Translations under genes and position numbers: made by a program
Assembly (NCBI GenBank): GCA_030730365.1
Contig: JANQVJ010000012.1
Location: forward strand, 108,642 to 172,641
DNA from: Verrucomicrobiales bacterium
GTDB taxonomy: Bacteria > Verrucomicrobiota > Verrucomicrobiia > Verrucomicrobiales > DEV007
Length of the DNA stretch: 64,000 nt
Reading direction: 5' to 3'
Shown here: positions 1 to 64,000 of the stretch, piece after piece
Position numbering within the stretch: the first letter of the stretch is position 1
Layout of the letters: each line of letters opens with the position of its first letter
The notes under the pieces: model-generated
Seen by the model: the letters and a program-made list of their open reading frames with translations, nothing else
What the model was told of the DNA's origin: nothing
Database searches by the model: none

Positions 1-8
1 AATACTCC

Positions 9-2336
9 ATGTCTCAGCTCGACGAGTTGCTGACCTTTGCGGGGATCGAGGTCGAGGGCATCCAGAGTCTGCCCGATCACCTCGTCGTGGCCGAGGTGCT
101 CTCGTCGGAAAGACATCCCGACGCAGAGAAGTTGTCGGTTTGTCAGGTCGATGACGGATCGGGCAAGCCGCGTCAGATCGTCTGCGGGGCGAAGAACTAC
201 AAGGTCGGTGACAAGGTCCCGCTCGCGCTGCCGGGCTGTGTCCTCGATGCCGGAGGAGGGAAAACTTTCACGATTGGCGAAGGGAAACTGCGAGGAGTCG
301 ATTCACTCGGCATGATGTGTTCGTCGAAAGAGATCGGCCTCGGCGAAGGCGCCGACGGGCTCCTCATCCTGCCGGCCACGCTGAAACCTGGAACGCCCCT
401 GCGCGATGTCTTCCCCGCGGTTTTTGAACTCGAGATCACGCCGAACCGGCCCGATTGCCTCAGCCATCTGGGAGTGGCGCGCGAACTCGCCGCTCTCGCG
501 AAAAAGCCGCTCAAAGGCATCGCCCATCACGGCGTCTCGACGACTCCGGTGAAGGCGGCGGCGGACGAGATCACCCTTTCCTCGGAGACCTGTCCCTACT
601 ACACGGCCCGCCTCATCCGCGGGGTGACGGTCTCGGAGTCGCCTTCGTGGCTCAAGGTCAAGCTTGAGTCCATCGGGCTGCGTCCTATCAACAACATCGT
701 CGACATCACGAACTACCTTCTGATGGAGACAGGTCAGCCACTCCATGCTTTTGATATGTCGAAGCTCGACGGAGGTATCGTCGTGCGCGCGGCTGCAGAC
801 GGGGAGAAATTCCTCGCGCTGAACGGAGAGGAGTATGCGCTGAGCAGCGACGATCTCGTCATCGCCGATAAGACGAGAGCCGTCGCCATCGGCGGCGTCA
901 TGGGTGGGGAAGACAGCGGCGTTACCGAAACAACGACTGACGTGCTCCTCGAGGCCGCTTATTTTACTCCCGCGGCCGTGCGCCGGACGGGACGTCGTCT
1001 CGGGATTCACTCGGACTCGAGCTACCGTTTCGAACGCGGCACCGATCCTCTTCAGGTCGCCGGCGTTTCCGACTTCGCGGTGAAACTCATCCTTGATCTC
1101 GCCGGAGGAAAAGCTGATCCGGAATTGCTCGTCGCGGGTTCTCTGCCCGACGGACCGAAGCCGGTTGCGCTGGAGAATGATTACTGCCGTGCCGTCATCG
1201 GGGCGCCTCTCACCGACGAGACCATTAACGGTATCCTCACCTCGCTGGGATTAACGAAAGCGGGCGAGGCCTGGGAAATCCCGAGCTATCGTCTCGATCT
1301 CGTGCGTCCCATCGATCTCGTGGAAGAGGTCGCGCGGGTCTACGGGCTCGATAATGTGCCCTCGCACACGCGGGCGACCTTTTCGGCAGCGTCGAAGGCG
1401 GACGAGGCCTACGATTTCATGCGTGCCATTCAGGATCGCCTCGCGAGCCTCGGATTCTACGAGACGCGCAATCTCAAGCTTATCTCCGCCGCTCAGCTCT
1501 CTGACGATCTCGCGACGACCCATCGCGGGATGAGCCCGGTGCGTTTGAAAAATCCGCTCAATGACGAGCAGGATTACCTGCGCCCCGGCCTTATTCCCGG
1601 TCTCCTCGCCTCGGCGTCGCGGAATCAGCGCTTCGGCCGCCACGATCTTCGTCTTTTCGAATCAGGCCGAGTCTTCACCGCCCCGCCCAAAGGCGACGAG
1701 ATCGAGCATGAGCACCTTGCCTTACTCATGACCGGCGCGCGGGTGAATCGGAGTTGGGCCGACGGCAAGCCGAGTGCTCTCGATCTCCACGATCTGCGCG
1801 CCGTGCTCGAGCAAATCTGTCCCGAGGGCCTGAATTTCGTCCCCGTCGACGATACGCGGCTCCTCTGCGCGTGCAGCATCGAGATCGGGGAGGGGAAAAA
1901 GGCGAGCAAGCTCGGCCTCGCCGGGATCGTCCCGCCCGCCCGCGCCCGCGAGCTCGATATCGATGCGCCTGTGCTCGTCGCTGAGATGAATGTGAAGAAG
2001 CTCATGGCCGCCCGCAACGCGGACCCTGCTCACGCCGATTTGCCCAAGTTTCCGGGTAGTTCGCGTGATGTGGCGATGCTGGTGCCAAGGGATCTCCCCG
2101 CCGGCACGATCGCGGCCTTCATCAGCGCGCATGAGGAGCCGCTCCTCCAGTCATTCGAACTCTTTGATCTCTTCGAAGACTCTGATGGCGTGAAACTTGC
2201 GAAAGATAAGAAATCGCTCGCCTACTCGATTTTGTACCGTTCTTCGGACCGTACTCTTGAGGCTCACGAGGTCGAAACAGCACATTCGAAACTTTTGGAT
2301 TCCCTTAAATCGGGATTACACGTAGACTTCAGGTGA
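9..2336 (+). CDS. pheT: Phenylalanine--tRNA ligase beta subunit (true start probably just upstream of the window)
   Basis: tRNA-binding OB domain (HPDAEKLSVCQVD, IVCGAKNY), LEITPNRPDCLSHLGVARE, B3/4 (INNIVDITNYLLMETGQPLHAFD), DLVEEVARVYG, C-terminal FDX-ACB (RDVAMLV, KKSLAY). Confidence 0.97.
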   Translation: MSQLDELLTFAGIEVEGIQSLPDHLVVAEVLSSERHPDAEKLSVCQVDDGSGKPRQIVCGAKNYKVGDKVPLALPGCVLDAGGGKTFTIGEGKLRGVDSLGMMCSSKEIGLGEGADGLLILPATLKPGTPLRDVFPAVFELEITPNRPDCLSHLGVARELAALAKKPLKGIAHHGVSTTPVKAAADEITLSSETCPYYTARLIRGVTVSESPSWLKVKLESIGLRPINNIVDITNYLLMETGQPLHAFDMSKLDGGIVVRAAADGEKFLALNGEEYALSSDDLVIADKTRAVAIGGVMGGEDSGVTETTTDVLLEAAYFTPAAVRRTGRRLGIHSDSSYRFERGTDPLQVAGVSDFAVKLILDLAGGKADPELLVAGSLPDGPKPVALENDYCRAVIGAPLTDETINGILTSLGLTKAGEAWEIPSYRLDLVRPIDLVEEVARVYGLDNVPSHTRATFSAASKADEAYDFMRAIQDRLASLGFYETRNLKLISAAQLSDDLATTHRGMSPVRLKNPLNDEQDYLRPGLIPGLLASASRNQRFGRHDLRLFESGRVFTAPPKGDEIEHEHLALLMTGARVNRSWADGKPSALDLHDLRAVLEQICPEGLNFVPVDDTRLLCACSIEIGEGKKASKLGLAGIVPPARARELDIDAPVLVAEMNVKKLMAARNADPAHADLPKFPGSSRDVAMLVPRDLPAGTIAAFISAHEEPLLQSFELFDLFEDSDGVKLAKDKKSLAYSILYRSSDRTLEAHEVETAHSKLLDSLKSGLHVDFR

Positions 2337-2377
2337 TCGTTTAAGAATCCCAACCCACCCGCCGATTTTTCTGACTT

Positions 2378-2558
2378 TTCCTGCAGTGTTCGACCATTAC
2401 CCATCAAATACAGGCCCGGACCCTTGATACGTTATTGGGGGCTTAGCAAATCTTCGGCTGTCAGGCCTTCGCTGGAGGGCAAAAGTCGATGAGCGGCCCC
2501 CACCCTGTTGAGTTACGGGAACGTGCGCCTCTGGATCGGGAGACGGCACAAGCGGGAA
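2378..2558 (+). ncRNA. ssrS: Probable 6S RNA
   Basis: About 180 nt rod. Ends pair (TTCCTGCAGTGT / GCACAAGCGGGAA), inner GGGGGCT / GGCCCCC stem, unpaired central segments, CCCCCACCCTGTT motif like other 6S RNAs. Lies directly downstream of pheT, a common 6S position. Confidence 0.7.
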
Positions 2559-2564
2559 CTACTT

Positions 2565-2605
2565 AAAAGCGCCTCACACCCTCAGCGGTGCCGGGGTGCT
2601 TTTTT
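2565..2605 (+). terminator. Intrinsic terminator after the 6S RNA
   Basis: AAAAGCGCCTC ... GGGGTGCTTTTTT stem (with G-U pairs) ending in a T run. Confidence 0.55.
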
Positions 2606-2658
2606 GTTGGGTCGACTGATGCCGAAAATGCGCGCGGCAAACCGCTGCCGTCTTCCAG

Positions 2659-2751
2659 TGTGGGGCAGACATTCTTGTCTGCCATTTTTCGCGCGAAAGA
2701 GCGACGAAAGTGTCCCGGGAGATTAAGACAGAGAGGAATGTCTGCCCCACA
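2659..2751. repeat. Inverted REP-like doublet (REPIN-like)
   Basis: Perfect 16-bp inverted repeat TGTGGGGCAGACATTC (2659-2674) / GAATGTCTGCCCCACA (2736-2751). The left unit is itself an imperfect hairpin (GGCAGACATTCTTGTCTGCC). Confidence 0.6.
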
Positions 2752-2754
2752 TTC

Positions 2755-4281
2755 TCAATCGGGGCTTAGCCCGACCGCTTCCGGGTAGGTCGTGAGGATA
2801 CCCTTCAGCTCGGCGGCCACCTCCGGACTCGCAGCCGCGATGTTTTTTTCCTCCACCGCTCCGTTTGCATAATCGTAGAGTTCATAAGTTGCGCTCGCCG
2901 CTTCAGCTCCCGGCTTTTTCCATTCGACAAGGCGATACCGCTCTGTCCGGATAGCACGCCCGAGAGTTGCTTTAGGAAAGACGTGAAAGGCGTGGTCGCG
3001 AACTCGCGTGTCCGGCTCTCTGAGCACGGGAACGAGGCTGATGCCATCAATTGGCTGCGGACCCGCCGGAGCCGGGAGCCCCGCCAGCTCGGCTAGGGTG
3101 GGGAAAATGTCCACTGTCTCCGTGAGCTGACCGGTCGCGCTGCCCGGCCTTGTCACCCCGGGAGCGGCAATCAGAATGGGGATGCGATTGGCCTGCTCGT
3201 AGTTCGTGTGTTTTGTCCAGATCCCGAGGTCGCCGAGGTGAAAGCCGTGGTCTCCCCAGAGCACGATGATGGTGTTTCCGGCGAGTCCCAGATCAACGAG
3301 ACCGTTGATCACTTTTCCGATCTGGGCATCGACGTAGCTCGTGCTCGCGTAGTAGCCGTGGATCAGCTTGCGCTTCACCTCTCCGGAGATGCCGGCCGGG
3401 TCGCCTTTGTCCGGAACGGGGAAATAATTCCGGATCTCGCCCCCGTGCTTGTGCGCGACTTTCGGGGAATTGGCGGGGAGGTCCTCGTTCTGAGGCATTG
3501 GCAGGGTCGCTGCGGTGTAAAGGTCCCAGTATTTTTTCGGCACCGAAAAGGGAAGGTGGGGCCGAGCAAATCCCGCCGCGATAAAGAAGGGCGTCCCCTC
3601 CTTTTCCCGTCTATCCTTCGCCGCCCTGAGGCGGGCAATCGTCTCTTTTGCGACTCGGCCGTCGGCGTAGGCCTCATCGTCGACGTCGGGGGATTCGTAG
3701 GCCGCGCCGCGCGGCAGCATGTTGTAGTTGCCGAGATTCGGGTTGGTTAGCTTCGCGTTGGAGAACATCGCTTCTTCGCGCGTCATTTTTCCACCCGGGG
3801 TACTCGCTGGATCGACATACTCGATCACTTTTTCCTTTAAATGAGGGACCATGAACGAGGCGGGGTCACCTTCGTTTCCGTGACCGATGTGGAAGACTTT
3901 TCCGAGTGACTCGGTCCGGTATCCGTGCTTCGCAAAATGCTGAGGCATCGTCACGGCGTCCGGAAGCGTCGACCTGAGATCGCTGCCGAGATGGTAGAGC
4001 CCCGTCGAGCTTGAGTGCGAGCCCAGCATCAGATTGAAGCGGGACGGCGCGCAGACGGCCTCGTTGCAGTAGGCAGCGTCAAACCGCATGCCCCGTGCAG
4101 CGAGCGCGTCAAGGTGGGGAGTCTGCGCAGTCTTGTCGCCGTAGCACCCGAGGACCGGCTTCAGATCGTCGACGATCAGGAGCAACACGTTCGGGCGTTC
4201 CGCGCGGGCGGGGACGTCGGCAGATCCGGTGAGGCTCGCGAGTATCAGGACGAAGATCAGGGGGAGTTTTTGCACTGCCAT
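2755..4281 (-). CDS. Secreted sulfatase (iduronate-2-sulfatase-like)
   Basis: Signal peptide, RPNVLLLIVDDL, CAPSR formylglycine motif, GFARPHLPF, WGDHGFHLG, WTKHTNYE. Start set at MAVQKL. Confidence 0.9.
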   Translation of the reverse strand: MAVQKLPLIFVLILASLTGSADVPARAERPNVLLLIVDDLKPVLGCYGDKTAQTPHLDALAARGMRFDAAYCNEAVCAPSRFNLMLGSHSSSTGLYHLGSDLRSTLPDAVTMPQHFAKHGYRTESLGKVFHIGHGNEGDPASFMVPHLKEKVIEYVDPASTPGGKMTREEAMFSNAKLTNPNLGNYNMLPRGAAYESPDVDDEAYADGRVAKETIARLRAAKDRREKEGTPFFIAAGFARPHLPFSVPKKYWDLYTAATLPMPQNEDLPANSPKVAHKHGGEIRNYFPVPDKGDPAGISGEVKRKLIHGYYASTSYVDAQIGKVINGLVDLGLAGNTIIVLWGDHGFHLGDLGIWTKHTNYEQANRIPILIAAPGVTRPGSATGQLTETVDIFPTLAELAGLPAPAGPQPIDGISLVPVLREPDTRVRDHAFHVFPKATLGRAIRTERYRLVEWKKPGAEAASATYELYDYANGAVEEKNIAAASPEVAAELKGILTTYPEAVGLSPD

Positions 4282-4454
4282 AAACCCGAGTTTACCGGAC
4301 CCCGGGAAAAAATACAATGCATAGCCAGGAACGAACAGGACGGGGATTTATAGGAATCGGATTTGGGAAAGGCGTGAGCGGCAGATCTTTGTACTTACTG
4401 CGCGTATTTTGGCTGGGGCTTGTGGAGTCGGCCCTTTCCCGCGATAAAACACCG

Positions 4455-5363
4455 ATGGATGCATTGGTTCGTTCGAGTATCGCTATTAATTTTTTGTTAG
4501 TCGCTTTCGGCAGTGAGGCGGTCGCCGCTGCGGAGTCGGCTTCCACCGCAATAGACGGATTTAACTGGCGGGCTTTTCTTGCTCCCTTTCACACGGTCAC
4601 GCTGCATCTTCCGATCGGATTTGTTCTGATGGCGGTAATCCTCGAGACTTACCATTTTTTCAAACCGAGCGCCCCGCTCCGGAGCGCCATCGGGCTCGTT
4701 CTCCTTTGCAGCGCCCTCAGTGCCGTCCTGGTGGTAATGTTGGGAGTATTCAGGGCCGAAGGGGGAGGTTACGAGGCCGGGGCTCTCGATGAGCATCGCT
4801 GGTTCGGGATCGCCGTGGGCGTCGTTACCGTGATCGCCGCTCTCGTGCATGTGGTCGCCTTTAGAAAAACACCGCGCTTCCTGACGGTTTCCTTTTATCG
4901 CTTCCTCCTCGTCGCCGACATGGTCCTGCTCTCGCTTGCCGGGCATGGCGGGGGAAATCTCACCCACGGATCGAAATACCTCACTGAGAATGCTCCCGAC
5001 TGGGTGCGAAAGTGGGTCGAGCGTGGTGATGTCCCCGAGGGAGGTTCCGGTATGGATTCCACGAGCGAGTATGGCCGCGTCATTCAGCCTATCTTTGAGG
5101 CGAAATGTTATCAGTGCCACGGTCCTGAAAAGCAGAAGGGCGACTACCGCATGGACACGGTCGAGGGTCTCACCGCTGCGGGGGAGAGCGAGCGCGATCC
5201 CATCGTGAAAGGTAATGCCCTGGAAAGTTATCTCGTCGAGACGATCACTGTGCCTGATGACGACGACGTCGCGATGCCGCCCGACGGAAAGGACAGGCTC
5301 ACCCCCGAAGAGGTCCTCGCGATCATGCGCTGGATCTGGGCCGGAGCCAAAACCGGTAGTTGA
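4455..5363 (+). CDS. Membrane protein (DUF2231-like) fused to a planctomycete-type cytochrome c domain
   Basis: Four TM segments with LHLPIG and GHGGGNLTHG, then IQPIFEAKCYQCHG heme motif and MPPDGKDRL. Start estimated. Confidence 0.8.
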   Translation: MDALVRSSIAINFLLVAFGSEAVAAAESASTAIDGFNWRAFLAPFHTVTLHLPIGFVLMAVILETYHFFKPSAPLRSAIGLVLLCSALSAVLVVMLGVFRAEGGGYEAGALDEHRWFGIAVGVVTVIAALVHVVAFRKTPRFLTVSFYRFLLVADMVLLSLAGHGGGNLTHGSKYLTENAPDWVRKWVERGDVPEGGSGMDSTSEYGRVIQPIFEAKCYQCHGPEKQKGDYRMDTVEGLTAAGESERDPIVKGNALESYLVETITVPDDDDVAMPPDGKDRLTPEEVLAIMRWIWAGAKTGS

Positions 5364-5440
5364 TTCACGCCGAATCCGGTGAATCAAGTGTTGGTCCCGG
5401 CATGGCAAGAGATGCCCTGCTGCGTCGCCCTCCGCTTTCC

Positions 5441-5887
5441 ATGATCTCCGTGATTCTGATCGGCTTTAGCCTCCTTGCCGCCACCGTTTGCGTCAATGCG
5501 CTCGGCCTCGCGGCTCTTCTTCGTTACCTCCAGCAGACGCGTCCGGCGGCGTCGAGCGGCATCTGGCCCATCACCTGGCTGCTCATCAGGACTGCGTGGG
5601 CGCTGATCGCTATCCACGGGATTGGGATCGCCATCTGGGCCGCCGCTTACCTTCTCATCGGGGCCATGCCCGATGCGGAGTCCGCCTTTTATTTTTCCGG
5701 CGTCACTTACACGACCGTCGGCTATGGCGACCTCGTTCTGCCTTTGCGCTGGAGGATGCTCGGTCCGCTCGAGGGCATGACCGGGATCCTCATGTGCGGT
5801 CTGTCGGGAGCCTTTTTCTTTGCCGTCGTCGTTCGGACTTTCGGGTTTAAAGCGAATGACCAGGGGCTTGACATGCCGGAGCGCTGA
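5441..5887 (+). CDS. Small two-TM potassium channel family protein (Ion_trans_2)
   Basis: AFYFSGVTYTTVGYGDL selectivity filter flanked by TM helices. Start uncertain (5360-5441). Confidence 0.85.
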   Translation: MISVILIGFSLLAATVCVNALGLAALLRYLQQTRPAASSGIWPITWLLIRTAWALIAIHGIGIAIWAAAYLLIGAMPDAESAFYFSGVTYTTVGYGDLVLPLRWRMLGPLEGMTGILMCGLSGAFFFAVVVRTFGFKANDQGLDMPER

Positions 5888-5912
5888 ATTTTCAGTTAAG
5901 GTCAGCAAAGCC

Positions 5913-6443
5913 ATGAATATTCGCCTCTATCTCCTGTTCATTCTGATTTCGTTCGCGCCTTGGATTGCCCTCAATGCTGACGAAAGGCACGACGAACCAG
6001 CTGCGGCAGCAAGAGTATTCTATAGTGAACTTCGCCGTCTCGGAATCCGCAGCCTGCCCACCGTCGCCGAGTGGGAACCCTTTACCCTTCGCGCGACGCC
6101 CGGGTTGACCGGGATGATCGAACGGGCGCAAAAAGAGCAGGCGGAATTCAGGAAAGAATTCCCCGATGAAAAACCGCCCTGGGTCGACGGGGATCTTTTC
6201 AGCAGTCTCTTTGAAGGACCGCAGCATTTTGAAATCGGGGAAGCCAAAATCATCGGCGAACGTGCCGAAGTCCCGGTGAACTGCGTCCACAACGAGGGCG
6301 GCGACACGGCGAAGTGGACGGACATTCTCATCCTGACAAAGACGAAAAACGGGTGGCTCGTTGATGACCTGCGCTACGGCGGCACTTGGGACTTCGCGGC
6401 CCAGGGTACTCTGCGCGACGCCCTCGTGCCGGAGGGGAAGTGA
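5913..6443 (+). CDS. Exported YbjP/DUF3828-like protein
   Basis: Signal peptide. GDLFSSLFEG and WTDILILTKTKNGWLVDDLRY resemble the YbjP family. Confidence 0.6.
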   Translation: MNIRLYLLFILISFAPWIALNADERHDEPAAAARVFYSELRRLGIRSLPTVAEWEPFTLRATPGLTGMIERAQKEQAEFRKEFPDEKPPWVDGDLFSSLFEGPQHFEIGEAKIIGERAEVPVNCVHNEGGDTAKWTDILILTKTKNGWLVDDLRYGGTWDFAAQGTLRDALVPEGK

Positions 6444-6444
6444 T

Positions 6445-9400
6445 TCACTTCACTTCGGTCACCTCGATGCGATCGAGCCCGAACATGTAGCGCGGGGTGG
6501 CGATGGCATTCGCTCCGGTGAGATGGATGTCGATCTGGAGCGGTTCACTCGGGCTTACGTTCACTTTTTCGAAGACCAGAGGCGCCACCGGAAGGACCTT
6601 TTCAGAGTAAAGATCAGCCTCTCGAAGCTGGCCGTTGATCGCCACCTTGATCGTCGCGTAGTCGTGGGCGCCGGAAGGGAAAAGAGTCACGTTTTTTGTC
6701 CCCGGAGTGAGGCCCTCCACTGTCAGGGTGAGAATGTCGCCGGGTTTCCCGCCAGTCCACCAGAGGTGATCATTCCCTGACCAGCCGTCGCCGAAGCCGG
6801 ACATGTTCTGATTTCTCACATTACCATTCTTTGTCACCGCCTTTGCCACGAGAGCTTCCCCTTCGACGCGCACGACTCCGGCACCCGGAGGCGGGACACT
6901 GCCTGTCGTTGCGGTCGGGGCGATGCCGGGAAGCGGCACCTGGGCAGGGCTTGCGAGATACTTGACGAGGTCGGCGACCTGCTCGAGCGGGAGGGCTTCA
7001 AACAATCCGGCAGGCATGAGCGATTGGGCGATCTCTTGCCGTTCCTTGATCTCTGCGGTTTTGATTTCGGTAATGGAACCACCCGGCATCGCGACTTTGA
7101 TTGATCCGGGACTTTCCCCGCGCACCATCCCGCTCACGGTCGAGCCGTCTTTGAGCTGGAAAACATTGAGCAGGTAGTCTTTCCCGACGACGGCACTGGG
7201 AGCGAGAGTGTTCTCGAGAATGTAGGCGAGGTCGGCGCGATTGGATCCGGTGAGGTCGGGGCCCAGGGCGATGCCTTCGCCGAAGAGTTGGTGGCAGGTC
7301 CCGCAGGTCATCGCGAAAGTCTGGCGGCCGCGCGAGGCGTTCGCTTTGGCCATGACATTCGGGCTCAATTTTTTCTTCCACTCTTCGATGCTCGCGGAGA
7401 GTTGCGCGAGATCGACACCGCCGCCGCCGCGGGTCCAGTGGCGATCAATGATCGCGGTGATGGACTCGTCTTTGAAACGCTCGAACTGATCGAGCATCAC
7501 CGGGGAAATGAGCGATGCAGGAAGTTTCTCTTCATCGACCGCCTTCAGCATGGCCAGCGCCATCTCCGGCCGGGTCGCGAGCAGGTTGATGGCCTCGTTG
7601 CGGAGGGTCAGGGGAAAGGCGGCGAGGCGCTCGACGAGGGCGTTCGCGGTCTCGACTCCGGGCGACTGTCGCAGGGCGTTGATCGCGACGGGCTGCAGAC
7701 CGACGTCGGTGAGGACTTCGCGTGCGAGAGCGCCGAGTTCCGGATCACGTCCGGCGATGAGAAGTTCCACCGCCTTGATTCGCTCGGGAGCGGGCTTCGT
7801 TTTGTCGCGGGCGAGGGTGCGCCACCCCGGAAAGTATTCGGGATCGCCGAAGCGTGCCCCCATCTGCGCGAGGGCAGCGCCGGCGGCAGGGTGATCGGTG
7901 GCTAGGGTTTTCCCGTGGGCCTTGGTCGCTTCCCATCCGGCCGGTGGCTCGACAGTGGGGAGACTGGCGAGGGCGGTGAGAAACTGGCCCGATCGCCCGG
8001 CAAACTCCGCCGGATTTTTCGCCGTCGTGAGCGAGGTCATGATCGCCGAACGTCCTTCCGGAAAGACGGCGGCGCGGCGGGTGATGAAATCTTTCAGACT
8101 CGTCCACGGTGTCCGACCCACGAGACCGAGGGCGCGATCCGGGTCAGCCTCGACGAGAGGTTCGATGCCATACCAGCAGAGGAGGGGAAGGTTGCGATCG
8201 TTCGTGCTGCGGGCATGAGCGATGAGTCCCTCGGCGATCTTCCAGCGTTGTTCGAGCGGGAGACGTTGCAGGAGCGAGGCGAGATGGCGGCGGACGAAGA
8301 GCGAGTATTCTTCGACAGCCATTTTCTCGAGTTTCGCGAGAGCGGCAGCGGAAAGGGCGGTCTTCTTTTCGCCGAGCAGGGTGACGGCCCAGGCGCGGAG
8401 TTCCTCTTCGGGATCGTTGAGGACTTCGACGAGTCGAGCCTCGTCGAGCAACCCGCAGGCGTGCCGGGTCCAGAGGACGCGGAGGCGGTGGGCAGTTTCA
8501 CCCCGGGGCACCTGATCGAGAGCCACTCCCACGGCAGAGGCGTTGAGGCTCCCCGCAGCGGCGCGCTCCTGGAGGAGGCGCTGTGCCTGGCGTGAGTGGA
8601 AGACATTGGCATGACTCAGGGTGGCAACGAGTTCGGCGTCGGAAAGGGTCGGTAGATTCGTGACGGCGCTTTTCGCCTCCCCATGTCGGACGCGGTAGAG
8701 CCGCCCGTTGCTGCGGTTCCAGATCTCGACATCGCGGTGGTGACAGGTCTGCGTGTCGGTCCAATCCGAGAAATAGAGCGCTCCGTCGGGCCCTAACAGG
8801 ATGCTCACTCCGATGTGATCGTGATGATTCGAAAGGAGAAAGTCAGGCCGGTGTTTCGCGACATTACCCGATCCGTCGCGCTCGATCGACTCGCGCACGA
8901 TGCGGTGTCCGTGGAGATTGTGGAAGAAGGCGTCGCCGCGATACTCCGATGGGAAGGTGTCCGCCTGATAGAGGACGAGTCCGCAATGGGCATGGCCGCC
9001 GCCGAGAGCTGACGTATCGGCCGGAGCCATCGGGCCTTTCGTCCGAACATCGGTCCAGTTGCCGGCGTAGTGGGCGTGATCGGCGATGGTCTTAATGTCG
9101 TCGAAGGTCCACGGGTCAAAGTGCTGGCCCGCCTGACGCTGGTATCGGCCACCTTGCGAAAGGTGATAAAAATGCGGGATGACACAGGCGGTGATGAAGA
9201 AGTCGCCCCGCTCGTCAAAGTCCACTCCCCAGGGATTGCTCGTGCCGTGGGCGTAGACTTCGAACTGGTGCGTCACCGGATGAAAGCGCCAGACGCCGGC
9301 ATTGATCTTCTCGCGCTGCTCATCAGGCGTGCCGGGTTTGCCGACCTTTGAATGGGTGAAAACGCCGTGACATCCGTAGAGCCAGCCGTCGGGTCCCCAG

Positions 9401-11097
9401 GTGAAGGCATTGAGCGTTTCGTGGGTGTCCTCGTAACCCCAGCCATCGAGGAGAATCTCGGGCTCGCCGTCGGGAATGTCGTTTTGATCTTTGTCAGGGT
9501 AAAAAAGAAAATAGGGGGCCGCTCCGACATAGACCCCGCCGAAGCCGACCTGAATACCGCTCGCGAGATTGATCTTTTCGGCGAAGACCTTGCGCGTTTC
9601 GAAGGTGCCGTCGCCGTCACTGTCTTCGAAGATGAGGATGCGGTCCTTGCCCTCGTTGTAATTGCCCGGATCGCGCACCGGATAGGTATGACCCTCGATC
9701 ACCCAGAGGCGGCCGCGGGCGTCGAAGGTCATCGCGATGGGCTGGGTGATCTGCGGCTCGGCGGCGATGAGATCGACGGAGAATCCCGCCGGCAACTCCA
9801 TGCGGGCGAGGGCATCCTGCGGCGAGAGGCCGCTGCCGTAGTTGTCCTGCGGGCGGCCTCCGGGAACTTTCCAGCGCTCCGCTGCCGTCTTCGAGATAGC
9901 CTCCGCGTTTTTCTGAAGGTGGACGGTGAGTCCCTTCTTGCTGCTGCTCACGACATCGGGACGTTTGTCTCCGTTGAGATCGGCAACTTTCAGCTCAACC
10001 CCGACGCCGGAGCTGTTGTCGATGAAATGGGGAACAAATTCGAGCTTCTTCTTCGCATCGAGCGTGTTCCTGAACCAGTAAAGAACCTGCTCGCCGAGGC
10101 CGCCGGGATCCTTGCCCTGATGGGCGAGGTAACGTTTTCCGGTGACGAAGTCCATCCGTCCGTCCCCGTCCATGTCCGCGAGGGCGAGGGCGTGGAGCTG
10201 GGAAAAGGCGAGACCGAAGGGATTCTGCGTCGAGCTCTCTCCCATGATGTCGTGCTTTTCAAACTTGCCCGGCTCATACTGCTCGAACCAGCCGAGACCG
10301 TAGGCATGGGCGTTGTAAGAGGTGACGATGTCCATGTCGCCGTCCCCGTCGAGATCGTGCACGAGGATCTGCGCGCCGCCTCCGCCGTAGGGAAGATGCG
10401 CCCACTTGTGTTTCTGCCAGGGTCCCTGTGCGGGATCGGAGGGCTGTTCGTACCAGAAGGCCTTCTCGATCACATCAGGCCGTCCGTCGCCGTTGAGATC
10501 ACCGACGCCGAGACCGTGACCGAAGGGAGTCGCCGCTTCGCCCTTTTCGGAAATGGCGTGCCACGTCCATGGCTTGGTCGCATCTGCGCCCGCCTCGTAG
10601 TAACCGTAGGTCTGCTCGCGGGCACCGACGATCTCGGGAAGGCCGCCCGGGACGAGATCAATGAAATGCGGTGATTCATTCGCGACCTGATCGGCGACGA
10701 GGTGCATGGGCCAGTTGCCGGAGGCTTCCGGTCCCGGATTTAAATACAGTCGCGCTTCCTTGCCGGGGAAGCCGAAGACGAGGATGTCGTTCCGACCGTC
10801 CCCGTTGATGTCGTGGATGAAGCTGAAAAAGTTGTCCGAGTAACCCTTCTCCGCGACGAAGGGCTCTCCCTCGGCGAAACGTTTTGGCTCCGCAAAATCG
10901 GGGCCTGCAAACCAGAAGGGCCCGTAGGCGAGGTCTGGTGCGCCGTCGCCGTTGAGGTCACCGACGGCGGCTCCCTCGGCGTGGAAATCGGGGAGGAGGG
11001 TTTTTGATTCCCATGCTTCGTCGGTGAACGCGGTTAGCGGAACAAGCACGAACAGAGCCGGAAGGAGGCGGCGGCGCGGGGATTTCATCGGTCTCAT
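6445..11097 (-). CDS. PVC-type heme-binding CxxCH protein: FG-GAP repeats + GDH-like beta-propeller + helical repeats + cytochrome c + C-terminal jelly-roll
   Basis: Six DxNGDGxxD-type repeats, MELPAGFSVDLIAAEP, FTWGPDGWLYG, GTSNPWG, CGTCH, GPDLTGSNR, SLMPAGL. Confidence 0.88.
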   Translation of the reverse strand: MRPMKSPRRRLLPALFVLVPLTAFTDEAWESKTLLPDFHAEGAAVGDLNGDGAPDLAYGPFWFAGPDFAEPKRFAEGEPFVAEKGYSDNFFSFIHDINGDGRNDILVFGFPGKEARLYLNPGPEASGNWPMHLVADQVANESPHFIDLVPGGLPEIVGAREQTYGYYEAGADATKPWTWHAISEKGEAATPFGHGLGVGDLNGDGRPDVIEKAFWYEQPSDPAQGPWQKHKWAHLPYGGGGAQILVHDLDGDGDMDIVTSYNAHAYGLGWFEQYEPGKFEKHDIMGESSTQNPFGLAFSQLHALALADMDGDGRMDFVTGKRYLAHQGKDPGGLGEQVLYWFRNTLDAKKKLEFVPHFIDNSSGVGVELKVADLNGDKRPDVVSSSKKGLTVHLQKNAEAISKTAAERWKVPGGRPQDNYGSGLSPQDALARMELPAGFSVDLIAAEPQITQPIAMTFDARGRLWVIEGHTYPVRDPGNYNEGKDRILIFEDSDGDGTFETRKVFAEKINLASGIQVGFGGVYVGAAPYFLFYPDKDQNDIPDGEPEILLDGWGYEDTHETLNAFTWGPDGWLYGCHGVFTHSKVGKPGTPDEQREKINAGVWRFHPVTHQFEVYAHGTSNPWGVDFDERGDFFITACVIPHFYHLSQGGRYQRQAGQHFDPWTFDDIKTIADHAHYAGNWTDVRTKGPMAPADTSALGGGHAHCGLVLYQADTFPSEYRGDAFFHNLHGHRIVRESIERDGSGNVAKHRPDFLLSNHHDHIGVSILLGPDGALYFSDWTDTQTCHHRDVEIWNRSNGRLYRVRHGEAKSAVTNLPTLSDAELVATLSHANVFHSRQAQRLLQERAAAGSLNASAVGVALDQVPRGETAHRLRVLWTRHACGLLDEARLVEVLNDPEEELRAWAVTLLGEKKTALSAAALAKLEKMAVEEYSLFVRRHLASLLQRLPLEQRWKIAEGLIAHARSTNDRNLPLLCWYGIEPLVEADPDRALGLVGRTPWTSLKDFITRRAAVFPEGRSAIMTSLTTAKNPAEFAGRSGQFLTALASLPTVEPPAGWEATKAHGKTLATDHPAAGAALAQMGARFGDPEYFPGWRTLARDKTKPAPERIKAVELLIAGRDPELGALAREVLTDVGLQPVAINALRQSPGVETANALVERLAAFPLTLRNEAINLLATRPEMALAMLKAVDEEKLPASLISPVMLDQFERFKDESITAIIDRHWTRGGGGVDLAQLSASIEEWKKKLSPNVMAKANASRGRQTFAMTCGTCHQLFGEGIALGPDLTGSNRADLAYILENTLAPSAVVGKDYLLNVFQLKDGSTVSGMVRGESPGSIKVAMPGGSITEIKTAEIKERQEIAQSLMPAGLFEALPLEQVADLVKYLASPAQVPLPGIAPTATTGSVPPPGAGVVRVEGEALVAKAVTKNGNVRNQNMSGFGDGWSGNDHLWWTGGKPGDILTLTVEGLTPGTKNVTLFPSGAHDYATIKVAINGQLREADLYSEKVLPVAPLVFEKVNVSPSEPLQIDIHLTGANAIATPRYMFGLDRIEVTEVK

Positions 11098-11233
11098 GGA
11101 GGAAAACGTCCGCCCTTGTCGAGGGATTTTCTTGAGCTGCTCAGTCGGATCTTATGTGGATTCGGTCACTCTGCGCAAGAGGGCAAGAAGATATGGGGCA
11201 GAAAGATGGTTGCTGCAAAGGGGCGGCGACCCG

Positions 11234-13060
11234 TCACATCCGGCAGATGAGCAGCTCGCGTTCGTAGATGAGCTCGCGGGGCAGATGCGTCTTCAGATCA
11301 AGAAAAAGCTCTTCGTGCGAGAGGATCTCGTGTCTCCAGGCTTCCCGGTCGAAATGCTGGAGTTCGTTGAATTTTTCTTCGGGGAAGTCGAGACCGTTCC
11401 AGTCGATGTCACCGTAGCCGGGAACCCAGCCGATCGGGGTCTCTCTGGCAACCCCGTGGCCGTTGGCGCGGTCCACGATCCACTTCAGCACGCGCATGTT
11501 CTCGCCAAAGCCGGGCCAGAGGAATTCGCCGGCGGTATCTTTGCGGAACCAGTTTACGTGAAAAATCCGCGGCGAGGAGCTGAGGCTGCGCTGCATCGAG
11601 AGCCAGTGACGGAAGTATTCCCCCATGTTATAGCCGCAGAAAGGCAGCATCGCCATCGGGTCGCGACGCACTTTTCCGATGGTCCCGGCGGCGGCGGCGG
11701 TCATCTCGCTGCCCATCGTCGCGCCCATGTAGACGCCGCTGCTCCAGTTGAAGGCCTGGTAGACCAGCGGCATCGTCGTGGCGCGCCGTCCGCCGAAGAT
11801 GATCGCGCTGACGGGCACCCCCTCGGGCTTTTCCCAGTCCGGATCGATCGTGGGACACTGCGACGCGGGGGCGGTGAAGCGGGCGTTGGGATGCGCGGCC
11901 TTGGCACCGGTAGTGGCGGCGATCTCCGGAGTCCAGGCCTTGCCCTGCCAGTCGGTCGCTGCGGCGGGCGGCTCGGCCGTCATGCCCTCCCACCAGACGC
12001 CGCCTTCAGGGGTGAGCGCCACGTTGGTGAAAATGGTGTTTTTTCGCAGCGAGGCCATCGCATTGGGGTTCGTCGCTTCACCGGTGCCGGGCGCGACGCC
12101 GAAGAAGCCAGCCTCGGGATTGATCGCGTGCAGTCGTCCATCGGGGCCTGGTTTGATCCACGCGATGTCGTCACCGACGGTCCAGACTTTCCAGCCCTGC
12201 TCCTGAAAATGTTTCGGCGGGATGAGCATGGCAAAGTTCGTCTTGCCGCAGGCACTGGGAAAGGCTGCCGCCACGTAGGTCTTGTGTCCCTGCGGATCTT
12301 CCACGCCCAGGATGAGCATGTGCTCGGCCATCCAGCCCTCGTCGCGGGCCATGGCCGAGGCGATACGAAGGGCGAAGCATTTTTTCCCGAGCAGAGCATT
12401 GCCCCCGTAGCCCGATCCGTAGCTCCAGATCTCGCGGCTTTCGGGGAAATGGACGATGTACTTGTCAGGATTGCAGGGCCAGGGCACGTCGGTCTGACCC
12501 GGCGCGAGGGGCGCGCCGACGCTGTGCATGCAGGGCACGACCCGCTTGTCGGCACGGTCGATGAGTTCGAAGACCGGCTTCCCGATGCGCGCCATGATGC
12601 GCATGTTGACCACCGCATAGGGCGAGTCGGTCAGCTGCACCCCGATCTGAGCCATGGGCGAGTCGAGGGGACCCATGCTGAACGGTAGCACATACATCGT
12701 GCGCCCCTTCATGCAACCGTCGAAGAGTTTGCGGAGCTTGCGCTTCATCTCGAAGGGATTGACCCAGTTATTCGTGGGTCCCGCTCCGTCTTTTGAGGCG
12801 CTGCAGATGAAAGTGCGGTCTTCGACCCGGGCGACATCGCTCGCATCGGATCGGGCGAGGAAAGAACCGGGCCAGAGGGTCTCGTTCAGTTTAATGAGGG
12901 TGCCGGCATCGACCATCTCCGCGCAGAGGCGATCGTATTCGGCCTGCGACCCGTCGACCCAGTGGATGCGGTCCGGCTTGCAGAGAGCGGACATCTTTTT
13001 GACCCAGCGGAGCAGGTGGACATTTTCGCTGAGGGGCGTGGAGGGGTCCGATTCGTTCAT
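11234..13060 (-). CDS. pckG: Phosphoenolpyruvate carboxykinase (GTP)
   Basis: [69 protein letters not shown]. Confidence 0.97.
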
Positions 13061-13238
13061 GAGAGGAAGAACCGCGGCAGAGTCTCAGGTAAGCCCTGCT
13101 TCGAGAGAAGATTTGCGGTTGCTGCAATCTTGACCTTCCTAGGCGATGCGTCACGGGAAAAGTCCGTGACGCCGCCCATAAGCGTGAGGTTTTCTCACGG
13201 ATTCACCGGGTTATTGAGATGTCGCCCGACCCGCCTCG

Positions 13239-14384
13239 CTACTCCTCCGCCGTCAGACTCCATTCGGGCAGGTGCATCAACTCGCCGCCCTTTAGCGCGC
13301 TCTCGTGTGCGAGAATGCCGCAGAGGGTAATATTTGCCGACTGGATCGCGTTCGGATATCCCTCGCCGGTCCCTCGGAGCAGCTCCACGAACTGATGCAC
13401 CAGGTGAGGGTGCGAGCCGCCGTGCCCGGCGCCTTGGGTGAAGCTGAGGTGCTCTTCACCTCCGTCGCCGCCGTAGACACCACCCTGGGTGAAGGGTGCG
13501 ATTTCATCAGGGAGAAGGTGGCCGTAGTCGGGGCAGGTGACGTGCTCGGGGATTTCGGGCTCGGGCTTTTTCGCGGTGTGGACGACGAGGGGTTCGTGTT
13601 CCACGAGAGGCCACTCGACGGCTTTTTTCGATCCGTAGACTTCGAAGCTCTCGCGATACTGACGGGCGACATCGAAGAGGGAACGGTAGACCTGGGCGCT
13701 GAGGTCACTCTTGTGGAACTTGATGTGTGTCGTCTCGACGGCGAAGGGAGAGCCGTAGCAGCCATGCATCTCTTCGCGGATCGTGCCGCTGGGGAAACAG
13801 CTCACGTAGGCGGCCTCGTTGCGGGCGAGCCCGAGGACAGGTCCAACACAATGGGTCGCGTAGTGCATAGGGGGGAGGCCCGGCCAGTAGCCCGGCCAGC
13901 CGTCCATGTCCTGCTGGTGGCTCGCCTTGAGGAACTGCAGTTTGCCGAGCTCGCCCTTGTCGTAGAGCTCTTTCATGAAGAGGAACTCACGGGCGTAGAC
14001 GACGGTCTCCATCATCATGTAGTGAAGTCCGGTCTCGCGGCAGAGTTCGACGATGGCCTTGCAATCCTCGACCGAGGTCGCCATCGGCACGGTGCAGGCG
14101 ACATGCTTGCCGGCGCGAAGGGCGGCGAGGGTGTGTTCGGCGTGGTTTGGGATGGGGGTGTTGATGTGGACGGCGTCAATGTCAGGATCGGCGAGAACGT
14201 CGGCGTAGTCGGTGTAGCGCTTTTCGATGCCGAACTTGTCGCCGATTTCGTTGAGCAGTTCGGGATTACGCTGGCAGATCGCGCTCATCTCCGCATTGGG
14301 ATGGCGCTGGTAGATGGGGATGAACTCGGCGCCGAAGCCGAGCCCGATGATGGCGACGCGAGGTTTTGTGATGGGCGGAGTCAT
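13239..14384 (-). CDS. Gfo/Idh/MocA family oxidoreductase
   Basis: VAIIGLGFG Rossmann motif, DIDAVHINTP..H, GKHVACTVPMA. Start estimated at MTPPIT. Confidence 0.88.
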   Translation of the reverse strand: MTPPITKPRVAIIGLGFGAEFIPIYQRHPNAEMSAICQRNPELLNEIGDKFGIEKRYTDYADVLADPDIDAVHINTPIPNHAEHTLAALRAGKHVACTVPMATSVEDCKAIVELCRETGLHYMMMETVVYAREFLFMKELYDKGELGKLQFLKASHQQDMDGWPGYWPGLPPMHYATHCVGPVLGLARNEAAYVSCFPSGTIREEMHGCYGSPFAVETTHIKFHKSDLSAQVYRSLFDVARQYRESFEVYGSKKAVEWPLVEHEPLVVHTAKKPEPEIPEHVTCPDYGHLLPDEIAPFTQGGVYGGDGGEEHLSFTQGAGHGGSHPHLVHQFVELLRGTGEGYPNAIQSANITLCGILAHESALKGGELMHLPEWSLTAEE

Positions 14385-14511
14385 GTAGTAGAGAGAACAG
14401 TTCCAAAGAATTGGCAAGTTCCTTCGCGTCCGCCCGTGGTTCTTGAAGCCGACGGACGGATTTTATGTGATTCCAGCCCTGGCGGAATTTGATTGCAGCG
14501 TCACGAGCCGT

Positions 14512-15993
14512 TCAGGTGATCATCTCCCGCAGGATGTGTCCGTGGACATCCGTGAGACGTCGGTCGATGCCGTTGTTTCTGACGCTGAGGCGCTCGTGGT
14601 CGATCCCGAGTTGGTGCAGGACCGTTGCATGGATGTCGTAGACGGAGGACGAGTGCGCGCGATCCTGCGGGCGGAATCCCCACTCGTCGCTCTCCCCGTA
14701 GGTGCCGCCCTTGATCCCGCCGCCGCAGAGCCAGTTGGTGAAAACGAAGGGGTTGTGATCACGTCCCTTGCTCCCCTGCGAGCAGGGCATGCGCCCGAAC
14801 TCAGTCGTCCAGAGGATGATGGTGTCGTCGAGCATGCCGCGTTGTTTGAGGTCTTTGATGAGGCCGGCGGTGCCGCGGGCCATGCCGAGGGCGAGGGGGC
14901 CGTGGTCGCGATGGATGTCCTCGTGACTGTCCCAGTTGCGGCGGGGGAACCCGTTGTCGTTTCCGCTCCAGATCTGCACAAATCTCACGCCGCGCTCGAG
15001 GAGTCGGCGGGCGACGAGACATTTTCGCCCGAAAAATTCGCTCTCGGCCTTTTCGTTGATGGTCGTGTCGTCGATACCGGGTCCCTCGGGAGCGAGGCCG
15101 TAGAGCGTCTTGATGTAGTCGGGTTCGCGTGAAAGATCGAGGGCATCGGTCGCGCTGAGCTGCATGGCTGCGGCGAGTTCGTAAGAGCGGACCCGGGCGC
15201 TGAGTCTGTCGTCGCCGGGGTGAGAAAGGGCGTGGAGGGAATTCAGCTGCGAGAGGGCATCGAGCCCGGCGCGGTCGTTCTGCGAATTGATGAAGCGGCT
15301 CGCGGGAGCGACGAGATCGGCGATGGGCGTTTCGCTGCCGGGTCGGATCACGGTGCCCTGGTGGCGGGCGGGAAGAAAGGCGTTGGCCCAGTTCTTCGAA
15401 CCGTTCGAGGCGAGTCCGCGATGATCGGGGAGAACAACGAAGGATGGCAGATTCTCACTCTCGCTCCCGAGTGCGTAGGAGACCCACGAGCCTGCACTGG
15501 GGAAGCCCGGAAAGGTAAAGCCTGTCGATTGCAGCAGGGTGCCCTGGCTGTGCACGCCGGTTTTCCCGACGACGTTGTGGACGAAGGCGATGTCATCGAC
15601 GACCTCGCCGAGCGGAGCGACGACCTCGCTGAGCATCTTGCCGCTCTGACCGTAAGGTTTGAAAGCCCACGGCCCGGCAAAGCAGGCGCCGGGGGTGCTT
15701 TGGAACAGCTCGACGGTCTCGCCCGGATCCCACGGGGTGCCGTCCTTTTCTTTCAGGAGCGGTTTATGGTCAAAGGTATCGACGTGGCTCGCCGCACCCG
15801 CCATGAAAAGCTGGATGACCCGCTTTGCCCGCGGCGGCGCATGGAGCACTCCCGAGAGGACGCCGTCCCGGGCAAGCATGTCCGTGAGCGCGAGACCGGA
15901 GAACGAGCCCGCGAGTGTGCCGAGAAACTGGCGGCGGTTGGAAAAAGTCAGTTCACGCCGGGGTTGGTGTGTGTTAATCTGTGGAGTTGTCAT
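14512..15993 (-). CDS. DUF1501 domain protein, Tat-exported
   Basis: SNRRQFL twin-arginine motif, AKRVIQLFMAG, FGRKCLVARRLLERGVRFVQI, TTEFGRMP, GRDHNP. Confidence 0.9.
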   Translation of the reverse strand: MTTPQINTHQPRRELTFSNRRQFLGTLAGSFSGLALTDMLARDGVLSGVLHAPPRAKRVIQLFMAGAASHVDTFDHKPLLKEKDGTPWDPGETVELFQSTPGACFAGPWAFKPYGQSGKMLSEVVAPLGEVVDDIAFVHNVVGKTGVHSQGTLLQSTGFTFPGFPSAGSWVSYALGSESENLPSFVVLPDHRGLASNGSKNWANAFLPARHQGTVIRPGSETPIADLVAPASRFINSQNDRAGLDALSQLNSLHALSHPGDDRLSARVRSYELAAAMQLSATDALDLSREPDYIKTLYGLAPEGPGIDDTTINEKAESEFFGRKCLVARRLLERGVRFVQIWSGNDNGFPRRNWDSHEDIHRDHGPLALGMARGTAGLIKDLKQRGMLDDTIILWTTEFGRMPCSQGSKGRDHNPFVFTNWLCGGGIKGGTYGESDEWGFRPQDRAHSSSVYDIHATVLHQLGIDHERLSVRNNGIDRRLTDVHGHILREMIT

Positions 15994-16249
15994 GGACGAA
16001 AATATTCAAGAGTTGGCTGATTCGATTTACCGCGAGAAAGTACGACGAGCGCGAAAGGCTTCACCGTCGAAAAAAATGGGATGGGGCGCTGAACTTTTTG
16101 CTGAAGTTTGCGGAAGAATGCGCTCGGGGATTCGATCACAACACCCGGAAGCCACCAACGCCGAAGTGGAAGCAATTCTTTGCAAGCGCCTGGATCGTCT
16201 TACAAGGCTGCATGAGTCGGGCGTTTTTGAGAAGACACCGAGACGATGA
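15992..16249 (+). CDS. Small basic helical protein, putative antitoxin/partner of the downstream nucleotidyltransferase
   Basis: 85 aa, MDENIQELADSIYREKVRRARK...GIRSQHPEATNAEVEAILCKRL. Stop overlaps the next start (ATGA). Confidence 0.6.
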   Translation: MDENIQELADSIYREKVRRARKASPSKKMGWGAELFAEVCGRMRSGIRSQHPEATNAEVEAILCKRLDRLTRLHESGVFEKTPRR

Positions 16250-16818
16250 AAAACGGTAATGCGGCGGCGGCCCGGGTTATTGATGTGCTCAATACGCTTG
16301 GAATCGATTTTTTCCTCGCCGGGTCCTATTCCTCCAACTACTACGGAATTCCGAGAGCAACGCAGGATGCCGATTTCGTCGCGGTGCTCTCGAACAACAT
16401 AGGACTGCTGTCTCGCGAGCTTGGGCCGGAGTTTGAATTGGATCCCCAGACTTCGTTTGAAGGGATTACGGGAACCCTGAGAGACATTTTCCAGGTGCCG
16501 TCTATTCCATTTAAAATTGAGATCTTCCACCTGAGCCAGGATGCCCACGACCAGTCCAGATTCGCTCGTAAGAGGAAAGTTTTCGACGAGATGCTTGGCC
16601 GGGAGGTCTACATTCCTTCGGTCGAGGACGTGGTCGTTACCAAGTTGAGGTGGGAGAAAAGGGGTAAACGAGGTAAAGACGGTAGTGACATCCGCGACGT
16701 CATTGCCGTGCAGGGCGACGAGGGTTTTGACTGGGATTACATCCAACGCTGGACAGAAGAGCACGGTACGCGAGAACTGCTCGACGAGATCCGGAGTTCT
16801 ATCCCGCCGATTGACTGA
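16246..16818 (+). CDS. Pol-beta superfamily nucleotidyltransferase (DUF6036/MNT-like), putative toxin-antitoxin component
   Basis: LAGSYSSNYYGIPRATQDADF = hGS..DxD motif, C-terminal KDGSDIRDVI, FDWDYIQRW. Confidence 0.75.
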   Translation: MKNGNAAAARVIDVLNTLGIDFFLAGSYSSNYYGIPRATQDADFVAVLSNNIGLLSRELGPEFELDPQTSFEGITGTLRDIFQVPSIPFKIEIFHLSQDAHDQSRFARKRKVFDEMLGREVYIPSVEDVVVTKLRWEKRGKRGKDGSDIRDVIAVQGDEGFDWDYIQRWTEEHGTRELLDEIRSSIPPID

Positions 16819-16834
16819 CTTGCTTAACCGTCGC

Positions 16835-19810
16835 TCACTCCACATACACAAAAGCGTTCAGGTTCATCACGACGCGGGCGAAGCTTTCTTCGCCGTGCTT
16901 TTTCAAATGGCCGACGAGCACCGCTCGTTCTTCCGGCGTGGGAAGGCGTCCGATCGCGAGGCGGCAGGCGAGGTCGACTTTTTCTTCCGGCGACGCGGGG
17001 GCTTCGCGGCGGAGACGTTCGGCGAAGTGGATCGACATGGCCTCGACGAAACGATTGTTCCATTGCGTCAGCGCCTGTAGGGCGGTGGTGGATTCGTCGC
17101 GCCCGGGCACGCTCATGGAAGGATCGGCGCAGTCGAGCGTCGTTAGCATGGGCTGCGGCTGCGAGCGCACGACAAAGCGGTAGATCGTGCGGCGGTGGGC
17201 GGCAGGGTCGTTTGGATCGTGGAGGTGATACTGGTAATGGGGCGAATGTGCGGGTTTTTCGATGACAAAATCCTGAAAGGGTTTGCCGCCGACTTTTCGA
17301 TCGAGTTTTCCGCTCACCGCGAGGACCGAGTCGCGGAACTCTTCCGCCGAGAGTCTCCGCCGGTTCGCGCGCCAGAGGATCGTGTTGCCTCCGTCGATCG
17401 CGGCATTCGCCTCGTCGTGCGCGACCGAACGCCGGTAGGCCTCACTCGTGACGAGGAGACGGACGATTGATTTTAATGACTTGTCAGGATCATTCCGCAG
17501 CGTCGCAGCGAGGTAGTCGAGCAGTTCGGGATGGGTCGGCTCCAATCCGCCGCGCCCGAAGTCATTCGGCGTGCCGACGAGGGGCGCGCCGAAGGTCCAC
17601 TGCCAAAGCCGGTTCGCGATGGAGCGCCACGCGAGCGGATTGTCATCGCGGACGAGGTAGGCGGCGAGGGCGGCGCGGGCTTTTCCTTCGTCCCAGGTCT
17701 CGCCGGCGAGTTCGGGGAACTGTTCCGCTACGCCCGACCAGAGCGGCGGGGCCCCCGGCGAAACGGCATCGCCGGGAGAGCTGAGGTCTCCGCGATGGAG
17801 CACGTGAATGGGACGCGGCTTGCCGTCAGTCGGGCGGAAGCTGCCGCCCTGAGTGAAACGCGTCGCCGCCGCGTAGACGAGTTCGCCTTGCGGGAAGGTC
17901 TTCAGCTGTTCCTCGAGAGGAGCGAGTTCTTTCCCTATCGCTTCGAGTCGCGCGACGCTATCGGGCGTGCGCAGCGATTCCTCGATGGCACGCCGTTCGC
18001 TCTGCAAGGCGTGGAGTTCGGCGAGCGCCTTGTCGTTGGATAGCTCGCGGTGGTAAATGCCATCGACGAGGTTTGTCTTTCGCCAGCGCTCGCCCGATTC
18101 GATGCTGTCTTTCGACGTCACTGTCGCCGCCTTCGCCAGATTGATGGCGTCGGCGGCGGCGATCACTTCGAATTCGGCGAGCGCAAGCATGTAGTCGTCT
18201 TTCCGCTCGGCCAGTTTCGTGGCGGTGAGGCGGACAAAACGAAAGGCGCGGTCTGCGGTCGGGATTGTGATCGGTGCGGTACGGGGATTGGCCTGGTCGT
18301 GGCCGGTCGCGTCGTGGACGATGACCACGCCGCTTTTGAATTCCGCCTCGTCGGAGACCTCGACGCGGTATCGAAGGGGAAAGCCGAAGCCGCCGCCGAT
18401 CCCGGCGAAGTCGTCGTAGGCCGGCCGCAGGCGGATCTCGGCGACGGGAGCGGACTGCCCGAGGTCGAGCTGCACCCATTTTTCCTCGTCGTTTTTCTTC
18501 GTGATCTGGCTGTGGAAGCCATACTGCGGCTTCAATTCGTCGGAGCCGTGCTGCGTCTTCAGTTCCTCGATGCGGCGATCCACTCCTGAAGCTTTTTCGG
18601 CGACGAGCTTTTTGAAATCCCCCTCGAGCTTGCTCTTTTCATTCTTCAGCGTGTTGATTCGCGAAGTCAGCTCGAGGCGCGCTTTTTCCCGCTCGGGCGG
18701 CAGTCCGGCGTAGACCCGGTCGGCGCGATCAACGGCGGCGAAGACGGCGTGGAGACGGTAGTAGTCCTCCATGCGGATGGGATCGAACTTGTGATGATGA
18801 CACTGCGCGCACTGCACCGTCGTGCTCTGGAACGCGTTGAAGGTGGCGGAGATCATCTCGTCGCGGTCGAGGTGCTTGGCGATGCGACCGTCGAGCTTGC
18901 CTTCGCCGACTTCCCAGTGTCCGATGAAATCCCAGGGACCCGCCGCGAGGAAGCCAAGGGCAACGACGCCGTCGGGATCTCCGGGGAAGAGGATGTCGCC
19001 GGCGACCTGCTCCTCTACGAAGCGGGAGAAGGACTTGTCCTCATTGAAGCTGCCGATGACGTAGTCGCGATAGGGCCAGGCATTGGTGCGTGGCTTGTCT
19101 TTGTCATAGCCGTGCGTCTCGGCGTAGCGGGCGAGGTCGAGCCAGTGCTGGGCGAACTTTTCGCCGAAGGCGGGCGAGGCGAGGAGCCGGTCGGTGAGGT
19201 GGCGGATGGCGGATTTTGGATTTTGGATCGATTCGGCTTCGAAGGCGGCGATTTCTTCGGGTGAGGGCGGCAGGCCGGTGAGGTCGTAGGAGAGGCGGCG
19301 AATGAGCACGGCAGGCGTCGCCGCGGCGACAGGCTTCAGGCCCCGTTCGGCGAGGCGCTTTTCGATGAAGTAGTCGACCGGATTCCGGCCTGACAGGGTT
19401 GACTCATCGACCAAACCCTCTTTGATCGGGCGCAGGGACCACCAGTCGAGATCGCGCGGGGGATTGTAGGCGAGGGTCCGTTCGGCCGGCCAGGGAGCCC
19501 CGGCGGCGATCCAGTCGGAAAGGATTTTGACTTGAGCGTCCGTGAGCGGGGCCTCTTTTTTCGGCATCTGCGGTTCGGGTCCCGAGACGATCTCGATGAG
19601 GTCCCCGATGGAGCCATGGGAAAAGGCGGTCTCACGCGAGGAAAGGTCGAACTTTCCCTTCTTCGCATCCGCGTCGTGGCAGAAGAGACACTTCGCCTCG
19701 AGGATGGGAGCGACGTCTTTCTCGAAGTCGGGAGCCGCCTCGAGCAATCCGGGCGTGGCGATGCCGAACGTGGCCACGCTAAGCAAAAAGAGGCGCTGCA
19801 TCTTGAACAT
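16835..19810 (-). CDS. PSD1 (DUF1553)/DUF1549/planctomycete cytochrome c protein with an inserted F5/8-type-C (discoidin-like) domain
   Basis: CLFCH, WWSLRP, LIRRLSYDLTG, WLDLARYAET, CAQCHHHKFD, NRLWQWTFG, HPELLDYLA, ALQALTQWN. Start estimated. Confidence 0.92.
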   Translation of the reverse strand: MFKMQRLFLLSVATFGIATPGLLEAAPDFEKDVAPILEAKCLFCHDADAKKGKFDLSSRETAFSHGSIGDLIEIVSGPEPQMPKKEAPLTDAQVKILSDWIAAGAPWPAERTLAYNPPRDLDWWSLRPIKEGLVDESTLSGRNPVDYFIEKRLAERGLKPVAAATPAVLIRRLSYDLTGLPPSPEEIAAFEAESIQNPKSAIRHLTDRLLASPAFGEKFAQHWLDLARYAETHGYDKDKPRTNAWPYRDYVIGSFNEDKSFSRFVEEQVAGDILFPGDPDGVVALGFLAAGPWDFIGHWEVGEGKLDGRIAKHLDRDEMISATFNAFQSTTVQCAQCHHHKFDPIRMEDYYRLHAVFAAVDRADRVYAGLPPEREKARLELTSRINTLKNEKSKLEGDFKKLVAEKASGVDRRIEELKTQHGSDELKPQYGFHSQITKKNDEEKWVQLDLGQSAPVAEIRLRPAYDDFAGIGGGFGFPLRYRVEVSDEAEFKSGVVIVHDATGHDQANPRTAPITIPTADRAFRFVRLTATKLAERKDDYMLALAEFEVIAAADAINLAKAATVTSKDSIESGERWRKTNLVDGIYHRELSNDKALAELHALQSERRAIEESLRTPDSVARLEAIGKELAPLEEQLKTFPQGELVYAAATRFTQGGSFRPTDGKPRPIHVLHRGDLSSPGDAVSPGAPPLWSGVAEQFPELAGETWDEGKARAALAAYLVRDDNPLAWRSIANRLWQWTFGAPLVGTPNDFGRGGLEPTHPELLDYLAATLRNDPDKSLKSIVRLLVTSEAYRRSVAHDEANAAIDGGNTILWRANRRRLSAEEFRDSVLAVSGKLDRKVGGKPFQDFVIEKPAHSPHYQYHLHDPNDPAAHRRTIYRFVVRSQPQPMLTTLDCADPSMSVPGRDESTTALQALTQWNNRFVEAMSIHFAERLRREAPASPEEKVDLACRLAIGRLPTPEERAVLVGHLKKHGEESFARVVMNLNAFVYVE

Positions 19811-19875
19811 GCCTGAAGATGAGGGATTTGCGGCCTCCCCACAAGCCACGAAAACGCGTCACACGGTGACGTCGA

Positions 19876-20517
19876 TCAGACGAGCCCTTCGCGCAGGGCT
19901 TTGGCGACGGCACCGCCGAGGGTGTTGACGTGGAGCTTGCGGTAGATGCGCCGCACGTAGTTGTCGACCGTGTGGATGCTAAGGTCGAGACGGTCGGCGA
20001 TCTCCTTCTTCGCCAGTCCGTCGACGAGGCAGCGTAGGACTTCCTCTTCACGCTCGGAGAGGTGCACCTCGCTGCCGGCCGGCTGGAGCTGGCTGAAGCG
20101 GGCGACGACGAGTCGGGCGATCTCGGGTGTCATGGGTGATCCGCCTTCGATGACCTCGCGCACCGCCGCGGCGATGCGGTCGGGGGACTCGGACTTCAGC
20201 AGGTAGCCCGAGGCTCCGGCGCAGAGGGCTTCGAAGATTTTTTCCCTGTCATCGAAGACGGTGAACATGACGATCTCGGTCGCGGGAAAGCGTTCTTTGA
20301 AAAGCCGGATGCCCGCAATCCCCGACATGCCGGATAGCCCGATGTCGAGAACGATCGCATCGGGGGCGGGACCGTCCGAGGCGAGGGCTGCCTCGCACGA
20401 AGCGAAGGTCGTCGCCAGGCCGGTGCCCGATTCCGTGATGATCTCGGCGAGTGTGGAGCGGAGGAGGGAGTGGTCCTCGACGATCCAGACGGCGGGCAGG
20501 GGGAGCGGGGCGGACAT
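19876..20517 (-). CDS. NarL/LuxR family response regulator
   Basis: IVEDH, VLDIGL receiver domain, GASGYLLK, LSEREEEVL..GLAKKEIADRLDLSIHTV HTH. Confidence 0.93.
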   Translation of the reverse strand: MSAPLPLPAVWIVEDHSLLRSTLAEIITESGTGLATTFASCEAALASDGPAPDAIVLDIGLSGMSGIAGIRLFKERFPATEIVMFTVFDDREKIFEALCAGASGYLLKSESPDRIAAAVREVIEGGSPMTPEIARLVVARFSQLQPAGSEVHLSEREEEVLRCLVDGLAKKEIADRLDLSIHTVDNYVRRIYRKLHVNTLGGAVAKALREGLV

Positions 20518-20519
20518 GG

Positions 20520-22508
20520 TCAGGGGCGGGGCAGGGGAATCTCGAGGATGACGTTGGTGCCGGCTCCGGGAGCAGACTCGATGTGGCAGGTTCCGCCGAG
20601 GACTCTCGCCCGTGCTTGGAAATTGAGAAGTCCGCGTCCGCGCCCCGTCTCCGGCGAGCTCAGGTCAAAGCCGGATCCGTTGTCGCCGACACGCATAGTC
20701 AGGGTGGAGTCGCTCCAGTTTATCCGAACGGTGACCGAGGTCGCTCCGGCGTGTTTTTGTGCGTTTGTCAGGGATTCCTTCAGAAAAAGGACGATCTCGC
20801 GCGCCCATTCGATGGGTGGGCTCCCGGCGGGCGGGTGACCCTCACTCTCGAAGCGATGCGCGACGCCCTCGAGGAGCCGTTCGGCGATGTTTTCCATCCG
20901 CGTCTCGAGATCGGTCCAGCTCCCCGCGACGGGGGCGAGCAGCCAGACGACGTCACGCATGTTGTCGAGCGTCTCGCGGGCGGAATCCGAGATCGAGGCA
21001 AGACGTTCCGCCACCGGATCACCCTCGCTGATGCGGCTGCGGGCGAGGTCGCTCTGCAGGGCGAGATGGCTGAGGCTGGCGCCGAGTTCGTCGTGGAGAT
21101 CACCGGCGATGCGCCGCTTCAACTCCTCCGCTGCGAGGACCGCGCGGCGGCGCTGGGCAAGGATGACGATGACGGCTCCGAGGGCGATAAGGACAACGGC
21201 GAGACCGGCGCCGTAGAGCCAACGCCGCAGCGTTTGTTCGCGATTTTTCTCGACGAGGATGGCGAGGGCACCGGCCCGTGTCTCCAGTTCCTCGCGCTCG
21301 GAGAGGGCATCGAGCCAGGCCTGCCACGAGGTGAGATCGTTGCGGCTGGAAAATCCGTCGGTGAGCGCCTCGAGACGCCAGAGGCCGGTCGTGGTCGCGT
21401 CGGCGGCGGTGACGTTTTTTCCGGCGGCGACATTTCCCCCTGCTGACCAGGCCTGCAGTTCGGCGAGGGCGAAGATGTAGTCATCGGTCCGTCGCCAGAG
21501 TTCCAGCGCTTCGACTCGGAGATAACGCACGGCACCACGAGTACCCGGGAGGATCACCGCGGCCGCCCCGGGGTTGCGATAGGGTGCCTCGCCGGAGTCG
21601 AAGATCACTGTTTCCACCCCGCTCGCGCTGCGCCCCGTCACCCGGAAGCGCGGCGGAAAACCGAAGCCCGCGGTATCGGCAAAGTCGCGCGGGTGGGCGG
21701 GAAAGAGGTGGATCCCGTCAATAACCGCGTCCCCGCCGAGATCGACCTCGACCCACTTCGGCGGGGTCGCTCCGCTCGTTTCGATGAGGCTGTGGTAGCC
21801 GTTGCTCGGAGACTCCGCTTTTCCCGCAAAGGGCAGACACCAGAGAAAGCCGTCGGTGAGATTCGAGACCTGCCAGCGGGGAGCGTTCTCGATCGAGGCC
21901 GTCGTCGTGACGGATCGGTGCAGCGCGACGTTGGCGCCTTTCTCCAGCACGACAATCTCGCCGAGAGTGAAGAAGTTACCGCGCCCGGTGCCGCGCTCCC
22001 TCGATCCGGTGACGGATACCCTGACAAATCGACCACTTGCTCCGTTCCCCGAGATGCGGAGAAAAGGCAGCCTGGTCGCGGCTCCGTCGGTCTCTTCGCT
22101 CCAGCGGACGAGGCGGATGGGACGGGCAAAGGTCACCTCGTCCGCGATCTCGACAGTGACGGCGGGCGGGAATCCATTCGACGCATCACTGCCCGGTGCG
22201 TCGGTGGGAAGGCGGGCAGGGAAGAGAATGATCTCGTCGGGGATGACTTCGCGACCGAGATCGACGACGAGGTGATTAGGATCACGCGGCGTGCCGTAGA
22301 GACCGATGCGTCCGTGGATCTGCTCGGAGGGGATCAAGGTGGGGAGCGTCCCGAGGAGACTTCCGAGGTCTTCCAGTTGTTGCTGCGGCGATGCTGAGGG
22401 ATCCTGTGCGAGAGACGGCTGCGACAGGCTTAGAGCGACTGAGAGCGAGAGGAATGAGACGGTGGGATTCAATACGGTTGAATCATAGCATGGCGCAGGA
22501 TGAGGCAA
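20520..22508 (-). CDS. Sensor histidine kinase (HisKA_3/HATPase) with tandem extracellular discoidin-like domains
   Basis: Signal peptide, two xVDLG...RxxRV...LxE units, one TM (WLYGAGLAVVLIALGAVIVILA), RIAGDLHDELG, ESLTNAQKH, DNGSGF, GRGLLN. True start may be TTG at 22472. Confidence 0.9.
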   Translation of the reverse strand: MPHPAPCYDSTVLNPTVSFLSLSVALSLSQPSLAQDPSASPQQQLEDLGSLLGTLPTLIPSEQIHGRIGLYGTPRDPNHLVVDLGREVIPDEIILFPARLPTDAPGSDASNGFPPAVTVEIADEVTFARPIRLVRWSEETDGAATRLPFLRISGNGASGRFVRVSVTGSRERGTGRGNFFTLGEIVVLEKGANVALHRSVTTTASIENAPRWQVSNLTDGFLWCLPFAGKAESPSNGYHSLIETSGATPPKWVEVDLGGDAVIDGIHLFPAHPRDFADTAGFGFPPRFRVTGRSASGVETVIFDSGEAPYRNPGAAAVILPGTRGAVRYLRVEALELWRRTDDYIFALAELQAWSAGGNVAAGKNVTAADATTTGLWRLEALTDGFSSRNDLTSWQAWLDALSEREELETRAGALAILVEKNREQTLRRWLYGAGLAVVLIALGAVIVILAQRRRAVLAAEELKRRIAGDLHDELGASLSHLALQSDLARSRISEGDPVAERLASISDSARETLDNMRDVVWLLAPVAGSWTDLETRMENIAERLLEGVAHRFESEGHPPAGSPPIEWAREIVLFLKESLTNAQKHAGATSVTVRINWSDSTLTMRVGDNGSGFDLSSPETGRGRGLLNFQARARVLGGTCHIESAPGAGTNVILEIPLPRP

Positions 22509-23003
22509 AGCTCATTCAACGTGTAAAGAGAGTGAGGCATGCCGTGATCACGGGCTCGTGACCTGCGCAGAGGCACTGCTACCCTGCTCTTGCCTTGGTC
22601 GCTTCTCCCTTTTTCCTGAGGATACGTTTCTTTCCCCTTGTTTTGCTTCTCGCCGGAAAGGCGATCGCCGATATCGTGAAAGTAGTGGTGTGAGACCGCG
22701 CGCCCTTCGCTGAGGGAAACGGGCAGGACTACCCTTCGTCGTGGCTGGCAGGGCCGGGGAGTCCTGCACAAGCGACCGCGACGATGGTGCACTCAAAACG
22801 CTGGCGGGAACTTACCTGAATGTCGGAGACTCAGGGGCGGCTCTCGCGCTGCTCGTTTCCCGCTCGTTACAGTTCCGTCTTCGCCCAAAGCAGAATCAGG
22901 ACGCGAGTATGAAGATGAAGACGGATGAATTGCAGATCACCCTCGAGTCCATCGCGCTCTTTGCGTAGGGGGGATTTGGGAGGGGAGTTACCCCATCATC
23001 CCG

Positions 23004-24461
23004 TCATCCCATCAACGCCTTCACCGGCTTCACCATCTCCACACCGGTAAGTCGACCGTCGAGGCCCTGGTGTTTGTAGGTGAGGCGAAGGTGATCGAAG
23101 CCTAGCAGGTGCATCACGGTGGCGTGGAATTCGCTGATGTGGAGCGGATCGCGGACGATGTTGTAGCTGAAGTCGTCGGTCTCGCCGTAGATCGTTCCGC
23201 CTTTAGCCCCTCCTCCGGCCATCCACATGCTGAAGCAGCGGGGATGGTGGTCGCGTCCGTAGTTTTCCTTCGAGAGATTTCCCTGACTGTAAATGGTGCG
23301 TCCGAACTCCCCGCCCCAGATGATGAGCGTGTCTTCGAACATGCCGCGCTGCTTGAGATCCTGAATGAGGGCGGCGCAGGGCTGGTCGATGTCGCGGCAC
23401 TGGTCGGGCATGCGGCCGCCGACATTGGAGTGGTGGTCCCAGTTGTTGTGATAGATCTGGACAAAGCGCACCCCGCGCTCGGCGAGACGGCGGGCCATGA
23501 GGACGGAGTTGGCAAAGCTCCCGGGCTTCTTCGCGGACTCGCCGTAGAGCTTGTAGACGTGATCGGGCTCGGACGCAATGTCGGTGAGTTCGGGCACGCT
23601 CGCCTGCATGCGGAAGGCCATTTCGTATTGCTGGATGCGGACGCGGGTCTCGGGATCGCCGAAGGCCTCGTAGTTCATCTGGTTCATCCCGTTGATCCCC
23701 TCGATCGTCTGCCGACGGACGGAGTTAGGTACGCCGGGAGGATTGTTGATGAAGAGGATGGGATCGCCCTTGCTGCGGAAGGAGACGCCGGCGTGTTCTC
23801 CGGGGAGGTATCCGCTCGACCAGAGGCGGGCGGAGATGGCCTGCTCCTGCTCGCGGTTGGTCGGGGTCGCGACGAGGACGACGAAGGTGGGCAGATTTTC
23901 ATTCATCGAACCGAGCCCATAAGAAGCCCATGCCCCGAGGCAGGGCCGTCCGGTGACCTGATTGCCGGTTTGCATTGCGGCGATGGCGGGCTCGTGATTG
24001 ATTGCCTCGGTGTGGAGGGAACGCATCCAGCAGATGTCGTCGGCGCGTTCGCCGAGGTGGGGGAGCAGGTCGGAGTTCATCCACATGCCGCACTCGCCGC
24101 GCTGCGCGAAGTTGAACTTCGACGGAGCGATGGGGAAGCGGGCCTGGCCACTCGTCATCGTGGTAAGACGCTGCCCCTGCCGGATACTCTCGGGGAGGTC
24201 TTTGTCATACATCTTCACCATCTCAGGCTTGTAGTCGAAGAGATCCATCTGCGAAGGTCCACCGACCATGTGGAGGTAGATGACGCGTTTCGCCTTGGCG
24301 GGGAAGTGGGTCACGGGGAGCGAGACTTCGGGCTCGGCCGCGGAAAAGACCCGGCGCGGACCCATCAGCGACGCGAGAGCGGCGGAGCCGAGGAGATTAC
24401 GACCTTTCGCGAAGAAATGGCGGCGGGTTTGGTTGAGGAGAAGGTCGGGGGGGAGGTTCAT
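23004..24461 (-). CDS. DUF1501 domain protein, Tat-exported
   Basis: QTRRHFF twin-arginine motif, AKRVIYLHMVGGPSQMDLFDYKP, ARRLAERGVRFVQ, GGEFGRT, GRDHHP. Confidence 0.92.
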   Translation of the reverse strand: MNLPPDLLLNQTRRHFFAKGRNLLGSAALASLMGPRRVFSAAEPEVSLPVTHFPAKAKRVIYLHMVGGPSQMDLFDYKPEMVKMYDKDLPESIRQGQRLTTMTSGQARFPIAPSKFNFAQRGECGMWMNSDLLPHLGERADDICWMRSLHTEAINHEPAIAAMQTGNQVTGRPCLGAWASYGLGSMNENLPTFVVLVATPTNREQEQAISARLWSSGYLPGEHAGVSFRSKGDPILFINNPPGVPNSVRRQTIEGINGMNQMNYEAFGDPETRVRIQQYEMAFRMQASVPELTDIASEPDHVYKLYGESAKKPGSFANSVLMARRLAERGVRFVQIYHNNWDHHSNVGGRMPDQCRDIDQPCAALIQDLKQRGMFEDTLIIWGGEFGRTIYSQGNLSKENYGRDHHPRCFSMWMAGGGAKGGTIYGETDDFSYNIVRDPLHISEFHATVMHLLGFDHLRLTYKHQGLDGRLTGVEMVKPVKALMG

Positions 24462-24578
24462 CTTTAAATGCTACTCTGTTAGATTCGATTCTGACCACGA
24501 ATGGGCACTAATTTTCACGAATGAAGAAAGGACCGTTCGGCGGGAATTTGCTTTTTCGTGGTAATGAGAGGTCTGCGA

Positions 24579-27500
24579 CTATTTATTCAGCGCCTCATCC
24601 AAATTCATTAACTGATTGCAAACCATCGTCCACGCCGCGAGGACGGGCGGGGCGATGGCTTTTTCGGCGGGGTTTTCGCCCACGGCGAGGAGGGCGGCGG
24701 TGTCTTCGGGAGTCGTCTGGTAGTGGCTGAGGAGCGAGTGATGGCTCGACTGCATAAGGTTTTTCTCGACCTCGCTGAGGGGTCGGGAAAGGAGACGGCG
24801 GGCGATGAGGTCGAGGGTGTGTTCGTCGTCACCTTTGCTCTCCTGCAGGGCGAGGGTCGCGAGGCGTCGGGCGGCTTCGATGAACTGGGGATCGTTCAGC
24901 GTCACGAGCGCCTGAAGCGGGGTGTTGGTGCGGTCGCGCTTGAGACAGCTGACCTCGCGGTTTGGTGCATTGAAGATTTCCATGCTCGCCGGCGGGGCCA
25001 TGCGCTTCCAGTAGTTGTAGACAGTGCGACGATAAAGGCCATCGCCTTTGTCCTGTGCGTATTTGGCGTTGCCCATGCCGACGGTTTCCCAGACGTTCTC
25101 GGGTTGGTAGGGTTTCGTGCCGGGACCACCCATGGTGGTGGAGAGCGTCCCGCTCGCGGCAAGGGCGCTGTCGCGTATCATCTCGCCGTCCATGCGGTAG
25201 CGCGGACCGCGGCTGAGGAGGCGATTGTCGCGGTCTTTCTCGATCTTGTCCGGGGTAGCCATTGCGGACTGACGGTAGGCGGACGACATGAGGATAGTCT
25301 TGAAAAGGGCTTTCGTGTCCCAGCCCGATTCGATGAATGTCAGGGCGAGCCAGTCGAGGAGTTCGGGGTGGCTGGGGGCGGCGCCCATGAGCCCGAAGTC
25401 GTCGGGGGTGGCGACGATGCCGGTGCCGAAGATCTCCTGCCAGAAGCGATTCACGGTGACGCGGGCGGTGAGAGGATTCTGCGGATCGACGAGCCACTTT
25501 GCAAGGCCGAGGCGGTTCGCGGGAGCACCCTCAGGGAGCGGGTGGAGGACGGCAGGCGGGGCGGCGGCGACCTGCTCACCGACCATGTCGTAGGCACCGC
25601 GCTCGAGGATGTTCGCCATCGCGGGCGAGTCCTTTTTCTCTTCCTGGATGTGGGTCACGGGGCTGCGCCCTTTGATCGTGTCGCGCTCACCCTCGAGTTT
25701 TGCGACGGCGAGATTGAGATCCTGCCAGGGCTTGTCGCGGGTCGCCAGGTAGTTGGCGAAAAGACTCTCAGTCTGTTCGGGCTTGCGCTTCTCCCCGGCG
25801 GCAAGGGCAGCATTGAGAGCGGGGAGTTGGTGGAGACTGGCTGCCTCGGCGGGGGTGAGTCGCTTGGTGAAAAGGCGCAGGTCCTGGACCTGCCCGTCTT
25901 CGAAGAACATGCCGGTGCTGCGCTGACCGAGGCGCAGGGGCGTGTTCGTACGGGTCTCGGCGTCGGCCTTGAGTTTGTCGGTGGTGGCGCGCAGGGGAGT
26001 GTCGGCTCCGTTCACGTAGAGTTTCACGCCGCCGGGTTTGCCGCTGCCGTCATAGGTCACAGTGAGGTGTTGCCACTGGCCGGGTGAGAGGACGGCGCGG
26101 GTCGTGGTGACCTTGAGCGCGTTTTCGGGCCAGGTGTCGATGAGGTGAAAGGCGAGGTTGCGGTTTTCCTGGAGGATGTCCCAGCCGCGGTGAGCTGCCT
26201 TGTCATCCATGCGGGCGATGATGGATCCGCTGAAGCCATCTTTCGGCGAGCGGACCCAGAGGGAGATGGTGAATGGTTCGTTGCGGGCGAAGTTTCCGAG
26301 ATCACCGAGTTCGATTGGAGTTTCTTTTTTCAGAACAGGGGCTTGACCGAATTTGCCTCCAGCAGCCCAGGCGAGTTCTCCGGTCGCTTTGAAGTTCGCT
26401 CCGGCGGGCAGTCGCGCGGCGAGATCCGGGCCCTTGCCCTCGTTAAGCGGGAGATGGGCGACGAGGCCGTCTTCGGGCATGGTGTCTTCAAGGGCGGCCG
26501 GTGTCGCGGAGGCGAGCCAGGTGTCGAATTCGGGCTTCGCGGCGTTGCGGCGTTCCTGTCGTTTTGTCGAGGCGGCGGTGATCTCGCCGGGCAGGGCGGT
26601 CCAGCGGGGGCGATCGGCGTCGCCCGGGACGACGAGGATGGGGCCGCTGTCTTTCACGTTGCCGTCCTTGGGACCCTGGGTCGTGTTGCGGAAAAAGGCG
26701 GCCATGGAGTAATAGTCCTTCGCCGAGAGGGGGTCGAACTTGTGATCGTGGCACTGCGCGCAGTTGAGAGTGAGGCCGAGATAGATCCAACCGAGGGTCT
26801 GGACCCTGTCAGAGGCATAAAGGGCGATGTTTTCCTCGTCGATCGTGCCGCCTTCGTTGGTCGTCATGTTGCAACGCTGGAAGCCGGTCGCGATGAGCTG
26901 GTCTTCGGTGGGCGAGGGGAGGAGGTCGCCGGCGATTTGCTCGACAGTGAACTGGTCGAAGGAAAGGTTGCGGTTGAAGGCACCGATGACCCAGTCGCGG
27001 TAGAGCCACATCTCGCGGTAATTGTCGAAATGGAGACCATGGGTGTCGGCGTAGCGGGCCGCGTCGAGCCAGTAGCGGCCGCGGTGCTCGCCCCAGTGCG
27101 GCGAGGCGAGGTACTGATCGATTAGCTTTTCGTAGGCCTTCGGATCCTGATCGGCGACAAAGGTCTCGACCTCGGCGGGGGTCGGGGGCAGGCCGGTGAT
27201 GTCAAGAGCAACGCGCCGGGCGAGGGCGCGGCGATCTGCCTCTGGTGCCGGAGAGAGTCCGGCCTTGTCAAGTCCGGCGAAGATGAATTGATCGATGGGA
27301 TTCGATACCCGGTCCTTTGCCGAGACTTCGGGGAGAGCGGGTTGCTCAGGCTTAACAAAACTCCAGTGTGGCTGCCATTTCGCCCCGTCGTTGATCCATC
27401 GGCGGATGATCTCGATCTGCTCGGGCTTGAGTTCCTTGTGGGAATCCGGCGGCGGCATGATGTCGTCGGGACTGTCAGCGATAAGGCGATCGTAGAGGGG

Positions 27501-27743
27501 GCTATCGTCGGCCTTGCCCGGTATCACAACGGGATCGTTCCCGCCTTCGCCGAAGAAGCTCTGCTCGGTGTCGAGTCGCAGGTCCGCCTTACGGGTGCCG
27601 GAATCGGGACCGTGGCAATGGAAGCAGGCGTCCGCGAGGATGGGCCGCACGTCGCGGTTGAACGAGAGCGGAGTATCGGCGCCCTCGAGGCGCGAGACAG
27701 TGATGAGGGCCGTCGGGAGCAGAAAGAGAAATTTCCGGATCAT
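24579..27743 (-). CDS. PSD1 (DUF1553)/DUF1549/planctomycete cytochrome c protein with an inserted LamG (concanavalin-A-like) domain
   Basis: CFHCHGPD, WLDAARYADT, CAQCHDHKFD, FTISLWV...WQHLTVTYDG...LYVNG...LRLG LamG pattern, SHPELLDWLA, TPLQALVTLN. Confidence 0.92.
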   Translation of the reverse strand: MIRKFLFLLPTALITVSRLEGADTPLSFNRDVRPILADACFHCHGPDSGTRKADLRLDTEQSFFGEGGNDPVVIPGKADDSPLYDRLIADSPDDIMPPPDSHKELKPEQIEIIRRWINDGAKWQPHWSFVKPEQPALPEVSAKDRVSNPIDQFIFAGLDKAGLSPAPEADRRALARRVALDITGLPPTPAEVETFVADQDPKAYEKLIDQYLASPHWGEHRGRYWLDAARYADTHGLHFDNYREMWLYRDWVIGAFNRNLSFDQFTVEQIAGDLLPSPTEDQLIATGFQRCNMTTNEGGTIDEENIALYASDRVQTLGWIYLGLTLNCAQCHDHKFDPLSAKDYYSMAAFFRNTTQGPKDGNVKDSGPILVVPGDADRPRWTALPGEITAASTKRQERRNAAKPEFDTWLASATPAALEDTMPEDGLVAHLPLNEGKGPDLAARLPAGANFKATGELAWAAGGKFGQAPVLKKETPIELGDLGNFARNEPFTISLWVRSPKDGFSGSIIARMDDKAAHRGWDILQENRNLAFHLIDTWPENALKVTTTRAVLSPGQWQHLTVTYDGSGKPGGVKLYVNGADTPLRATTDKLKADAETRTNTPLRLGQRSTGMFFEDGQVQDLRLFTKRLTPAEAASLHQLPALNAALAAGEKRKPEQTESLFANYLATRDKPWQDLNLAVAKLEGERDTIKGRSPVTHIQEEKKDSPAMANILERGAYDMVGEQVAAAPPAVLHPLPEGAPANRLGLAKWLVDPQNPLTARVTVNRFWQEIFGTGIVATPDDFGLMGAAPSHPELLDWLALTFIESGWDTKALFKTILMSSAYRQSAMATPDKIEKDRDNRLLSRGPRYRMDGEMIRDSALAASGTLSTTMGGPGTKPYQPENVWETVGMGNAKYAQDKGDGLYRRTVYNYWKRMAPPASMEIFNAPNREVSCLKRDRTNTPLQALVTLNDPQFIEAARRLATLALQESKGDDEHTLDLIARRLLSRPLSEVEKNLMQSSHHSLLSHYQTTPEDTAALLAVGENPAEKAIAPPVLAAWTMVCNQLMNLDEALNK

Positions 27744-28109
27744 GGATAGTTTTCGAAGGGATCGGGGGGTAGGGATGCCGATTTAGCGAGAGAACCTACC
27801 GTTAAACGTCGTCCAAACCTGTAAAACTTACGCCAAAAATCGGGTCGCAGGGTCCGCAATCGTGGTGTGTCGGCGGGATTGGATAATCAAATGCCCTTGC
27901 GGTGGCGCGGGCCGGATTTTCCGAAGGGCTCTTCCCGCCGAGCTGTATGGGCACATACTGCCCGTGGACAATTCGGGCCGGAACGAAGAAGGCGCGGGCC
28001 GCAGCCAGTCGCAGTAGAACGGGTGTGAGAAATGCTGGTTAATGGTATCCTTTGTAAGCTTCAGGTCAATTTGCCCGTATTCACGCGCCATATCCTTATT
28101 TCCCCGTCC

Positions 28110-28925
28110 ATGAAAAAATACCCGCGTCCTTACCCCCTGATCGCCGCCTTTATTCTCGCCCTGGCGCTGGTCGTCATCAGCGGCAACATTATCATCGCCA
28201 AAAAGGTCGTCGCGCATCTCATCCTTCCGGCGGGATTTCTCTGGGTTCTGGGATTCGCCGCGATCTTTGTCCGTGGCCTTTCCCGTCGGGGACGCGCCGT
28301 GCTCGTCGCGGGGTGGTTCCTCTACTCCCTCGCGGGCAGTCCTTACGTCGGGGTGGCGCTGCTGCGGGTGCTCGAGGAGCCCTATTATGCCTCCGAGCAG
28401 CCTGCGGAAAAGCTTGATGCTCTCGTCCTCCTCGGCGGTGGCACCGGTCTCTCGCCCGGGGGCCGGCCCGCCCTCGGAACGCATGGTGATAGGCTTACCC
28501 GACCGGTTATCCTCTTTCGTGAGGGCCTTGTCGGCACCCTCATCACGACCGGACGCAGCATCACCGAGGCGGGGGAGGACAGGCTGCTCTCCCGCGAGAC
28601 CTCCCTGATCTGGCAGGGGCTGGGCGTCCCTGCCTGCGTCATCGTCGAAGTGCCCGAGCCCCGGACTACGAGAGAGGAACTGGCGGCCGTGGCGAAGCTG
28701 ATCGCAAAGCACCCCGAGTGGAAAAAGGTCGGCCTTTCGAGCTCGGCCTCGCACCTGCCTCGTGCCCTGCAGGAGGCCCGGTCGCAGGGACTCGACCTCG
28801 TTCCGGTGCCGAGTGATTTCAGGTCAGGTAGCCTGATTTTTTCGGCCCTCTATCTCGTGCCGCAGGGACGGGGATTTCGCGATGTGCAAACGGCCTTGTG
28901 GGAGTTTCTCGGCAGTGTGATGTGA
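28110..28925 (+). CDS. YdcF/ElyC-like (DUF218) membrane protein
   Basis: Three N-terminal TMs, DALVLLGGG, LITTG, RTTREE, SSASHLPRA. Start estimated. Confidence 0.85.
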   Translation: MKKYPRPYPLIAAFILALALVVISGNIIIAKKVVAHLILPAGFLWVLGFAAIFVRGLSRRGRAVLVAGWFLYSLAGSPYVGVALLRVLEEPYYASEQPAEKLDALVLLGGGTGLSPGGRPALGTHGDRLTRPVILFREGLVGTLITTGRSITEAGEDRLLSRETSLIWQGLGVPACVIVEVPEPRTTREELAAVAKLIAKHPEWKKVGLSSSASHLPRALQEARSQGLDLVPVPSDFRSGSLIFSALYLVPQGRGFRDVQTALWEFLGSVM

Positions 28926-29095
28926 GGTTCTGTGTCCCAGCCCTGTGCAGCTTTGAGTGAGCAGACTCCTTTCTGAATTTACAAAAAGTCACAAAGACAC
29001 GAAGCGCGGAGATCGTGTTCCTGCCGGCGTGATCGGGCCGTGATTTCTGTTTACCGCAGAGAGCTGGGGCAGTATGGTTCGGTTTACTTTATCCG

Positions 29096-30622
29096 ATGAA
29101 ATTCTCCTGCCTTCTCGTTTCCCTTCTCGTCCTCGTCTCACCGGCATCCTCAGAGGAGAGACGCCCGAATATCCTTTTTATCCTTGTCGATGATCAGTCT
29201 CCCTTTGATCTCAAGGTCTATGACCCTGCCTCTACGCTGGAGACCCCGCATCTAGACAAGCTCGCTGCTGAGGGCATGGTGATCGATCGGGCCTATCACA
29301 TGGGCGGTTTCGTCGGCGCGGTCTGCACGCCCTCGCGCCACATGATCATGTCGGGTCGCACCCTCTGGCACCTTCCTATCGGACCTCTCGCGCAAACGCA
29401 TTGCCCGCCTCATCTGGAAAAAGAAACGATCCCCGCTGTTTTTAATCGTGCCGGCTACGACACCATGCGCACCTGCAAAAACGGCAACAGCTACGAGGCG
29501 GCAAACAAGGAATTCACCGTGCGCCGCGACGCCTCGAAGCGCGGCGGCGACGCCGAGTCCGGTAGTGCCTGGCACGCGGAACAGGTACTCGGCTATCTCA
29601 AGACGCGCGAAGAAACAAAGGACGTCGATCCGTTTTTTATCTACTTCGGCTTCTCCCATCCCCACGATACCCGCGATGGCACGCCTGAGTTGCTCGCAAA
29701 GTATGGGGCCACCAATCACACCGACGAGGCAACCCTACCGCCCCTGAATGCGAAGGCTCCGGCCTTGCCCCAAAACTGGCTGCCCGACTATCCCTTTTTT
29801 CACGGCCACCCTGATCTCCGCGACGAAGTAGCGGTGAGCGGCGTTTGGAAAAATCGTGATTCGATCACGATTCGCAATGAAGTCGGACGCGAGTATGCCT
29901 GTGTCGAGAACATCGATATCCAGATCGGTCGTGTCCTCACGAGACTCGAGGCCATGGGTGAGTTGGAGAATACCTACATCATTTACACCTCAGACCACGG
30001 CATTGCGATCGGCCGCCATGCGATGATGGGAAAACAAAATCTCTACGAACATTCCTGGCGAGTACCTTACCTCGTGAAGGGGCCGGGCATCAACGCGGGT
30101 AGCCGTGCCGATGGAAACATCTATCTGCTCGACACTCTCGCAACGGTCTGCGATCTCGCGGGGATCGAGGTTCCGCCGACGAATGAAGGGCAAAGTTTTA
30201 AGCCTGTCCTCACCGGGGGAAAGGAGACTATCCGCGACAGCATTTACGGCGTCTACAATGGCGGAACCAAGCCCGGGATGCGGAGTGTGCGCAAGGGTGA
30301 TTGGAAGATGATCCAATACGATGTGATGGACGGGTCGGTGCGCGAGACACAGCTTTTCAATCTCGATGAGAACCCCGACGAGTTCCTAGTAGAACATCAC
30401 GATCCCGCCGTCGTCGCCCTCACCGGGGTAACGCCGGAAGCGCATCAGCGCGACCTCGCCGAGGATCCGAAATATGCTGACAAGCTGGCTGAGATGAAGT
30501 CGCTCTTGCTGGAAGAAATGCGGAAATACGACGATCCCTGGCGGATGTGGGACCAACCCGACGACGGGCTCATCCCGCCGGTGGAGAAGGCCCTGAAGAA
30601 GAAGGGTGGGAAGTCCAATTGA
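29096..30622 (+). CDS. Secreted sulfatase
   Basis: Signal peptide, RPNILFILVDDQ, CTPSR, PHD, YTSDHG, MGKQNLYE. Confidence 0.92.
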   Translation: MKFSCLLVSLLVLVSPASSEERRPNILFILVDDQSPFDLKVYDPASTLETPHLDKLAAEGMVIDRAYHMGGFVGAVCTPSRHMIMSGRTLWHLPIGPLAQTHCPPHLEKETIPAVFNRAGYDTMRTCKNGNSYEAANKEFTVRRDASKRGGDAESGSAWHAEQVLGYLKTREETKDVDPFFIYFGFSHPHDTRDGTPELLAKYGATNHTDEATLPPLNAKAPALPQNWLPDYPFFHGHPDLRDEVAVSGVWKNRDSITIRNEVGREYACVENIDIQIGRVLTRLEAMGELENTYIIYTSDHGIAIGRHAMMGKQNLYEHSWRVPYLVKGPGINAGSRADGNIYLLDTLATVCDLAGIEVPPTNEGQSFKPVLTGGKETIRDSIYGVYNGGTKPGMRSVRKGDWKMIQYDVMDGSVRETQLFNLDENPDEFLVEHHDPAVVALTGVTPEAHQRDLAEDPKYADKLAEMKSLLLEEMRKYDDPWRMWDQPDDGLIPPVEKALKKKGGKSN

Positions 30623-30626
30623 TTTC

Positions 30627-30664
30627 CTCTCACAGCGGTGACCCCCTGGTCGCCACTGCGAGAG
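30627..30664. terminator. Imperfect hairpin between convergent genes (possible terminator or repeat remnant)
   Basis: CTCTC-A-CAGCGGTGACC / GGTCGCCACTG-C-GAGAG, 4-nt loop, just after the sulfatase stop. No clear T-tract. Confidence 0.35.
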
Positions 30665-30802
30665 TCGAGCGCAGACCCCGATCGAGCTTCCCGACCCGGT
30701 ATCGGTGCAGGGTAGCTCCGTCGGGCCCCGGCGCCGCTTGGGTGTGCAGGGTGGCGTGAACGCCAAACCGGTTCCCGAGCCGATCTTCGCTACCAAATCA
30801 CC

Positions 30803-33800
30803 TCACTTCTTAAACCGCTCGTCGTCCGCGTTCCCACCGCTCAGCACATAGGCGACGAGGTCGAGGACTTCGTCTTTGCTCAGCATAGCGAGCAGCATCG
30901 GCGGCATGGGGGAGACTTTGGAAACTTCCATCGTCTTCACTTCCTTGCGGTCCACGTTGGTGCGCTGGTTAGGGTCGGAAAGGTCTGTGTTGAGGGTGAC
31001 GCTGTCACCGTTGAGATTGACGACGACACCGCTGACGACGTCGCCGTTGTTGAGGGTGACGATGACGGGGGCGAACTGCTCGTTGATCTCCTTGCTGGGA
31101 TTGATGATCTGGTCAAGGAAGTCGTGAGGAGAATAGCGTCCTCCCGCTCCGGTGAGGTCGGGACCGTTCATGCCGCCTCCGTCGCCGAAGCGATGGCAGG
31201 CGTAGCAGGCGGTGGCGGCGAACATCTTGCGTCCCGTCTCGAAGTCGCGTTTCTCCATCCCGGTCTCGGCGGCGGCACTGAGTTCTTCAAGCGTCCACAT
31301 CGTCGGGGTGCGTCCGGCGAAGACGGTACCGAGATTCTCGATCACTGAAATGCGCTCGGGCTTCTTCGCGATCAATTCGGAGAGGTCCGCTTTCTCGGTC
31401 GCGGTGAAGGTGGTGAGGGCGTCGTTGCGGATGAACTCGATGAACTTGTCGAAGCTCGAGCCGCCGCGGTAGTTCGCCGCTTTGAGGAACCACTCGAGGT
31501 AGGCGGTGCGGAGCTCTTTCGTCCAGCCGACGGTGACAAAACGCAGGCTCCGGGCATACTCGAGCTGCTCTTCCTGCGAGACGGCGTCGCTGAGAAGGGC
31601 GATCCCTTTGGCGGCTATCTCAGGCGACTGGAGGTAGGCGAGGGTCTCGGCGAGGAGCCAGTTCAGCGGAAAGGACTTGGCGGGGAAAACCGGATCGAGG
31701 TCGGCGATGAGCTTTTTTGTCATCTCCTCGGTCGCTCCGTCAAAGCGGTTCAGCGTGACCTGCACGGTGCGAACGAGGGTGGACCGGGAATGGGGCGGCA
31801 GGGCGGCGAAGTCGATCGCGATGAGCGCCTCGAGGATACTGTCACGCAGAGCAATGTCGACCGGTGGAGTCGGTGTCGCTCCCTCGGGGACGGCTGCTGC
31901 CTCGATCGCTTTTTCACCGGCGGGCGCGCCGAGCGGTTTGGCGGGGACGCGGTGGTAGGGGCAGATGCCGCCGAGACGGGCGAGGGCGAGGAGGGCCTCG
32001 GTCTGCTTCACGGGATCGGTCTCGGCGAGGGCTTTCTCTTTCCAGCTCGCGAGGGGCTGGTGCTCGAGGATGGTGCGGGCGGCCCAGCGAATGTGGCGGT
32101 CGTCGCTGGAGAGGTGCGCCCAGGCGGCGGCGATCGCTTTGGGGTCGGCTTTGCCGTGGTAGGCCTCGAGCTCGTGGCGCAGCTTCGCGGCGTCGGTGAT
32201 GGTGGTGTCAGGCACGACCGGGGCGGTGTCTTCGCTGCCGGTGTAGGTGACGCGATAGAGTCCGGACTGGACGCGGCGTCCGCCGATCGCGAAGTACATC
32301 GCGCCGTCGCCGGGATGGATGAAGGCATCGGTCACGGGCAGAGGAGAGCCTGAGATGAAGTCCTCTTTCACGCCCGTGTAGCTCGCGCCATTGGCTTCGA
32401 GATGGACGGCGTAGATTTTGCCCCAGCTCCAATCAAGGATGTAAAAGGCGTTCTGATACTTGGCGGGAAATTTCGCGCCGTAGCCGAAGGTCGTGCCGGT
32501 CGGTGACCCGGGGCCGATGTTCACGGTCGAGGGGAGATTGTCGGCGTAAAACTCGGGGAACTTGCCGGCGCCGTTGCGCCAGCCGAATTCGCCGCCGCTG
32601 ACGACGTGGTTCACACGGGTGGGGCGATACCAGGGGGTGTTGAAGTCATACTCCATGTCCGCGTCGTAAGTGAAGAGCTCACCGGCGTGATTGACCGAGG
32701 CGTCGTAGATGTTGCGGAAGCCCGAGGAGAAACGGGAGAAGGACTTTCCGTCGCGCGAGACGCGGTAGATGATGCCGCCGGGGGCGAGGACGTGGCGGTT
32801 GTGGCCGCGACCGTCGGGCATGCGGTCGAGGAGGTGGTCTTCGCCCCAGATCGCGGGCACCGGCGACGCGGGATCGGCTTCGGTCAGGCCGGTGTTGTTG
32901 CCGCAGATCAGGTAGAAGTCGTCGCTCCCGGGGACAGGCACGACGGCATGGACACCGTGGTCGCCCCGCGCTTCCAAAACCCGAAGCGTCTCGACTTTAT
33001 CGAGTTGATCGTCGCCGTTGCTGTCGGTGATTTTGTAAAAGCCGCTCGGGATTTTCTGCTCGTAGTCGTTCACCCCGACATAGAGTGCGCCGTCGGCGAA
33101 GTGCATGCCGTTGATTGCGCGAATGTCGGCGGGGACTTTTTCCACGGCCTTCGGATCGAGCGGCTGTCCGGCGGCGGGGGCAGGGAAGCGGTAGAGTCCG
33201 CCGTATTGATCGCTCGCATAGATGCGGCCTTTGTCATCGGCGCAGAGGGCGACCCACGAGCCGAGTTCGACCCCGGGGACGGAGTAGAGCAGTTCGACTT
33301 GGAAACCTTCGGGCGCCTTGATGCGCGAGACGGGTGTAGCGATATTTTCGCCAATAGCGGGGCCGACCTGGGCCGGGCGGGCGGGAGCTTTGGCCTTGCC
33401 TTTTTCGTTCGCCTTGCCTTTGCCGGGAGCGCCTCCCTTGGGAGCGTCATCTGCTTTGCCCTTTGCTTTTGGGGCACCCTTCGGCGCCGGAGGCATGATC
33501 TCCTGTGCATCGTTCGGCAGATCGGCTTTGGAGAAGGGGTTGACTCCATCGTCGGGCAGGACCTTGAGCTGCACGTCTTTGATCGAGACGATCATGGCGG
33601 GACCGCGGTGGATCTGGAAGGCGAGGAGACCCTCGAGGGCACGCCCGGCCTCGTCGTAGTCGTGCAGTTCGGTGGCGAGCTTGCCGTTGATCTGGTGGAC
33701 GAGGTGATTGCCCGTCGCGACGATGGTGTATTCATTCCACTCGGCGATGTCGACGGCGACGGGGTCGCGATCACCGGTGAGCCACTTTTTTGCCTGCGGA

Positions 33801-34237
33801 TCGACGACGACGGTTTGTCCGTTTTTCGCGACGATGCCGCGGCCGCGCTCGTGGTAGACCATCGCGTTGTTCTGAGCGGTGGGGTGGACGTCGCACTGGT
33901 AGCCGCCGATGGACCACTTCCCGTTTTCGGGCAGTTCCTTCGAGCGATACTGAATGCCGCTGTTGTTCTTGCCCTCGACTTTCATCTTCACGCGGAGCTC
34001 GAAGTTCTTCAGGGTGCCCCCGCGCCAGATGAGGAATTGATTGTAGGCGAGGTCTTCGGGGGCCTTGGTCGTCCCGACGATGGCTCCGTCGGCAACCGTC
34101 CAGAGATCGGGATTGCCGTCCCAGCCGGTGAGGTCTTTGCCGTTGAAGAGATCGACGAAGCCCTCCTCCGCGTGCGAGGGGAGAAAGGCGAAGAGCGCGG
34201 CTAAAAGCAGCGAGAGAAGACGAAGGAGGGATTTCAT
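30803..34237 (-). CDS. DUF1080 domain + PVC-type GDH-like propeller + cytochrome c protein
   Basis: LFNGKDLTGW, NSGIQYR, GYQCD, WNEYTI (DUF1080), Lys/Ala/Pro-rich linker, GFRNIYD, CYACH, GPDLTG, SPMPP. Start estimated at MKSLL. Confidence 0.88.
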   Translation of the reverse strand: MKSLLRLLSLLLAALFAFLPSHAEEGFVDLFNGKDLTGWDGNPDLWTVADGAIVGTTKAPEDLAYNQFLIWRGGTLKNFELRVKMKVEGKNNSGIQYRSKELPENGKWSIGGYQCDVHPTAQNNAMVYHERGRGIVAKNGQTVVVDPQAKKWLTGDRDPVAVDIAEWNEYTIVATGNHLVHQINGKLATELHDYDEAGRALEGLLAFQIHRGPAMIVSIKDVQLKVLPDDGVNPFSKADLPNDAQEIMPPAPKGAPKAKGKADDAPKGGAPGKGKANEKGKAKAPARPAQVGPAIGENIATPVSRIKAPEGFQVELLYSVPGVELGSWVALCADDKGRIYASDQYGGLYRFPAPAAGQPLDPKAVEKVPADIRAINGMHFADGALYVGVNDYEQKIPSGFYKITDSNGDDQLDKVETLRVLEARGDHGVHAVVPVPGSDDFYLICGNNTGLTEADPASPVPAIWGEDHLLDRMPDGRGHNRHVLAPGGIIYRVSRDGKSFSRFSSGFRNIYDASVNHAGELFTYDADMEYDFNTPWYRPTRVNHVVSGGEFGWRNGAGKFPEFYADNLPSTVNIGPGSPTGTTFGYGAKFPAKYQNAFYILDWSWGKIYAVHLEANGASYTGVKEDFISGSPLPVTDAFIHPGDGAMYFAIGGRRVQSGLYRVTYTGSEDTAPVVPDTTITDAAKLRHELEAYHGKADPKAIAAAWAHLSSDDRHIRWAARTILEHQPLASWKEKALAETDPVKQTEALLALARLGGICPYHRVPAKPLGAPAGEKAIEAAAVPEGATPTPPVDIALRDSILEALIAIDFAALPPHSRSTLVRTVQVTLNRFDGATEEMTKKLIADLDPVFPAKSFPLNWLLAETLAYLQSPEIAAKGIALLSDAVSQEEQLEYARSLRFVTVGWTKELRTAYLEWFLKAANYRGGSSFDKFIEFIRNDALTTFTATEKADLSELIAKKPERISVIENLGTVFAGRTPTMWTLEELSAAAETGMEKRDFETGRKMFAATACYACHRFGDGGGMNGPDLTGAGGRYSPHDFLDQIINPSKEINEQFAPVIVTLNNGDVVSGVVVNLNGDSVTLNTDLSDPNQRTNVDRKEVKTMEVSKVSPMPPMLLAMLSKDEVLDLVAYVLSGGNADDERFKK

Positions 34238-34361
34238 AAGGTAAAGATGACGGATTTCCAACCCCGCTGCACGCTCAAAGTCGCGTGAGGGATGGCAAGG
34301 TTTGTGTCGGAATCGGGTAGAGGACGAAATCCGGCTTCGTGATACGTTTTAATAGCCTTCG

Positions 34362-35456
34362 TCACCCCAACCCGAATTCCCCCTCCGCCAGTCGCGCCCC
34401 GTTGACCTGCACTTCAACCCGGTGTGTCCCGGGGTAATGTCTCCGGGTTGTGAAGTCCCGAATGGTCTGGCGTTTTTCCAGAGTGACAGTTTCGCCGGAG
34501 GCGAGGTCGAGCTCTTTCCATTTGAAGACTTTTTCGGATGTCCCGCCGGATTGCTTCACGTAGTGGACGACGTAGTCGATAAGGAGCCGCTGGGACTTTG
34601 AAGCGGTCGAGGTGAGGTGGAGGAAAAGCTGAATCCTCTCTCCGAGGGTGACTGCGGTCGGGGAAACGGCGAACGAATCGATCCGCACTTTTGCCGCTTC
34701 GCCGGCACCCATGAGGGCTAGGGCTCCGGCATGACTCTCTTTGATCAGGGTGCGCAGAGCACGTTTCGCGATCCAGGCGGTGTGGGGGTGGTCGCGGTCC
34801 CACGAGTGGAGGACGGAAAGGGTTTTGTCAGGGTGATCTTTGGAGATGTCGTTGAGGTGATTCGCGACGGACTTGCGCACATAGAGGCTGGGATCGGCGC
34901 GCAGGTTTTCGATGATGGGCAGGGCGGGCGCGGGATCGGCGACGAGTTCGACGAGGCGGAAGGACCACGGGAGGCGGGGGCGACAGCCTTCGCTCGCGAG
35001 ACGGCGGACGTGTTCGTCGGGATCGTGCGACCATTCGTGCATGACCGCGAGGGTGCGATGGAGATCGCGCTTGAGGAACTCGCGGATCGCGAATTCGGAA
35101 GAGCCGAAGGGCGTGAAAAATTTTAAGGCCTCCATCGAGGTATCGAAATGGTCGTGTCCGTAGAGACTCACAAAATCGGGCAGAAAAAGCGTCACGAAGT
35201 GGTGGTCGATCAGCGGTGCGAGCTGACGCAGGACCTCGAGCGATTCTTCATAGTCGAGGGACAGGGCGGCGCGGGTGGCCTCGCTCATGCGGCGGAGACG
35301 TTGCAGAAGTGAGGTGTTGTCGAGTCCGTCGAGGGAGAGGTTGAGAAAACGTTTCCGGTCGAAGCGCGGGTCGAGTGCGACGAGTTGACCGGCGATGGAG
35401 CGGAAGCGGGTTTCGTCAAACCAGTCTTTGAGAGCGGGCGCGGCCTCGGCGGTCAT
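34362..35456 (-). CDS. DNA alkylation repair protein (AlkD-like HEAT-repeat family, COG4335-like)
   Basis: SSEFAIREFL, HVRRLASEGCRPRLPW, DPSLYVRKSVANHLNDISKDHP, ALRTLIK. Start estimated. Confidence 0.85.
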   Translation of the reverse strand: MTAEAAPALKDWFDETRFRSIAGQLVALDPRFDRKRFLNLSLDGLDNTSLLQRLRRMSEATRAALSLDYEESLEVLRQLAPLIDHHFVTLFLPDFVSLYGHDHFDTSMEALKFFTPFGSSEFAIREFLKRDLHRTLAVMHEWSHDPDEHVRRLASEGCRPRLPWSFRLVELVADPAPALPIIENLRADPSLYVRKSVANHLNDISKDHPDKTLSVLHSWDRDHPHTAWIAKRALRTLIKESHAGALALMGAGEAAKVRIDSFAVSPTAVTLGERIQLFLHLTSTASKSQRLLIDYVVHYVKQSGGTSEKVFKWKELDLASGETVTLEKRQTIRDFTTRRHYPGTHRVEVQVNGARLAEGEFGLG

Positions 35457-35640
35457 AAAGGTTCGATTTTGGGGGAAGTGATTTCGGTCTTGGCCGACAG
35501 TCTTTTTAAAACGGAATCGAAAACGATTCCCCGTCAAGGCATATCGGGAGAGCGGTTTGGCGGCGTCTCGGTCCCGCGCGAGTCGCTGACCCGCCCCCGA
35601 CCGGTAAAAATGCTTGTGAAATTGCCCATGCCCCCTACAT

Positions 35641-35744
35641 TTCCGACCCCCGACCGCTTGCAGGTGCTCCAGGAGTGGTCGGGTTAACCAAACGGAGCAA
35701 TGTCGGAAGGCTTACTAACCAGTAACTAACCCCAACCTTAATAT
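35641..35744 (+). promoter_or_regulatory. Structured rpsA 5' leader lacking a Shine-Dalgarno sequence
   Basis: 10-bp stem 35649-58/35674-83. Loop TGCTCC (35665-70) is complementary to GGAGCA (35694-99). A/C-rich ACTAAC x2 before the ATG. Candidate promoter TTGTGA-N16-TACATT at 35614-35641. Confidence 0.5.
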
Positions 35745-37448
35745 ATGTCAGCTACCCTAACCCAATCCGGTCTGGACCTAATGGCCCTGATCGATCAGAA
35801 GTTCCACTCCCACCGCGAGAATTCCATCGTGCGGGGCACTATCATCGAAGTCCGCCCGCAGGTCGTGGTCGTGGATGTCGGTGCCAAATCCGAGGGGATC
35901 ATCCCGATCTCCGAGTTCGAAGACGAAGAATTTGCCGTCGGCGACGAAATTGAAGTCCTCCTCGAGAAGCTCGAGAACGACGAGGGCATGGTTGTCCTTT
36001 CCAAAGAGAAAGCGGCCCACAAACAGAACTGGGACAAAATCGTCAAAGTCTTTGAAGACGGCGGTCTTGTTAAAGGGAAGGTCAAGTCCGTTGTCAAAGG
36101 CGGCCTCATGGTCAATGTCGGGGTCGAGGCTTTCCTCCCCGGATCGCAGATCGACATCATCCCGCCGAAAGATCTCAACGAATACGTCGGCAACGTTTAC
36201 GAGTTCAAGATCGTCAAGGTCAACGACATCCGTAAGAACATCGTCCTCAGCCGCCGCGAAGTCATCGAGGCCGAGCGCGCCGAGCAGCGCGCCGAATTCC
36301 TCGACTCCGTCAAGATCGGCGACCGCGTCGAAGGGATCGTCAAGAACATCACCGATTTCGGTGCCTTCATCGATCTTCAGGGCATGGACGGTCTTCTTCA
36401 CATCACCGACATGAGCTGGGGCCGCATTAACCACCCCAGCGAGATGCTCTCCATCGGCCAGAAAGTCGATGTCGTTATCCTTGACGTCGACAAGGACAAG
36501 GAGCGCGTCTCCCTCGGTTCCAAGCAGCTCCAGGACAACCCCTGGGAAGCGATCGAGGCTAAATTCCCCATCGGCATGGAAGTCGGCGGCAAAGTCACGA
36601 AGCTTGTGCCCTACGGCGCCTTTGTCGAACTCGAGAAAGGGGTCGAAGGCCTCATTCACGTCTCCGAGCTCTCCTGGACCAAGCGCATCACGCGCCCCAG
36701 CGACGTCCTCTCCATCGATCAGGAAGTCAAAGCGGTCGTTCTCGCGATCAGCAAGGAAGAGCAGAAGATCTCCCTCGGCGTCCGTCAGCTCGACGTCAAC
36801 CCCTGGGACGAAGTCGAGGCTCGCTACCCCATCGGTACTACCATCAAGGGCGAGATCCGCAATCTCACCCCTTATGGTGCCTTCGTTGAGCTCGAAGATG
36901 GCATTGACGGCATGATCCACGTGTCCGACCTCAGCTGGACACGCAAGATCAACCACCCGAGCGAAGTCGTGAAGAAGGGCGAAGTGGTCGAGGCTACCGT
37001 GCTCGAGATCGACAAGACCAACCAGCGCATCAGCCTGGGCGTCAAGCAGCTCGAGAACGATCCCTGGAGCGAGATCGACAGCCGCTTCAAAGTGGGCGAC
37101 CTCCTCAAGGGAACCGTCGCGAAGATCGCCAGCTTCGGCGCCTTCATCCAGCTCGAAGACGACATCGACGGACTTGTTCACATCTCGCAGCTTAGCGAAG
37201 ACCATGTCACCAAGGTCAAAGACGTCATCAAAGTCGGTGACGAAGTCGAGGCCCGCGTCATCAAAGTCGACAAGATCGAGCGCCGTATCGGCCTCTCCAT
37301 CAAAGCGGCCGAGTATTCCGAAGAGCAGCTCAAGAAAGAGACTGCCGCCTTCGACGCCCTTCGCCCCAGCTCCGACCTCGTCGGGCTCGAGCAGGCGTTC
37401 AACCTCGCGACCGAAGAGTGGCGTCCGAGCGACGGCTCACAGGATTGA
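35745..37448 (+). CDS. rpsA: 30S ribosomal protein S1
   Basis: Six S1 repeats (KSEGIIP, AFLPGSQID, TDFGAFIDL..DGLLHITDMSW, YGAFVEL..GLIHVSELSW, RISLG). Confidence 0.98.
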   Translation: MSATLTQSGLDLMALIDQKFHSHRENSIVRGTIIEVRPQVVVVDVGAKSEGIIPISEFEDEEFAVGDEIEVLLEKLENDEGMVVLSKEKAAHKQNWDKIVKVFEDGGLVKGKVKSVVKGGLMVNVGVEAFLPGSQIDIIPPKDLNEYVGNVYEFKIVKVNDIRKNIVLSRREVIEAERAEQRAEFLDSVKIGDRVEGIVKNITDFGAFIDLQGMDGLLHITDMSWGRINHPSEMLSIGQKVDVVILDVDKDKERVSLGSKQLQDNPWEAIEAKFPIGMEVGGKVTKLVPYGAFVELEKGVEGLIHVSELSWTKRITRPSDVLSIDQEVKAVVLAISKEEQKISLGVRQLDVNPWDEVEARYPIGTTIKGEIRNLTPYGAFVELEDGIDGMIHVSDLSWTRKINHPSEVVKKGEVVEATVLEIDKTNQRISLGVKQLENDPWSEIDSRFKVGDLLKGTVAKIASFGAFIQLEDDIDGLVHISQLSEDHVTKVKDVIKVGDEVEARVIKVDKIERRIGLSIKAAEYSEEQLKKETAAFDALRPSSDLVGLEQAFNLATEEWRPSDGSQD

Positions 37449-37512
37449 GATCCAAAAGATTCAGATCCGCACGAGTGATTTCCGGAGCGCACTGCTCCGG
37501 GAAAACCTTTTT

Positions 37513-37548
37513 AAAGAAGGAGCAGGGCCAGTCCCTGCTCCTTTTTTT
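37513..37548 (+). terminator. Intrinsic terminator of rpsA
   Basis: AAGGAGCAGGG-CCAGT-CCCTGCTCCTT perfect stem followed by a T run. Confidence 0.8.
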
Positions 37549-37691
37549 GCAAAGTGCCCGAAAATCGGTCACAAAACCGTCGCTGGCGCAAAAAGAGATG
37601 GAGCGTAAGTGAAAAGGCTCTGCTAGAATTTTCATAACTTATTGTTTTTCCTGAATCGCGGAGTTGAACCAGGAACCTTCTCCTCACGTCC

Positions 37692-39770
37692 ATGCACCCC
37701 GAAACCACCAGGATCACGCTGCCACCGCCGCAGATGATTCGGTCCCACCGACCGAGGGCTCCGCGTTGGATATGGATCGCGCTCATTCTCTTCTCCCTCG
37801 TCCTCGGCACCGGTGCCGGTTGGTATTTCGGGATGAGGCAGGCCGATCCCACCCCCGAAGAGAGCGGAACCGGAGCCGCCGACCAGTCCGCCGCGGTGAA
37901 GGTCACCGAGGCGCGTCTCGCCGTGTCCTCGGGTGACTGGGTCACCGCCCGCCGCCTCTTCGAAGAAGCGCGTGATCTGGATCCCGACAACCCTGACGCC
38001 CTCGCTTCTTTGCCTCTTATCAGACAGCGCCTCGACGAAGCGCGCGGGACCGTCACCGTCACGACCGATCCCGCGGGAGCCATCGTCAAGCTGGGTGCCT
38101 TCAAAGAGCAGACTAGTCCCGCGACTTTCACCGGCGTGACCCTCGGCGAGCACGAGCTGGTCGCGATCCTGCCGGGCTTTGATACGGTCACCCGCCGCGT
38201 TCTCATAGAGAGCGAAGAACCGAAGCGAATCGACGACATCGTCCTCGCAAAGAGTTCCGGACAGCTCGAAGTCGTGAGTGAACCCCAGGGCGCCGACTTT
38301 AAACTCATCCGCACCCGAGAGCGGGTCGCCCAGGAACTCGTCCGGACTGGGACGACCCCGGCGCGTATCGAGCGGCTCGATCCCGGCGAGTATCAGGTTC
38401 TCATGGCTTTTGAGGGCTGGCCCGAGCAATCCCAGATCGTCCGTGTTGAGAACAATCGCAACACCTCTGTCTCAGCTGTATTCGCCAAGGGAGGACTCAA
38501 TATCACGAGCGATCCTGCCGGGGCCGAGGTCTGGATCCAGGCCGCAGAATCGGCCCTTCGCAAAGCGGGGAAAACCCCATTGAGTCTCGCCGATCTCCCT
38601 GTCGGGAAACACCGCCTCGAGCTTCGCCACGGCGACTGGGCAGCCATCAGCCGATCCGTCGAGGTCAGTGGCGGCTCCACTCAGGATCTTGAGTTCTCGT
38701 GGGAACGCGCCCTCGTTTCCTTTACGAGCGACCCGCCCGGGGCCGAAGTCTATCTGGGTAACAAACCGCTTGGGCGCGCGCAGCAAAAAACTCCCTTTCA
38801 GGTTGAGCTACCCGAGGGCGACTACGTTTTCTCGGCACGTCACTCGAAGCTCGACCCCGTGACTTTCTCCGCCTATATCGACGGCGACACGGGGTCCAGC
38901 GCGGTCGATTTCCGCTTCGCCTATGGGTCTGTGTCCCTCGCGAGTGACCCCGCCGGAGCCGCCGTCGCTTCGGGCGGCATGCCCATGGGGCGCACGCCCC
39001 TCACCCTCGCAGTCGTGCCGCCGGGGAATTACACCTTCGAACTTAGCAAAGAACAGCATCGCGCCGCCTCCGTATCAGGATCGGTCGAGGCGGGCGGGTC
39101 GCTCAACTTCACGGCGACCCTCACCTACGACTCCACCCCCGTCGTCAGTCGCGATTTTAAAAACAGTCTCGGACAACAGCTCGCCTGGATCGCACCCCTC
39201 AATGGGTGGGCCGGTGCCTACGAAGTCACACAAGAGGAATACGAGCGCCTTTCGGGCACTAATCCCAGCTATTTCAAAGCCCCCAAACACCCCGTCGATA
39301 GTGTCACCTGGTATGAGGCGGTAAAGTTCTGTGAGGCCCTCACCGTGCAGGAGCGCTCCCTCGGGACCTTGCCCGAGGGATATCGTTACCGACTCCCTAC
39401 CGACGAAGAGTGGGGCCGACTCGTCGGAGGCCAAAAGCTCGACGCAGCTATCTCGAGTCTCTTCGACCGGCAAAAATCCAGTGCCCCCGTCGGCTCGCTC
39501 GCGGCCAACGAATACGGTCTCTACGACATCCGCGGGAACGTCTGGGAATGGGTCAATGACTGGTATTCCCAAACCATTCTCAACCGCGTCCAGAAGGAAG
39601 GCTCCACCGCGACTGCCGAGTGGGTAGGGACCGACCGAAAAGTGCTCCGGGGCGGCGCTTGGAACCGCTCCTCTGAATTCGACCTCGCCGTCGCCAACCG
39701 CATGGCCGCCCGCCCGTCGGCTGAGGATCGGTATGATGTCGGTTTCCGCGTGGTGTTGATGAGGGATTGA
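37692..39770 (+). CDS. Membrane-anchored PEGA-repeat protein with a C-terminal FGE-sulfatase (SUMF1-like, C-type lectin fold) domain
   Basis: One TM, repeated V/I-TSDPxGA..TP..L..G.H/Y units, YEVTQEEY..TNPS, VTWYEAVKFC, RLPTDEEW, NEYGLYDIRGNVWEW, RGGAW, GFRVV. Confidence 0.88.
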   Translation: MHPETTRITLPPPQMIRSHRPRAPRWIWIALILFSLVLGTGAGWYFGMRQADPTPEESGTGAADQSAAVKVTEARLAVSSGDWVTARRLFEEARDLDPDNPDALASLPLIRQRLDEARGTVTVTTDPAGAIVKLGAFKEQTSPATFTGVTLGEHELVAILPGFDTVTRRVLIESEEPKRIDDIVLAKSSGQLEVVSEPQGADFKLIRTRERVAQELVRTGTTPARIERLDPGEYQVLMAFEGWPEQSQIVRVENNRNTSVSAVFAKGGLNITSDPAGAEVWIQAAESALRKAGKTPLSLADLPVGKHRLELRHGDWAAISRSVEVSGGSTQDLEFSWERALVSFTSDPPGAEVYLGNKPLGRAQQKTPFQVELPEGDYVFSARHSKLDPVTFSAYIDGDTGSSAVDFRFAYGSVSLASDPAGAAVASGGMPMGRTPLTLAVVPPGNYTFELSKEQHRAASVSGSVEAGGSLNFTATLTYDSTPVVSRDFKNSLGQQLAWIAPLNGWAGAYEVTQEEYERLSGTNPSYFKAPKHPVDSVTWYEAVKFCEALTVQERSLGTLPEGYRYRLPTDEEWGRLVGGQKLDAAISSLFDRQKSSAPVGSLAANEYGLYDIRGNVWEWVNDWYSQTILNRVQKEGSTATAEWVGTDRKVLRGGAWNRSSEFDLAVANRMAARPSAEDRYDVGFRVVLMRD

Positions 39771-39874
39771 GTGTCTGATCTCCAGATCGCCACCGCATTC
39801 TGCTGCAAAAGACAGACGGGATCACGTCGATGGGCGATAACGAAAGCAGGGCAGGCAGGTACGCCGTGTCCCGC

Positions 39875-40765
39875 TCACTGCCCCGCAAAGCTCTCGGTCA
39901 CCACCGGCGCAATTGATGCCCCCGGCTTAAAATGATAAACCCTGCTCGCCTGGCCGGCGGGATCTTCGGCGGCGTAGAGGGCGACTTCGACTTTCGGGCT
40001 GGCGCCCGAGGCGGCGCTGTCGATCAACTTGCTCTCGATGCGGATCTGGTTTTGCCCCCGCTTGACCCCGCCCATGACGAGTTCGGACGCTTTGATATTC
40101 TTGAAAGTCCCCGTGAGGTGGCCGTTCACGGTGATTTTAACCTCGTAGCCGGTCGCATCGATCCAAGCTTCAGCGACGAGTTCGGGAACGTCGACGGGCT
40201 GCGGCACGGGTGTCAGATAGGGGGCAGGCTGGAACTCTGCGCCGTGCAAAAAGCTGAAATCGCTGTTCCGAATTTGCAACAGGATCTCCCCGTCGTTCCC
40301 GATTTTAACGACGCGGAGGTTGTCGAACTTCCAGCGTCCGTCCTCTTTCAGAAAATGGAGGACGAGGAGATTGTCCGCCACCGCCATGCCCGGCACGTCG
40401 CCGAAGTTGGCTTTTCCAAAATAAGTCGCGGTCGCCGTCTCGCCTGTCGAGAGGACGCCGAGAGGGATGAGGCCGCCGAGCGAGGGGGATTCGACGGGGT
40501 CATCGAAGAGTGCCTGAGGAAAAGGCTGCTTCTGCGAGACGATGCGGTTGCGGGTCTCGATCTGGCGGCTGAAAGCGGTCGTCGCCTCCCAGCTCGCGAG
40601 ATCAGCGGCGGTCATAGAGGTGCGCCACGCTTCGTAGGCGGACTCGAGCGAGACCCGGATGGTGTTGTCGGGCTGGGCCTTTGTTTCCGGTGCCTGGGCT
40701 ATCACGGAAAGGGGGAGGGAGGCGGCGGAGAGGAGCACGATCCGGAGCAGGCTGTTGAGAATCAT
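39875..40765 (-). CDS. Hypothetical exported protein
   Basis: Signal peptide (MILNSLLRIVLLSAASLPLSVIAQ), NTF2-like first half ending EDGRWKFD, beta-rich second half. Start estimated. Confidence 0.7.
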   Translation of the reverse strand: MILNSLLRIVLLSAASLPLSVIAQAPETKAQPDNTIRVSLESAYEAWRTSMTAADLASWEATTAFSRQIETRNRIVSQKQPFPQALFDDPVESPSLGGLIPLGVLSTGETATATYFGKANFGDVPGMAVADNLLVLHFLKEDGRWKFDNLRVVKIGNDGEILLQIRNSDFSFLHGAEFQPAPYLTPVPQPVDVPELVAEAWIDATGYEVKITVNGHLTGTFKNIKASELVMGGVKRGQNQIRIESKLIDSAASGASPKVEVALYAAEDPAGQASRVYHFKPGASIAPVVTESFAGQ

Positions 40766-40991
40766 GTCATAAGCTAGCATCGCGGCCGTGGATTGCAAAA
40801 GCCCGAACGGGCGCGGTGGAATCCTAACTACAATCCGAAGGTGAGCCTCGTCCCCTGCGAAGATGTCGCCGCCTTCGCCGCCGAAATGGAGCGACGTCTT
40901 GAGGTCTGCGAGCTCGTCGGGTTTGAGGGGCGCGCGGTTGTGGAAATCACGCGACTTGCGTTTTCGCCTGATTACGGCGATTTTTCCGTCC

Positions 40992-42431
40992 ATGAAACGT
41001 TCTCTCACCCTCGTAGTCGTCCTGCTTTCTTTGACCATGCCTCTGGTCGCGCGGACGTGGAAGCAGGCTTCGACAGGCAAAGCGATCGATGCGGAGCTCA
41101 TCAAGGTGGAGGATGGCAAGGTGCACCTCAAGCTCGCTGATGGTCGCACCGGTCTCGTCGAGGTGCTCTCCCTCAGCCTTGAGGATCAGGAGTTCCTAGC
41201 ATCGGTGGAAAAAGACGGCGCTACTGCAGGTAGCGGTCAGTGGCCGGCCTTCCGCGGCCCCAAAGGCGATGGCATCTCGTCCGACACAAATCTGCTCAAG
41301 GAGTGGCCCGAGGGCGGTCCGAAGCAGCTCTGGGTCTACGATCAGGCCGGTATGGGCTACTCGGGTTTCAGTATCGTCGATGGCAAGCTCTACACGATGG
41401 GGACGCGGGGCGATGATGTCACGATCATGGCAGTCGATGTCGCCACCGGCAAAGAGGCCTGGGCCAAGGCTGTCTCGAAGGACGATCAAAAGGGCTATGC
41501 AGCGGGCTGGGGGCACGGACCTCGCAGCACCCCGACCTACTCCGACGGTCACCTCTACGCGATCGATCCCAAGGGCGGCGTTTTTTGCCTCGATGCCGCG
41601 ACCGGAAAGGAAGTCTGGAAAAAGCATCTCGTCGATGATTTTAAAGGTCAGATGGGCGGATGGGGTTTTTCCGAGTCCCCCCTGATCGATGGCGACAAAC
41701 TCGTCCTCGCACCCGGTGGTAAAGACGCCGGCATCGTCGCGCTCGACAAGAAGACCGGCAGCACGATCTGGTCTGCCTCTGAGCTCCAGCCCGGCAAGGC
41801 AGAATACGCCACCATTATCCCGACCGAGATCAACGGCACGCGCCAGTACATCAAGCTCTTCGAAAGCCAGCTCGCCGCTGTCTCCGCCGAAGACGGTAAG
41901 TTGCTCTGGTCTTCTAAATGGGAGGGCAAGACCGCCGTTATCCCCACCCCCATCGTCTCGGGCAACGAGATCTACATTTCGTCCGGCTACGGCGTCGGCT
42001 GCAAGCTCGTCCGCATCGGCAGCGACAACACCCCGACCGATGTCTGGGTGAATACCGTGATGAAGAACCACCACGGCGGTGTCATCAAGGTGGGCGATCA
42101 CCTCTACGGTTTCTCAGACGGCGGCGGGCTGATCTGTCAGGATTGGAAAACCGGTGAGATGGTCTGGAATGAGAAGACCCAGTTTTTCTCAAAAGGGTCC
42201 GTGCATGTGGCCGATGGTCACCTTTACACACTGAACGAAGGTGACGGCACCCTCTCTCTCGTGGAGGTCAGTCCCACGGAATTCAAGCAAAAGGGCCAGT
42301 TCAAGCTCGATCCCCAGAGTCCCAACCGCAATCCCCAGGGCAAGGTTTGGACGCACCCGCTCGTGCTTGGCGGCAAGCTCTACCTCCGCGATCAGGAGTT
42401 CCTCGTCGCCTACGACGTGAGCGCCCAGTGA
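40992..42431 (+). CDS. SHD1 domain + PQQ-binding-like beta-propeller (BamB-like) protein
   Basis: Signal peptide, RTWKQASTGKAIDAELIKVEDGKVHLK..LSLEDQEF (SHD1-like), WPAFRGPKGDG, STP, ESPLIDG, WTHPLVLGGKLYLRD. Confidence 0.85.
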   Translation: MKRSLTLVVVLLSLTMPLVARTWKQASTGKAIDAELIKVEDGKVHLKLADGRTGLVEVLSLSLEDQEFLASVEKDGATAGSGQWPAFRGPKGDGISSDTNLLKEWPEGGPKQLWVYDQAGMGYSGFSIVDGKLYTMGTRGDDVTIMAVDVATGKEAWAKAVSKDDQKGYAAGWGHGPRSTPTYSDGHLYAIDPKGGVFCLDAATGKEVWKKHLVDDFKGQMGGWGFSESPLIDGDKLVLAPGGKDAGIVALDKKTGSTIWSASELQPGKAEYATIIPTEINGTRQYIKLFESQLAAVSAEDGKLLWSSKWEGKTAVIPTPIVSGNEIYISSGYGVGCKLVRIGSDNTPTDVWVNTVMKNHHGGVIKVGDHLYGFSDGGGLICQDWKTGEMVWNEKTQFFSKGSVHVADGHLYTLNEGDGTLSLVEVSPTEFKQKGQFKLDPQSPNRNPQGKVWTHPLVLGGKLYLRDQEFLVAYDVSAQ

Positions 42432-42520
42432 GTCCGGCTTCCCTCGACCAGGCCTGTGCCTTGCACGGGCCTGACTGAACAGGGTGGACTGCTCGGCCTG
42501 GCCCCGTTTGTCCGGACTCC

Positions 42521-43951
42521 ATGGATTTGCCCGACCCCATACCGCTACCCGGACCACCCGCATTGCCTGTAGCGGACGAGGGCATCGTCGCATCGCCCCG
42601 CCCTGACGCGGTTCGTAAGGCGGCCTGGTGGAGTTGGCCGCTCATCGCCCTCGCACTTTTCCCGTTCAGCTGGTTTGATCAAGGCACGGCCCCCGGGGTC
42701 GAGAGCCCCGCCCCGGCGCACAATCCGAGTGATCTCGCGATTTTAAAAATGCAGGGCCAGGTCGTCATCGCGACTTTCAGGCTCAATCCGCTCGCGGCAA
42801 AGGAAGCTCTCGAAGACCTCTCCAGGGTCGCCGTCGATGATCACTCGGTCGCGGCGCTCGTCCTGCTCGAGTGTTTTGTGCAGCTCGATTCGCCCCGGAT
42901 CGATTCACTCTTGCAGCGTTTTTCGAAAGGCGTCCCCGATGACCTCGCCGCCGCGACCGAGTCCGCCGTCTCGGGCGGGGTTGACGAGACGATGCGCGAG
43001 GACTTGCGGGATCATCTCGGCTGGTTCGCCGATCTCGCGCGGGGGCCCGGACTCGTCGCGCCTCCGCAGGATGAGGCGATCCGCGTGCGCTCCCTCGTCG
43101 TGATGGGAGCGATGGGGCTGGTCTTCACCGGCGGCATGATCGGGATCCTCGTCGGCGGGGTCCTTCTCTTCCTGCATCTGCGCCGGCTCAGAGAGGGGAA
43201 AACGGTCAATGCCTTCGTCCCCGGGCGTGGACCGGCCGGGGTGCTGCTGGAGTGTTTTGCCCTCTACCTGGGGATCATGACCGTCGGCGCGCTCGTCGGT
43301 GCCTACCTTTACGAGCCCTTTGGCATCATCAGCTACGTCGCGGCGGTGGTCATTCCGCTGCTGTGGCCGCGGGTCCGCGGGGTGAGCATGGCGGACTTCA
43401 ATGCGGCGATCGGCCTCCATCGCGGAAAAGGCTGGGGCAAAGAGATCGCCGCCGGCGCCGTCGGGTATCTCGGGGTAATAGCGATCGCCTCGGTCGGGAT
43501 CTCACTGATGCTCCTCCTCACCTACCTTGCCGGTTTGTTTCAAGAGGGCGGCAGTTCCCTGCTGCCGGGCGGCGCGGCGGCGGGCGGAGGAGAAGCGGTC
43601 GGTCCGGAGGCTCATCCCGTCGTCGGCTGGATGTATTACGGGGACTTCTGGACGAAGCTCGCCACTCTCGGACTCGCGGCGGGATTTGCACCGGTCTTTG
43701 AAGAGATCTTTTTCCGAGGCGCGCTCCATCGTTACTTCCGGGGCCGTTTCCGCTTCCTTGCCTCGGCACTGCTCACCGGTGTGATCTTCGCCGCTCTGCA
43801 TCCCCAGGGATTTTTCGCCATCCCCGCTCTCGCGAGCGTCGGAATCGGCTTTTCGCTGCTGCGCGAATGGCGCGACTCGCTCGTCGCCCCCATGGTCGCC
43901 CACGCGATCAACAACGGTGCGCTCGTGCTGATGCTCTGGTGGATTCTGTGA
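42521..43951 (+). CDS. CPBP (CAAX protease/Abi) family intramembrane glutamic endopeptidase with an N-terminal extension
   Basis: EEIFFRG, FAALH, HAINN motifs, multiple TMs. Confidence 0.88.
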   Translation: MDLPDPIPLPGPPALPVADEGIVASPRPDAVRKAAWWSWPLIALALFPFSWFDQGTAPGVESPAPAHNPSDLAILKMQGQVVIATFRLNPLAAKEALEDLSRVAVDDHSVAALVLLECFVQLDSPRIDSLLQRFSKGVPDDLAAATESAVSGGVDETMREDLRDHLGWFADLARGPGLVAPPQDEAIRVRSLVVMGAMGLVFTGGMIGILVGGVLLFLHLRRLREGKTVNAFVPGRGPAGVLLECFALYLGIMTVGALVGAYLYEPFGIISYVAAVVIPLLWPRVRGVSMADFNAAIGLHRGKGWGKEIAAGAVGYLGVIAIASVGISLMLLLTYLAGLFQEGGSSLLPGGAAAGGGEAVGPEAHPVVGWMYYGDFWTKLATLGLAAGFAPVFEEIFFRGALHRYFRGRFRFLASALLTGVIFAALHPQGFFAIPALASVGIGFSLLREWRDSLVAPMVAHAINNGALVLMLWWIL

Positions 43952-43984
43952 ATCCCCGATCCTGCCGCTTCGAGAGGCCACCTA

Positions 43985-44150
43985 AGCAGGAAGGAAATTA
44001 AGTATTCTTAATTATAAAAACATCTTGATTAATAAGTTTTGGCGCGATAGTCTAAAATCAATAAAAAAGCCATAAAATAGCAATTGTGCCATTATTTTAA
44101 GGTTTTGTAGCTACAATCAGGTGTAATAAAAGTTTCCCAGACTCAAGCAG
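43985..44150 (+). promoter_or_regulatory. AT-rich promoter region of the Mgl-like cluster
   Basis: Hand count about 23-30% GC over 43981-44100, against about 60-70% in flanks. Candidate -10 GCTACAAT at 44110-44117. Confidence 0.5.
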
Positions 44151-44155
44151 GTGCC

Positions 44156-45925
44156 ATGTCTTTTTCTTTTCGAAACATTTTTTCCCCGGATGAAGGAGAC
44201 CTGGAGGGATCTCCTTCCGGTTTTGTGCTTCCGTCGGATTCGGCTGACGGTGAAATGAGCCGCGGCGGGGTCGAAGCGGAAATTGCCGTTCCTCAATTAC
44301 CGGGGCAGGAGTATCTCGTCAGTGAACTTATCGCCTTTATCCCCCCGTCGATCTCGGCGCAGAGTGGCATCCCGATGGCGCGTGAGCTGCGGATCCCGCT
44401 TCCCTCCGACGGTAGTCGCGACGTGAAGCTATCGACGATTTATCAGATCTGCCCCGAGCTTTTCGGCTCCGAGATTACTCCGCTCAATGACTCCATCGTG
44501 ACTCTGCCGCCCAAGCTCGGAGCGATGATGGGGGAGGGCATTGCCGCCCCCGCGGCGGACAAACTCGCGGCTGGATTCGGTGCCACCCCGGCTTCTTTCC
44601 CCGTGAGGGCTGGCAATCCATTCACCGCGATTCCCAGAGACATGAAAGACGACACGACCCGATCCCGTCAGGCTGAAGCGCCCGCGTGGCCCATGGAGGT
44701 CGTCGAAGGGCTCAATCCCTTCGCCGGCACCCCTGCAACGAGTGGAAGCGCATCTTCAGTGGATACAGTTGAGGGCTCTACCGGAGGTTTTGCGGGATTC
44801 GATTCCATGCCCTCTTCCGTCCTTTTCGGGGACGGTGCCAGTGCCGTGACGAACGAAGTAGACGAGAAGGGTGGAAAAGATTTCCCGGGAAATCCCTTCG
44901 AAAGCGAACAGGGCTTCAAGACCCTTTTCTCGATGCAGGCCGAGGTTGATAGGGATATTCCCTTTTCGGGCGCTCCGACACCCGGCCCGGCGTTCACGCC
45001 TAGTGAGCAGATCGAAGAGCCCCGGGGCATCTGGGGCACGATGTTCCACGGGGCGGGACTCCCAGAGGCAGATACGGCGCTCGCGGGAGACGAGTCGTTT
45101 TCTCCGCCGACCTTTAAGAGCATGGGAAATCTTTTGAAACAGGTGACAGGTCCGGCTGCGGTAACTCCTCCGGTCGACTTTCAATCCGCAATCGAACCGG
45201 CAGCACCGTCGGCATCCGCTCCTGCCCCGGCAAACGGGCCCAAAGTGACTGAGCTGGCGCAGAAAGAGGCGATCGCGCCGGTTTCTGGAATCCCCGCCTT
45301 TACCGCATCCACTCAGGGATTCGCGGGATTCGCGGGATTCGGGTCCGATACGGGGTCGACCCTGTCGCCAATCGATGCCTTTGCTAGTGGAGTGCCTTTT
45401 GAGGCGACTGCTCCGGCACCGGCGGTTTTTGAAGCTCCTGCTCCCGTGGTAGAGGCCCCCCTTGCGCCCGAGCCGCTCACTGCCCTCGCTCCCGCCGCCG
45501 CGAGGGCGACGGCTCCCGCTGCTGGTGAGGCGAGCTTCGACATGCGCGATCTCGAGTTGCGCGCGATTTTCTCGACGAGTGAAAATTTCACCCTCTCGAT
45601 GGTGGCACGCCGCGTCGTCGGTCTGCCGGGCATTGTCAGTTGTTCACTCTCGACTCCCGGCAATTTGGTCCAAGCCTCGAAGTCCGAAGACGCTAGCATC
45701 AGCAACGAGGCCCCGGAGATGGTCGCAATCGTGCGCAGTCTCGCGAAGCTGACGGGTCTGCCCGAGGCACGTAATTTTACCCTGCAAACCGATCGCGGCA
45801 TCATCAGCCTTTTCGTCGAGGGAGAGTGCTGTGTCATGGTTCATCACGAGGCGGTGACCTTCGAGCCTGGTGTGCGCGAAAAACTCATCCTCGTGGCGAG
45901 GCGTCTCATTGATCTGGAGGAATAG
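44156..45925 (+). CDS. Largely disordered protein with a C-terminal roadblock/LC7-like domain
   Basis: Long P/A/G/F-rich low-complexity middle. C-terminal LPGIVSCSLSTPGNLV...FTLQTDRGIISLF...GVREKLILVARRL has the roadblock pattern. Next to mglA. Confidence 0.65.
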   Translation: MSFSFRNIFSPDEGDLEGSPSGFVLPSDSADGEMSRGGVEAEIAVPQLPGQEYLVSELIAFIPPSISAQSGIPMARELRIPLPSDGSRDVKLSTIYQICPELFGSEITPLNDSIVTLPPKLGAMMGEGIAAPAADKLAAGFGATPASFPVRAGNPFTAIPRDMKDDTTRSRQAEAPAWPMEVVEGLNPFAGTPATSGSASSVDTVEGSTGGFAGFDSMPSSVLFGDGASAVTNEVDEKGGKDFPGNPFESEQGFKTLFSMQAEVDRDIPFSGAPTPGPAFTPSEQIEEPRGIWGTMFHGAGLPEADTALAGDESFSPPTFKSMGNLLKQVTGPAAVTPPVDFQSAIEPAAPSASAPAPANGPKVTELAQKEAIAPVSGIPAFTASTQGFAGFAGFGSDTGSTLSPIDAFASGVPFEATAPAPAVFEAPAPVVEAPLAPEPLTALAPAAARATAPAAGEASFDMRDLELRAIFSTSENFTLSMVARRVVGLPGIVSCSLSTPGNLVQASKSEDASISNEAPEMVAIVRSLAKLTGLPEARNFTLQTDRGIISLFVEGECCVMVHHEAVTFEPGVREKLILVARRLIDLEE

Positions 45926-45929
45926 AGTC

Positions 45930-46583
45930 ATGGCACTGGTTCGACACGACACCCGGGAGATACAGTTCAAGATCGTGTATTGTGGTCCGGCCGGAAGCGG
46001 GAAAACGACGAACCTGACCTACCTCCACAGGCGTCTCGATCCCCGCGTGCGGGGCGACCTCGTCTCCATCGAGACCGAGCAGAATCGCACGATCTGCTTC
46101 GATTTTCTCTCCGTAGACTCCTCCGAGATTGCGGGCTACCGGACCCGTTTTCAACTCTACACCGCTCCCGGACAAGAGGTCCTCGCCGAAACCCGTCGCA
46201 CTGTCCTCGCCGGAGCGGACGGGATCGTCTTTGTCGCGGACTCGACCCCGGGATCTTTCGAGGCAAACCTGACCGCCTACGAAGGCTATCGCGATTCGCT
46301 GCGGCGGAATAATGTCCACCCCGATCGTGTTCCTGTGGTGTTCCAGTATAACAAGCGTGATCAGCATGGGGCGAAGCGTCCCGAGGACCTCGACGAAGCC
46401 TTCTCCGTGCACAGCCCCTCTTTTCTCGCCTGCGCTGCGACCGGATACCAGATCTTCGCGACGCTCGACTATCTGAATAGCGGGATTCTCAGAGGATTTC
46501 ATGCTTCCCTCGACGCCGGAAATTGCGCTACATTAGCAGAGGAAAGCCGAGGGAAAGAACTCGTCCTCGAGGGAGTCAATTGA
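45930..46583 (+). CDS. mglA: MglA-like small Ras-family GTPase
   Basis: REIQFKIVYCGPAGSGKTTNL (G1), RTICFDF (G2), LYTAPGQ (G3), GADGIVFVADS, QYNKRD (G4). Confidence 0.92.
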   Translation: MALVRHDTREIQFKIVYCGPAGSGKTTNLTYLHRRLDPRVRGDLVSIETEQNRTICFDFLSVDSSEIAGYRTRFQLYTAPGQEVLAETRRTVLAGADGIVFVADSTPGSFEANLTAYEGYRDSLRRNNVHPDRVPVVFQYNKRDQHGAKRPEDLDEAFSVHSPSFLACAATGYQIFATLDYLNSGILRGFHASLDAGNCATLAEESRGKELVLEGVN

Positions 46584-46601
46584 GGTTCGGCACCGCACAT
46601 C

Positions 46602-47798
46602 ATGGAAAGTAAAGACAGCAGCAGCCCTGAGAGCGGGGACTATCCGGCCGCCCTACCCCTCGAGATCAGCCAAGTAGTTGCTTCGCGAGCGGACGATCTG
46701 TTGAGGGAATTCGCCGAGGACTCGGGCCTCGAAACAGCGCTTATCGTGGACCGCAGTGGCGCCTTCGTCGCGGGAATCTCGGCCGAGGCCGAAGTCACAG
46801 TCGAAGTGATATCAGCCCTCGTCGCCGGGGCGAGTGGCGCGATGCGGGCCCTCGTCTCCCAACTCGGTGAGACTGGGGCGATGGAGAGCCTCCATCTCGG
46901 TGGCGATCGCATGATCTACCTCCGCGAGATCGTGAACGGGTTTATCCTCGTCGGGGTCTCCGACGCGACTTGCCCCGCCGGGCTCGTGCGCAGTAAGGCC
47001 CACGCCATTGAGGGAGAACTCACCAAACTGCTCCGCGACATCCGACCTGCGGGAGTGCCCTTGCCCACCCTGGCAGGCAGTAGCTCCGGCTCCCTGCCCG
47101 AAGTGGCGATGAGCCGGGATGCCGAAGGCCTCGCACCGCTCGAGGAAGAGGCCGAAACGGATCTCGGGGTCGGGCCTGATCCCGAAATTCCCAGAGTCGA
47201 ATCTCTCCCCTTCGCCAACGAGAAAGAGGAAGAGGAACTCGAGATCGAACCCATTTTTGAATCCGATCCCGAGCTCGAGCCCGGGCTCGAAGATAATGTC
47301 AGGGTGACGCCTGTCGAGCCGCGGGAGATTCTCGAGCCGCTCGATTTCGGCGAGGCCGAGATCGTGATCGAGCCGGCCATCCCGATGATACCGCCTTTTA
47401 CAAAGCGGCATCTTCCTGTCGATTCCCCCTTTGAGGTGGAGATGGCTGAGTCTAATAAAGATGACGAAGAAGAGAAAACAGTGGTGCCTGCGGTGACCTT
47501 ACTCTCGGAGTCCATCTTCGAATTGGAATCATCTAATGACGAAGAAGAGTTCGAGTTGAGCGTCCCCAAGCCCCCGGCTTCGTTTTTTGAATTTCCGGGC
47601 GATGATGAAGAAGAATTGACCGACGAGACCGGGCAGGCGGGCGACAACTTCTTCGAAGCGGACGACGATGACGATACGGGCGAGAACGGGCACGAATCCG
47701 AAGATATCGCCGAAGATATCGCCGAAGAAATTCGCGAAATGATCGACGAAGAGGAAGAAGAATCTGAGGTTCGGAGTTCTGGTCCGTTCTATTTTTGA
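46602..47798 (+). CDS. MglB-like roadblock protein with a long acidic disordered C-terminal tail
   Basis: ALIVDRSG, SALVAGASGAMRALVSQLGE, HLGGDRMIYL, AGLVR match the MglB pattern. About 260 aa Glu/Asp-rich tail. Confidence 0.82.
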   Translation: MESKDSSSPESGDYPAALPLEISQVVASRADDLLREFAEDSGLETALIVDRSGAFVAGISAEAEVTVEVISALVAGASGAMRALVSQLGETGAMESLHLGGDRMIYLREIVNGFILVGVSDATCPAGLVRSKAHAIEGELTKLLRDIRPAGVPLPTLAGSSSGSLPEVAMSRDAEGLAPLEEEAETDLGVGPDPEIPRVESLPFANEKEEEELEIEPIFESDPELEPGLEDNVRVTPVEPREILEPLDFGEAEIVIEPAIPMIPPFTKRHLPVDSPFEVEMAESNKDDEEEKTVVPAVTLLSESIFELESSNDEEEFELSVPKPPASFFEFPGDDEEELTDETGQAGDNFFEADDDDDTGENGHESEDIAEDIAEEIREMIDEEEEESEVRSSGPFYF

Positions 47799-47890
47799 AG
47801 TCCCTCGCCGGGCACTAATTGCTTGGCGGGGCGGACATCGTGTGTTACACACTTATTCCCCGTGATCTTGGCTGAAACACCGTCTCTCTT

Positions 47891-48571
47891 ATGGATTTGA
47901 TTACAAAAGGCGGGCCGCTCATGTGGCTCCTGTTGGGTTGTTCCGTTATCGCCATTGCGATTTTTCTTGAGCGTCTTTTCTACTTCCACCGGGCCCGCAT
48001 CGATGTCGGTGATCTCCTCTTCGGGTTGCGCAACCTGATCAAGAACAAAGCCTACGCGGAGGCTCTCTCCGAGTGTGCGGCCACTCCCGGTCCCGCCGCT
48101 CGCGTTATCCATTCGGCGATCCGCCGCTACTCATCCCCCCGCACCGAACTGCGCGAGATCGTGCAGGAAAGCGGCCAGCTCGAGGTGCCCAAGCTCGAAA
48201 AACACCTCGCTGTGCTCCTCACCGTCGCCTACATCGCCCCGCTCATCGGTCTCCTCGGGTCTGTCCTCGGGCTCGTCGACACCTTCGTCCAGATTAACGC
48301 TGTCGGCGGATTCGCCACGGTGGCGGAAATCTCGCAGGGCGTCTACGAGGCCCTCATCACTTCGGCCGCCGGCCTCATGGTCGCGATCCCCGCCTTCGTC
48401 TTTTACTCCCACCTGCGCGCCTACGCGAAAAGTCTCATGCACGACATGGAGAGTGCCGGGATTGAGATCGTGAACACGATCTGTGATCTGCGGATTCAGA
48501 CCGCCGACATCATCTCGATCCGCTCGGATCGTCCCGGTGAGTCCGACGGGATCCCGGAGGCGCGTCAGTAA
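47891..48571 (+). CDS. MotA/TolQ/ExbB proton channel protein
   Basis: GGPLMWLL, IAPLIGLLGSVLGLVDTF, GVYEALITSAAGLMVAIPA. Confidence 0.93.
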   Translation: MDLITKGGPLMWLLLGCSVIAIAIFLERLFYFHRARIDVGDLLFGLRNLIKNKAYAEALSECAATPGPAARVIHSAIRRYSSPRTELREIVQESGQLEVPKLEKHLAVLLTVAYIAPLIGLLGSVLGLVDTFVQINAVGGFATVAEISQGVYEALITSAAGLMVAIPAFVFYSHLRAYAKSLMHDMESAGIEIVNTICDLRIQTADIISIRSDRPGESDGIPEARQ

Positions 48572-48597
48572 ATCTTCAATTAGAGGAAAACGAGACC

Positions 48598-49002
48598 GTG
48601 AAACTGGAATCCACCTTGAGTGACCGGGCCGGGATGCTCTACACGGCACCTCTCATGGACGTGATTCTGCTGCTGATGATTTTTTTCCTCTTCGGCTCGA
48701 ATCTAGTGCTGAAGTCAGGGGTCGAGGTCAATCTCCCGACCTCGAGTTCGTCTTTACCCTCGGCGGAAGATGCGCATATCATCACCCTCATTCCGACCGA
48801 CACGGCCGAGTTCTATTTCAACGACGAGCGAGTCGATCTCGCCCGCCTCGAGACGCGGCTCGAAGAGGCGATCAAGCGCTCGGATCAGGTCGTCATCCTC
48901 GGAGATCAGGCGGTCGACTACGGCGTCGTCATGGAGATCGCGAAGCTTGTCCTCAATGCCGGCTTCGAAGTCTCTTTCGCCACCAAGGTGGAAACTCCCT
49001 GA
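48598..49002 (+). CDS. ExbD/TolR family protein (GTG start)
   Basis: APLMDVILLLMIFFLF with the conserved Asp, VNLP, VILGDQAVDYGVVMEI. Confidence 0.92.
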   Translation: MKLESTLSDRAGMLYTAPLMDVILLLMIFFLFGSNLVLKSGVEVNLPTSSSSLPSAEDAHIITLIPTDTAEFYFNDERVDLARLETRLEEAIKRSDQVVILGDQAVDYGVVMEIAKLVLNAGFEVSFATKVETP

Positions 49003-49005
49003 ATA

Positions 49006-49725
49006 ATGGCCACCGCAGCGCTACCCGAAGAACAGGACGAACGCGGCAAGGTCTTTAACTGGGCTCGCGAAAAGCGCACCTGGCTCCACATCACCGCGTT
49101 TCTCCTCTTCTCTATCATTGTGCATGGATCGGGCTTTTATCTTTTCAAGGTGGTCTATCCCTCTCCTGTCCGTGTCGAGCCGCGGCCCGATGCGATCACG
49201 GTCCTGGACGCGACAGATCCGGTCGTGCGCTCGGTCCTGCAGCGCATCTCCGACCGCACCATCTTCCTGCTTCCGCCTTCTTCACAGAGCGACGTGCGGG
49301 TGCAGCTCGAGGCGAATCGGGTTCGCTTTACTCCCGCTTTCCAGCGCACTGAGCTGGAGCTGAAAGAGCCGCCGCTCGCGGCCGCTCTTCCGGGCATCAT
49401 CGAACCTCTCGAGCCGTTCGCTGGCGCCGGGTCCGACGATGCCCCGGGGCGCGGCATCCGGGTGAAAGTGGATCCTTCGCTCGTGGATCGACCAATCGCA
49501 CCGTGGTCCATCATGGGCGACTACCTTAAGACCGCTGTCTCTCTACCGCTCTTGCGCGTCGATCTCGAGATCGCGCTCGACGGACGGGTCCGTGTCACCG
49601 GAGTCCGGGCCGGGCTCGAGGACTCCGAAAAAGCGGAGCTCGCCACGGTGATCGAGTCGACCCTGCGGTTCGTCCCGGCTGCTGCAGTGGAAACCGGCTG
49701 GATCGAAATCGGCGGGGAGGGTTGA
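49006..49725 (+). CDS. TonB/TolA-like energy transducer (putative)
   Basis: Single N-terminal TM containing SxxxH (LFSIIVH), Pro-rich linker, C-terminal LRVDLEIALDGRV...LRFVP like TonB_C. Follows exbBD-type genes. Confidence 0.6.
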   Translation: MATAALPEEQDERGKVFNWAREKRTWLHITAFLLFSIIVHGSGFYLFKVVYPSPVRVEPRPDAITVLDATDPVVRSVLQRISDRTIFLLPPSSQSDVRVQLEANRVRFTPAFQRTELELKEPPLAAALPGIIEPLEPFAGAGSDDAPGRGIRVKVDPSLVDRPIAPWSIMGDYLKTAVSLPLLRVDLEIALDGRVRVTGVRAGLEDSEKAELATVIESTLRFVPAAAVETGWIEIGGEG

Positions 49726-49773
49726 TCTTTTCTCCGCGAGGGTCCACCGTAAAAAACCGAGCTTTTCCCCGCC

Positions 49774-50013
49774 ATGTTTCACGTTACCCTCGATGGAATG
49801 ATCGCCGTTTATCTCGTCGGCATCCTTTGCGCCCTCTTCTTCGCCTGGGTCGCGGCCGAGATCTTTCGCAAAGGGCGGGAAAATCAGCGGCGCAAGTATT
49901 TCGTCATCTGCGGGATCTGCGATCACGTCTTCGAAGATCTTTCCGATCTCGACCTCGCCGAGTGCCCCCGCTGCGGCGCGATGAATGAGCGTGAGCGCAT
50001 CATCGAGATCTGA
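49774..50013 (+). CDS. Small membrane-anchored zinc-ribbon protein
   Basis: N-terminal TM then CGIC-x15-CPRC. Confidence 0.75.
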   Translation: MFHVTLDGMIAVYLVGILCALFFAWVAAEIFRKGRENQRRKYFVICGICDHVFEDLSDLDLAECPRCGAMNERERIIEI

Positions 50014-50136
50014 GGAAAGAGGGTCAAGTCGCTGACGCGGCAGGTCAGGTCGGCATCCCCGGAGGACGGTGGAGCCGTAATCCTCGATGAGGAGTGCGCT
50101 CTTGAAACTTCTCCCTAACTCGTTCACCTTCCCTCC

Positions 50137-51264
50137 ATGCCATCCCAATACATCATGATCGGCGGATTCCTCGGGGCGGGGAAGACGACCCTGATCCAGC
50201 GCTTCGCCCGCTACCTCGACGATCGCGGCACGCGGGTCGGACTGATCACCAATGACCAAGGTGCGGGACTCGTCGACTCAGCGATAGGCCGATCGAACCA
50301 CTTTCCCGTTGAGGAAATCTCGGGAGGTTGCTTTTGCTGTCGCTTCAATTCCCTGATCGACGCCGCCACTTCCCTGACGGCGGCGAACCGGCCCGATGTC
50401 TTCCTCGCCGAGCCGGTCGGGAGCTGCACCGATCTCGTCGCGACGGTCTCCCTGCCACTGCAGAAAATATACGGAGGAGACTACAGGGTGGCACCACTCA
50501 GCGTCCTCGTCGACCCGATCCGGGCCGGACAGATCCTCGGGATCGCGGAGGGACGCAAGTTCTCCGAGAATGTGCTCTACATCTACCGCAAGCAACTCGA
50601 AGAGGCTGAGTTCATCGTCGTGAACAAACTCGATCTCCTTGACGAAGAGAAAAGGGGCGATCTCGTCGCCGCGCTCGGACGCGAGTTCCCCGAGGCGACC
50701 GTCTTCGAAGTCTCGGCTCGTGAGGGGACCGGATGCGAGGCCTGGTTCGAGGCGGTCCTCGCGGCAGAGATGAACACGGGCCGTTTTCTCGAGATCGATT
50801 ACGATCGTTACGGCGAAGGCGAGGCGCTCCTCGGCTGGCTCAATGCCACGGTCGAGATCAAATGCGAAGGCTGCGGGGTGGATGAGTTCGACGGCAACGA
50901 ATTGCTGCAATCACTCGCAACGACGCTGCGAACCCGCCTCGAATTCGCCGGAGCCGAAGTCGCCCATCTCAAGATGACACTCACGCCTCTCGGCGATCCC
51001 TACGAGATTGCCGCGATCAATCTCGTGCGGGGCGATTCGATGCCCGAGCTTTCCCATCGCCTCTACGAACCGATTGAGGACGGCGAATTGCTCCTCAACA
51101 TCCGCGCCGAGGTAGATCCAGCGACGCTCGAAGCCGCCGCCCTCGGTGCGCTCGAGGAAACCATCGCGATAGACCGCTCTATCCTGTTCCGTATTGCCCA
51201 CCTTGAGCATTTTCGCCCGGGGATGCCGACGCCCACGCATCGCCTCACGGCGGAAACGTTCTGA
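50137..51264 (+). CDS. G3E family GTPase (CobW/HypB/UreG; COG0523-like)
   Basis: GGFLGAGKTT, LITND, GGCFCC metal motif, EPVGSC, NKLD, SAREG. Confidence 0.88.
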   Translation: MPSQYIMIGGFLGAGKTTLIQRFARYLDDRGTRVGLITNDQGAGLVDSAIGRSNHFPVEEISGGCFCCRFNSLIDAATSLTAANRPDVFLAEPVGSCTDLVATVSLPLQKIYGGDYRVAPLSVLVDPIRAGQILGIAEGRKFSENVLYIYRKQLEEAEFIVVNKLDLLDEEKRGDLVAALGREFPEATVFEVSAREGTGCEAWFEAVLAAEMNTGRFLEIDYDRYGEGEALLGWLNATVEIKCEGCGVDEFDGNELLQSLATTLRTRLEFAGAEVAHLKMTLTPLGDPYEIAAINLVRGDSMPELSHRLYEPIEDGELLLNIRAEVDPATLEAAALGALEETIAIDRSILFRIAHLEHFRPGMPTPTHRLTAETF

Positions 51265-51275
51265 CCCTGTGCCTT

Positions 51276-52010
51276 GTGAAATTAGCGGTCAGTATTCTCG
51301 TTTCGGTCATCCTCGCCGCGACCTTCTGTTTTGTGATCTGGGTCGTCGCAACCCACGAGTATCGGTGGGCGGCTATCGCGCCATACCGGTGGAATCTGCT
51401 CTCAGGCTGGTGGGTGACCCTGCAGATCTCGGCGGCCTCGCTCGTCGGCAGTGTCGCCGTCGGGGTGTTGCTCACTGCCGGGCAACTTTCGGGCCATGCC
51501 ATTCCCTCTTTTCTCTGTCGTGTTTTTGTCGAGGTGATCCGGGGCACTCCGCTGCTCACTCAGATTCTCATTGGATACTATCTCATTGCGAACTCGATAG
51601 GGTGGGACAGCCGCTTCGGCGTTGGGCTGGTCATCCTTTCCTGTTTTTCCGGCGCCTATCTTTCCGAGATTTTCCGCGGGGGAGTCGAGTCCATCCCGAA
51701 ATCACAATGGCTCTCCGCCCTTGCGATCGGCTTCACGGGGGCGCAGACGTACCGGTATGTTGTCATCCCGCAGGCGATACGGCGGGTCCTCCCGGCATCG
51801 GCGGGGCAATTTGCGAATCTTATTAAAGATTCTTCCCTGCTCTTCGTCATCAGCATGCACGAGTTCACGATGCAGGCGCGCGAGGCGAATTCGAACACTT
51901 ACGCGACCTTCGAGGCCTACCTGCCCCTCGTCCTCGGTTACTTCCTTCTCACTTTCCCTATTTCGCTCCTGAGCCGCCATCTCGAAAATCGCTTCCGCTA
52001 TGAGCATTGA
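51276..52010 (+). CDS. Polar amino acid ABC transporter permease (GTG start)
   Basis: VEVIRGTPLLTQI, AYLSEIFRGGVESIPKSQWLSALAIG, LIKDSSL. Confidence 0.92.
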   Translation: MKLAVSILVSVILAATFCFVIWVVATHEYRWAAIAPYRWNLLSGWWVTLQISAASLVGSVAVGVLLTAGQLSGHAIPSFLCRVFVEVIRGTPLLTQILIGYYLIANSIGWDSRFGVGLVILSCFSGAYLSEIFRGGVESIPKSQWLSALAIGFTGAQTYRYVVIPQAIRRVLPASAGQFANLIKDSSLLFVISMHEFTMQAREANSNTYATFEAYLPLVLGYFLLTFPISLLSRHLENRFRYEH

Positions 52011-52734
52011 GATCTCTGGCCTGACAAAATACTACGGCGCGACCCGGGCGGTCGACGGGATCTCCCTGACGCTTTCCGACGAAGTTCAGGTGCTTGTCCT
52101 CATCGGACCTTCGGGCGGCGGGAAATCGACCCTGTTGCGGCTCCTCGGCGGACTCGAGATCCCCACGGCGGGCAGCATCACGATGAACGGGACCGCTCTT
52201 CCCGACACGGAGGAAGGGCTGCGCGAATTCCGCCGGCGAAATGGATTTCTCTTCCAGTCCTTCAATCTCTTCCCGCATCTAAGCGCGCTGGAAAACATCG
52301 TCCTGCCGCTCGTGAAGGTGCACGAATGGTCGCGTAACAAGGCGATCGAGCGGGCGGGGGAAGTGGTGGCGCGCTTCGGCATGGCTGATCATGTCAAAAA
52401 GATGCCTGCCGAACTCTCGGGCGGGCAGCAGCAACGCATTGCTTTGGCCAGGGCGATGGCCCACGGCCCCGATCTTCTCCTCCTCGATGAGCCGACTTCG
52501 GCGCTCGATCCGGAGATGAAGGCCGAGGTCCTCGACATCGTCGCCGAGCTCTGCGAGGCGGGGCAGCGGATCATCCTCTCGACCCACGAGATGGGCTTCG
52601 CCCGCGGCTGTGCCGACGAGGTGATTTTTCTCGGAAACGGACAACTCGTCGAGTCGGGCAGGGGAGCGGCACTCTTTGACTCGCCGCAGACGGAATTGGT
52701 GCGCACTTTTCTCGGCCGGGTCATGAAATGGTAG
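52000..52734 (+). CDS. Polar amino acid ABC transporter ATP-binding protein (GlnQ-like)
   Basis: GPSGGGKST, FQSFNLFPHL, LSGGQQQR, LLLDEPTSALDPE, HEMGFA. Confidence 0.94.
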   Translation: MSIEISGLTKYYGATRAVDGISLTLSDEVQVLVLIGPSGGGKSTLLRLLGGLEIPTAGSITMNGTALPDTEEGLREFRRRNGFLFQSFNLFPHLSALENIVLPLVKVHEWSRNKAIERAGEVVARFGMADHVKKMPAELSGGQQQRIALARAMAHGPDLLLLDEPTSALDPEMKAEVLDIVAELCEAGQRIILSTHEMGFARGCADEVIFLGNGQLVESGRGAALFDSPQTELVRTFLGRVMKW

Positions 52735-52770
52735 GGCGCTGCCGGCATTTCCCGTTCGTATTAACTTCGC

Positions 52771-53223
52771 ATGACTGACGACCTCATTATCCGCTACCTG
52801 CACTTTGTCTCGATCTTCATCCTCGTTGCGGCGGTGCTGGGACAACATCTCATCCTGCGCGGCTCGATCACCCGCGCGCTCGTAGGGAAGGCGCAAAAGC
52901 TGGATATCGCGTATGCCATCGCGGTCGTCGTCGTCCTCGCGACCGGGCTGCTGCAGTGGTTCGTCGTGGGGAAACCGGCTGACTTTTACTCGTCGAATCC
53001 CGTCTTCCACACCAAGCTGACGCTCTTTCTCGTCATTGGACTGGTCTCGATCTATCCCAGCGTCTACCTGGGGAAGAACCGCAAGGGGGCCCCGGACGAG
53101 CTCGTCACGATTCCGAAGGGGATCATTTGGAGTGTGAGAGTCGAGTTATTCATTCTCTTTCTCATGCCGCTTCTCGCCACTCTCATGGCGCGGGGGATCG
53201 GCATCGCGTTCGTCACGGAATGA
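52771..53223 (+). CDS. DUF2214 family membrane protein
   Basis: YLHF, LDIAYAIA, TGLLQW..GKPADFY..FHTKLTLF, LLATLMARGIG. Confidence 0.8.
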   Translation: MTDDLIIRYLHFVSIFILVAAVLGQHLILRGSITRALVGKAQKLDIAYAIAVVVVLATGLLQWFVVGKPADFYSSNPVFHTKLTLFLVIGLVSIYPSVYLGKNRKGAPDELVTIPKGIIWSVRVELFILFLMPLLATLMARGIGIAFVTE

Positions 53224-54113
53224 AGCCTTCCCGCTTACGGCTGCGGCCGGTCCCGCTTGTGCCTTTTGATGAGGCGACCGCTCATGTGGCGTCCCATGAC
53301 TTTCTCGAGATCGAGGGACAGCGTATTCATGTGAGGGTTTCGGGGGAAGGGCCGCCGCTGCTGCTGCTGCACGGCTTCATGGCATCGCACTATTCCTTTC
53401 GCCGCATCGTCCCGGAGCTCGCCCGACATTTCCGGGTGATCTCTATTGATCTGAACGGCTTCGGTCTGACGGAGCGCCCTGCTTCGCCCGAGGCCTATCG
53501 TATCGGGGATCAGGCCGATCTCGTCGTGCGCGTTCTCGAGAAAATCGGCGCGACTCCGGTGACGATTCTGGGCCATTCCTACGGCGCGGCGGTGGCCTCG
53601 GTAACGGCATTGCGACATCCTGAAGCGGTGCGGGGGCTCATCCTCGTGAGTCCTGCCTCGCGTTTCGATAAACTTCCCTGGTATCTGAAAATACGCGCCG
53701 GAAAAGAGGTTCTCTATTTTCTCTGTCGACGTCTCCTTTCCCACCCCGAGCATTACCGACGCATCTCCGAGCGCGCCTTTCACGTGGAAGGTTCGCACAC
53801 AGAGGAGGACTCCGAGACCTATCGGGGGCATCTTCTCGTCGAGGGGCTCCGGTCCACTTTTTTCGGTTTGATGGAAATGCTCGGGGGAAAAGGATTTGGA
53901 CGAATCCCCTTTGAAGAGATTCAAGCACCTGCGCTGGTCCTCGCGGGGGACAGGGATATCATCATCCCGCTCGAGCAGTGTCGCGAAGTGGCGGAGCAGT
54001 TGCCCGGCGGTCGGCTCGAGATACTCGAGGAATGCGGTCACTCCGGCCCCGAAGAGCGACCCGATGAAGTCATAGCGGCGCTGCTGAGTTTTGTCGCTCA
54101 GTGCCGATTCTGA
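53220..54113 (+). CDS. Alpha/beta fold hydrolase
   Basis: LLHGF, IDLNGFGLT, GHSYG nucleophile elbow, LAGDRD, CGH. ATGA overlap with the previous gene. Confidence 0.9.
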   Translation: MKPSRLRLRPVPLVPFDEATAHVASHDFLEIEGQRIHVRVSGEGPPLLLLHGFMASHYSFRRIVPELARHFRVISIDLNGFGLTERPASPEAYRIGDQADLVVRVLEKIGATPVTILGHSYGAAVASVTALRHPEAVRGLILVSPASRFDKLPWYLKIRAGKEVLYFLCRRLLSHPEHYRRISERAFHVEGSHTEEDSETYRGHLLVEGLRSTFFGLMEMLGGKGFGRIPFEEIQAPALVLAGDRDIIIPLEQCREVAEQLPGGRLEILEECGHSGPEERPDEVIAALLSFVAQCRF

Positions 54114-54808
54114 CCCGCATATGTCTGGATCACGTCGATGAGGTGCTGGCCGGTCGCGGTGGGTCGAATCGCAGGATCAAAGAGGATGTCGTTCATGCTC
54201 CGGCCATAGTAGACGTCGTTGTTCTTTGTGGCGGGGAGGATGCCTCCGCCTTTAAACGCGGCCCCCGCAAAAAGTCCTTCTGCGCTGGTGTAAACGAGGA
54301 TGGGGGACTTCATCGTGGTGGTGTCGATCTTCCCGCCGGTATCGTTGGGACCTGCCGTCGCGGCGACATCGACACCGACATCGAGCGACCCGCCGAGGAG
54401 AGGTTTCAGGGCGGTTTCGTTCATCAGCACGTAAATAATAACCGACTCCTGCGCGCCGATCTGGAGACCGTAGCTGCCCTCGGCCGAGGCGATGAAGGCG
54501 GGGGCGCTCCAGACTCCCGTAGTTTTATTCCGCACCATCGCGACGCCGTTGCCGGCTTCGCCGCCAATGCCGAGTCCGGCTTTTACCTTGTGCAGGATAA
54601 TAATGCCGTGAGCCTTCGCGATGACCTCGGCCGGAATGCGCTTTTTCGGCTCTGCCTGCATCTCGACAAAGCGCTCGGAAGCGCGCCTGATACGAATATC
54701 GAGCTTCTCAGCTGATTTTTTGAAAGGACCGGCAAGAGCGTCATCGACTCCAGCGCTGAGAGAGAGGGAGACGGCGAGGAGTAGAGCGGAGATGGGGCGG
54801 AATTTCAT
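54098..54808 (-). CDS. Lipid-binding SYLF (Ysc84) domain protein, exported
   Basis: Signal peptide, KAGLGIGGEAGNGV, WSAPAF, SYGLQIGAQ, AEGLFAGAAFKG, NDVYYG. Confidence 0.88.
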   Translation of the reverse strand: MKFRPISALLLAVSLSLSAGVDDALAGPFKKSAEKLDIRIRRASERFVEMQAEPKKRIPAEVIAKAHGIIILHKVKAGLGIGGEAGNGVAMVRNKTTGVWSAPAFIASAEGSYGLQIGAQESVIIYVLMNETALKPLLGGSLDVGVDVAATAGPNDTGGKIDTTTMKSPILVYTSAEGLFAGAAFKGGGILPATKNNDVYYGRSMNDILFDPAIRPTATGQHLIDVIQTYAGQNRH

Positions 54809-54913
54809 GGTCGGGGGAGCAGAACCTCCCCTTCTGAAACGGAATAACTTTAACAATTATTAGTTAAACAAGTAAAAGTGAATGGAGAACACCCGGGATG
54901 TGCGGGAAGAGAA

Positions 54914-55213
54914 TTACCTGACGGCGCGTTTGTAAGTGCCGTCCATCGCGACGCGCAGCCCGATCTCCTTGCGACCTTCGGTCTGGGCGTCAAACTCTTT
55001 ACTCCAGAGCACCTCCCAGTAGGCGGATCCGCTAAAGGGCGACTCCTTCTTGTAATTGACTTCGACGATGTAAACCGTCGCATCGAGACCGCGGGAGGCG
55101 AGATCCTCCTGGGCAATCGTGGCGGCCTGGGCCGCACTCAGAGCCGGGGCATTGGCCGGGGAGAGGGTCGTGAGGGAGACTAGGAGCACCACAGCGAGAA
55201 AGAGCGTTTTCAT
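54914..55213 (-). CDS. Small exported hypothetical protein
   Basis: Signal peptide MKTLFLAVVLL, PepSY-like AATIAQEDL...YWEVLW...VAMDG. Start estimated. Confidence 0.65.
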   Translation of the reverse strand: MKTLFLAVVLLVSLTTLSPANAPALSAAQAATIAQEDLASRGLDATVYIVEVNYKKESPFSGSAYWEVLWSKEFDAQTEGRKEIGLRVAMDGTYKRAVR

Positions 55214-55344
55214 AAGAGGCAGAAAGTCGGGAATCTCCCGACCGTAACGCCTTCCGAGGCCGGTCGTCAACTGGCATGAGGAGGCCCCGTAAAGGAAATC
55301 ACCGTACTTGCTTCGGGACGCTCACTGGCTAAAGCTACCAACCC

Positions 55345-56334
55345 ATGAGCAATCCCTTCGAACATTTCACGACGTCGGACGGCGGTCTTTTCCCCTCGGT
55401 CGGTCTCGGTACCTGGAAAATCCCCGACGCCGTCCTTCCCGACCTCATTCCCGCGGCAGTCGATCTCGGTTACCGGCATTTTGATTGTGCCTGCGACTAC
55501 GGCAATGAAAAGGCGGTCGGCGAGGGTCTGAAGCGCTCGCTCTCCGCGGGCGCGTGCACCCGTGACGATCTCTGGATCACCTCTAAGCTTTGGAATACCT
55601 ACCATCATCCCGATCATGTTCGTGCCGCTTGCGAGCGAAATCTCGCCGATCTCGGGCTCGATGAACTCGATCTCTATCTTATCCATTTTCCCGTGACGCT
55701 GGCTTATGTGCCCTTCGAGGAGCGTTATCCCCCGGGCTGGTTTTTTGATCCCGAGGCGGAGAGTCCGGCCATGAAACCGGTCCGTGTCCCCCTCGCCGAC
55801 ACCTGGGGAGCGATGGAGGGACTCGTCGAGGCCGGCCTCGTGAAGCGAATCGGCGTGTGCAACTTCGGCACCGCGCTCATCCGCGATCTCCAATCCTACG
55901 CACGGATCCAGCCCTCAGTCCTGCAAGTGGAGATGCACCCCTACCTTACCCAGCAGAAGCTTTTGCGCTTTTGTCAGGAGGAAAATATCACCGTGACCGC
56001 CTTCTCGCCTTTCGGCGCGAGTTCCTACGTGCCGCTCAACATGGCGGGGGCGAACGAGTCCGTCCTCGACGATCCCGAAGTCATCGCGATCGCCGGAGAT
56101 CTCGGGAAAACGCCGGGACAGGTCGTGCTGCGCTGGGCGATCCAGCGGGGCACCGTGACGATTCCGAAGACGCAGACGGTCGCCCATCTGCGGGACAATA
56201 TTGAGCTCTTCGACTTTGAACTCGGCAATGGTGAAATGACGCGTCTCGACCGGCTCGACCGCAATCGCCGTTTCAATGATCCCGCAGAGTTCGGCGAGGC
56301 TGCCTTCAATACTTTTTACCCCATCTTTGATTAA
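55345..56334 (+). CDS. Aldo/keto reductase
   Basis: VGLGTW, FDCACDYGNE, TSKLWN, LYLIHFP, IGVCNF, QVEMHPY, TIPK. Confidence 0.93.
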   Translation: MSNPFEHFTTSDGGLFPSVGLGTWKIPDAVLPDLIPAAVDLGYRHFDCACDYGNEKAVGEGLKRSLSAGACTRDDLWITSKLWNTYHHPDHVRAACERNLADLGLDELDLYLIHFPVTLAYVPFEERYPPGWFFDPEAESPAMKPVRVPLADTWGAMEGLVEAGLVKRIGVCNFGTALIRDLQSYARIQPSVLQVEMHPYLTQQKLLRFCQEENITVTAFSPFGASSYVPLNMAGANESVLDDPEVIAIAGDLGKTPGQVVLRWAIQRGTVTIPKTQTVAHLRDNIELFDFELGNGEMTRLDRLDRNRRFNDPAEFGEAAFNTFYPIFD

Positions 56335-56452
56335 TTGATGCGGAGCAGCTGCCGGAGCGGAGCAATGCCGGTCCGGGCAGGATCAGTCACCCTACCCCGG
56401 TGCCAGTCTCGCGGGGAGGATGGAGCAACTGGAGGGCTTGTGTTCAAAAGGT

Positions 56453-57388
56453 TTACCCCATCGCCCACGGCACCCATCCCGCGCGCAGCATGGCGAGCAG
56501 CCCGGTCACGATGACGGCGGCGAAGAGGGTCGAGTAGAGCACCGCCGCCGCCGCGAAACGATGATCCGCTTTGAACTCGTGCGCGAGCAGAGCGGTGTTC
56601 ACGGCAGTGGGGGCGGCCGCGCCGACGATGAGGATGGCCGCGATCTCTCCCTGGAATCCGAAGAGCCAGGTCAAGCCCGTCGCGACGAGCGGGCCTCCGA
56701 TGAGACGGATGAAGAGAGTGATTCCGAGGGTGCCCCGCGGCGCGGGTGGACGTGTTTTGGCGAGCTGCACGCCGAGGGTGAGCAGGGCGAAAGCGACGAG
56801 ACCATCGGCGAGGTAACTCAGAGGAGTCCACACGAAGATGATATTCTCAAGAGGATTGTCGAGCGCGCGCAGGATCAGGGCGGTTAGAATGGCGTAGGGC
56901 GAGGGCTGTTTCAGGATGGGGAGAAACCAGCCTTTGCGATCGGAACTGCCGGCGTTGGCGAGGAAGATCCCGAGGGAAAAGCCGGTGAGGTTCATCGTCG
57001 CGAGGACGAAGACCTGCACGACCGCGCCGAGTTCGGAAAAAGCGAGGGTCATTAGGGGGATACCCCAGTTCCCGCAATTGTAGATCATCGTGCTCAGCTT
57101 CATCGCGTAGCGTTCGCCGGGCGGGATACGGCGGATCGCGCAGACGATCCAGCTGATCGCTCCCATCGAGAGGATCACCGAAACGGTAAAGGCGACGATT
57201 TTGAGTCCAATGACTCCGGCGAGGTCTGAGGTCGAGAGCCTCACGAGGATGAAGGCGGGGACAAAGAGATAGAGATTCAGTTTAACGAGCGTCTTCAAAT
57301 CGAAGTCGAAGAGACGGTCGAGGCCCCAACCCAGTCCGATGAGGATGAGAATGGGCAGGCAGACGTCGACGAAGATCTGAAAGAGCAT
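56453..57388 (-). CDS. AEC family transporter
   Basis: About 10 TMs, NLYLFVPA, NCGNWGIP, APTAVNTALLA. Confidence 0.88.
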   Translation of the reverse strand: MLFQIFVDVCLPILILIGLGWGLDRLFDFDLKTLVKLNLYLFVPAFILVRLSTSDLAGVIGLKIVAFTVSVILSMGAISWIVCAIRRIPPGERYAMKLSTMIYNCGNWGIPLMTLAFSELGAVVQVFVLATMNLTGFSLGIFLANAGSSDRKGWFLPILKQPSPYAILTALILRALDNPLENIIFVWTPLSYLADGLVAFALLTLGVQLAKTRPPAPRGTLGITLFIRLIGGPLVATGLTWLFGFQGEIAAILIVGAAAPTAVNTALLAHEFKADHRFAAAAVLYSTLFAAVIVTGLLAMLRAGWVPWAMG

Positions 57389-57456
57389 GTCCTGCGATCA
57401 TTCACGCCGAAAGGCGGCGCGGCAACTGCGAAGGGAGCTCTTTTTCCCTCCGCCGC

Positions 57457-60144
57457 TCAGGGCGTCTTGAGGATGTAAGCGATGAGGTCTGCCATCTCGT
57501 CGACCGTCAGGGTGGCCTCGAGTCCCACGGGCATGAGCGACTGGCCGAGTCCCTTCATCGCGGCGACTTCGCTGCGTGGGAAAGTGCGGTCGATCCCGCC
57601 GGGCTGACGGAGGGTCACCTCGGTTGCATTTTCCGAAAGGATGAACCCGGTCGCGGGCGGTCCCGAGGTGAACTCGAAGGTGTAGGCCTGATACTGCGGG
57701 GCGACCTCGCGATTCGGATCGAGGATGTTTCCGAGGAGCGTCTCGGCTCCGGCTGCGGAGAAGCTCGCGAGGGCGGGCCCGAGATTGATCCCGAGACCCT
57801 CGTAGGAAACGTGGCAGGCGATGCAGGCTTTCGAAAAGGCGGCCTTGCCCTTTTCAGCATCACCCTTTTTCGCGAGAGCAGGTTGATAGGCGGAGATGAC
57901 ATCGGCCCGCGAGACTACCGGCGGCAGTACTTCGGCGGCAAGGCTCTGCACCGAGGCATCGGCGTGACGGCGCAGGTTTTCGACGAGGCTGGCGGGGGTG
58001 TCGGAGAGTTTGATTTTACCGTCGCGGACGGCGGTGAGAAAGGCCGCGGAGCTTTTTGCATTCGCGAGGATGCGACTGCCGAGTTCATCGCGGGCCGATG
58101 ACTCGAGCGAGGCGAATCGTCCGATGAGGAAATCGAGATCAGAGATGGCGATGACGAGCGATGCCGCGAGGGCGGGATCGGGATTCCCCTCTAGCAGGAC
58201 AGTGCGGAAGGTCTCCTGCGCCGGGCCGGGCGTGAGGAGGGAGAGCAATCGAACCGAATCAACCCGCGCCGCCGTGGGGGATGAGGGGTTTGTCAGGATC
58301 GTCGAGGCCTTTTCCGTCAGCCCAGCCCAGCGCGGGTCTTTCGTGAAACCTGCCCAGTCGCCGCGTGCCCGGGTCATGCCTTCACGCAGGTTCGTGAGGA
58401 GAGACACGGTCGCGGCATCGGGGCTGCCTGCGGCAAGGTCGGCGGCGATCGTGGCGAGCAGTTCGGTCGCACCGCTGCGGCCTATCATCCCCGCGAGCTC
58501 GGCGCGGAACGCGGCGGGGGCGGATGTGGCGGCAGCCCACGCGGCGGTGAGGTCGGCGGCGGTGCGGAGCGAGTTCAGGATTGCGGCTTCCATCCAGGGA
58601 TCTCCGGAGCCGGACTCGATCTCGTCGAGGAGCGGAGTCTCTGAGGCGAGGACTGCGGGGAAGGGGGCGTGAGGCGCGATCGGCGGTGCCGGCTTGCCAC
58701 GCTCGTAGAGGAGACGACGGGAGGTCGTGCGATGCCAGTCGTTCTCGTGTTTTGTCAGGATGGCGAGTTCGTCATCGGAGAGCGCCCCGAGATCGGGGAT
58801 CTTCGGCGCGGTGAAACCTGCCGGAGCAATCCGGTAGATGCGACCCCGGTCATTACCGCTGTTGAGGTCGAGGTGCTTTTTGATCGGCTCGGGAAGTGAC
58901 CAGGGGTGCTCGATGACCTCGCGATACATGTCCGTGACGTAGAGACAACCGTCGGGTCCGCTCGTGATGGAGGTAGGGCGGAACCAGTAATCGCGGCTGC
59001 GGATGAACTCGGTTTTTTCCTCCGGATCGGGGCGTGTTCCGACGGGTCGAACGGAGCCCGGGGCTGTCGAGATGATCTTGCGGTGAATGAGATTGCTGCC
59101 GACATCGCCGATGAAGGCATTGTCGCGGAACTCGGGCGGAAAGGCGTCGCCCCAGTACATGTGAATGCCCGAGGCGGCAACGAGGAATCCCGAGACGCGT
59201 CCGCCGCCTTCGACGATGCCTTTGACGACCCCGGCGACGCGCCAGCGGGTCCGCACGATGCGCCAGGGTTCGTCGGGGCTGATGCGGTAGACGGTTGGGG
59301 CGGGACCGTCGGCGGGGATGTCGATGAGCGGCGGGGGAAGGCTGAACCAAGGATTCGTCTTCGCCTGCTGGCGCTCGTAGGCGACCCAGATGAGGTGGCG
59401 CGAGTTACTGCAGACGAAGCGGCGTCCATGGGAGTCAAAGCTCATCCCATACTGGGCGGTGCCGTTTTCCTGACGCAGATCGAGTTTTTCCGGATCAAAG
59501 GAGAAGTCCGATCCGCGGAGGGTGACGGCTTCGAAAGAGGCTTCGTCGGGCCGTGTCACGGTGCCGCCGTTCGCCGCTGTCGCGCCCCAGATACGGTTGT
59601 CGGGTCCCCAGCGCAGGCTGTTGAAGAGGGCCTGCATGTTCAGCCGGATGTCGTTCCCCCCGCCGAAGCCGGTGAAGACGGTGCGCTCCTCATCGCAGAT
59701 GCCGTCGCCGTTGGTGTCTTTGAAATAGTAAAGATCGGGAGTGGCGCCGACGAAGACGCCTCCGTCATAACACAGGATCGCGCTGGGCCATTTCAGCTTG
59801 TCTTTGAAAACGACACTCGTGTCAAAGACCCCGTCGCTGTCAGCGTCGGTGAGCAACCGCACCTGGCAGACGGCGTCCTCGCGCCGCTCGGAGTAACCAA
59901 TCATTTCCACGACGTAGGCGCGGCCTTTTTCATCGAAGGACATCGCGATAGGATCGGCCACGGCGGGCTCGTGGGCGGCGAGGGAGAGCGTGACCCCGGG
60001 CGCGACCTCGAAGGTGGCGAGCGCGTCGGCGGGTTCGGTCGCGGCGGCGCGGGGAAATTCATCGGCGGAGATCTCGGGACCTTCCTGGGTGGAGGCGAGG
60101 GTGCCGATAAAGAGGCAGGCGCTGGAGAGGAGAAAACGTTTCAT
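57457..60144 (-). CDS. PVC-type heme-binding CxxCH protein (GDH-like propeller + cytochrome c)
   Basis: AHEPAVADPIAMSFDE, LRWGPDNRIW, DYWFRPT..GPDG.LYVTDMYRE, GRIYRI, CIACH, SLMPVGLE. Start estimated at MKRFLL. Confidence 0.88.
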   Translation of the reverse strand: MKRFLLSSACLFIGTLASTQEGPEISADEFPRAAATEPADALATFEVAPGVTLSLAAHEPAVADPIAMSFDEKGRAYVVEMIGYSERREDAVCQVRLLTDADSDGVFDTSVVFKDKLKWPSAILCYDGGVFVGATPDLYYFKDTNGDGICDEERTVFTGFGGGNDIRLNMQALFNSLRWGPDNRIWGATAANGGTVTRPDEASFEAVTLRGSDFSFDPEKLDLRQENGTAQYGMSFDSHGRRFVCSNSRHLIWVAYERQQAKTNPWFSLPPPLIDIPADGPAPTVYRISPDEPWRIVRTRWRVAGVVKGIVEGGGRVSGFLVAASGIHMYWGDAFPPEFRDNAFIGDVGSNLIHRKIISTAPGSVRPVGTRPDPEEKTEFIRSRDYWFRPTSITSGPDGCLYVTDMYREVIEHPWSLPEPIKKHLDLNSGNDRGRIYRIAPAGFTAPKIPDLGALSDDELAILTKHENDWHRTTSRRLLYERGKPAPPIAPHAPFPAVLASETPLLDEIESGSGDPWMEAAILNSLRTAADLTAAWAAATSAPAAFRAELAGMIGRSGATELLATIAADLAAGSPDAATVSLLTNLREGMTRARGDWAGFTKDPRWAGLTEKASTILTNPSSPTAARVDSVRLLSLLTPGPAQETFRTVLLEGNPDPALAASLVIAISDLDFLIGRFASLESSARDELGSRILANAKSSAAFLTAVRDGKIKLSDTPASLVENLRRHADASVQSLAAEVLPPVVSRADVISAYQPALAKKGDAEKGKAAFSKACIACHVSYEGLGINLGPALASFSAAGAETLLGNILDPNREVAPQYQAYTFEFTSGPPATGFILSENATEVTLRQPGGIDRTFPRSEVAAMKGLGQSLMPVGLEATLTVDEMADLIAYILKTP

Positions 60145-60283
60145 CACGATGGGTTCCTTGCTGGAACGAATTTGGCGGGCGGCCTGCGGGAAGACAATGT
60201 CAAAAAAGGCGGGATCAGGTAGGGGGCGCGGCGGAAAAATGAGGATGCACGACGCAACTGCGGCGCGAGGTTCCGGAACGATC

Positions 60284-61096
60284 ATGGCTCGAAAAACCTC
60301 CCCCTTTAACCTCCTCACCGCAGCCTCTCTGGCTGCGTCGCTTTTCCTGATGAACGCTGACCTCCGCGCCGAAGTGACCTTGCCCGACCCTCTCGTCATT
60401 GCCCACCGCGGCGCCTCGGCGATCGCGCCGGAGAACACAGCATCCTCTATTCGCGAGGCGATCCGGCTCGGGGCCAAGGTGATCGAGTTCGACGTGCGGG
60501 TCACGAGCGACGGTGAGCTTGTCCTTTTTCACGACAAAGAACTCGACCGCGTCGCCGGCCGACCGGGCACGATTGAGGCGAGCGCCTGGGAGGCGGTGCA
60601 GACCTTCGATGTCGGGACCTGGTTCACCGGAGGTAAATTCGCCGGTGAAAAAGTGCTGCGTTTTGACGACGCGATCCAACTCTGCCTCGACGGCGGCGCC
60701 ACCCCCCTGATCGAACACAAAACTGGTTCGGCCGAGGCATATGCGGCGGTGATTGAAAACCTCGCGGTCGGGGACAAGGTCATCGTGCAAAGTTTTGACT
60801 GGGATTTTTTGGCGGACTTTCAAAAGGCCATGCCCGGAGTCCTCATTGGTGCGCTCGGCAGCAAGGAACTCACCTCCGATCATCTCAACGATCTAAAAAC
60901 ACTCTCGCCCGACTGGGTCGGCTGGAATTTCAATGATCTCAAAGATTCCGACATCCCCGGTCTCCACGCCCTCGGCGCGACCGTCGTGCTCTGGACTGTG
61001 AATGATCCTGATATTGCCATATCGCGCGTCGCCGCTGGCGTCGACGGGATCATCACCGATGTGCCTGACCTCGTGATCGAAGTTCTCAAGAAGTAA
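60284..61096 (+). CDS. Glycerophosphodiester phosphodiesterase
   Basis: IAHRGASAIAPENT, IEFDVRVTSDG..LFHD, QSFD, WTVND, GVDGIITD. Confidence 0.92.
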   Translation: MARKTSPFNLLTAASLAASLFLMNADLRAEVTLPDPLVIAHRGASAIAPENTASSIREAIRLGAKVIEFDVRVTSDGELVLFHDKELDRVAGRPGTIEASAWEAVQTFDVGTWFTGGKFAGEKVLRFDDAIQLCLDGGATPLIEHKTGSAEAYAAVIENLAVGDKVIVQSFDWDFLADFQKAMPGVLIGALGSKELTSDHLNDLKTLSPDWVGWNFNDLKDSDIPGLHALGATVVLWTVNDPDIAISRVAAGVDGIITDVPDLVIEVLKK

Positions 61097-61206
61097 TCGC
61101 GAGCGAGAAAAGTGGTTGCGACTTCAGTCGCAGGACGACGCGACGGGTGCTTGCGCGGGTGGGAGGGTCGTCGGGTGCGGTCATGAGCTTGGAATCTGCC
61201 CTGACC

Positions 61207-62661
61207 TCACTTCACTTCCGCGGCCATCTCGAGCAAAGCGTCCATCACTTTTACTGAGGCTTGCGGCTCGATGTTATTGGTCCCCGGCCAGGTCTCGTAG
61301 CCGCCGAGTTCAAAATGGCGCGGGGTCGGCATGTAGCCGTAGTAGCCGTTGGCGAGTTCGATCATGAAGGACTTCGCAAAAGGGCTGCGCTCGCGGAACT
61401 CAATCCCGGTCTCGGCGAAGGTCTCGCAGGGGGTCGTCCCGATGCAGACGTCGCCGATTTTGAGAATCTGCACAGGCAGCTTTGTTTCGGGGCTGGCCCG
61501 GGAGAGGCGCTGGACGCGTCCGGCGTAGGCGAGGGGGAGGACGGCTTTGTCTCCGATACGCGGCGCGGCCGCCTCGGTCTCGCGGGCCCAGGTGAGGAGG
61601 CTCTCGTCGATGGCGCGCCATTTTACGTCGAGTTCGCGGTAGCGGGCGTCGAGGGGCGCGGCGTCAGCCCACTCGAGGGTGGCAACGGCCGCCGCGACTT
61701 TGCCGGCGAGATCGTTGGCGACGAATTGCATTTGCTCGTAGGGCGCCTTGCGTCCGCGCGGCTCGCGGAAGTTGATGTTGTTGAGGTCGCCGCTGGTGGC
61801 GTTCGCCATCATAGCGACGAGGGGGGGATCCTGTGTTTCGGTGCCGAGCGATTTTTCGATCGCCTTGCTGTAATAGCCGAAGTAGTCGGCCGAGACGTGG
61901 GCCTGACCGACGCCGCCGACGTAGTGGAGCGAGTAGGCGGAAAGCAGCGAAATGACGGGACCGCTGGGTTCGCGCAGGACGAGAAAGGAGACACGGGGAT
62001 CGATCGGACCGGCCGGCTCGACGAGATTGTCGGCTCCGGCACCGGGGTTCATCTTTACTTTTTCATCGCTCCTGCCGAAAGGATTCACCGGCATAGTGCC
62101 TTCTTTTAAAAACCAGCGGCGGTTAAAAACGTGGTCGGGCACCTCGATGCTGCCGAAGGCAATTTCGGCGGGACGGAGCAGATTGACGGAGCGACGCACG
62201 CCGTCAGCGATGCGGCGGGCGACAAAACGCTCGTAGTCCGAGAGTTCCACGTCAGAAGCATAGACCCGTGGCGTCGGGCCGAGCACGGTGGTAGCGGAGT
62301 GGGTGTGCGTCGCCGAGACCATGACATGACTCGCGGGGATCGAGAGCTCGGATTCGATGTGGCGTTTCGCCTCGAGGATGACGCTGCGGTGGATCCCGAG
62401 GAGGTCACAGACGACAAAGGCGATCTTTGTTTTTCCGTCGTCGAGGACGAGGCAGCGCGCGTGCAGTTCGTCATGGATGTGCTCGGCGGGGAAGGGGGTG
62501 AATCCGCCGACGATGGGTTCGCCAAGGGGCGGGGTGATGACGCTGGTGGCGGCGCCGGCACGCAGGGCGGGCTTTTTCGCTTCTTCCGCCTGCATTGGCG
62601 CGGGGAAAGCGGAGGCGAAGAGGAGCAGGGCAATGATGAGGATAAGGCGCAGCGGATTCAT
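61207..62661 (-). CDS. Neutral/alkaline ceramidase-like hydrolase, exported
   Basis: Signal peptide, HDELHARCLVL, VSATHTHS, VSADYFG, PCETF, LANGYYGYMPT. Start estimated at MNPLRL. Confidence 0.82.
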   Translation of the reverse strand: MNPLRLILIIALLLFASAFPAPMQAEEAKKPALRAGAATSVITPPLGEPIVGGFTPFPAEHIHDELHARCLVLDDGKTKIAFVVCDLLGIHRSVILEAKRHIESELSIPASHVMVSATHTHSATTVLGPTPRVYASDVELSDYERFVARRIADGVRRSVNLLRPAEIAFGSIEVPDHVFNRRWFLKEGTMPVNPFGRSDEKVKMNPGAGADNLVEPAGPIDPRVSFLVLREPSGPVISLLSAYSLHYVGGVGQAHVSADYFGYYSKAIEKSLGTETQDPPLVAMMANATSGDLNNINFREPRGRKAPYEQMQFVANDLAGKVAAAVATLEWADAAPLDARYRELDVKWRAIDESLLTWARETEAAAPRIGDKAVLPLAYAGRVQRLSRASPETKLPVQILKIGDVCIGTTPCETFAETGIEFRERSPFAKSFMIELANGYYGYMPTPRHFELGGYETWPGTNNIEPQASVKVMDALLEMAAEVK

Positions 62662-62890
62662 GGCCCGAGGCTGGCAGTCGGGACTCTCAGCGGCAAGACT
62701 GAAGGCGAGCTGCGGGCTGGCGTATGCGCGGGAGTTCCTGAGAATTCTGATTTTTCCAGCAGATTCAGGGAGGCCCGCAGATTTCCTTTTTGAATTCCTC
62801 CTCGAATCATCTGTTGGCGCTCCCGAGGGCCCTCCAAAGCATCCTAAAAAGCGGTTGAAGTAAGCGCGGTTCCTCACTACCTTCGCGGTC

Positions 62891-62917
62891 CCCGCAGGAA
62901 ATCCGATTTCCTGCGGG
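62891..62917. other. Perfect 12-bp hairpin/palindrome in a divergent promoter region
   Basis: CCCGCAGGAAAT-CCG-ATTTCCTGCGGG ends 15 nt before the ATG at 62933. Confidence 0.5.
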
Positions 62918-62932
62918 AAACCCGCGTAACCC

Positions 62933-64000
62933 ATGCTCACCCAGATTCGCCATATTCAAAAAGGCACCCTGATCGTCGTCACTGTTCTGATCGTGATCTC
63001 TTTCGCCTTCCTCTACTCTGATTTCGATTTCGTGCGGGGCACCGTAGGAAAGCAGGATTGCATCGTGAAGGTCTACAATCGCTGCTACCGGCAGAAGGAG
63101 GCCCAGAAGCTCGCGAGCCATTTCGATGTCGCTCTCGAACTCGGAATGTATGACTTCGCGATGGTGCTCTTCGGGGAAAATCGTCAGGACCGCGATCCTA
63201 CCGATTTCATGATGAGCCTCGTCATTCTTCGCAAGGAAGCCGAGCGGATGGGCATCCAGCCGACCGCGACCGAGATCAAAGAGGCGATCCCGCAGCTCCC
63301 GCTTTTCCAGCAACCCTGGGTCAATGCCGCCTATGTGCAAAACAACATTCTTGGGCCGAATGGCTTCACCGACGGCGACCTCGCCAATCTGGTGAAGGAC
63401 TACCTCAGCTTTCAGAAGCTTCGCAGTCTCATCGGAGCCGGTCTCGAGGCTGTCCCTAGTGAGACGGCTCGTCTCTACACGAAGTCGAATCAGCGATACA
63501 CCGCGTCCGTGGTGCGCTTTGACCGGGCTGACTTCACCAAGGACATCAAGATCACTGACGAGGAGGTCAAGACTTACTACGAGGAAAACAAAGAAGACCT
63601 CAACTCGGAAGCAAAGCGCGGTTTCGACTACGTGAAGTTCATCCCCAAGCCCGAGGTCGAGGGGGCCACGAACGAGCAGAAGGCCAAGGCCAATCTCGAT
63701 TTCGCCAACGCGGTGAACCGCGCCTACGCCGACCTCGCCTCCGACGGGTCTGATTTTGTCAAAGTCGCCGGGCAGTATGCCGGGGCCAAGGCCGAGTTCA
63801 CGATGGAACTGGGCAAACTGGAGCCCTTTTCCCCCGCCGAACCCGTGGAAATGTTGAAAGACGAGCAAGCCGTCCTCGAGGCCATTTTCAGCCCCGCCCA
63901 GCAGATCGACGCGGTGACCGTGCCTCTTCAGGTCGAAGGCGGTGCCTACTACGTTTTCCACTACAGCACTCTCGTCGAGCCGGTGCCACTCACGCTCGAA
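62933..64000 (+). CDS. PpiD/SurA N-terminal domain periplasmic chaperone (3' partial, runs off the window)
   Basis: Not in the ORF track, translated by hand. MLTQIR...TLIVVTVLIVISFAF TM anchor, EAERMGIQPT..EIKEAI, ITDEEVKTYYEENK..RGFDYV. Confidence 0.8.
   Translation, partial: MLTQIRHIQKGTLIVVTVLIVISFAFLYSDFDFVRGTVGKQDCIVKVYNRCYRQKEAQKLASHFDVALELGMYDFAMVLFGENRQDRDPTDFMMSLVILRKEAERMGIQPTATEIKEAIPQLPLFQQPWVNAAYVQNNILGPNGFTDGDLANLVKDYLSFQKLRSLIGAGLEAVPSETARLYTKSNQRYTASVVRFDRADFTKDIKITDEEVKTYYEENKEDLNSEAKRGFDYVKFIPKPEVEGATNEQKAKANLDFANAVNRAYADLASDGSDFVKVAGQYAGAKAEFTMELGKLEPFSPAEPVEMLKDEQAVLEAIFSPAQQIDAVTVPLQVEGGAYYVFHYSTLVEPVPLTLE

Follow-up and report, generated by a model that had tools for sequence, protein, structure and literature searches.

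The interrupted operon and its insertion

The stretch of DNA analysed here (64 kb, referred to as the window) carries a DUF1549/DUF1553 gene and a DUF1501 gene that form a minus-strand operon, and two plus-strand genes are lodged between them. The features of the locus are:

14512-15993, minus strand: DUF1501 gene (PF07394, E 9e-130), with a Tat-type RRQFL signal; downstream gene of the operon
15940-16834: whole insertion, ~895 nt, inside the DUF1553-DUF1501 operon
15940-15991, plus strand: module leader, TGTGTTA-N8-GGAG...ATG; its minus-strand reading is the 18-codon N-terminal extension of DUF1501, MTTPQINTHQPRRELTFS
15991-15994: CATG palindrome holding both start codons, that of the small gene (15992-15994, plus strand) and that of DUF1501 (15993-15991, minus strand)
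15992-16249, plus strand: menA1-like gene (85 aa, putative antitoxin), ATG start at 15992, three predicted helices
16043-16687, plus strand: exchangeable module core (~645 bp), evidently swapped by recombination in relative L024
16246-16249, plus strand: ATGA stop/start overlap of the 85-aa and 190-aa genes, read from the sequence
16246-16818, plus strand: menT1-like nucleotidyltransferase gene (190 aa, putative toxin), its start overlapping the upstream stop
16819-16834: 16-nt gap between the convergent stops of the nucleotidyltransferase and DUF1553 genes, without terminator-like structure
16835-19849, minus strand: DUF1549/DUF1553 gene (PSCyt2 + PSD1; PF07587, E 7e-74; PF07583, E 2e-72)
23004-24461 and 24579-27743: DUF1501 and DUF1553 genes of a second pair, 117 nt apart

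An earlier note on this DNA had placed two plus-strand genes, coupled by an ATGA overlap, between minus-strand DUF1553 and DUF1501 genes, with the convergent stops 16 nt apart, and the coordinates confirm both points. The start of the small gene had to be corrected: position 15981 opens a GTG reading frame in another frame, which ends at 16259, and the conserved gene begins at the ATG at 15992. The oppositely oriented genes do part DUF1501 from DUF1553, the upstream member of the interrupted operon, whose protein has a cytochrome-c-like N-terminus, and the noncontiguous-operon geometry recognised earlier is real.

The second DUF1501/DUF1553 pair had been offered as a yardstick for the undisturbed operon, at a spacing of about 120 bp. 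The spacing holds (117 nt), but the pair is a weak comparator because it is a paralogue with 33-35% identity, and true empty-site orthologues mostly have spacings of 2-13 nt. This is the distance from DUF1553 stop to DUF1501 start in the empty-site loci of relatives L025, L026, L030, L031, L033 and L034 (loci of relatives carry L numbers), and it prevails among empty sites, with 109-162 nt in three. The comparison with relatives that had been suggested thus yielded empty sites in which the operon is mostly tightly joined, and we therefore interpret the ~895 nt in the window as an insertion that separated two genes usually placed close together.

The module is also lower in GC than its flanks, as hand-counted samples had indicated. 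GC is 50.8% in the small gene and 53.2% in the nucleotidyltransferase gene, against 61-63.5% in neighbouring genes, and GC3 is 45% and 63%, respectively, against 78-82%. At 52.6% GC, its 827 nt rank lowest among all stretches of that length in the 64-kb window (mean 61.0%, z = -3.1), and 0.13% of such stretches have GC as low as this.

A MenT1-like nucleotidyltransferase with a MenA1-like partner

The proposal that a small antitoxin is paired here with a Pol-beta-type nucleotidyltransferase (NTase) is borne out and can be made more precise: the pair is MenA1/MenT1 (Rv0078B/Rv0078A)-like, and is a putative toxin-antitoxin (TA) module. The AF2 model of the 190-aa protein (pLDDT 93.1) has the minimal nucleotidyltransferase fold of MenT1. 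Foldseek places MenT1 structures at ranks 1-5 (8an5_A, 8an4_A, 8an5_B, 8an4_B and 8rr5), aligned over the full length (188-199 columns) with TM 0.62-0.70 and E about 1e-7, at an identity of only 15-17%. A single NTase sequence searched against the PDB gave noise only and a family profile was required, which matched 8an4 (MenT1) at E 1e-3, and also 5uvd; 625 NTase homologues came from the search.

The catalytic and nucleotide-binding residues of MenT1 are R37, T39, D41, D43, K137, R146, D149 and D152 (PMC10435456, PMC11375011). Mapped by HMM alignment to 8an4 and the residue list of PMC10435456, they align to R37, T39, D41, D43, K133, R142, D145 and D148 of the window protein. Across 43 family sequences, no variation is seen in the motif G-S...R37-x-T39-x-D41-x-D43 or at K133, R142 and D145, and conservation of D148 reaches at least 90%, so that the catalytic and phospho-acceptor positions (MenT1 T39, D41, D43, K137 and D152) are all conserved. 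By analogy with MenT1, the 190-aa NTase may well be toxic.

Searches with DUF6036 and AbiEii models, which had been advised, gave weak matches to the NTase family: 34 of 43 members match AbiEii/DUF1814 (PF08843) at E < 0.01 (best 6e-7) and 30 of 43 match DUF6036, and the window protein itself scores 20.5 bits with PF08843, below the gathering cut-off of 22.5. Membership of an Abi or other known defence class, also raised in the earlier note, is without support because PADLOC models matched neither protein at E ≤ 1. An NCBIfam scan of both window proteins returned no match.

The 85-aa protein scores 17.4 bits with PF18993 (Rv0078B), where the gathering cut-off is 27.1. The same family is matched by 15 of 20 small-protein family members (best E 5e-6) and is also among the precomputed domain calls for the small proteins of relatives. 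Foldseek places the MenA1 chain 8an5_C at rank 5 for the AF2 model (pLDDT 84), with a TM-target of 0.69 and a non-significant E of 1.5. A PDB search with the small-protein profile missed the MenA1 chain at E ≤ 10 and gave spurious TPR and TRPA1 matches. A small gene lies upstream of the NTase gene in 23 of the 23 loci first examined, and the 4-nt stop/start overlap is present in at least 20 of 22.

The 190-aa protein also resembles ANT(2'')-Ia, LnuA and further minimal NTases in fold (TM 0.47-0.60). On that basis the NTase might modify small molecules or antibiotics (ANT(2'')/Lnu-like) instead of being a toxin, or it might be an MNT-HEPN-like antitoxin with the small protein as accessory or toxin. 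We consider this highly improbable. The MenT1 structures are top-ranked across the full length, the partner fits the MenA1 antitoxin family and not HEPN, and TA pairs typically have the antitoxin gene first, translationally coupled to the toxin gene. In addition, relative L035 has an intact antitoxin gene and only 5 NTase codons, an orphan antitoxin after toxin deletion, and persistence of the small gene where the NTase is deleted is expected if the NTase is harmful. We reject the HEPN-MNT variant, as no Rx4-6H motif is conserved in the small protein (H51 is F in most members) and no HEPN family matches it.

If the pair works as MenAT1 does, the NTase would extend tRNA 3' acceptor ends with nucleotides and thereby block translation. 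The translationally coupled helical protein would act as a MenA1-like antitoxin that neutralises the toxin via direct binding, possibly through induced auto-phosphorylation of the conserved T39. We conclude that the two plus-strand genes are probably a MenAT1-type TA pair that constitutes an old insertion in the DUF1553-DUF1501 operon.

Age and spread of the insertion

The DUF1553/DUF1501 junction is also occupied in L019, L020, L024, L028, L104-107, L108 and L110/111, at 75-97% DUF1501 and 53-77% DUF1553 identity to the window. Within this set, L020, L024, L028, L104, L108 and L110 show same-site occupancy at DUF1501 identities of 75-92%. The modules at the junction fall into three diverged allele classes, and synonymous divergence between the classes is saturated; window-type, L024/P0109-type and L028/P0051-type pairs can be told apart. 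A recent horizontal acquisition does not survive the observation that diverged allele classes occupy the site in relatives with as little as 75% DUF1501 identity. The module has long been resident in the Verrucomicrobial orthologue group and is entrenched there. The low GC of the module gives no insertion date because the module is GC-poorer than its flanks in 13 of 13 loci checked, irrespective of context. The earlier note had named presence throughout the lineage as evidence against its proposal, and this applies in part: occupied sites do extend across diverged relatives, but occupancy is patchy, with empty sites among relatives at 76-87% DUF1501 identity.

In the matrix of DUF1501 identities, loci with the module are interspersed with empty ones (for example, L104 is 92% identical to the empty L025, and L108 is 90% identical to L035). 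If an old insertion was later lost in some lineages, several deletions must have restored the tight DUF1553/DUF1501 junction cleanly, and lateral spread via recombination in the flanks, or repeated insertion, are possible alternatives. Independent, repeated insertion of MenAT1-like modules, with the junction as a targeted hotspot, would agree with this interleaving, with the saturated divergence among the three classes and with the varied DUF1501-side junctions: the start codons overlap in CATG in the window, L024, L104 and L110, and spacers of 25 nt and 56 nt are present in L028 and L108, respectively. Nevertheless, we regard repeated insertion as unlikely. Flanking direct or inverted repeats and att-like sites amount to short, chance-level matches and there are no recombinase genes, the CATG geometry and 18-aa extension are common to lineages as distant as the window and L110, and L035 documents module loss by deletion. 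In plasmid collections the relatives were limited to three distant ones (27-31% identity), and phage collections gave no match.

The comparison of the window with L024 also argues against repeated insertion. At the nucleotide level the two are 45-60% identical in the module core, 84-88% at its ends and 80-95% in DUF1501; at third codon positions the values are 30-40%, 77-82% and 66-70%, respectively. P0109 matches the L024 core at 99.5% identity. From these alignments, the L024 core has clearly been exchanged by homologous recombination, with the ends and flanks kept and breakpoints near antitoxin codon 17 and toxin codon 147. Divergent alleles can thus appear without new insertions, through replacement inside retained module ends.

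Capture of the DUF1501 start codon

In empty-site orthologues, homology to the window DUF1501 protein starts at codon 19. The 18 codons that precede it in the window share 56% amino acid identity and 72% third-position identity with those of L024, and the CATG start-codon overlap is common to the window, L019, L020, L024, L104 and L110. The leader motif, TGTGTTA-N8-GGAGTTC, also occurs in allele L018, which is located in an unrelated neighbourhood. The DUF1501 start codon has, on this comparison, been newly taken from inside the module leader.

Possible transcription across the module

With this arrangement of the genes, each of the two divergent genes must have its promoter within the coding or leader region of the other, except if both mRNAs are leaderless. 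The module transcript and any DUF1501 transcript thus very probably overlap at their 5' ends. A sigma-70-type scan of 15400-17400 found no minus-strand site and one plus-strand site, inside the NTase gene; the promoter types of this phylum lie outside such a scan. The earlier remark that no terminator is visible agrees with our scan, which found nothing terminator-like between the convergent stops or on the minus strand of 15400-17400. A plus-strand hairpin with a T-run at 16877-16903, within DUF1553, was rejected as a module terminator: it is also present in empty-site L025 and L027, it is a by-product of G-E-x-x-F-A-R codons, and one such site is within chance expectation. If DUF1501 is co-transcribed with DUF1553, antisense RNA of the noncontiguous-operon type would cover the whole module, and this could plausibly couple the regulation of the two.

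The earlier note took this further and envisaged a horizontally acquired putative TA module, with antisense read-through from DUF1553 to DUF1501 over the full length of its mRNA, such that the operon and the module might not be expressed together; in its strong form, the acquisition would be recent. The low GC and GC3, the absence of a terminator-like site from the gap and the minus strand, the tight operons of empty-site orthologues and the TA systems among the noncontiguous operons of S. aureus (PMC11034616) are in keeping with such a scenario. We find it doubtful, because a recent date is contradicted by the same-site occupancy and synonymous saturation described above, and the GC deficit, seen at every locus checked, provides no date. 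Read-through itself would produce an 840-nt untranslated antisense stretch that would be expected to face Rho-dependent termination. Unstranded Logan metatranscriptome contigs fall within the module (X25, 16021-16272; X28, 16271-16502; X29, 16000-16190; depth 2-7), and none crosses 15935-15999 or 16819-16834. Contigs X34 and X15 span junctions, and their source type is unknown or DNA.

Regulatory coupling may instead be absent. DUF1553 transcripts would then end within or before the module, DUF1501 would have a promoter in the early small gene, and the module would be a tolerated selfish insertion. We give this a substantial chance, somewhat short of even. The arrangement is kept in many lineages although DUF1501 is still needed, and loci with the CATG geometry share a conserved A/T-rich stretch immediately before the DUF1501 ATG. 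Furthermore, the small gene shows unusually high synonymous conservation over its initial ~50 nt (82% between the window and L024, against 66-70% in DUF1501), which would be in line with an additional role of the opposite strand, but the conserved N-terminal codons are also kept as protein in other contexts. The lack of a minus-strand promoter in the sigma-70-type scan also speaks against it, within the range of promoter types that the scan covered.

At the other extreme, the module may be built into the operon as part of a deeply conserved noncontiguous operon, in which the TA leader gives DUF1501 its start, antisense transcription sets the toxin/antitoxin balance, and vice versa, and the retained ends, with their host-gene signals, serve as recombination anchors for cassette-like core swaps. 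We view this combination as quite unlikely.

Implications

MenAT1 has been characterised in M. tuberculosis, and only 21 menA1 homologues were recognised (PMC10435456). The relatives of the window family comprise 175 clusters (at 50% identity) at E ≤ 1e-30 and 2531 at E ≤ 1e-10. A MenAT1-type assignment would widen that family by a large, previously unnamed clade of Verrucomicrobiota and Planctomycetota. The loci form a natural series for the entrenchment of a TA module in a host operon, which starts at the empty site and passes through the full module, with its three allele classes, and the swapped core to the orphan antitoxin. This series also bears on the exchange of TA specificity and on antisense geometry as a possible TA regulator. 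The capture of the DUF1501 start codon appears to be a clean case of a host gene recruiting signals of inserted DNA.

Comparison with known systems

So, how close is the module to MenAT1 of M. tuberculosis (PDB 8AN4, 8AN5, 8RR5; PMC10435456, PMC11375011)? Both toxins, the one in the window being putative, are ~190 aa long with a minimal bi-lobed NTase fold, have T39, D41 and D43 at identical positions and share K, R and D equivalents in the helical lobe. Both partners are small, helical proteins without a DNA-binding domain, encoded immediately upstream, and PF18993, the family of MenA1, is probably that of the window protein as well. However, the window pair falls below Pfam gathering thresholds, its NTase is 15-17% identical to MenT1, and its antitoxin is 85 aa long rather than the 68 aa of MenA1. 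The window-type family is found in Verrucomicrobiota and Planctomycetota, and the window module has no adjacent TetR-type repressor, whereas menAT1 is repressed by Rv0078. Also unlike MenAT1, the window module is embedded antisense within a host operon, and its TA activity is a prediction. AbiEii/DUF1814 proteins (MenT3, MenT4 and AbiE, type IV/VII) and DUF6036 belong to the same NTase superfamily, but MenT3, MenT4 and AbiEii are ~290 aa, so the window NTase is much shorter, and its partner is neither AbiEi/COG5340 nor a MenA3-type protein.

Noncontiguous operons, or excludons, of S. aureus (menE-menC-MW1733-ytkD-MW1731; PMC7154746, PMC11034616) likewise have one or more opposite genes between operon genes and convergent ends without a terminator, and TA systems are among the reported cases. 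Co-transcription and reciprocal regulation characterise the known cases, whereas the locus described here is recognised by its gene geometry. It differs from the S. aureus cases in that the interrupter is a two-gene putative TA module, the leader of which supplies the start codon of the downstream host gene.

Locus architecture

Two overlapping + strand genes, referred to here as the module, separate a DUF1501 gene from its DUF1553 partner:

14512-15993, - strand: DUF1501 gene (493 aa; Tat-type RRQFL motif)
15991-15994, both strands: CATG palindrome in which the small-gene ATG overlaps the opposite-strand DUF1501 start codon
15992-16249, + strand: small gene (85 aa), between the DUF1501 and DUF1553 genes
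16246-16818, + strand: nucleotidyltransferase (NTase) gene (190 aa), sharing an ATGA overlap with the small gene
16835-19849, - strand: DUF1549/DUF1553 gene (1004 aa; PSCyt2/DUF1549 and PSD1/DUF1553 domains, cytochrome-c-like N-terminus)

The conserved small gene begins at ATG 15992, preceded by GGAG; the start at 15981 chosen in the earlier note belongs to a GTG ORF of a different frame. That note also reported depressed GC and no terminator, and both observations hold. GC is 50.8% in the small gene and 53.2% in the NTase gene, against 61-63.5% in the adjacent genes (GC3 45% and 63%, against 78-82%), and no equally long stretch in the entire window is lower (z = -3.1). Only 16 nt separate the NTase and DUF1553 stops, and no terminator-like structure occurs in this gap or on the - strand across 15400-17400. 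Two other regions, 43619-44817 and 47139-48079, which overlap intergenic DNA as well as long ORFs, come within 1 GC point of the module minimum.

A second DUF1553/DUF1501 pair (24579-27743 and 23004-24461, 117 nt apart) is a paralogue with only 33-35% identity. Directly upstream of the DUF1553 gene are genes for a LuxR-type response regulator (19876-20517, -) and a histidine-kinase-like protein (20520-22508, -), which may regulate the operon. The latter's N-terminal part is similar, at 27-38% identity by tblastn, to the F5/8-type-C region in the middle of the DUF1553 protein.

A predicted MenAT1-type toxin-antitoxin pair

A search with the 190-aa NTase returned 625 homologues, almost all of about 190 aa. 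Those with a named source are from Verrucomicrobiota MAGs, and 17 of the genome loci located are in Planctomycetota MAGs. Searched against 1.84 billion cluster representatives, the family profile matched 175 clusters at a threshold of E <= 1e-30; relaxing it to 1e-10 gave 2531. Pfam AbiEii/DUF1814 and DUF6036, two of the families that the earlier note had proposed searching, match 34 and 30 of 43 relatives, respectively; the window protein itself falls slightly under the AbiEii cut-off (20.5 against 22.5 bits). The profile matched two solved structures: 5uvd, a fungal NTase-like protein, and 8an4, the M. tuberculosis toxin MenT1 (Rv0078A). The AlphaFold model (43 sequences) is confident (pLDDT 93.1); when it was compared with the PDB by Foldseek, MenT1 structures took the first five places (8an5, 8an4, 8rr5; TM 0.62-0.70, full length), ahead of ANT(2'')-Ia, 5uvd and JHP933. 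The catalytic or nucleotide-binding residues of MenT1, shown or modelled, are T39, D41, D43, K137, D152, R37, R146 and D149 (PMC10435456, PMC11375011). They align to T39, D41, D43, K133, D148, R37, R142 and D145 of the window protein, each invariant or at least 90% conserved across the family.

At every locus examined the NTase gene has the small gene upstream of it, with a 4-nt stop/start overlap at no fewer than 20 of 22; two Phycisphaerae MAGs carry two tandem small antitoxin-like genes there (L011, 5411-5605 and 5777-5944; L012, 5511-5684 and 5780-5917). The 85-aa protein matches PF18993, 'Rv0078B-related antitoxin', weakly (17.4 bits; cut-off 27.1), but 15 of 20 family members from related loci match it (best E 5e-6), and several relatives in the database come with a precomputed PF18993 call. 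Rv0078B is MenA1, with which MenT1 forms its cognate pair as the toxin. The 85-aa protein is predicted to fold into three helices (pLDDT 84), and MenA1 chain 8an5_C ranks fifth by Foldseek (TM-target 0.69 over 43 columns, rmsd 1.7 A); at E = 1.5 this match is only consistent with MenA1 and is not counted as evidence. The small-protein profile did not recover MenA1 from PDB sequences.

Because both partners point independently to MenAT1, we assign the pair to this type by homology, as a predicted function, in agreement with the earlier proposal of a small antitoxin plus NTase module. By the same homology, the toxin would lengthen tRNA 3' acceptor ends and so block translation, and the 85-aa antitoxin would bind it; in MenAT1 such binding takes the form of an asymmetric 1:2 complex, by which auto-phosphorylation of T39 is induced. 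Neither protein matched anything in the PADLOC and NCBIfam scans. In the phage collection no record had a relative, and in the plasmid collection only three plasmids did, all of them distant. The pair belongs to a large, unnamed MenAT1-type clade of Verrucomicrobiota and Planctomycetota.

An old insertion with allele turnover

Among 80 metagenomic loci retrieved via the DUF1501 protein, most have a DUF1553 gene directly upstream of DUF1501. The orthologous junction is empty in L025, L026, L027, L030, L031, L033 and L034 (DUF1501 identity 76-87%), and in all of these except L027 the DUF1553 stop and DUF1501 start lie 2-13 nt apart or overlap. Wider gaps occur in three orthologues (L027, 124 nt; L037, 109 nt; L039, 162 nt). 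By these empty sites the ancestral operon is mostly tight, and the 895 nt at 15940-16834 are extra DNA, with the module antisense to the operon. The earlier note had proposed a horizontally acquired module inside the operon. The insertion stands, but it is not recent, as the same junction is occupied in relatives with 75-97% DUF1501 identity.

Table. Identity to the window at occupied orthologous junctions (%)
Locus; DUF1501; NTase; DUF1553
L019; 97; 97; -
L020; 88; 88; -
L024; 91; 59; 74
L104-107; 87.5 (tblastn; 86 by MAFFT); 60; -
L028; 83; 64; -
L108; 78-80; 65; -
L110/111; 75; 72; 53

A search around the module turned up neither flanking repeats nor recombinase genes. We distinguish three allele classes (window-type; L024/P0109/P0093-type; L028/P0051/P0038-type), with about 60% identity between classes and saturated synonymous sites. 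The classes do not track DUF1501 relationships: the DUF1501 of occupied L104 is 92% identical to that of empty L025, and that of L108, with an L028-type allele, 90% identical to that of L035. The window-type NTase is nearer to alleles in unrelated neighbourhoods (79% to L018, beside DUF4126/polA; 75% to L021) than to other alleles at its own site. Three of nine alleles sampled regardless of context lie at the DUF1553-DUF1501 junction and the rest elsewhere. Two of the latter are near other defence or toxin-antitoxin genes (BrxC/BrxD-like protein and DEAD-box helicase, L112:160-4160; ParD/ParE pair, L114:1457-2016), which suggests island contexts of these kinds.

Comparison with L024 shows a recombinational core swap.

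Table. Window compared with L024, and control (% identity)
Nucleotide, DUF1501; 80-95
Nucleotide, first ~50 nt of small gene; 84
Nucleotide, 16043-16687; 45-60
Nucleotide, 16688 onward into DUF1553; 87-88
Third position, DUF1501; 66-70
Third position, antitoxin codons 1-17; 82
Third position, antitoxin codons 18-85; 30-38
Third position, toxin codons 1-147; 32-40
Third position, toxin codons 148-190; 77
Third position, module ends against other-context alleles L018/L021 (control); 41-53

Third-codon-position identity, used as a measure free of protein constraint, agrees with the nucleotide picture. The module ends are thus orthologous along with the flanks, whereas a distant allele has taken the place of the ~645-bp core. 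In its core L024 matches P0109 at 99.5% identity. Replacement most likely occurred on the L024 side, because L020, nearest to L024 in DUF1501 (92%), has a window-type allele. Toxin loss is seen as well: at the orthologous junction of L035 (3630-3960; DUF1501 79-81% identical), all that follows an intact L024-type MenA1-like antitoxin gene is the NTase's opening five codons (MKDGY), running directly into the DUF1553 stop. Here the toxin has been deleted and an orphan antitoxin left behind, which directly demonstrates the decay of occupied sites. The module is a long-standing, entrenched resident whose alleles turn over and now and then decay.

In the identity of its flanking genes to those of the window, L024 is off trend (DUF1501 91%, DUF1553 only 74%; other orthologues 87/81, 83/68 and 80/61), which suggests recombination in the flanks too. 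The L028 DUF1553 gene has an in-frame stop (HSPHY*YHLHDP) ~280 codons before its end, where the window has Q; this could be a pseudogene, sequencing error or recoding. L104-L107 carry an extra 190-aa gene between DUF1501 and a GFO/IDH/MocA oxidoreductase (e.g. L105:2120-2692, -), missing from the window; its product has a signal-peptide-like N-terminus and no Pfam match, and is not an NTase.

Capture of the DUF1501 start codon

Empty-site DUF1501 proteins begin MNRRxFL or a few residues earlier, whereas those of the window, L019, L020, L024, L104 and L110 have an 18-residue extension ending at CATG and encoded antisense to the module leader. The leader motif TGTGTTA-N8-GGAGTTC-ATG recurs in allele L018, which has an unrelated neighbourhood, so at least ~30 nt of this DNA is part of the module. 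When the window and L024 are compared, the extension has 56% protein identity against 72% third-position identity, which fits DNA-level rather than protein-level constraint. As the window DUF1501 has no alternative in-frame start ahead of the Tat motif, its translation must, from the reading frame, begin within module-derived DNA. The small gene's opening codons form the DUF1501 initiation region, and its GGAG falls in DUF1501 codons 3-4. What makes the locus of interest is mainly this capture of a start codon, the series of alleles at one site and the core swap.

Possible antisense transcription

Unless both mRNAs lack a leader, this geometry places the promoter of each gene within the region transcribed from the other, so some 5' antisense overlap of the module and DUF1501 transcripts is very likely. 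Read-through from DUF1553 into DUF1501 across the 840 nt antisense module is a reasonable hypothesis, as is mutually exclusive expression. The tight orthologous operon and the lack of an intrinsic terminator speak for read-through, although the untranslated antisense stretch would be a natural Rho substrate. Being uninformative in this phylum, promoter scans are neutral on the matter. Lake and freshwater metatranscriptomes yielded short within-module contigs (16000-16190, 16021-16272, 16271-16502), covered about as deeply as DUF1501; all stop short of the module junctions, lack strand information and may include DNA. A + strand hairpin at 16877-16894 was rejected as a module terminator because empty-site orthologues have it too. 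S. aureus offers documented cases of noncontiguous operons, some of them containing toxin-antitoxin systems (PMC7154746, PMC11034616), which provide a precedent for the regulation proposed here.

Follow-up and report, generated by a model that had tools for sequence, protein, structure and literature searches.

A cassette of four genes, coding for a sensor histidine kinase, a NarL-type response regulator, a DUF1549/DUF1553 protein and a DUF1501 protein, recurs across the Verrucomicrobiota and in some Planctomycetota, and one and the same module is found both in its sensor and in its effector. This module of about 160 amino acids, named D in what follows, is present in two copies in the kinase and in one copy in the DUF1549/DUF1553 protein, and within the discoidin/CBM32 fold it forms a separate branch that is circularly permuted. 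We propose, with a probability of roughly 0.6 for the explanation as a whole, that D senses in the kinase and captures in the effector, the regulator acting between them via a DNA box. In the window (the whole stretch of Verrucomicrobiales DNA analysed here, 64,000 nucleotides long), open reading frames and Pfam matches place the genes on the minus strand in the order kinase, regulator, DUF1549/DUF1553 and DUF1501 (Table 1), and the order kinase, regulator, DUF1553 on a single strand, as claimed by an initial annotation of the sequence, is correct. The regulator gene starts 2 nt downstream of the kinase gene, which itself lies two genes upstream of the DUF1549/DUF1553 gene; a gap of 65 nt separates regulator and DUF1553 genes, and an insertion of 840 nt separates the latter from the DUF1501 gene. 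The most likely start of the kinase is TTG 22472, from alignment with the counterparts in loci L001-L004, and that of the DUF1553 protein is ATG 19810, within an open reading frame of 1004 codons; public gene calls agree with both.

Table 1. Features of the cassette in the window, with the evidence on which each assignment is based.
Feature	Position (nt)	Strand	Basis
Sensor histidine kinase, 650 aa: signal/anchor peptide, two tandem permuted discoidin-like domains, transmembrane helix, HisKA_3, HATPase_c	20520..22472	-	Pfam HisKA_3 49.1 bits, HATPase_c 47.6 bits
Kinase domain copy 1, membrane-distal	21840..22328	-	BLASTP vs insert; HMM match 254 bits
Kinase domain copy 2, membrane-proximal, the copy nearest the DUF1553 insert	21345..21818	-	BLASTP, AlphaFold core
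NarL/UhpA-class response regulator, receiver + GerE/LuxR HTH	19876..20517	-	Pfam Response_reg 69 bits, GerE 56.3 bits
Candidate regulator-binding box, diverged copy of the family box (CGTGTGACGCGTTTTCGTGGCTTG)	19842..19865	-	PWM
Exported PSCyt2 (DUF1549) - permuted discoidin - PSD1 (DUF1553) protein, 991 aa	16835..19810	-	Pfam 243.7 and 248.7 bits
Single permuted discoidin-like domain, between DUF1549 and DUF1553	18050..18538	-	AlphaFold2, Foldseek, PF00754
DUF1501 protein (alkaline-phosphatase/sulfatase-type fold family)	14512..15993	-	Pfam DUF1501 433.8 bits
Promoter-like block TTGCCT ... TATGAT, upstream of the kinase start	22475..22520	-	kept in locus L001

The likeness between the three copies of D had been proposed from an alignment by eye, and the peptide strings quoted in its favour are all present on the minus strand where they had been placed. 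BLASTP confirms it, with 37% identity over 166 aa between the insert of the effector and kinase copy 2 (E 2e-27), and 32% between the insert and kinase copy 1 (E 9e-15), which had been described as more diverged; the two kinase copies are themselves 32% identical (E 6e-9). A profile HMM built from the three copies found no further match at E<=10 among the 376 six-frame open reading frames of the window. These sequence comparisons support the view that the three copies make up one specific subfamily, the generic F5/8-C profile being much more distant from each of them than they are from one another. The domain begins with G-[YF]-H-S and ends with N-x-A...W...L-x-D-G, and the signature GFGFPxR[FY][RK]V is specific to its family. 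In the window copy 1 is degenerate, with SNGFP in place of GFGFP and without the HS or KW residues, and 15 positions that are conserved in effector D and in copy 2 are relaxed in it; this set includes H446, D518, N521, R549 and D552, the additional positions being polar and aromatic. Within the effector (aa 438-600 of the 1004-codon frame), the core of the insert spans about nt 18155-18538 and its trailing segment about nt 18059-18154, the whole being flanked by helix-prone segments at 18551-18691 and 17894-18040. Standard annotation missed the D copies of the kinase altogether, and a first word-index protein search for D recovered 8 fragments only. The family comprises 369 representative clusters at E<=1e-30, the top matches including 88 kinases of D-D(-D) layout and about 10 DUF1549-D-DUF1553 proteins. 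The D profile also matches GH78 enzymes as well as canonical discoidin arrays in GH141, GH116 and pectate-lyase-like proteins, and its total of 2602 matches overstates the permuted family because such canonical arrays score too.

That D is permuted had also been suspected at the outset, and this has stood up to scrutiny. The canonical order of elements is absent: the N-x-A...W...DG segment, which ordinary discoidin domains have at their N-terminus, comes after the core in each of the three copies, and it is likewise C-terminal in the family members found in kinases, DUF1553 proteins and GH78 enzymes. When this segment is put first the PF00754 score rises for all three copies (from 28.3 to 41.2 bits for the insert taken as an isolated domain, from 13.0 to 21.3 for copy 2 and from no match to 12.8 for copy 1), and the match, which started at profile position 28, now starts at positions 3-8. 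The gathering score of PF00754 is 28.2 bits, the insert within its whole protein reaching 24.3 bits and kinase copy 2 reaching 13-14 bits. For 30 family members, un-permuting brings the number of PF00754 matches at E<=1e-3 from 26 to all 30, the best E value improving from 1.9e-9 to 1.4e-12, and in the first member the matched range widens from 31-114 to 9-114.

It could be argued that the permutation is only apparent, the kinase carrying canonical domains of which the first one is truncated, with an end fragment left over, and the insert being a truncated domain followed by a spurious match. Indeed, in the intact kinase the weak Pfam match bridges the two copies, running from the tail of copy 1 into the beginning of copy 2 (aa 207-271, aligned with profile positions 7-55), and tandem arrays of canonical and of permuted domains differ only at their ends. 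This reading is nevertheless highly improbable and already largely refuted: the insert, a single copy, possesses the trailing segment only, modelled as part of the domain; the start and the end of D are constant across kinases, DUF1553 inserts and GH78 inserts; and the Pfam match was better after un-permuting in every paired test. The AlphaFold models place the tail with the preceding core and not with the following one, since it is predicted at pLDDT 91-98 behind its own core and stays at 31-40 when offered to the following one. This last, un-permuted construct was made of the tail of kinase copy 1, the linker and core 2 in their native sequence, the alignment being thin over the tail columns; it had been considered as direct proof that the tail occupies the canonical first-strand slot, and the low pLDDT of the tail led to its rejection as such.

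The AlphaFold2 model of the insert (pLDDT 92.8, pTM 0.88) and that of kinase core 2 (pLDDT >90) both match CBM32/discoidin structures. With Foldseek the insert retrieves CBM32 modules, an F-type lectin, neuropilin b1 and factor VIII C2 at E about 2e-4; the eight-stranded, galactose-binding-domain-like beta-sandwich is recovered, the top matches of the two models all being of these kinds or the discoidin domain of muskelin, with a probability of 1.00 and E from 1e-4 to 4e-3. D has therefore the same beta-sandwich as the discoidin/CBM32 domains (PDB 4ZY9, 4LPL, 2J1E, 4A3Z; neuropilin b1, factor VIII C2), to which its weak but real PF00754 match also relates it, and it differs from them by its permuted strand order, just 105-126 columns being aligned for intact D. 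GH78 alpha-L-rhamnosidases carry D between their N-terminal Ig-like domain and Bac_rhamnosid_N, the very position occupied in that family by CBM67, the rhamnose-binding module of Streptomyces avermitilis SaRha78A (PDB 3W5M/3W5N, residues ~133-302). The identification of D with CBM67 was considered and discarded: the family profile displays no similarity to 3W5M at E<=10, and neither D model has this structure among its 50 best Foldseek matches. CBM67 may be seen as an analogue of D in its position, not as an established homologue. F-type lectins recognize fucose through the motif H-x26-R-x-D-x4-R/K. This motif is absent from D: in the alignment with lectinolysin the conserved His of the family falls four residues ahead of the binding His of the lectin, and the second Arg is without counterpart.

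The kinase, predicted to face the periplasm, begins with a signal-like segment (aa 1-23), its entire sensing part then consisting of the two tandem copies of D, followed by a transmembrane segment (aa 419-440, nt 21153-21218) and by the H-box DLHDELG (nt 21081-21101). HisKA_3 and HATPase_c both score above their Pfam cut-offs (24 and 26.4 bits), and this kinase with its conserved His, next to a receiver-GerE/LuxR regulator, belongs to the NarL class, the type also found in NarX/NarL and UhpB/UhpA, systems to which its sensor part is unrelated. The best likenesses in NCBIfam are UhpB, MadS, MctS and NarQ on the one hand, MctR, MadR and NarL on the other hand, with scores far under the family cut-offs, and this collection holds no model for domain D, for the effector or for DUF1501. 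Aligned upstream regions of the kinase gene, from the window and L001-L004, reveal a promoter-like block that is defined by sequence conservation only; it was not called by the consensus scan for promoters and terminators, in which the number of sites was no higher than in shuffled sequences. The effector also has a signal-like N-terminus and displays two CxxCH haem motifs (CLFCH, nt 19676-19690; CAQCH, nt 18797-18811), and the DUF1501 protein has the twin-arginine signal SNRRQFL (nt 15922-15942). With DUF1549 and DUF1553 in one exported CxxCH protein and the DUF1501 gene alongside, the effector pair is a textbook member of the PSCyt1/PSCyt2/PSD1 + DUF1501 systems of Planctomycetes and Verrucomicrobia. 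An insert of the F5/8-C type in PSCyt/DUF1553 proteins adjoining DUF1501 was already known: Kamneva et al. 2012 (PMC3542564) and He et al. 2017 (PMC5615132) described Laminin_G_3 or F5_F8_type_C inserts and suggested a role related to carbohydrates. The text of these two articles contains neither 'two-component' nor 'histidine kinase', and no matching sensor domain, permutation or upstream box; our search of the literature retrieved neither a permuted discoidin domain nor an F5/8-C sensor kinase.

At least 583 matching loci are present in species-representative genomes, and the cassette exists in the cultured strains Prosthecobacter fluviatilis KACC 12649 (L017) and Brevifollis gellanilyticus NBRC 108608 (L039). 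The regulator gene comes directly after the kinase gene in 41 of 44 related loci. Among the 40 kinase loci with enough flanking sequence, 24 have a DUF1549-D-DUF1553 gene, placed directly after the regulator in 15 cases, and 16 lack any D-bearing DUF1553 gene over a distance of 10 kb; conversely, 26 loci with a D-bearing DUF1553 gene are without kinase. Some kinases adjoin DUF1549/1553 genes without D, or PSCyt3-type genes. The DUF1501 gene follows DUF1549-D-DUF1553 in most related loci, and no conserved fifth gene (Gfo/Idh/MocA, sulfatase, PEPCK or 3-keto-disaccharide hydrolase) was found in the cassette. D is present in the DUF1549/1553 paralogue nearest to the kinase in 25 of 32 loci, as against 1 of 6 further paralogues (Fisher p 0.008). 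The loci being phylogenetically related, none of these counts represents independent events.

An imperfect palindrome of 20 bp is conserved just upstream of D-bearing DUF1553 genes. This box has 24 matches, compared with 2.7 +/- 1.3 in shuffled sequences; 22 of these precede a DUF1553 gene with D, a kinase gene or, in one case, a PSCyt3-type gene by at most 60 nt, 21 of them oriented as the gene, and they include loci where the DUF1553 gene is kilobases away from the regulator. A weight matrix (PWM) was built from 19 unique sites upstream of homologous genes. In the window its top match over both strands of the 64 kb falls in the gap between regulator and DUF1553 genes, in gene orientation, with a score of 13.0, when the training sites reach 20.6-33. 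This match overlaps a perfect 6-3-6 palindrome, CGTCAC-CGT-GTGACG (19857-19871), and a hairpin at the same spot is flagged by the terminator scan; the distance to the start codon is only some 45 nt, rather short for the site of a classical activator, and there is no box upstream of the kinase of the window. Palindromes of the form GTCAC-Nx-GTGAY, upstream of both kinase and DUF1553 genes (5 matches, 1.2 expected), had been another candidate for the regulator site, dropped in favour of the family box because the copy upstream of the kinase is not conserved in L001. The family box would be the binding site of the regulator, and as such a candidate operator. Metatranscriptomes provided only low-depth contig fragments from relatives at 90-95%, none of which spans the regulator-DUF1553 junction. 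Taken together, synteny, the upstream box and the distribution of D among paralogues support a specific tie between the two-component system and the D-bearing DUF1549/DUF1553 gene.

The scenario that we propose would then unfold as follows. The ligand, extracytoplasmic and most likely a carbohydrate or a glycoconjugate, would bind the membrane-proximal D of the kinase, which would phosphorylate the regulator; the latter would bind the 20-bp palindrome and switch on the DUF1549-D-DUF1553 gene together with DUF1501, the products of which would take hold of that molecule, or of one closely resembling it, with the same type of module. We infer that the regulator turns the genes of the cassette on, that sensor and effector share one ligand, and that this ligand is probably a sugar. 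A shared ligand fits the CBM32-type fold, the 15 positions that kinase copy 2 has in common with the effector copy, and the occurrence of D in GH78 enzymes.

How D came to be shared can be read from its phylogeny. Kinase copy 1 is monophyletic (52/52) and copy 2 nearly so (50/52), the nearest neighbour belongs to the same locus in a mere 1 of 173 cases, and the identity between sensor and effector copies is 0.398 within a locus and 0.403 across loci (permutation p 0.89). The initial annotation had proposed a tree to see whether copies of kinase and DUF1553 protein from one locus group together, and had suggested a co-option of the domain between sensor and effector. The tree speaks against such grouping, and a co-option at this locus is not supported, as the copies cluster by position and not by locus, and the sharing of D is therefore ancient and inherited rather than the outcome of a recent co-option. 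The same figures dispose of locus-specific co-evolution and of gene conversion. No co-variation in specificity is thus seen, same-locus identity being no higher than that between loci, and this absence fits one invariant ligand just as it fits binding sites deprived of functional coupling.

This is indeed what would be expected if D were a mere scaffold common to exported PVC proteins, with unrelated ligands and a kinase answering some other cue. The many architectures matched by the D profile, from GH78 enzymes to canonical arrays, and the kinases that adjoin PSCyt3-type genes or DUF1549/1553 genes without D, are in line with such a view. We consider it unlikely, however, in view of the concentration of D in the paralogue nearest to the kinase and of the polar and aromatic positions that copy 2 and the effector have kept and that copy 1 has lost; in CBM32 modules specificity usually shifts with loop residues of this kind. 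Another possibility is that D is a module for contacts between proteins, D of the kinase touching D of the effector, or the complex of the effector with its substrate, so that the kinase would read the state or amount of the effector instead of a free ligand, much as other kinases answer to partner proteins in the periplasm. One fold is indeed present in three copies in neighbouring proteins of the same compartment, He et al. (PMC5615132) list F5_F8_type_C among the protein-protein interaction domains of PSCyt proteins, and the absence of locus-specific divergence is compatible with a conserved interface. Yet the co-variation within loci that a heterotypic interface should display is not seen, the kinase is without a D-bearing neighbour in 16 of 40 loci, GH78 glycosidases have D at the position of a carbohydrate-binding module, and the structures closest to D are for the most part CBM32 modules that bind sugars, all of which makes a contact module quite improbable.

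A sensor and an effector reading the same ligand through the same module would have parallels elsewhere. RsgI anti-sigma factors of Clostridium thermocellum, which reportedly control SigI regulons by means of extracellular carbohydrate-binding modules, follow the same design principle, that of a membrane sensor endowed with a carbohydrate-binding module like those of the enzymes whose expression it induces; they differ from the cassette in using an anti-sigma/sigma pair and not a histidine kinase with a NarL-type regulator, in another phylum and with another family of modules, and the effectors of the cassette are orphans. The polysaccharide utilisation loci of Bacteroidetes rely on hybrid two-component glycan sensors of the beta-propeller/Y_Y_Y type, fused to the regulator; there too a periplasmic glycan-sensing kinase sits beside the degradative genes that it controls, but it has no domain in common with the effector. 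Finally, the eukaryotic tyrosine kinases DDR1 and DDR2, which bind collagen, are membrane kinases with an extracellular discoidin ligand-binding part, as is the kinase of the cassette, the domain being canonical and not permuted, and the evolutionary link being limited to the fold.

With D, the discoidin/CBM32 fold gains a natural circular permutant and histidine kinases gain a type of sensor domain that Pfam-based annotation misses, and the cassette yields a candidate operator for the regulator. The consequence for the effectors deserves attention, as few gene families have expanded as much in Planctomycetes and Verrucomicrobia as those of DUF1549/DUF1553 (PSCyt/PSD) and DUF1501. That a rare domain is common to sensor and effector makes the question of their substrate accessible to experiment, and the existence of the cassette in cultured strains makes that of the ligand, or inducer, feasible to test; because of the GH78 link a 6-deoxy-sugar glycan, for example a rhamnoside, is one candidate. 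We tentatively suggest, as a possibility and not as the expected outcome, that D is a matched reader in sensor and effector, in which case the inducer of the kinase would be the substrate of DUF1549-D-DUF1553/DUF1501. If this were true, D would lead to a first substrate to the very large orphan PSCyt/DUF1501 family.

The sensor kinase of this locus and its DUF1549/DUF1553 effector carry the same domain, a discoidin/CBM32-like module of about 160 residues (D hereafter), present once in the effector, as an insert, and twice in the kinase, as a membrane-distal copy 1 and a membrane-proximal copy 2. The peptide strings that the initial annotation had quoted for it were all found where it had placed them. 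The insert is 37% identical to copy 2 over 166 residues (E 2e-27) and 32% identical to copy 1 (E 9e-15), the two kinase copies being 32% identical to each other (E 6e-9), and an HMM built from the three detected no fourth one in the 64 kb, whatever the reading frame. Scored with the generic Pfam F5/8-C model, the insert reaches 24.3 bits and the kinase 14.4 bits, both under its cut-off of 28.2; set against the pairwise E-values, these weak scores mean that the copies are much closer to one another than to general discoidins. In each of the three classes (copy 1, copy 2 and effector), conservation reaches 80% or more at the same 21 alignment positions, among them the GFP-x-R core of the GFGFPxR motif, E559, N570, W589 and D596. 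At a further 15, including H446, W458, G487, F488, D518, N521, P522, R549 and D552, an identical residue is conserved in the effector copy and copy 2 and relaxed in copy 1. Such a pattern is to be expected where one binding site is retained by both the effector domain and copy 2 and copy 1 drifts into a supporting role, and we infer that this may have happened. In copy 1 of the window and of its close relatives, SNGFP replaces GFGFP and both HS and KW are missing; G[YF]GFPxRFRV is retained in copy 1 of most other kinases. These sequences suggest that the distal kinase domain is under relaxed constraint in the window's clade.

That the domain is circularly permuted, its N-x-A...W...L-x-DG segment trailing the core, had also been proposed at the outset, and it is borne out along four lines: the window copies, a set of relatives, the conserved ends of the domain and AlphaFold docking. 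An AlphaFold2 model of the insert (mean pLDDT 92.8, pTM 0.88, from a 73-row alignment) matched only discoidin-superfamily structures when compared with the PDB by Foldseek: the Paenibacillus chitosan-binding CBM32 modules 4ZY9/4ZXE (E 2.4e-4), the F-type lectin domain of lectinolysin, neuropilin b1, factor VIII C2 and Clostridium perfringens CBM32s; the core of copy 2 returned the same list. The insert alignments covered 105-126 columns, with TM-scores of about 0.46 (query) and 0.59 (target), which is the outcome expected from a sequential aligner facing a permuted domain. Once un-permuted, that is, with the trailing segment cut off and placed ahead of the core, the window copies rose against PF00754 from 28.3 to 41.2 bits, from 13.0 to 21.3 bits and from no hit to 12.8 bits, and their match to the profile set in at positions 3-8, no longer at 28. 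The same operation on 30 relatives (ten per class) raised the matches at E<=1e-3 from 26 to 30 and improved the best E from 1.9e-9 to 1.4e-12; the first of these relatives went from 31.5 to 40.1 bits, its matched profile range extending from 31-114 to 9-114. Kinases, DUF1553 inserts and GH78 inserts all begin with G-[YF]-H-S and end with D-G. The DUF1553 insert comprises one core and one trailing segment, with helix-prone sequence on either side, and no segment ahead of its core in the DUF1553 protein is able to act as first strand. AlphaFold places the trailing segment behind its own core at pLDDT 91-98, and gives the tail of copy 1, offered to the core of copy 2 in native order, a pLDDT of 31-40; as an in-silico un-permutation this last combination failed, and the docking shows which core each tail belongs to, not that the tail occupies the canonical first-strand slot. 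In one related locus (L053, 12503-15346), the DUF1549/1553 gene following the regulator bears a discoidin-like insert in a seemingly different register, with the last two strands ahead of the N-x-A...DG segment and the core behind it. Across that junction, the alignment with a doubled window domain is weak (24.6% identity, E 0.01), and the order seen in L053 may reflect a second permutation point that arose from a tandem array.

An exhaustive profile search through 1.84 billion representative proteins gave 2602 clusters at E<=1e-3, of which 369 stay at E<=1e-30; as the larger count takes in canonical discoidin arrays of GH141, GH116, pectate-lyase-like and GH78 proteins, only the stricter one is trusted. 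Among the 129 top matches that were new proteins, 88 are D-D(-D)-HisKA_3 kinases and about ten DUF1549-D(-D...)-DUF1553 proteins. Matching loci number at least 583 in a scan that took one genome from each species; these and the following locus counts are of related loci, hence not of independent events. The D-D kinase is present in 51 of the 80 loci fetched, and the regulator follows it directly in 41 of the 44 with enough sequence. Where at least 4.5 kb lay downstream of the kinase, a DUF1549-D-DUF1553 gene was found within 10 kb in 24 of 40 loci, in 15 of them right after the regulator and usually with DUF1501 next; other kinase loci have a DUF1549/1553 gene devoid of D, or a PSCyt3-type gene. 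Within kinase loci, D sits on the nearest DUF1549/1553 paralogue in 25 of 32 cases, versus one of six for further paralogues (Fisher p 0.008). The link does not run both ways: in 26 loci, most of them of Planctomycetota or other lineages, a D-bearing DUF1549/1553 gene stands with no kinase nearby. The cassette (kinase, NarL-type regulator, DUF1549-D-DUF1553, DUF1501) ranges over Chthoniobacterales, Verrucomicrobiales (Prosthecobacter, Brevifollis) and one Gemmataceae MAG. The loci closest to the window belong to Verrucomicrobiales MAGs (79% and 62% identity), which puts the window in this order; read sets place the window in aquatic and seawater metagenomes, and its metatranscriptome data consist of fragments only. 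Several cassette-bearing environmental MAG records have odd names: L010, L011 and L048 (Akkermansia muciniphila), L040 and L044 (Akkermansia sp.), L068 and L072 (Bifidobacteriaceae/Bifidobacterium). Such names look implausible for bins of lake or aquatic origin, and for PSCyt/DUF1501 genes as well; the source records have probably been given the wrong taxon.

The sharing of the domain is old. The initial annotation had suggested domain co-option between sensor and effector, and a neighbour-joining tree on corrected identities, built without support values, goes against it: the copies cluster by class, all 52 sequences of copy 1 forming one clade and 50 of the 52 of copy 2 doing likewise, and the nearest neighbour comes from the same locus for one copy in 173. 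Mean identity within classes is 0.43 for copy 1, 0.50 for copy 2 and 0.53 for single effector copies; between classes it is 0.43 for copy 2 and effector, 0.36 for copy 1 and effector, and 0.35 for copy 1 and copy 2. Effector and copy 2 are no closer within a locus (0.398) than across loci (0.403; permutation p 0.89). The three copies therefore diverged before these lineages split, and this locus shows no recent co-option or gene conversion.

Many loci have, just 3' of the regulator stop codon, a conserved 20-bp imperfect palindrome (the box), of the form TGTCCCGCG-CTC-GCGTGGCA in the Prosthecobacter group and CATCCCGCG-NNN-GCGTGATGG in Chthoniobacterales, self-complementary at 14 of its 20 positions by our own count; we propose it, from sequence, as a candidate operator of the NarL-type regulator. 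Counted on both strands, the 1.33 Mb of sequence fetched for the loci has 24 occurrences of the pattern TCCCG[CT]G-N3-GCG[TC]G, where block shuffles have 2.7 +/- 1.3. Twenty-two of these sites lie within 60 nt upstream of a cassette gene, 21 in its orientation, and 17 of the 22 precede a D-bearing DUF1549/1553 gene, including L024, L032 and L031, where that gene is kilobases away from the regulator, and the Gemmataceae locus L043. The 26 kinase-less loci, for the most part of other lineages, yielded no box. Nor does the window contain the exact pattern, and a weight matrix from 19 unique sites was scanned across both strands of the 64 kb. Its best match, agreeing with 17 of 24 consensus positions (own count), falls within the 65-nt gap between regulator and DUF1553 gene, the prior chance of which is about 65 in 128,000; its score of 13.0 is well under the training range of 20.6-33. 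It overlaps a perfect 6-3-6 palindrome with a T-rich run behind it, a spot that was flagged by a terminator scan too. We read it as a diverged candidate operator, the alternative being a read-through attenuator.

Features of the window, and sites and inserts in related loci and proteins
Feature	Position, locus or protein	Strand	Remarks
DUF1549/DUF1553 protein with Laminin_G_3 insert	24579-27743	minus	insert 69.7 bits
DUF1501 partner of the preceding	23004-24461	minus
HisKA_3/HATPase_c kinase	20520-22472	minus	start probably TTG 22472; 650 aa
D, kinase copy 1	21840-22328	minus
D, kinase copy 2	21345-21818	minus
Receiver-GerE regulator	19876-20517	minus
Best weight-matrix match	19842-19865	minus	CGTGTGACGCGTTTTCGTGGCTTG
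Second DUF1549/DUF1553 protein (bears D)	16835-19810	minus	start ATG 19810; 991 aa
D, effector insert	18050-18538	minus	aa 425-587
Insertion	15994-16834		840 nt
Insertion ORFs	about 16020-16249 and 16246-16818	plus	overlapping
Second DUF1501	14512-15993	minus	past 840-nt gap from DUF1553 gene
Sulfatase	29096-30622	plus
1152-aa protein	30803-34261	minus
Box upstream of DUF1549-D-DUF1553	L006, L010, L014, L015, L017, L021-L024, L028, L031-L033, L037, L043, L045, L056
Box upstream of kinase gene	L016, L026, L028, L031		n=4; L026 site on opposite strand
Box upstream of PSCyt3-type gene	L035		n=1
D in GH78	P0077, P0080, P0097, P0119; L081 8001-11313; L082 35-2207

The kinase start (MNPTVSF...) is preferred because of the conserved (T/G)TGAAxCC start, an upstream block common to related loci and public gene calls, which also give the start of the D-bearing protein. 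The longest ORF overshoots the kinase start by 12 codons; the block 5' of that start (within 22472-22520, minus), conserved with L001, contains TTGCCT and TATGAT. Besides a signal-like N-terminus, the kinase has a single membrane helix (aa 419-440), which puts residues 25-418 or thereabouts on the periplasmic side. The D-bearing DUF1553 protein also starts with a signal-like sequence and contains two CxxCH motifs, and DUF1501 has a twin-arginine motif; by these targeting signals, all three would come together outside the cytoplasm. In the window the insertion separates the genes for DUF1553 and DUF1501, which are neighbours in related loci. Its larger ORF (190 aa) matches the AbiEii nucleotidyltransferase toxin weakly, at 20.5 bits against a cut-off of 22.5. 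The insertion resembles a small toxin-antitoxin-type module, and its stretch 16021-16272 is covered by a contig from a lake metatranscriptome. The other DUF1549/DUF1553 and DUF1501 pair lies immediately upstream of the kinase and is likewise found in L006, L007 and L036. Its Laminin_G_3 domain occupies the same insertion slot as D in the other paralogue, a slot that looks like an exchangeable binding-module position.

As to the ligand, D is an insert of GH78 alpha-L-rhamnosidases too, where it has Ig_Rha78A_N on one side and Bac_rhamnosid_N on the other. Aligned on SaRha78A (3W5M), this insert falls at about 133-302, residues which we take to be the rhamnose-binding CBM67 that Fujimoto and colleagues reportedly described in 2013. 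The permuted domain has no sequence similarity to 3W5M, which is not among its top-50 structural matches; it is by position, and with no detectable similarity, that it shares the GH78 slot of CBM67. SaRha78A's own domain D is CBM67 (PMC4690510). The F-type lectin fucose motif is absent from the permuted domain. The carbohydrate-flavoured neighbours in the window are a Gfo/Idh/MocA oxidoreductase, a sulfatase and a 3-keto-disaccharide-hydrolase/cytochrome c fusion, none of them conserved with the cassette in the related loci compared. The sulfatase and the fusion are a few kilobases from the cassette; the latter, a 3-keto-disaccharide hydrolase domain joined to a C-terminal cytochrome c motif, is another of the haem-motif/carbohydrate-domain combinations typical for these genomes. 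Given the slot shared with CBM67 and this context, the ligand is probably a sugar.

The effector pair is of a known kind: PSCyt1/2-PSD1 proteins beside DUF1501, with Laminin_G_3 or F5_F8_type_C inserts, have been described, and a carbohydrate role proposed for them, their function being stated as unknown (Kamneva et al., PMC3542564; He et al., PMC5615132). The two-component chassis is likewise of the ordinary NarL/UhpA class. Neither the sensor domain of the kinase and its identity with the effector insert, nor the circular permutation, nor the conserved cassette and its box were found in the searchable literature, Pfam annotation or NCBIfam. The kinase beside its putative target genes is reminiscent of Bacteroidetes, where glycan-sensing kinases adjoin the genes that they control. 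In the RsgI/SigI system of Clostridium thermocellum, the sensor bears the binding module of the enzymes that it induces, and a sensor carrying the binding module of its effector would be a design principle common to that system and to the cassette of the window.

Follow-up and report, generated by a model that had tools for sequence, protein, structure and literature searches.

Does an MglA/MglB-type GTPase switch encoded directly upstream of an ExbB-ExbD-type motor act on that motor, or are the two neighbours by descent? The question is raised by seven plus-strand ORFs at positions 44156-50013 of a 64-kb window (the whole stretch of DNA analysed, 64,000 nucleotides) from a lake verrucomicrobium. 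The original prediction was that they may form a compact system analogous to the Agl-Glt gliding machinery of Myxococcus.

The seven genes and their products

The predicted tight packing was confirmed (consecutive gaps are 4, 18, 92, 26, 3 and 48 bp), and the names proposed for all seven genes proved right, including the roadblock domain of g1 and the TonB-like end of g6. The AT-rich region expected as a promoter ahead of the locus is also there, with GC falling to 40% and a promoter-like site upstream of g1:

43952..44155, + strand: AT-rich intergenic region 5' of g1, 204 bp, GC 0.40
44029-44058, + strand: sigma-70-like promoter site 5' of g1, TTAATA-18-TAAAAT, sequence-predicted
44156..45925, + strand: g1, 589 aa, cytoplasmic scaffold-like protein with roadblock/LC7 C-domain
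45930..46583, + strand: mglA, 217 aa, MglA-type small GTPase
46602..47798, + strand: mglB, 398 aa, roadblock GAP-type domain and acidic tail
47823..47851, + strand: promoter-like element in the mglB/exbB gap, conserved pattern
47891..48571, + strand: exbB/tolQ-like proton-channel subunit, 226 aa
48598..49002, + strand: exbD/tolR-like subunit, 134 aa, conserved transmembrane aspartate Asp21
49006..49725, + strand: g6, TonB/TolA-like transducer, 239 aa
49774..50013, + strand: g7, 79-aa membrane protein, transmembrane helix and zinc ribbon

Conserved homologues number from dozens to hundreds for each gene, and contigs from lake metatranscriptomes cover part of every one, so these are not chance ORFs. 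The RNA contigs begin within g1, from 44195, and bridge the g1/mglA (45687-46076), mglA/mglB (46499-47001), exbB/exbD (48419-48781) and g6/g7 junctions; contigs at the g7 end lie at 49515-49772 and 49742-50049. The gene 3' of g7 in the window encodes a COG0523/CobW-type GTPase with a GCFCC motif. As had been noted, no TonB-dependent receptor, TolB or Pal occurs among the scanned ORFs of the 64-kb window; no Agl-Glt core gene lies near the locus.

Against structures of M. xanthus MglA, the mglA product scores E=1e-41. It has the P-loop, and R53, Q82 and the NKRD motif align and are invariant among homologues, which bears out the claim that the catalytic Arg and Gln equivalents are kept. Its start is the ATG at 45930, used by all homologues; a GTG at 45870 was rejected on that ground. 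The roadblock domain of MglB (~30-147) exceeds the Pfam cut-off for Robl_LC7 (26.6 bits; cut-off 23), its best PDB matches are MglB proteins at 1e-8, and it scores 41 bits against NCBIfam MglB, under the equivalog cut-off of 200. The acidic tail foreseen for this protein is a disordered segment of ~250 aa that carries the conserved motifs EILEPLDFGExEI, DSPFE and VFExDD and the C-terminal motif EVRSSGPFYF.

A second roadblock protein precedes this pair. The conserved g1 N-terminus, MSFSFRNIF, leads into a small folded domain (~50-120) and a ~330-aa disordered Pro/Ala/Gly-rich region containing the short motifs NPFWSP, GNPFESExGF..LFS, WGAMF and SIGNLLKQ. In the AF2 model the C-terminal 130 aa (~460-589) adopt a roadblock fold (pLDDT 74-90; alpha-beta-beta-alpha-beta-beta-beta-alpha), for which the top Foldseek match is M. 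xanthus MglB (E=1.4e-4, TM 0.64-0.70), followed by LAMTOR roadblocks; the call of a disordered plus roadblock protein is thereby upheld. The domain is invisible to profile-profile comparison (hhalign against the MglB profile is negative), and sequence searches of Pfam, NCBIfam and PDB gave no match. The family comprises 114 homologue clusters (at 90%), and homologues of named source are all Verrucomicrobiales/Verrucomicrobiae except one labelled Bacteroidia. Like MglC, g1 ends in a divergent roadblock domain, its nearest structural match being MglB; its succession of a folded domain, a long disordered region rich in Pro, Ala and acidic residues, and a C-terminal domain is reminiscent of the RomR scaffold. 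A receiver domain is absent, as is any sequence similarity to MglC, RomR or RomY, and the comparison with RomR-type partners is one of architecture.

Downstream, the ExbB/TolQ and ExbD/TolR assignments hold, with 96.8 bits to Pfam MotA_ExbB and 70.3 bits to Pfam ExbD. Asp21 of ExbD aligns with the transmembrane-helix aspartate of E. coli ExbD, which we take to be the essential D25. That the ExbB might group with ordinary iron-uptake ExbB proteins was a risk for the original prediction. The TIGR model for tolQ (90.6 bits) outscores that for exbB (55.1), both under their equivalog cut-offs, and PDB matches are better for TolQ (1.5e-12) than for ExbB (3.5e-8); by these scores the protein is TolQ-like rather than iron-uptake ExbB-like.

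The g6 protein has a cytoplasmic N-terminus with an invariant F17-x-W19, a single transmembrane helix with an invariant S36xxxH40, a linker modelled by AF2 at low confidence and a C-terminal domain (150-239) of beta-beta-alpha-beta topology modelled with pLDDT 86-97. Of its top 15 Foldseek PDB matches, ten are C-terminal domains of TonB or FusB, in agreement with its description as a single-pass SxxxH protein with a TonB_C-like end; the best has E=0.016, and no match reaches 1e-3. It matches nothing in Pfam or NCBIfam; its family comprises 346 clusters at 50% identity, and the C-terminal domain is missing in L088, L125 and L124. In g7, described beforehand as a TM-CxxC..CxxC protein, an N-terminal transmembrane helix (~8-31) is followed by the basic juxtamembrane stretch RKGRENQRRK and a zinc ribbon, C46xxC49...C64PRC67G, with weak matches to Zn_ribbon_8 and FmdB that stay under the cut-offs. 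The positive-inside rule predicts that the ribbon is cytoplasmic.

Conservation of the gene order and the mglB/exbB gap

About 20 verrucomicrobial lineages share the order g1-mglA-mglB-exbB-exbD-g6-g7. The full order is found in six of nine loci anchored on MglA; with g7 as anchor, g1 and mglB lie directly upstream in 17 of the 18 metagenome loci that extend 3 kb or more upstream of exbB, and five shorter loci have mglB or mglA at the contig edge. Far from being unlinked in most relatives, the mgl and exbBD-zinc ribbon blocks thus stay together in most, as anticipated, even at deep divergence: the order holds in L136, where identity is 54% for MglA, 71% for ExbB, 29% for g6 and 57% for g7. It also survives changes of both flanks in L088 and of the upstream flank in L136. 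The latter has a separate canonical TonB_C-ExbB-ExbD cluster next door, whose ExbB is 31% identical to that of our locus (g4); the Mgl-linked motor is therefore a specialised paralogue and not the housekeeping TonB system. Among 80 canonical mglA loci from other phyla, exbB or exbD occurs within 10 kb in three, adjacent co-oriented exbBD in none, and g6 or g7 relatives in none.

The linkage has exceptions. The blocks are parted exactly at mglB/exbB in at least two lineages (L082/L130 and L105/L101/L133), and L086 likewise lacks the motor. One split lineage could be traced: both modules are present in the same MAGs (MglA, MBP6602975 and MBP9222806; g6, MBP6601456 and MBP9225463), and the split is derived, since IS66 and IS200-type transposases lie at its breakpoint. 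L138, the most distant motor module, has an upstream gene on the opposite strand and no adjacent mglB, and no motor occurs within 10 kb of g1-mglA-mglB in L001 and L003. The mglA gene is deleted in L106 and L121 and degenerate in L093 (no P-loop or PGQ motif), with g1, mglB and the motor intact. Loss or degeneration of mglA in at least two lineages that keep all else weighs against simple co-regulation. In addition, unrelated neighbours (PQQ_2/Rce1 on the upstream side, fabF on the downstream side) are kept nearly as widely as the mgl and motor genes are kept adjacent, so much of the synteny signal could be inherited collinearity. The cobW gene follows g7 in close relatives of the window only; most lineages have fabF there.

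Rates of change differ along the locus, ExbB and g7 evolving much more slowly than MglA. ExbB is the best-conserved protein (76-99% identity in Verrucomicrobiales loci L081-L129, 71% in L136, 58% in L138), and g7 is 81-97% identical among loci whose MglA is 55-78% identical. It lies directly 3' of g6 even in L136 and overlaps the g6 stop in L138 (32% identity); such a position, held at every depth sampled, is that expected of a stator subunit. In a single case, L123, g7 occurs without exbB, exbD or g6, directly 3' of znuA-znuC-znuB.

The original prediction needed the stretch between the two blocks, 47798-47891, to be free of terminators and promoters, and this stood in part. Site prediction finds no terminator-like site there, a hairpin without U-tract lying just after the mglB stop; a promoter-like element of sigma-70 type is present, composed of TTGGCG (47823-47828), a 17-nt spacer ending in TGT, and TACACA (47846-47851). 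The composite pattern, sequence-predicted and derived post hoc after viewing the data, is present in 16 of the 30 unique sequences upstream of exbB (against a mean of 0.37 and a maximum of 3 in shuffles), and TGnTA at -41..-70 in 24 of the 30 (shuffles: mean 7.4). Two loci with the motor alone, L101 and L105, have the element too, as do the distant L136 and L138; L130 keeps the TGnTA part alone. No confirmed RNA contig from the lake metatranscriptomes crosses the gap. With the promoter-like element, this indicates that the mgl and motor halves are probably separate transcription units.

A gated motor or two neighbours

From what is established above (which genes these are, their catalytic and proton-path residues, their folds, expression and synteny, and the promoter-like element), we favour, at a little short of an even chance, a system of two modules specific to Verrucomicrobiales and their relatives: the Mgl/roadblock module would position or gate the ExbB-ExbD-TonB-like-zinc ribbon motor. 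The first module (g1-mglA-mglB), expressed from the promoter at ~44.03 kb, would be a cytoplasmic Ras-like switch. MglA would cycle between GTP and GDP, with MglB, whose long acidic tail is dotted with short Phe/acid motifs, as its roadblock GAP, and g1 as a second, divergent roadblock protein whose architecture resembles MglC/RomR-type partners of Myxococcus. The second module (exbB-exbD-g6-g7), with its own promoter-like element, would be a specialised proton-motive stator, presumably an ExbB pentamer round an ExbD dimer by analogy with TolQ5R2 and ExbB5D2, with Asp21 as the likely proton-binding residue. Force would pass through the SxxxH helix of g6 to its periplasmic TonB/TolA-like domain, where present. 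As a tightly co-inherited fourth stator subunit, g7 could pack its very well conserved helix on the stator and hold the basic stretch and zinc ribbon against the cytoplasmic face. One could envision the Mgl/roadblock module docking on that face and setting where or when the motor engages, the zinc ribbon and basic stretch of g7 and the invariant FxW of g6 being candidate docking sites. In Myxococcus, the zinc ribbon of GltJ binds MglB and its linker binds MglA-GTP (PMC11135422); coupling here would parallel this recruitment. These contacts, made on a TonB-like membrane protein, are a published precedent (PMC11135422).

A serious contender, to which we give about a third of the weight, is that two independent systems are neighbours by descent and their adjacency has no regulatory meaning: the g1-MglA-MglB switch would act elsewhere (pili, growth zone or division), and ExbB-ExbD-g6-g7 would work on its own as an envelope system of the Tol/TonB type, under a promoter of its own. 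The conserved gap element, kept in motor-only loci, fits this well, as do the repeated splits exactly at mglB/exbB that leave both halves intact, the tolerated loss of mglA, the L138 motor without adjacent mglB and the motorless L001 and L003. ExbB and g7 are also far better conserved than MglA, MglB and g1, the g6 family (346 clusters, 50%) looks broader than that of g1 (114, 90%), and the unrelated fabF, PQQ_2 and Rce1 are similarly syntenic. However, independence does not readily explain why adjacency survives changed gene order in L088 and deep divergence in L136, why the gap is short, same-strand and terminator-free, or why the split genomes checked retain both modules; and a cytoplasmic zinc ribbon on a Tol/Exb-type machine is the MglB-binding element in the sole case studied.

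Relation to known envelope machines

The motor has much in common with Tol-Pal: TolQ models and structures give its ExbB the highest scores; g6, encoded after the motor like TolA, crosses the membrane once by an SxxxH helix and ends in a small alpha/beta domain; and there is likewise no TonB-dependent receptor near the locus. It differs in lacking TolB, Pal, CpoB and YbgC and in having an extra transmembrane zinc ribbon subunit, g7. All motor scores fall far under the TolQ/TolR equivalog cut-offs, g6 is short (239 aa) and without the long helical domain II of TolA, and the g6 fold search places TonB C-terminal domains ahead of TolA domain III.

With ExbB-ExbD-TonB the locus shares the MotA_ExbB and ExbD families, the ExbD transmembrane aspartate, and the SxxxH anchor and TonB C-terminal-domain-like fold of g6. 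These TonB hallmarks, the CobW-type GTPase after g7 and the position of g7 behind znuA-znuC-znuB in L123 might suggest a TonB-type energiser for outer-membrane uptake, possibly metal- or zinc-linked, with g7 as its zinc-binding subunit for regulation or sensing and no part for the Mgl genes. We consider this improbable: the window offers no receptor, cobW is limited to close relatives and znuABC to L123 (mostly fabF takes that place), some lineages lack the g6 C-domain needed for receptor contact, L136 already has a canonical set next door, and the ExbB scores are TolQ-like. Moreover, g6 has neither a Pfam TonB_C match nor the classical Pro-rich rod of TonB.

The statements on Myxococcus that underlay the original prediction are accurate: besides the GltJ zinc ribbon, AglRQS is TolQR-like and GltG TonB-like (PMC11135422, PMC3169522, PMC11761067). 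Both systems combine an MglA GTPase and an MglB roadblock GAP with a proton motor of TolQ/TolR type, a single-pass TonB-like transducer (the g6 end matches at ~1e-2 in Foldseek, as reported for GltG) and a cytoplasmic zinc ribbon tethered to the inner membrane, as predicted for g7. The Agl-Glt core, however, consists of aglR, two TolR-like genes, gltD, gltE, gltG and gltC (PMC3169522). The locus here has one ExbD in place of the AglQ/AglS pair and no homologues of GltD/E/C/A/B/H/K, AglZ or GltI. Its zinc ribbon is on the separate 79-aa g7, without linker or GYF domain, and homology with the GltJ ribbon cannot be shown. MglB carries the ~250-aa acidic tail, the mgl genes are linked to the motor in the order g1-mglA-mglB, whereas the Myxococcus mgl operon is unlinked to agl/glt and mglB precedes mglA, and the Mgl-motor interaction is here a proposal. 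Of the "compact analogous system", the likeness in kinds of component stands; with one ExbD and no GltD/E/C the locus is no compact homologue and could at most be an analogue. That it is a true reduced homologue driving surface motility is highly unlikely despite those shared components, for besides the single ExbD, the missing GltD/E/C-like genes and the unlike mgl arrangement, g6 and g7 lack Pfam, FHA and GYF domains, and we know of no documented gliding in this verrucomicrobial group.

If the Mgl/roadblock module does gate the motor, the most economical guess is that the system would remodel the envelope or transmit force at a defined site in the cell; roles in motility, prostheca or predation are pure speculation. 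In line with the original claim of novelty in Verrucomicrobiota, we found no paper describing the mgl-exbBD pairing. An mgl switch beside an ExbBD-type motor is, to our knowledge, new to the literature, and the pairing is kept across many relatives.

The locus and its Mgl switch

Seven + strand genes occupy 44156-50013, with spacings of 4, 18, 92, 26, 3 and 48 bp in the ORF listing, the whole set fitting in 5.9 kb. Three of them, g1 (a scaffold with a putative roadblock domain), mglA and mglB, form the Mgl module; exbB, exbD, g6 (TonB-like) and g7 (a transmembrane helix with a zinc ribbon) form the motor module. All seven assignments made in the original prediction proved right by the ORF listing, family searches and structure models. 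Over the 204 bp 5' of g1 the GC content falls from about 0.63 to 0.40, and a candidate promoter lies there:

44029-44058: sigma-70-like site upstream of g1, within the AT-rich 204-bp region

An Rfam scan of 42-52 kb gave no matches.

The second gene encodes MglA. In a PDB search its best matches are MglA structures from M. xanthus (E=1e-41) and T. thermophilus (3e-39), with Rab and Arf proteins at about 1e-3, so that its nearest relatives are MglA and not Ras, Arf or Rab. The residues typical of the family, namely the P-loop (G19-T26), the intrinsic arginine (R53, as in M. xanthus), P80-G81-Q82 with the catalytic glutamine and N141-K-R-D144 (NKxD), are invariant in an alignment of 14 clade members. 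The mglB gene adjoins mglA 18 bp downstream, as expected of a cognate roadblock gene. Its product scores 26.6 bits against Robl_LC7 in Pfam (cut-off 23), and its top PDB matches are MglB proteins at 1e-8, where 'alvagasga' pairs with 'tlvagnaaa' (the alpha2 'LVAG' interface helix). Judged from its sequence it is a roadblock/LC7 MglB and predicted GAP, and a score of only 41 bits against the NCBIfam MglB equivalog (cut-off 200) marks it as a divergent member. Beyond this domain extends an acidic tail of about 250 aa with conserved short motifs and, in the alignment, an invariant ...SGPFYF at its end. Long MglB proteins (356-547 aa) occur in the Verrucomicrobiales clade, and short ones (165-186 aa) in two distant related loci, L001 and L136. 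The conserved motifs of the tail combine phenylalanine with acidic residues (DSPFE, SxFExE, VFExDD and the terminal SGPFYF), and the disordered region of g1 likewise has conserved motifs of this type (NPFWSP, GNPFESExGF).

In its AlphaFold model g1 has a small N-terminal domain (residues 50-120) and, after about 330 residues of disorder, a C-terminal domain of alpha-beta-beta-alpha-beta-beta-beta-alpha topology (AF2 pLDDT 74-90). In Foldseek this last domain comes closest to M. xanthus MglB (E=1.4e-4, probability 1.00, TM 0.64-0.70), with LAMTOR, Ragulator and Asgard roadblocks next; as modeled, it is a roadblock/LC7 fold. Structure prediction is the only approach by which this fold is seen: hhalign gave a probability of 0.2% between the g1 C-terminal and MglB profiles, and PDB sequence and profile searches with the whole protein, the C-domain or the N-domain returned no matches and no sequence-detectable domain.

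According to Wuichet and Sogaard-Andersen, the MglA proteins of Verrucomicrobia are of Group 5 only, and the neighborhoods of Group 1, 4 and 5 MglA genes 'vary widely' (PMC4316618). Full-text literature searches returned no paper that connects MglA with Verrucomicrobiota or with an ExbBD/TolQR neighborhood, and the V. spinosum essential-genome paper holds nothing attributable to the seven-gene cluster.

Linkage and separability of the two modules

Among nine related loci retrieved with MglA (55-78% identical), six have the full seven-gene order and three (L082, L083, L086) have g1-mglA-mglB without the motor. When JGI metagenomes were scanned from the motor side with the highly conserved g7, mglB and g1 were found directly upstream in 17 of the 18 loci having at least 3 kb 5' of exbB, and mglB or mglA appeared at the contig edge in five shorter contigs; L105, from the same survey, has the motor alone. 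The predicted mgl-exbB-exbD-TonB-like-zinc ribbon linkage is thus kept in most loci of both surveys, but split and motor-less lineages exist. In an outgroup of 80 canonical mglA loci from other phyla (profile search of genome contigs, among the matches listed; MglA at most 47% identical), exbB or exbD lies within 10 kb in three, and none has adjacent co-oriented exbB/exbD or a relative of g6 or g7. Where mglB was detected in the outgroup, the order is mostly mglB-mglA, as against g1-mglA-mglB in PVC loci.

Part of this synteny signal is inherited collinearity, as the PQQ_2/SHD1, Rce1-like and fabF neighbors are conserved nearly as widely. The first two keep their position in nearly all Verrucomicrobiales loci, including the motor-less L082 and L086, with L088 and L136 as exceptions. 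These two loci weigh most because general collinearity has broken down there. L088 retains g1 to g7 between two different flanks; L136, found by a full HMMER scan with the g6 profile, has the order g1-like, MglA (54%), short MglB, ExbB (71%), ExbD (43%), g6 (29%), g7 (57%), fabF.

Other genes of the window can be listed as follows:

40863-42431, + strand: secreted PQQ_2/BamB-like beta-propeller with an SHD1 domain, 5' of g1
42521-43951, + strand: Rce1-like CPBP intramembrane protease, directly upstream of the locus
50137-51264, + strand: COG0523/CobW-type metallochaperone GTPase with a GCFCC motif, next after g7
54098-54856, - strand: Ysc84 (Las17-binding, actin-regulator-like) domain protein, found at the equivalent place in related locus L081 too
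14512-27743, - strand: two DUF1501 plus PSD1/PSCyt2 pairs flanking a HisKA_3 histidine kinase and a LuxR-type response regulator

The last group appears to be typical PVC content, unrelated to the Mgl-motor locus. The SHD1 domain of yeast Sla1 binds NPFxD motifs, and conserved NPF motifs occur in g1; since only the propeller, and not g1, has a signal peptide, contact between them looks topologically unlikely. In L123 (6875-9830) g7 comes directly after znuA-znuC-znuB, which together with the CobW-type gene makes two independent zinc-related neighbors of the zinc-ribbon protein. Most other lineages have in that place, after g7 and on the same strand, a lone fabF-like gene (beta-ketoacyl-ACP synthase II; L084-L089, L105, L123, L130-L136). 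The g7-fabF adjacency, which includes the distant L136 and the g7-only L123, is about as conserved as that of mgl and motor.

The modules can also be found apart. In the L082 lineage, MglA (MBP6602975, MBP9222806) and a g6 homologue (MBP6601456, MBP9225463) occur in the same two MAGs, and the motor copy (L130, same sample) is preceded by IS66 and IS200-type transposases and followed by the usual fabF-sigma70 genes; the split is thus derived, and both halves were retained. The elements directly 5' of the relocated exbB-exbD-g6-g7 (L130, 3874-7380) are of the IS66 family (TnpB and DDE transposase) and an IS200-like Y1 transposase. In a second split lineage GFO_IDH_MocA is upstream of exbB. Two more distant verrucomicrobial MAGs, L001 (7594-11194; labeled Akkermansia sp.) and L003 (from a 6.3-Mb metagenome chromosome), have a g1-like gene (profile E=1e-26 to 1e-31), MglA (47%) and a short MglB, with the motor absent within 10 kb; the occurrence of g1-mglA-mglB thus extends beyond the loci in which it is linked to the motor.

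Single components have been lost as well. Deletion of mglA in L106 (6555-6816) and L121 has left a 'MAPVNHKK' remnant in a 260-bp gap, and the L093 copy (2757-3164) is degenerate, its P-loop and PGQ motif gone; g1, mglB, exbB, exbD, g6 and g7 are all intact in these three loci. To judge from these sequences, mglA is dispensable in some lineages. In L088 (13104-13556), L125 and L124, no frame encodes the C-terminal domain of g6; these variants of about 150 aa retain the cytoplasmic FxW, the SxxxH transmembrane helix and the membrane-proximal periplasmic segment. Once, in L123 behind znuABC, g7 occurs without exbBD or g6.

A further sign of separability lies in the 92-bp gap between mglB and exbB:

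47823-47851: promoter-like element in the mglB-exbB gap (TTGGCG, a 17-nt spacer ending in TGT, TACACA)

The full pattern is found again, equally far from exbB, in 16 of 30 unique upstream sequences (shuffled sequences give 0.37 on average and 3 at most) and TGnTA alone in 24 of the 30; as the pattern was taken from the data in which it was counted, these statistics are indicative only. Among the loci that have it are the motor-only L101 and L105 and two distant ones, L136 and L138, whereas L130, again motor-only, has just the TGnTA part. That it keeps its position while the spacers cannot otherwise be aligned is difficult to account for unless it is a promoter or regulatory site. A GTGTG-TTA-CACAC palindrome over the -10 was rejected as a conserved operator, being confined to the window's closest relatives, and a hairpin after the mglB stop was rejected as a terminator, lacking a U-tract (z=-1.3). 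As to a separation of the two blocks at 47798-47891, on whose absence the original prediction depended, the promoter-like element is present and no terminator-like site was found in the gap.

Fragments of lake-water metatranscriptomes cover all seven genes at 93-100% identity, although DNA carry-over is possible in such contigs. Single contigs span g1-mglA, mglA-mglB, exbB-exbD and g6-g7. Among contigs from confirmed RNA runs none bridges the mglB-exbB gap, but absence cannot be established from contigs; the gap is spanned by one contig from a run whose type is unknown.

That the switch controls the motor is an idea we hold tentatively, and we regard its direct coupling to the motor in a two-module system as plausible, if still somewhat doubtful. 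Module 1 would be a cytoplasmic g1/MglA/MglB switch, and module 2 a specialized ExbB-ExbD-g6-g7 motor showing its zinc ribbon, basic stretch and FxW to the cytoplasm. In favor of direct coupling are the persistence of adjacency where flanks have changed, the co-retention of both halves after a split, and the precedent of Myxococcus GltJ, whose zinc ribbon binds the MglB C-terminal helix and whose linker binds MglA-GTP (PMC11135422). The same three points count against the alternative that the Mgl and motor modules are uncoupled, independent neighbors. This alternative draws on the internal promoter-like element, on how cleanly the modules come apart and on the lineages that have lost mglA, all of which argue against direct coupling, and we consider it quite possible, though on the improbable side. 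The originally proposed polarity-controlled envelope machine is upheld as to its genes and their linkage, and weakened by the promoter-like element, the splits and the loss of mglA.

The motor and its relatives

The stator genes are clear members of their families, exbB scoring 96.8 bits against PF01618 (gathering score 22.9) and exbD 70.3 against PF02472 (25.4). Both score higher against TolQ/TolR than against ExbB/ExbD and far under every equivalog cut-off (for exbB, tolQ 90.6 vs 221 and exbB 55.1 vs 206; NCBIfam/TIGRFAM); the PDB search likewise places gene 4 nearer TolQ than ExbB. The transmembrane aspartate is kept, Asp21 of ExbD aligning with D25 of E. coli ExbD, which we take to be essential. 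In g6 a single transmembrane helix (15-46 in the model) contains S36 and H40 of an SxxxH motif invariant in 30 sequences, and a cytoplasmic F-x-W is also invariant. Neither g6 nor 10 distant family members match any Pfam family, including TonB_C (PF03544), even at E<=0.01-0.1, and g6 has no NCBIfam match. Its C-terminal beta-beta-alpha-beta domain is modeled at pLDDT 86-97. In a whole-chain Foldseek search of the PDB, TonB/FusB C-terminal domains make up 10 of the 15 top matches (best E 0.016, none <=1e-3; target TM-score 0.36-0.42). The C-terminal domain of GltG, the TonB-like protein of Myxococcus gliding, is assigned at an equally weak level in the literature (PMC11761067).

The 79-aa g7 consists of a nearly invariant transmembrane helix, a basic stretch and a CxxC...CPxCG ribbon. 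It directly follows g6 even at 26-32% identity, there overlapping the g6 stop. The tight constraint on g7, its nearly invariant helix and this persistent order argue, from sequence, that it is a genuine fourth motor subunit. Searches of Pfam and NCBIfam gave no GYF domain, and the PDB sequence search gave chance-level rubredoxin/rubrerythrin knuckle matches only, with no match to any zinc-ribbon entry and no tie to the GltJ or ZitP zinc ribbon. Like g1 and g6, g7 belongs to an unannotated family whose named members are all called 'hypothetical protein'. Nearly all named homologues are labeled Verrucomicrobiales, a few Verrucomicrobiota, Verrucomicrobiae or Verrucomicrobiaceae; odd labels are one Bacteroidia and one isopod assembly, the latter a contaminant. 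The MglA of 'Verrucomicrobiales bacterium BCK34', 63% identical, is annotated as a gliding-motility protein.

Identity to the window protein in the Verrucomicrobiales loci L081-L129
ExbB: 76-99%
g7: 56-99%
ExbD: 50-98%
MglA: 54-83%
MglB: 34-65%
g6: 33-86%
g1: 31-59%

On these identities, the stator core and the small zinc-ribbon protein are far more tightly constrained than the switch. In two more distant loci, L136 and L138, the values are lower, for example 71% and 58% for ExbB, 57% and 32% for g7, and 29% and 26% for g6.

A TonB-type uptake role for the motor, with or without a zinc connection, seems to us improbable. Classical TonB shares with g6 the single transmembrane anchor and SxxxH, but the PF03544 match is wanting. 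No receptor turned up in the 64-kb window: the original remark that no TonB-dependent receptor, TolB or Pal is nearby agrees with a Pfam scan of 40 ORFs (those of about 200 aa or more, plus g7; a few of about 107-150 aa were left out), which found none of these and no OmpA-like protein among typical PVC genes (PSCyt/PSD1/DUF1501, sulfatases, DUF7133). In addition, L136 carries a separate canonical TonB_C-ExbB-ExbD-def (peptide deformylase) cluster (1-2394), 5 kb upstream of its Mgl-motor block, whose ExbB is just 31% identical to gene 4; the Mgl-linked motor is thus a specialized paralogue and not the ordinary TonB energizer. The locus differs from Tol-Pal too, where tolB/pal (cpoB/ybgC) cluster with tolQRA: neither TolB nor Pal is found in the locus, the window or related loci.

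The likeness to the Mgl/Agl-Glt pairing holds at the level of component types only. The Agl-Glt core (aglR, aglQ, aglS, gltD, gltE, gltG, gltC; PMC3169522) has two TolR-like subunits and GltD/E/C, whereas this locus and all related loci have a single exbD and no GltD/E/C; true homology, rejected on this gene content, is most improbable. GltJ, moreover, carries its zinc ribbon, linker and GYF domain on a receptor-like membrane protein, whereas g7 is a transmembrane helix and zinc ribbon only.

Possible meaning for Verrucomicrobiota

To return to the coupled two-module system, its boldest form would be a minimal, compact envelope motor gated by a Ras-like GTPase, with Mgl proteins docking on g7 and g6, which we think unlikely. 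MglA-GTP, MglB (via its acidic, motif-bearing tail) and the g1 scaffold would dock directly on g7, at its cytoplasmic zinc ribbon and basic stretch, and on g6, at its FxW. Docking would switch on or localize the dedicated ExbB-ExbD stator, which by way of g6 would exert a pull on the envelope at one particular site of the cell. To our knowledge, Myxococcus is the only organism in which MglA/MglB control a Tol/Exb-type motor, and its machine has at least 17 parts spread over several loci. The same types of parts (GTPase, GAP, second roadblock scaffold, TolQR-like stator, TonB-like transducer and membrane zinc ribbon) are here contained in 5.9 kb. If true, the gated motor would be an independent, non-myxobacterial case of bacterial focal adhesion logic, built with the undescribed families g1, g6 and g7.

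The locus comes with three uncharacterized protein families and useful natural variants, those without mglA or the g6 C-terminal domain providing ready-made genetic tests. Its arrangement is retained across a whole order of bacteria abundant in water and soil, and it is expressed in lakes. Even without interaction between the modules, an uncharacterized four-gene ExbBD-family system (ExbB-ExbD-g6-g7) stands alongside canonical TonB, and a verrucomicrobial (PVC-type) Mgl module, g1-mglA-mglB, is defined. If the modules do interact, they would make a compact and manageable model for studying how a proton-driven motor is engaged by a Ras-like switch, and would point to a hitherto unknown polar or envelope process in Verrucomicrobiota.
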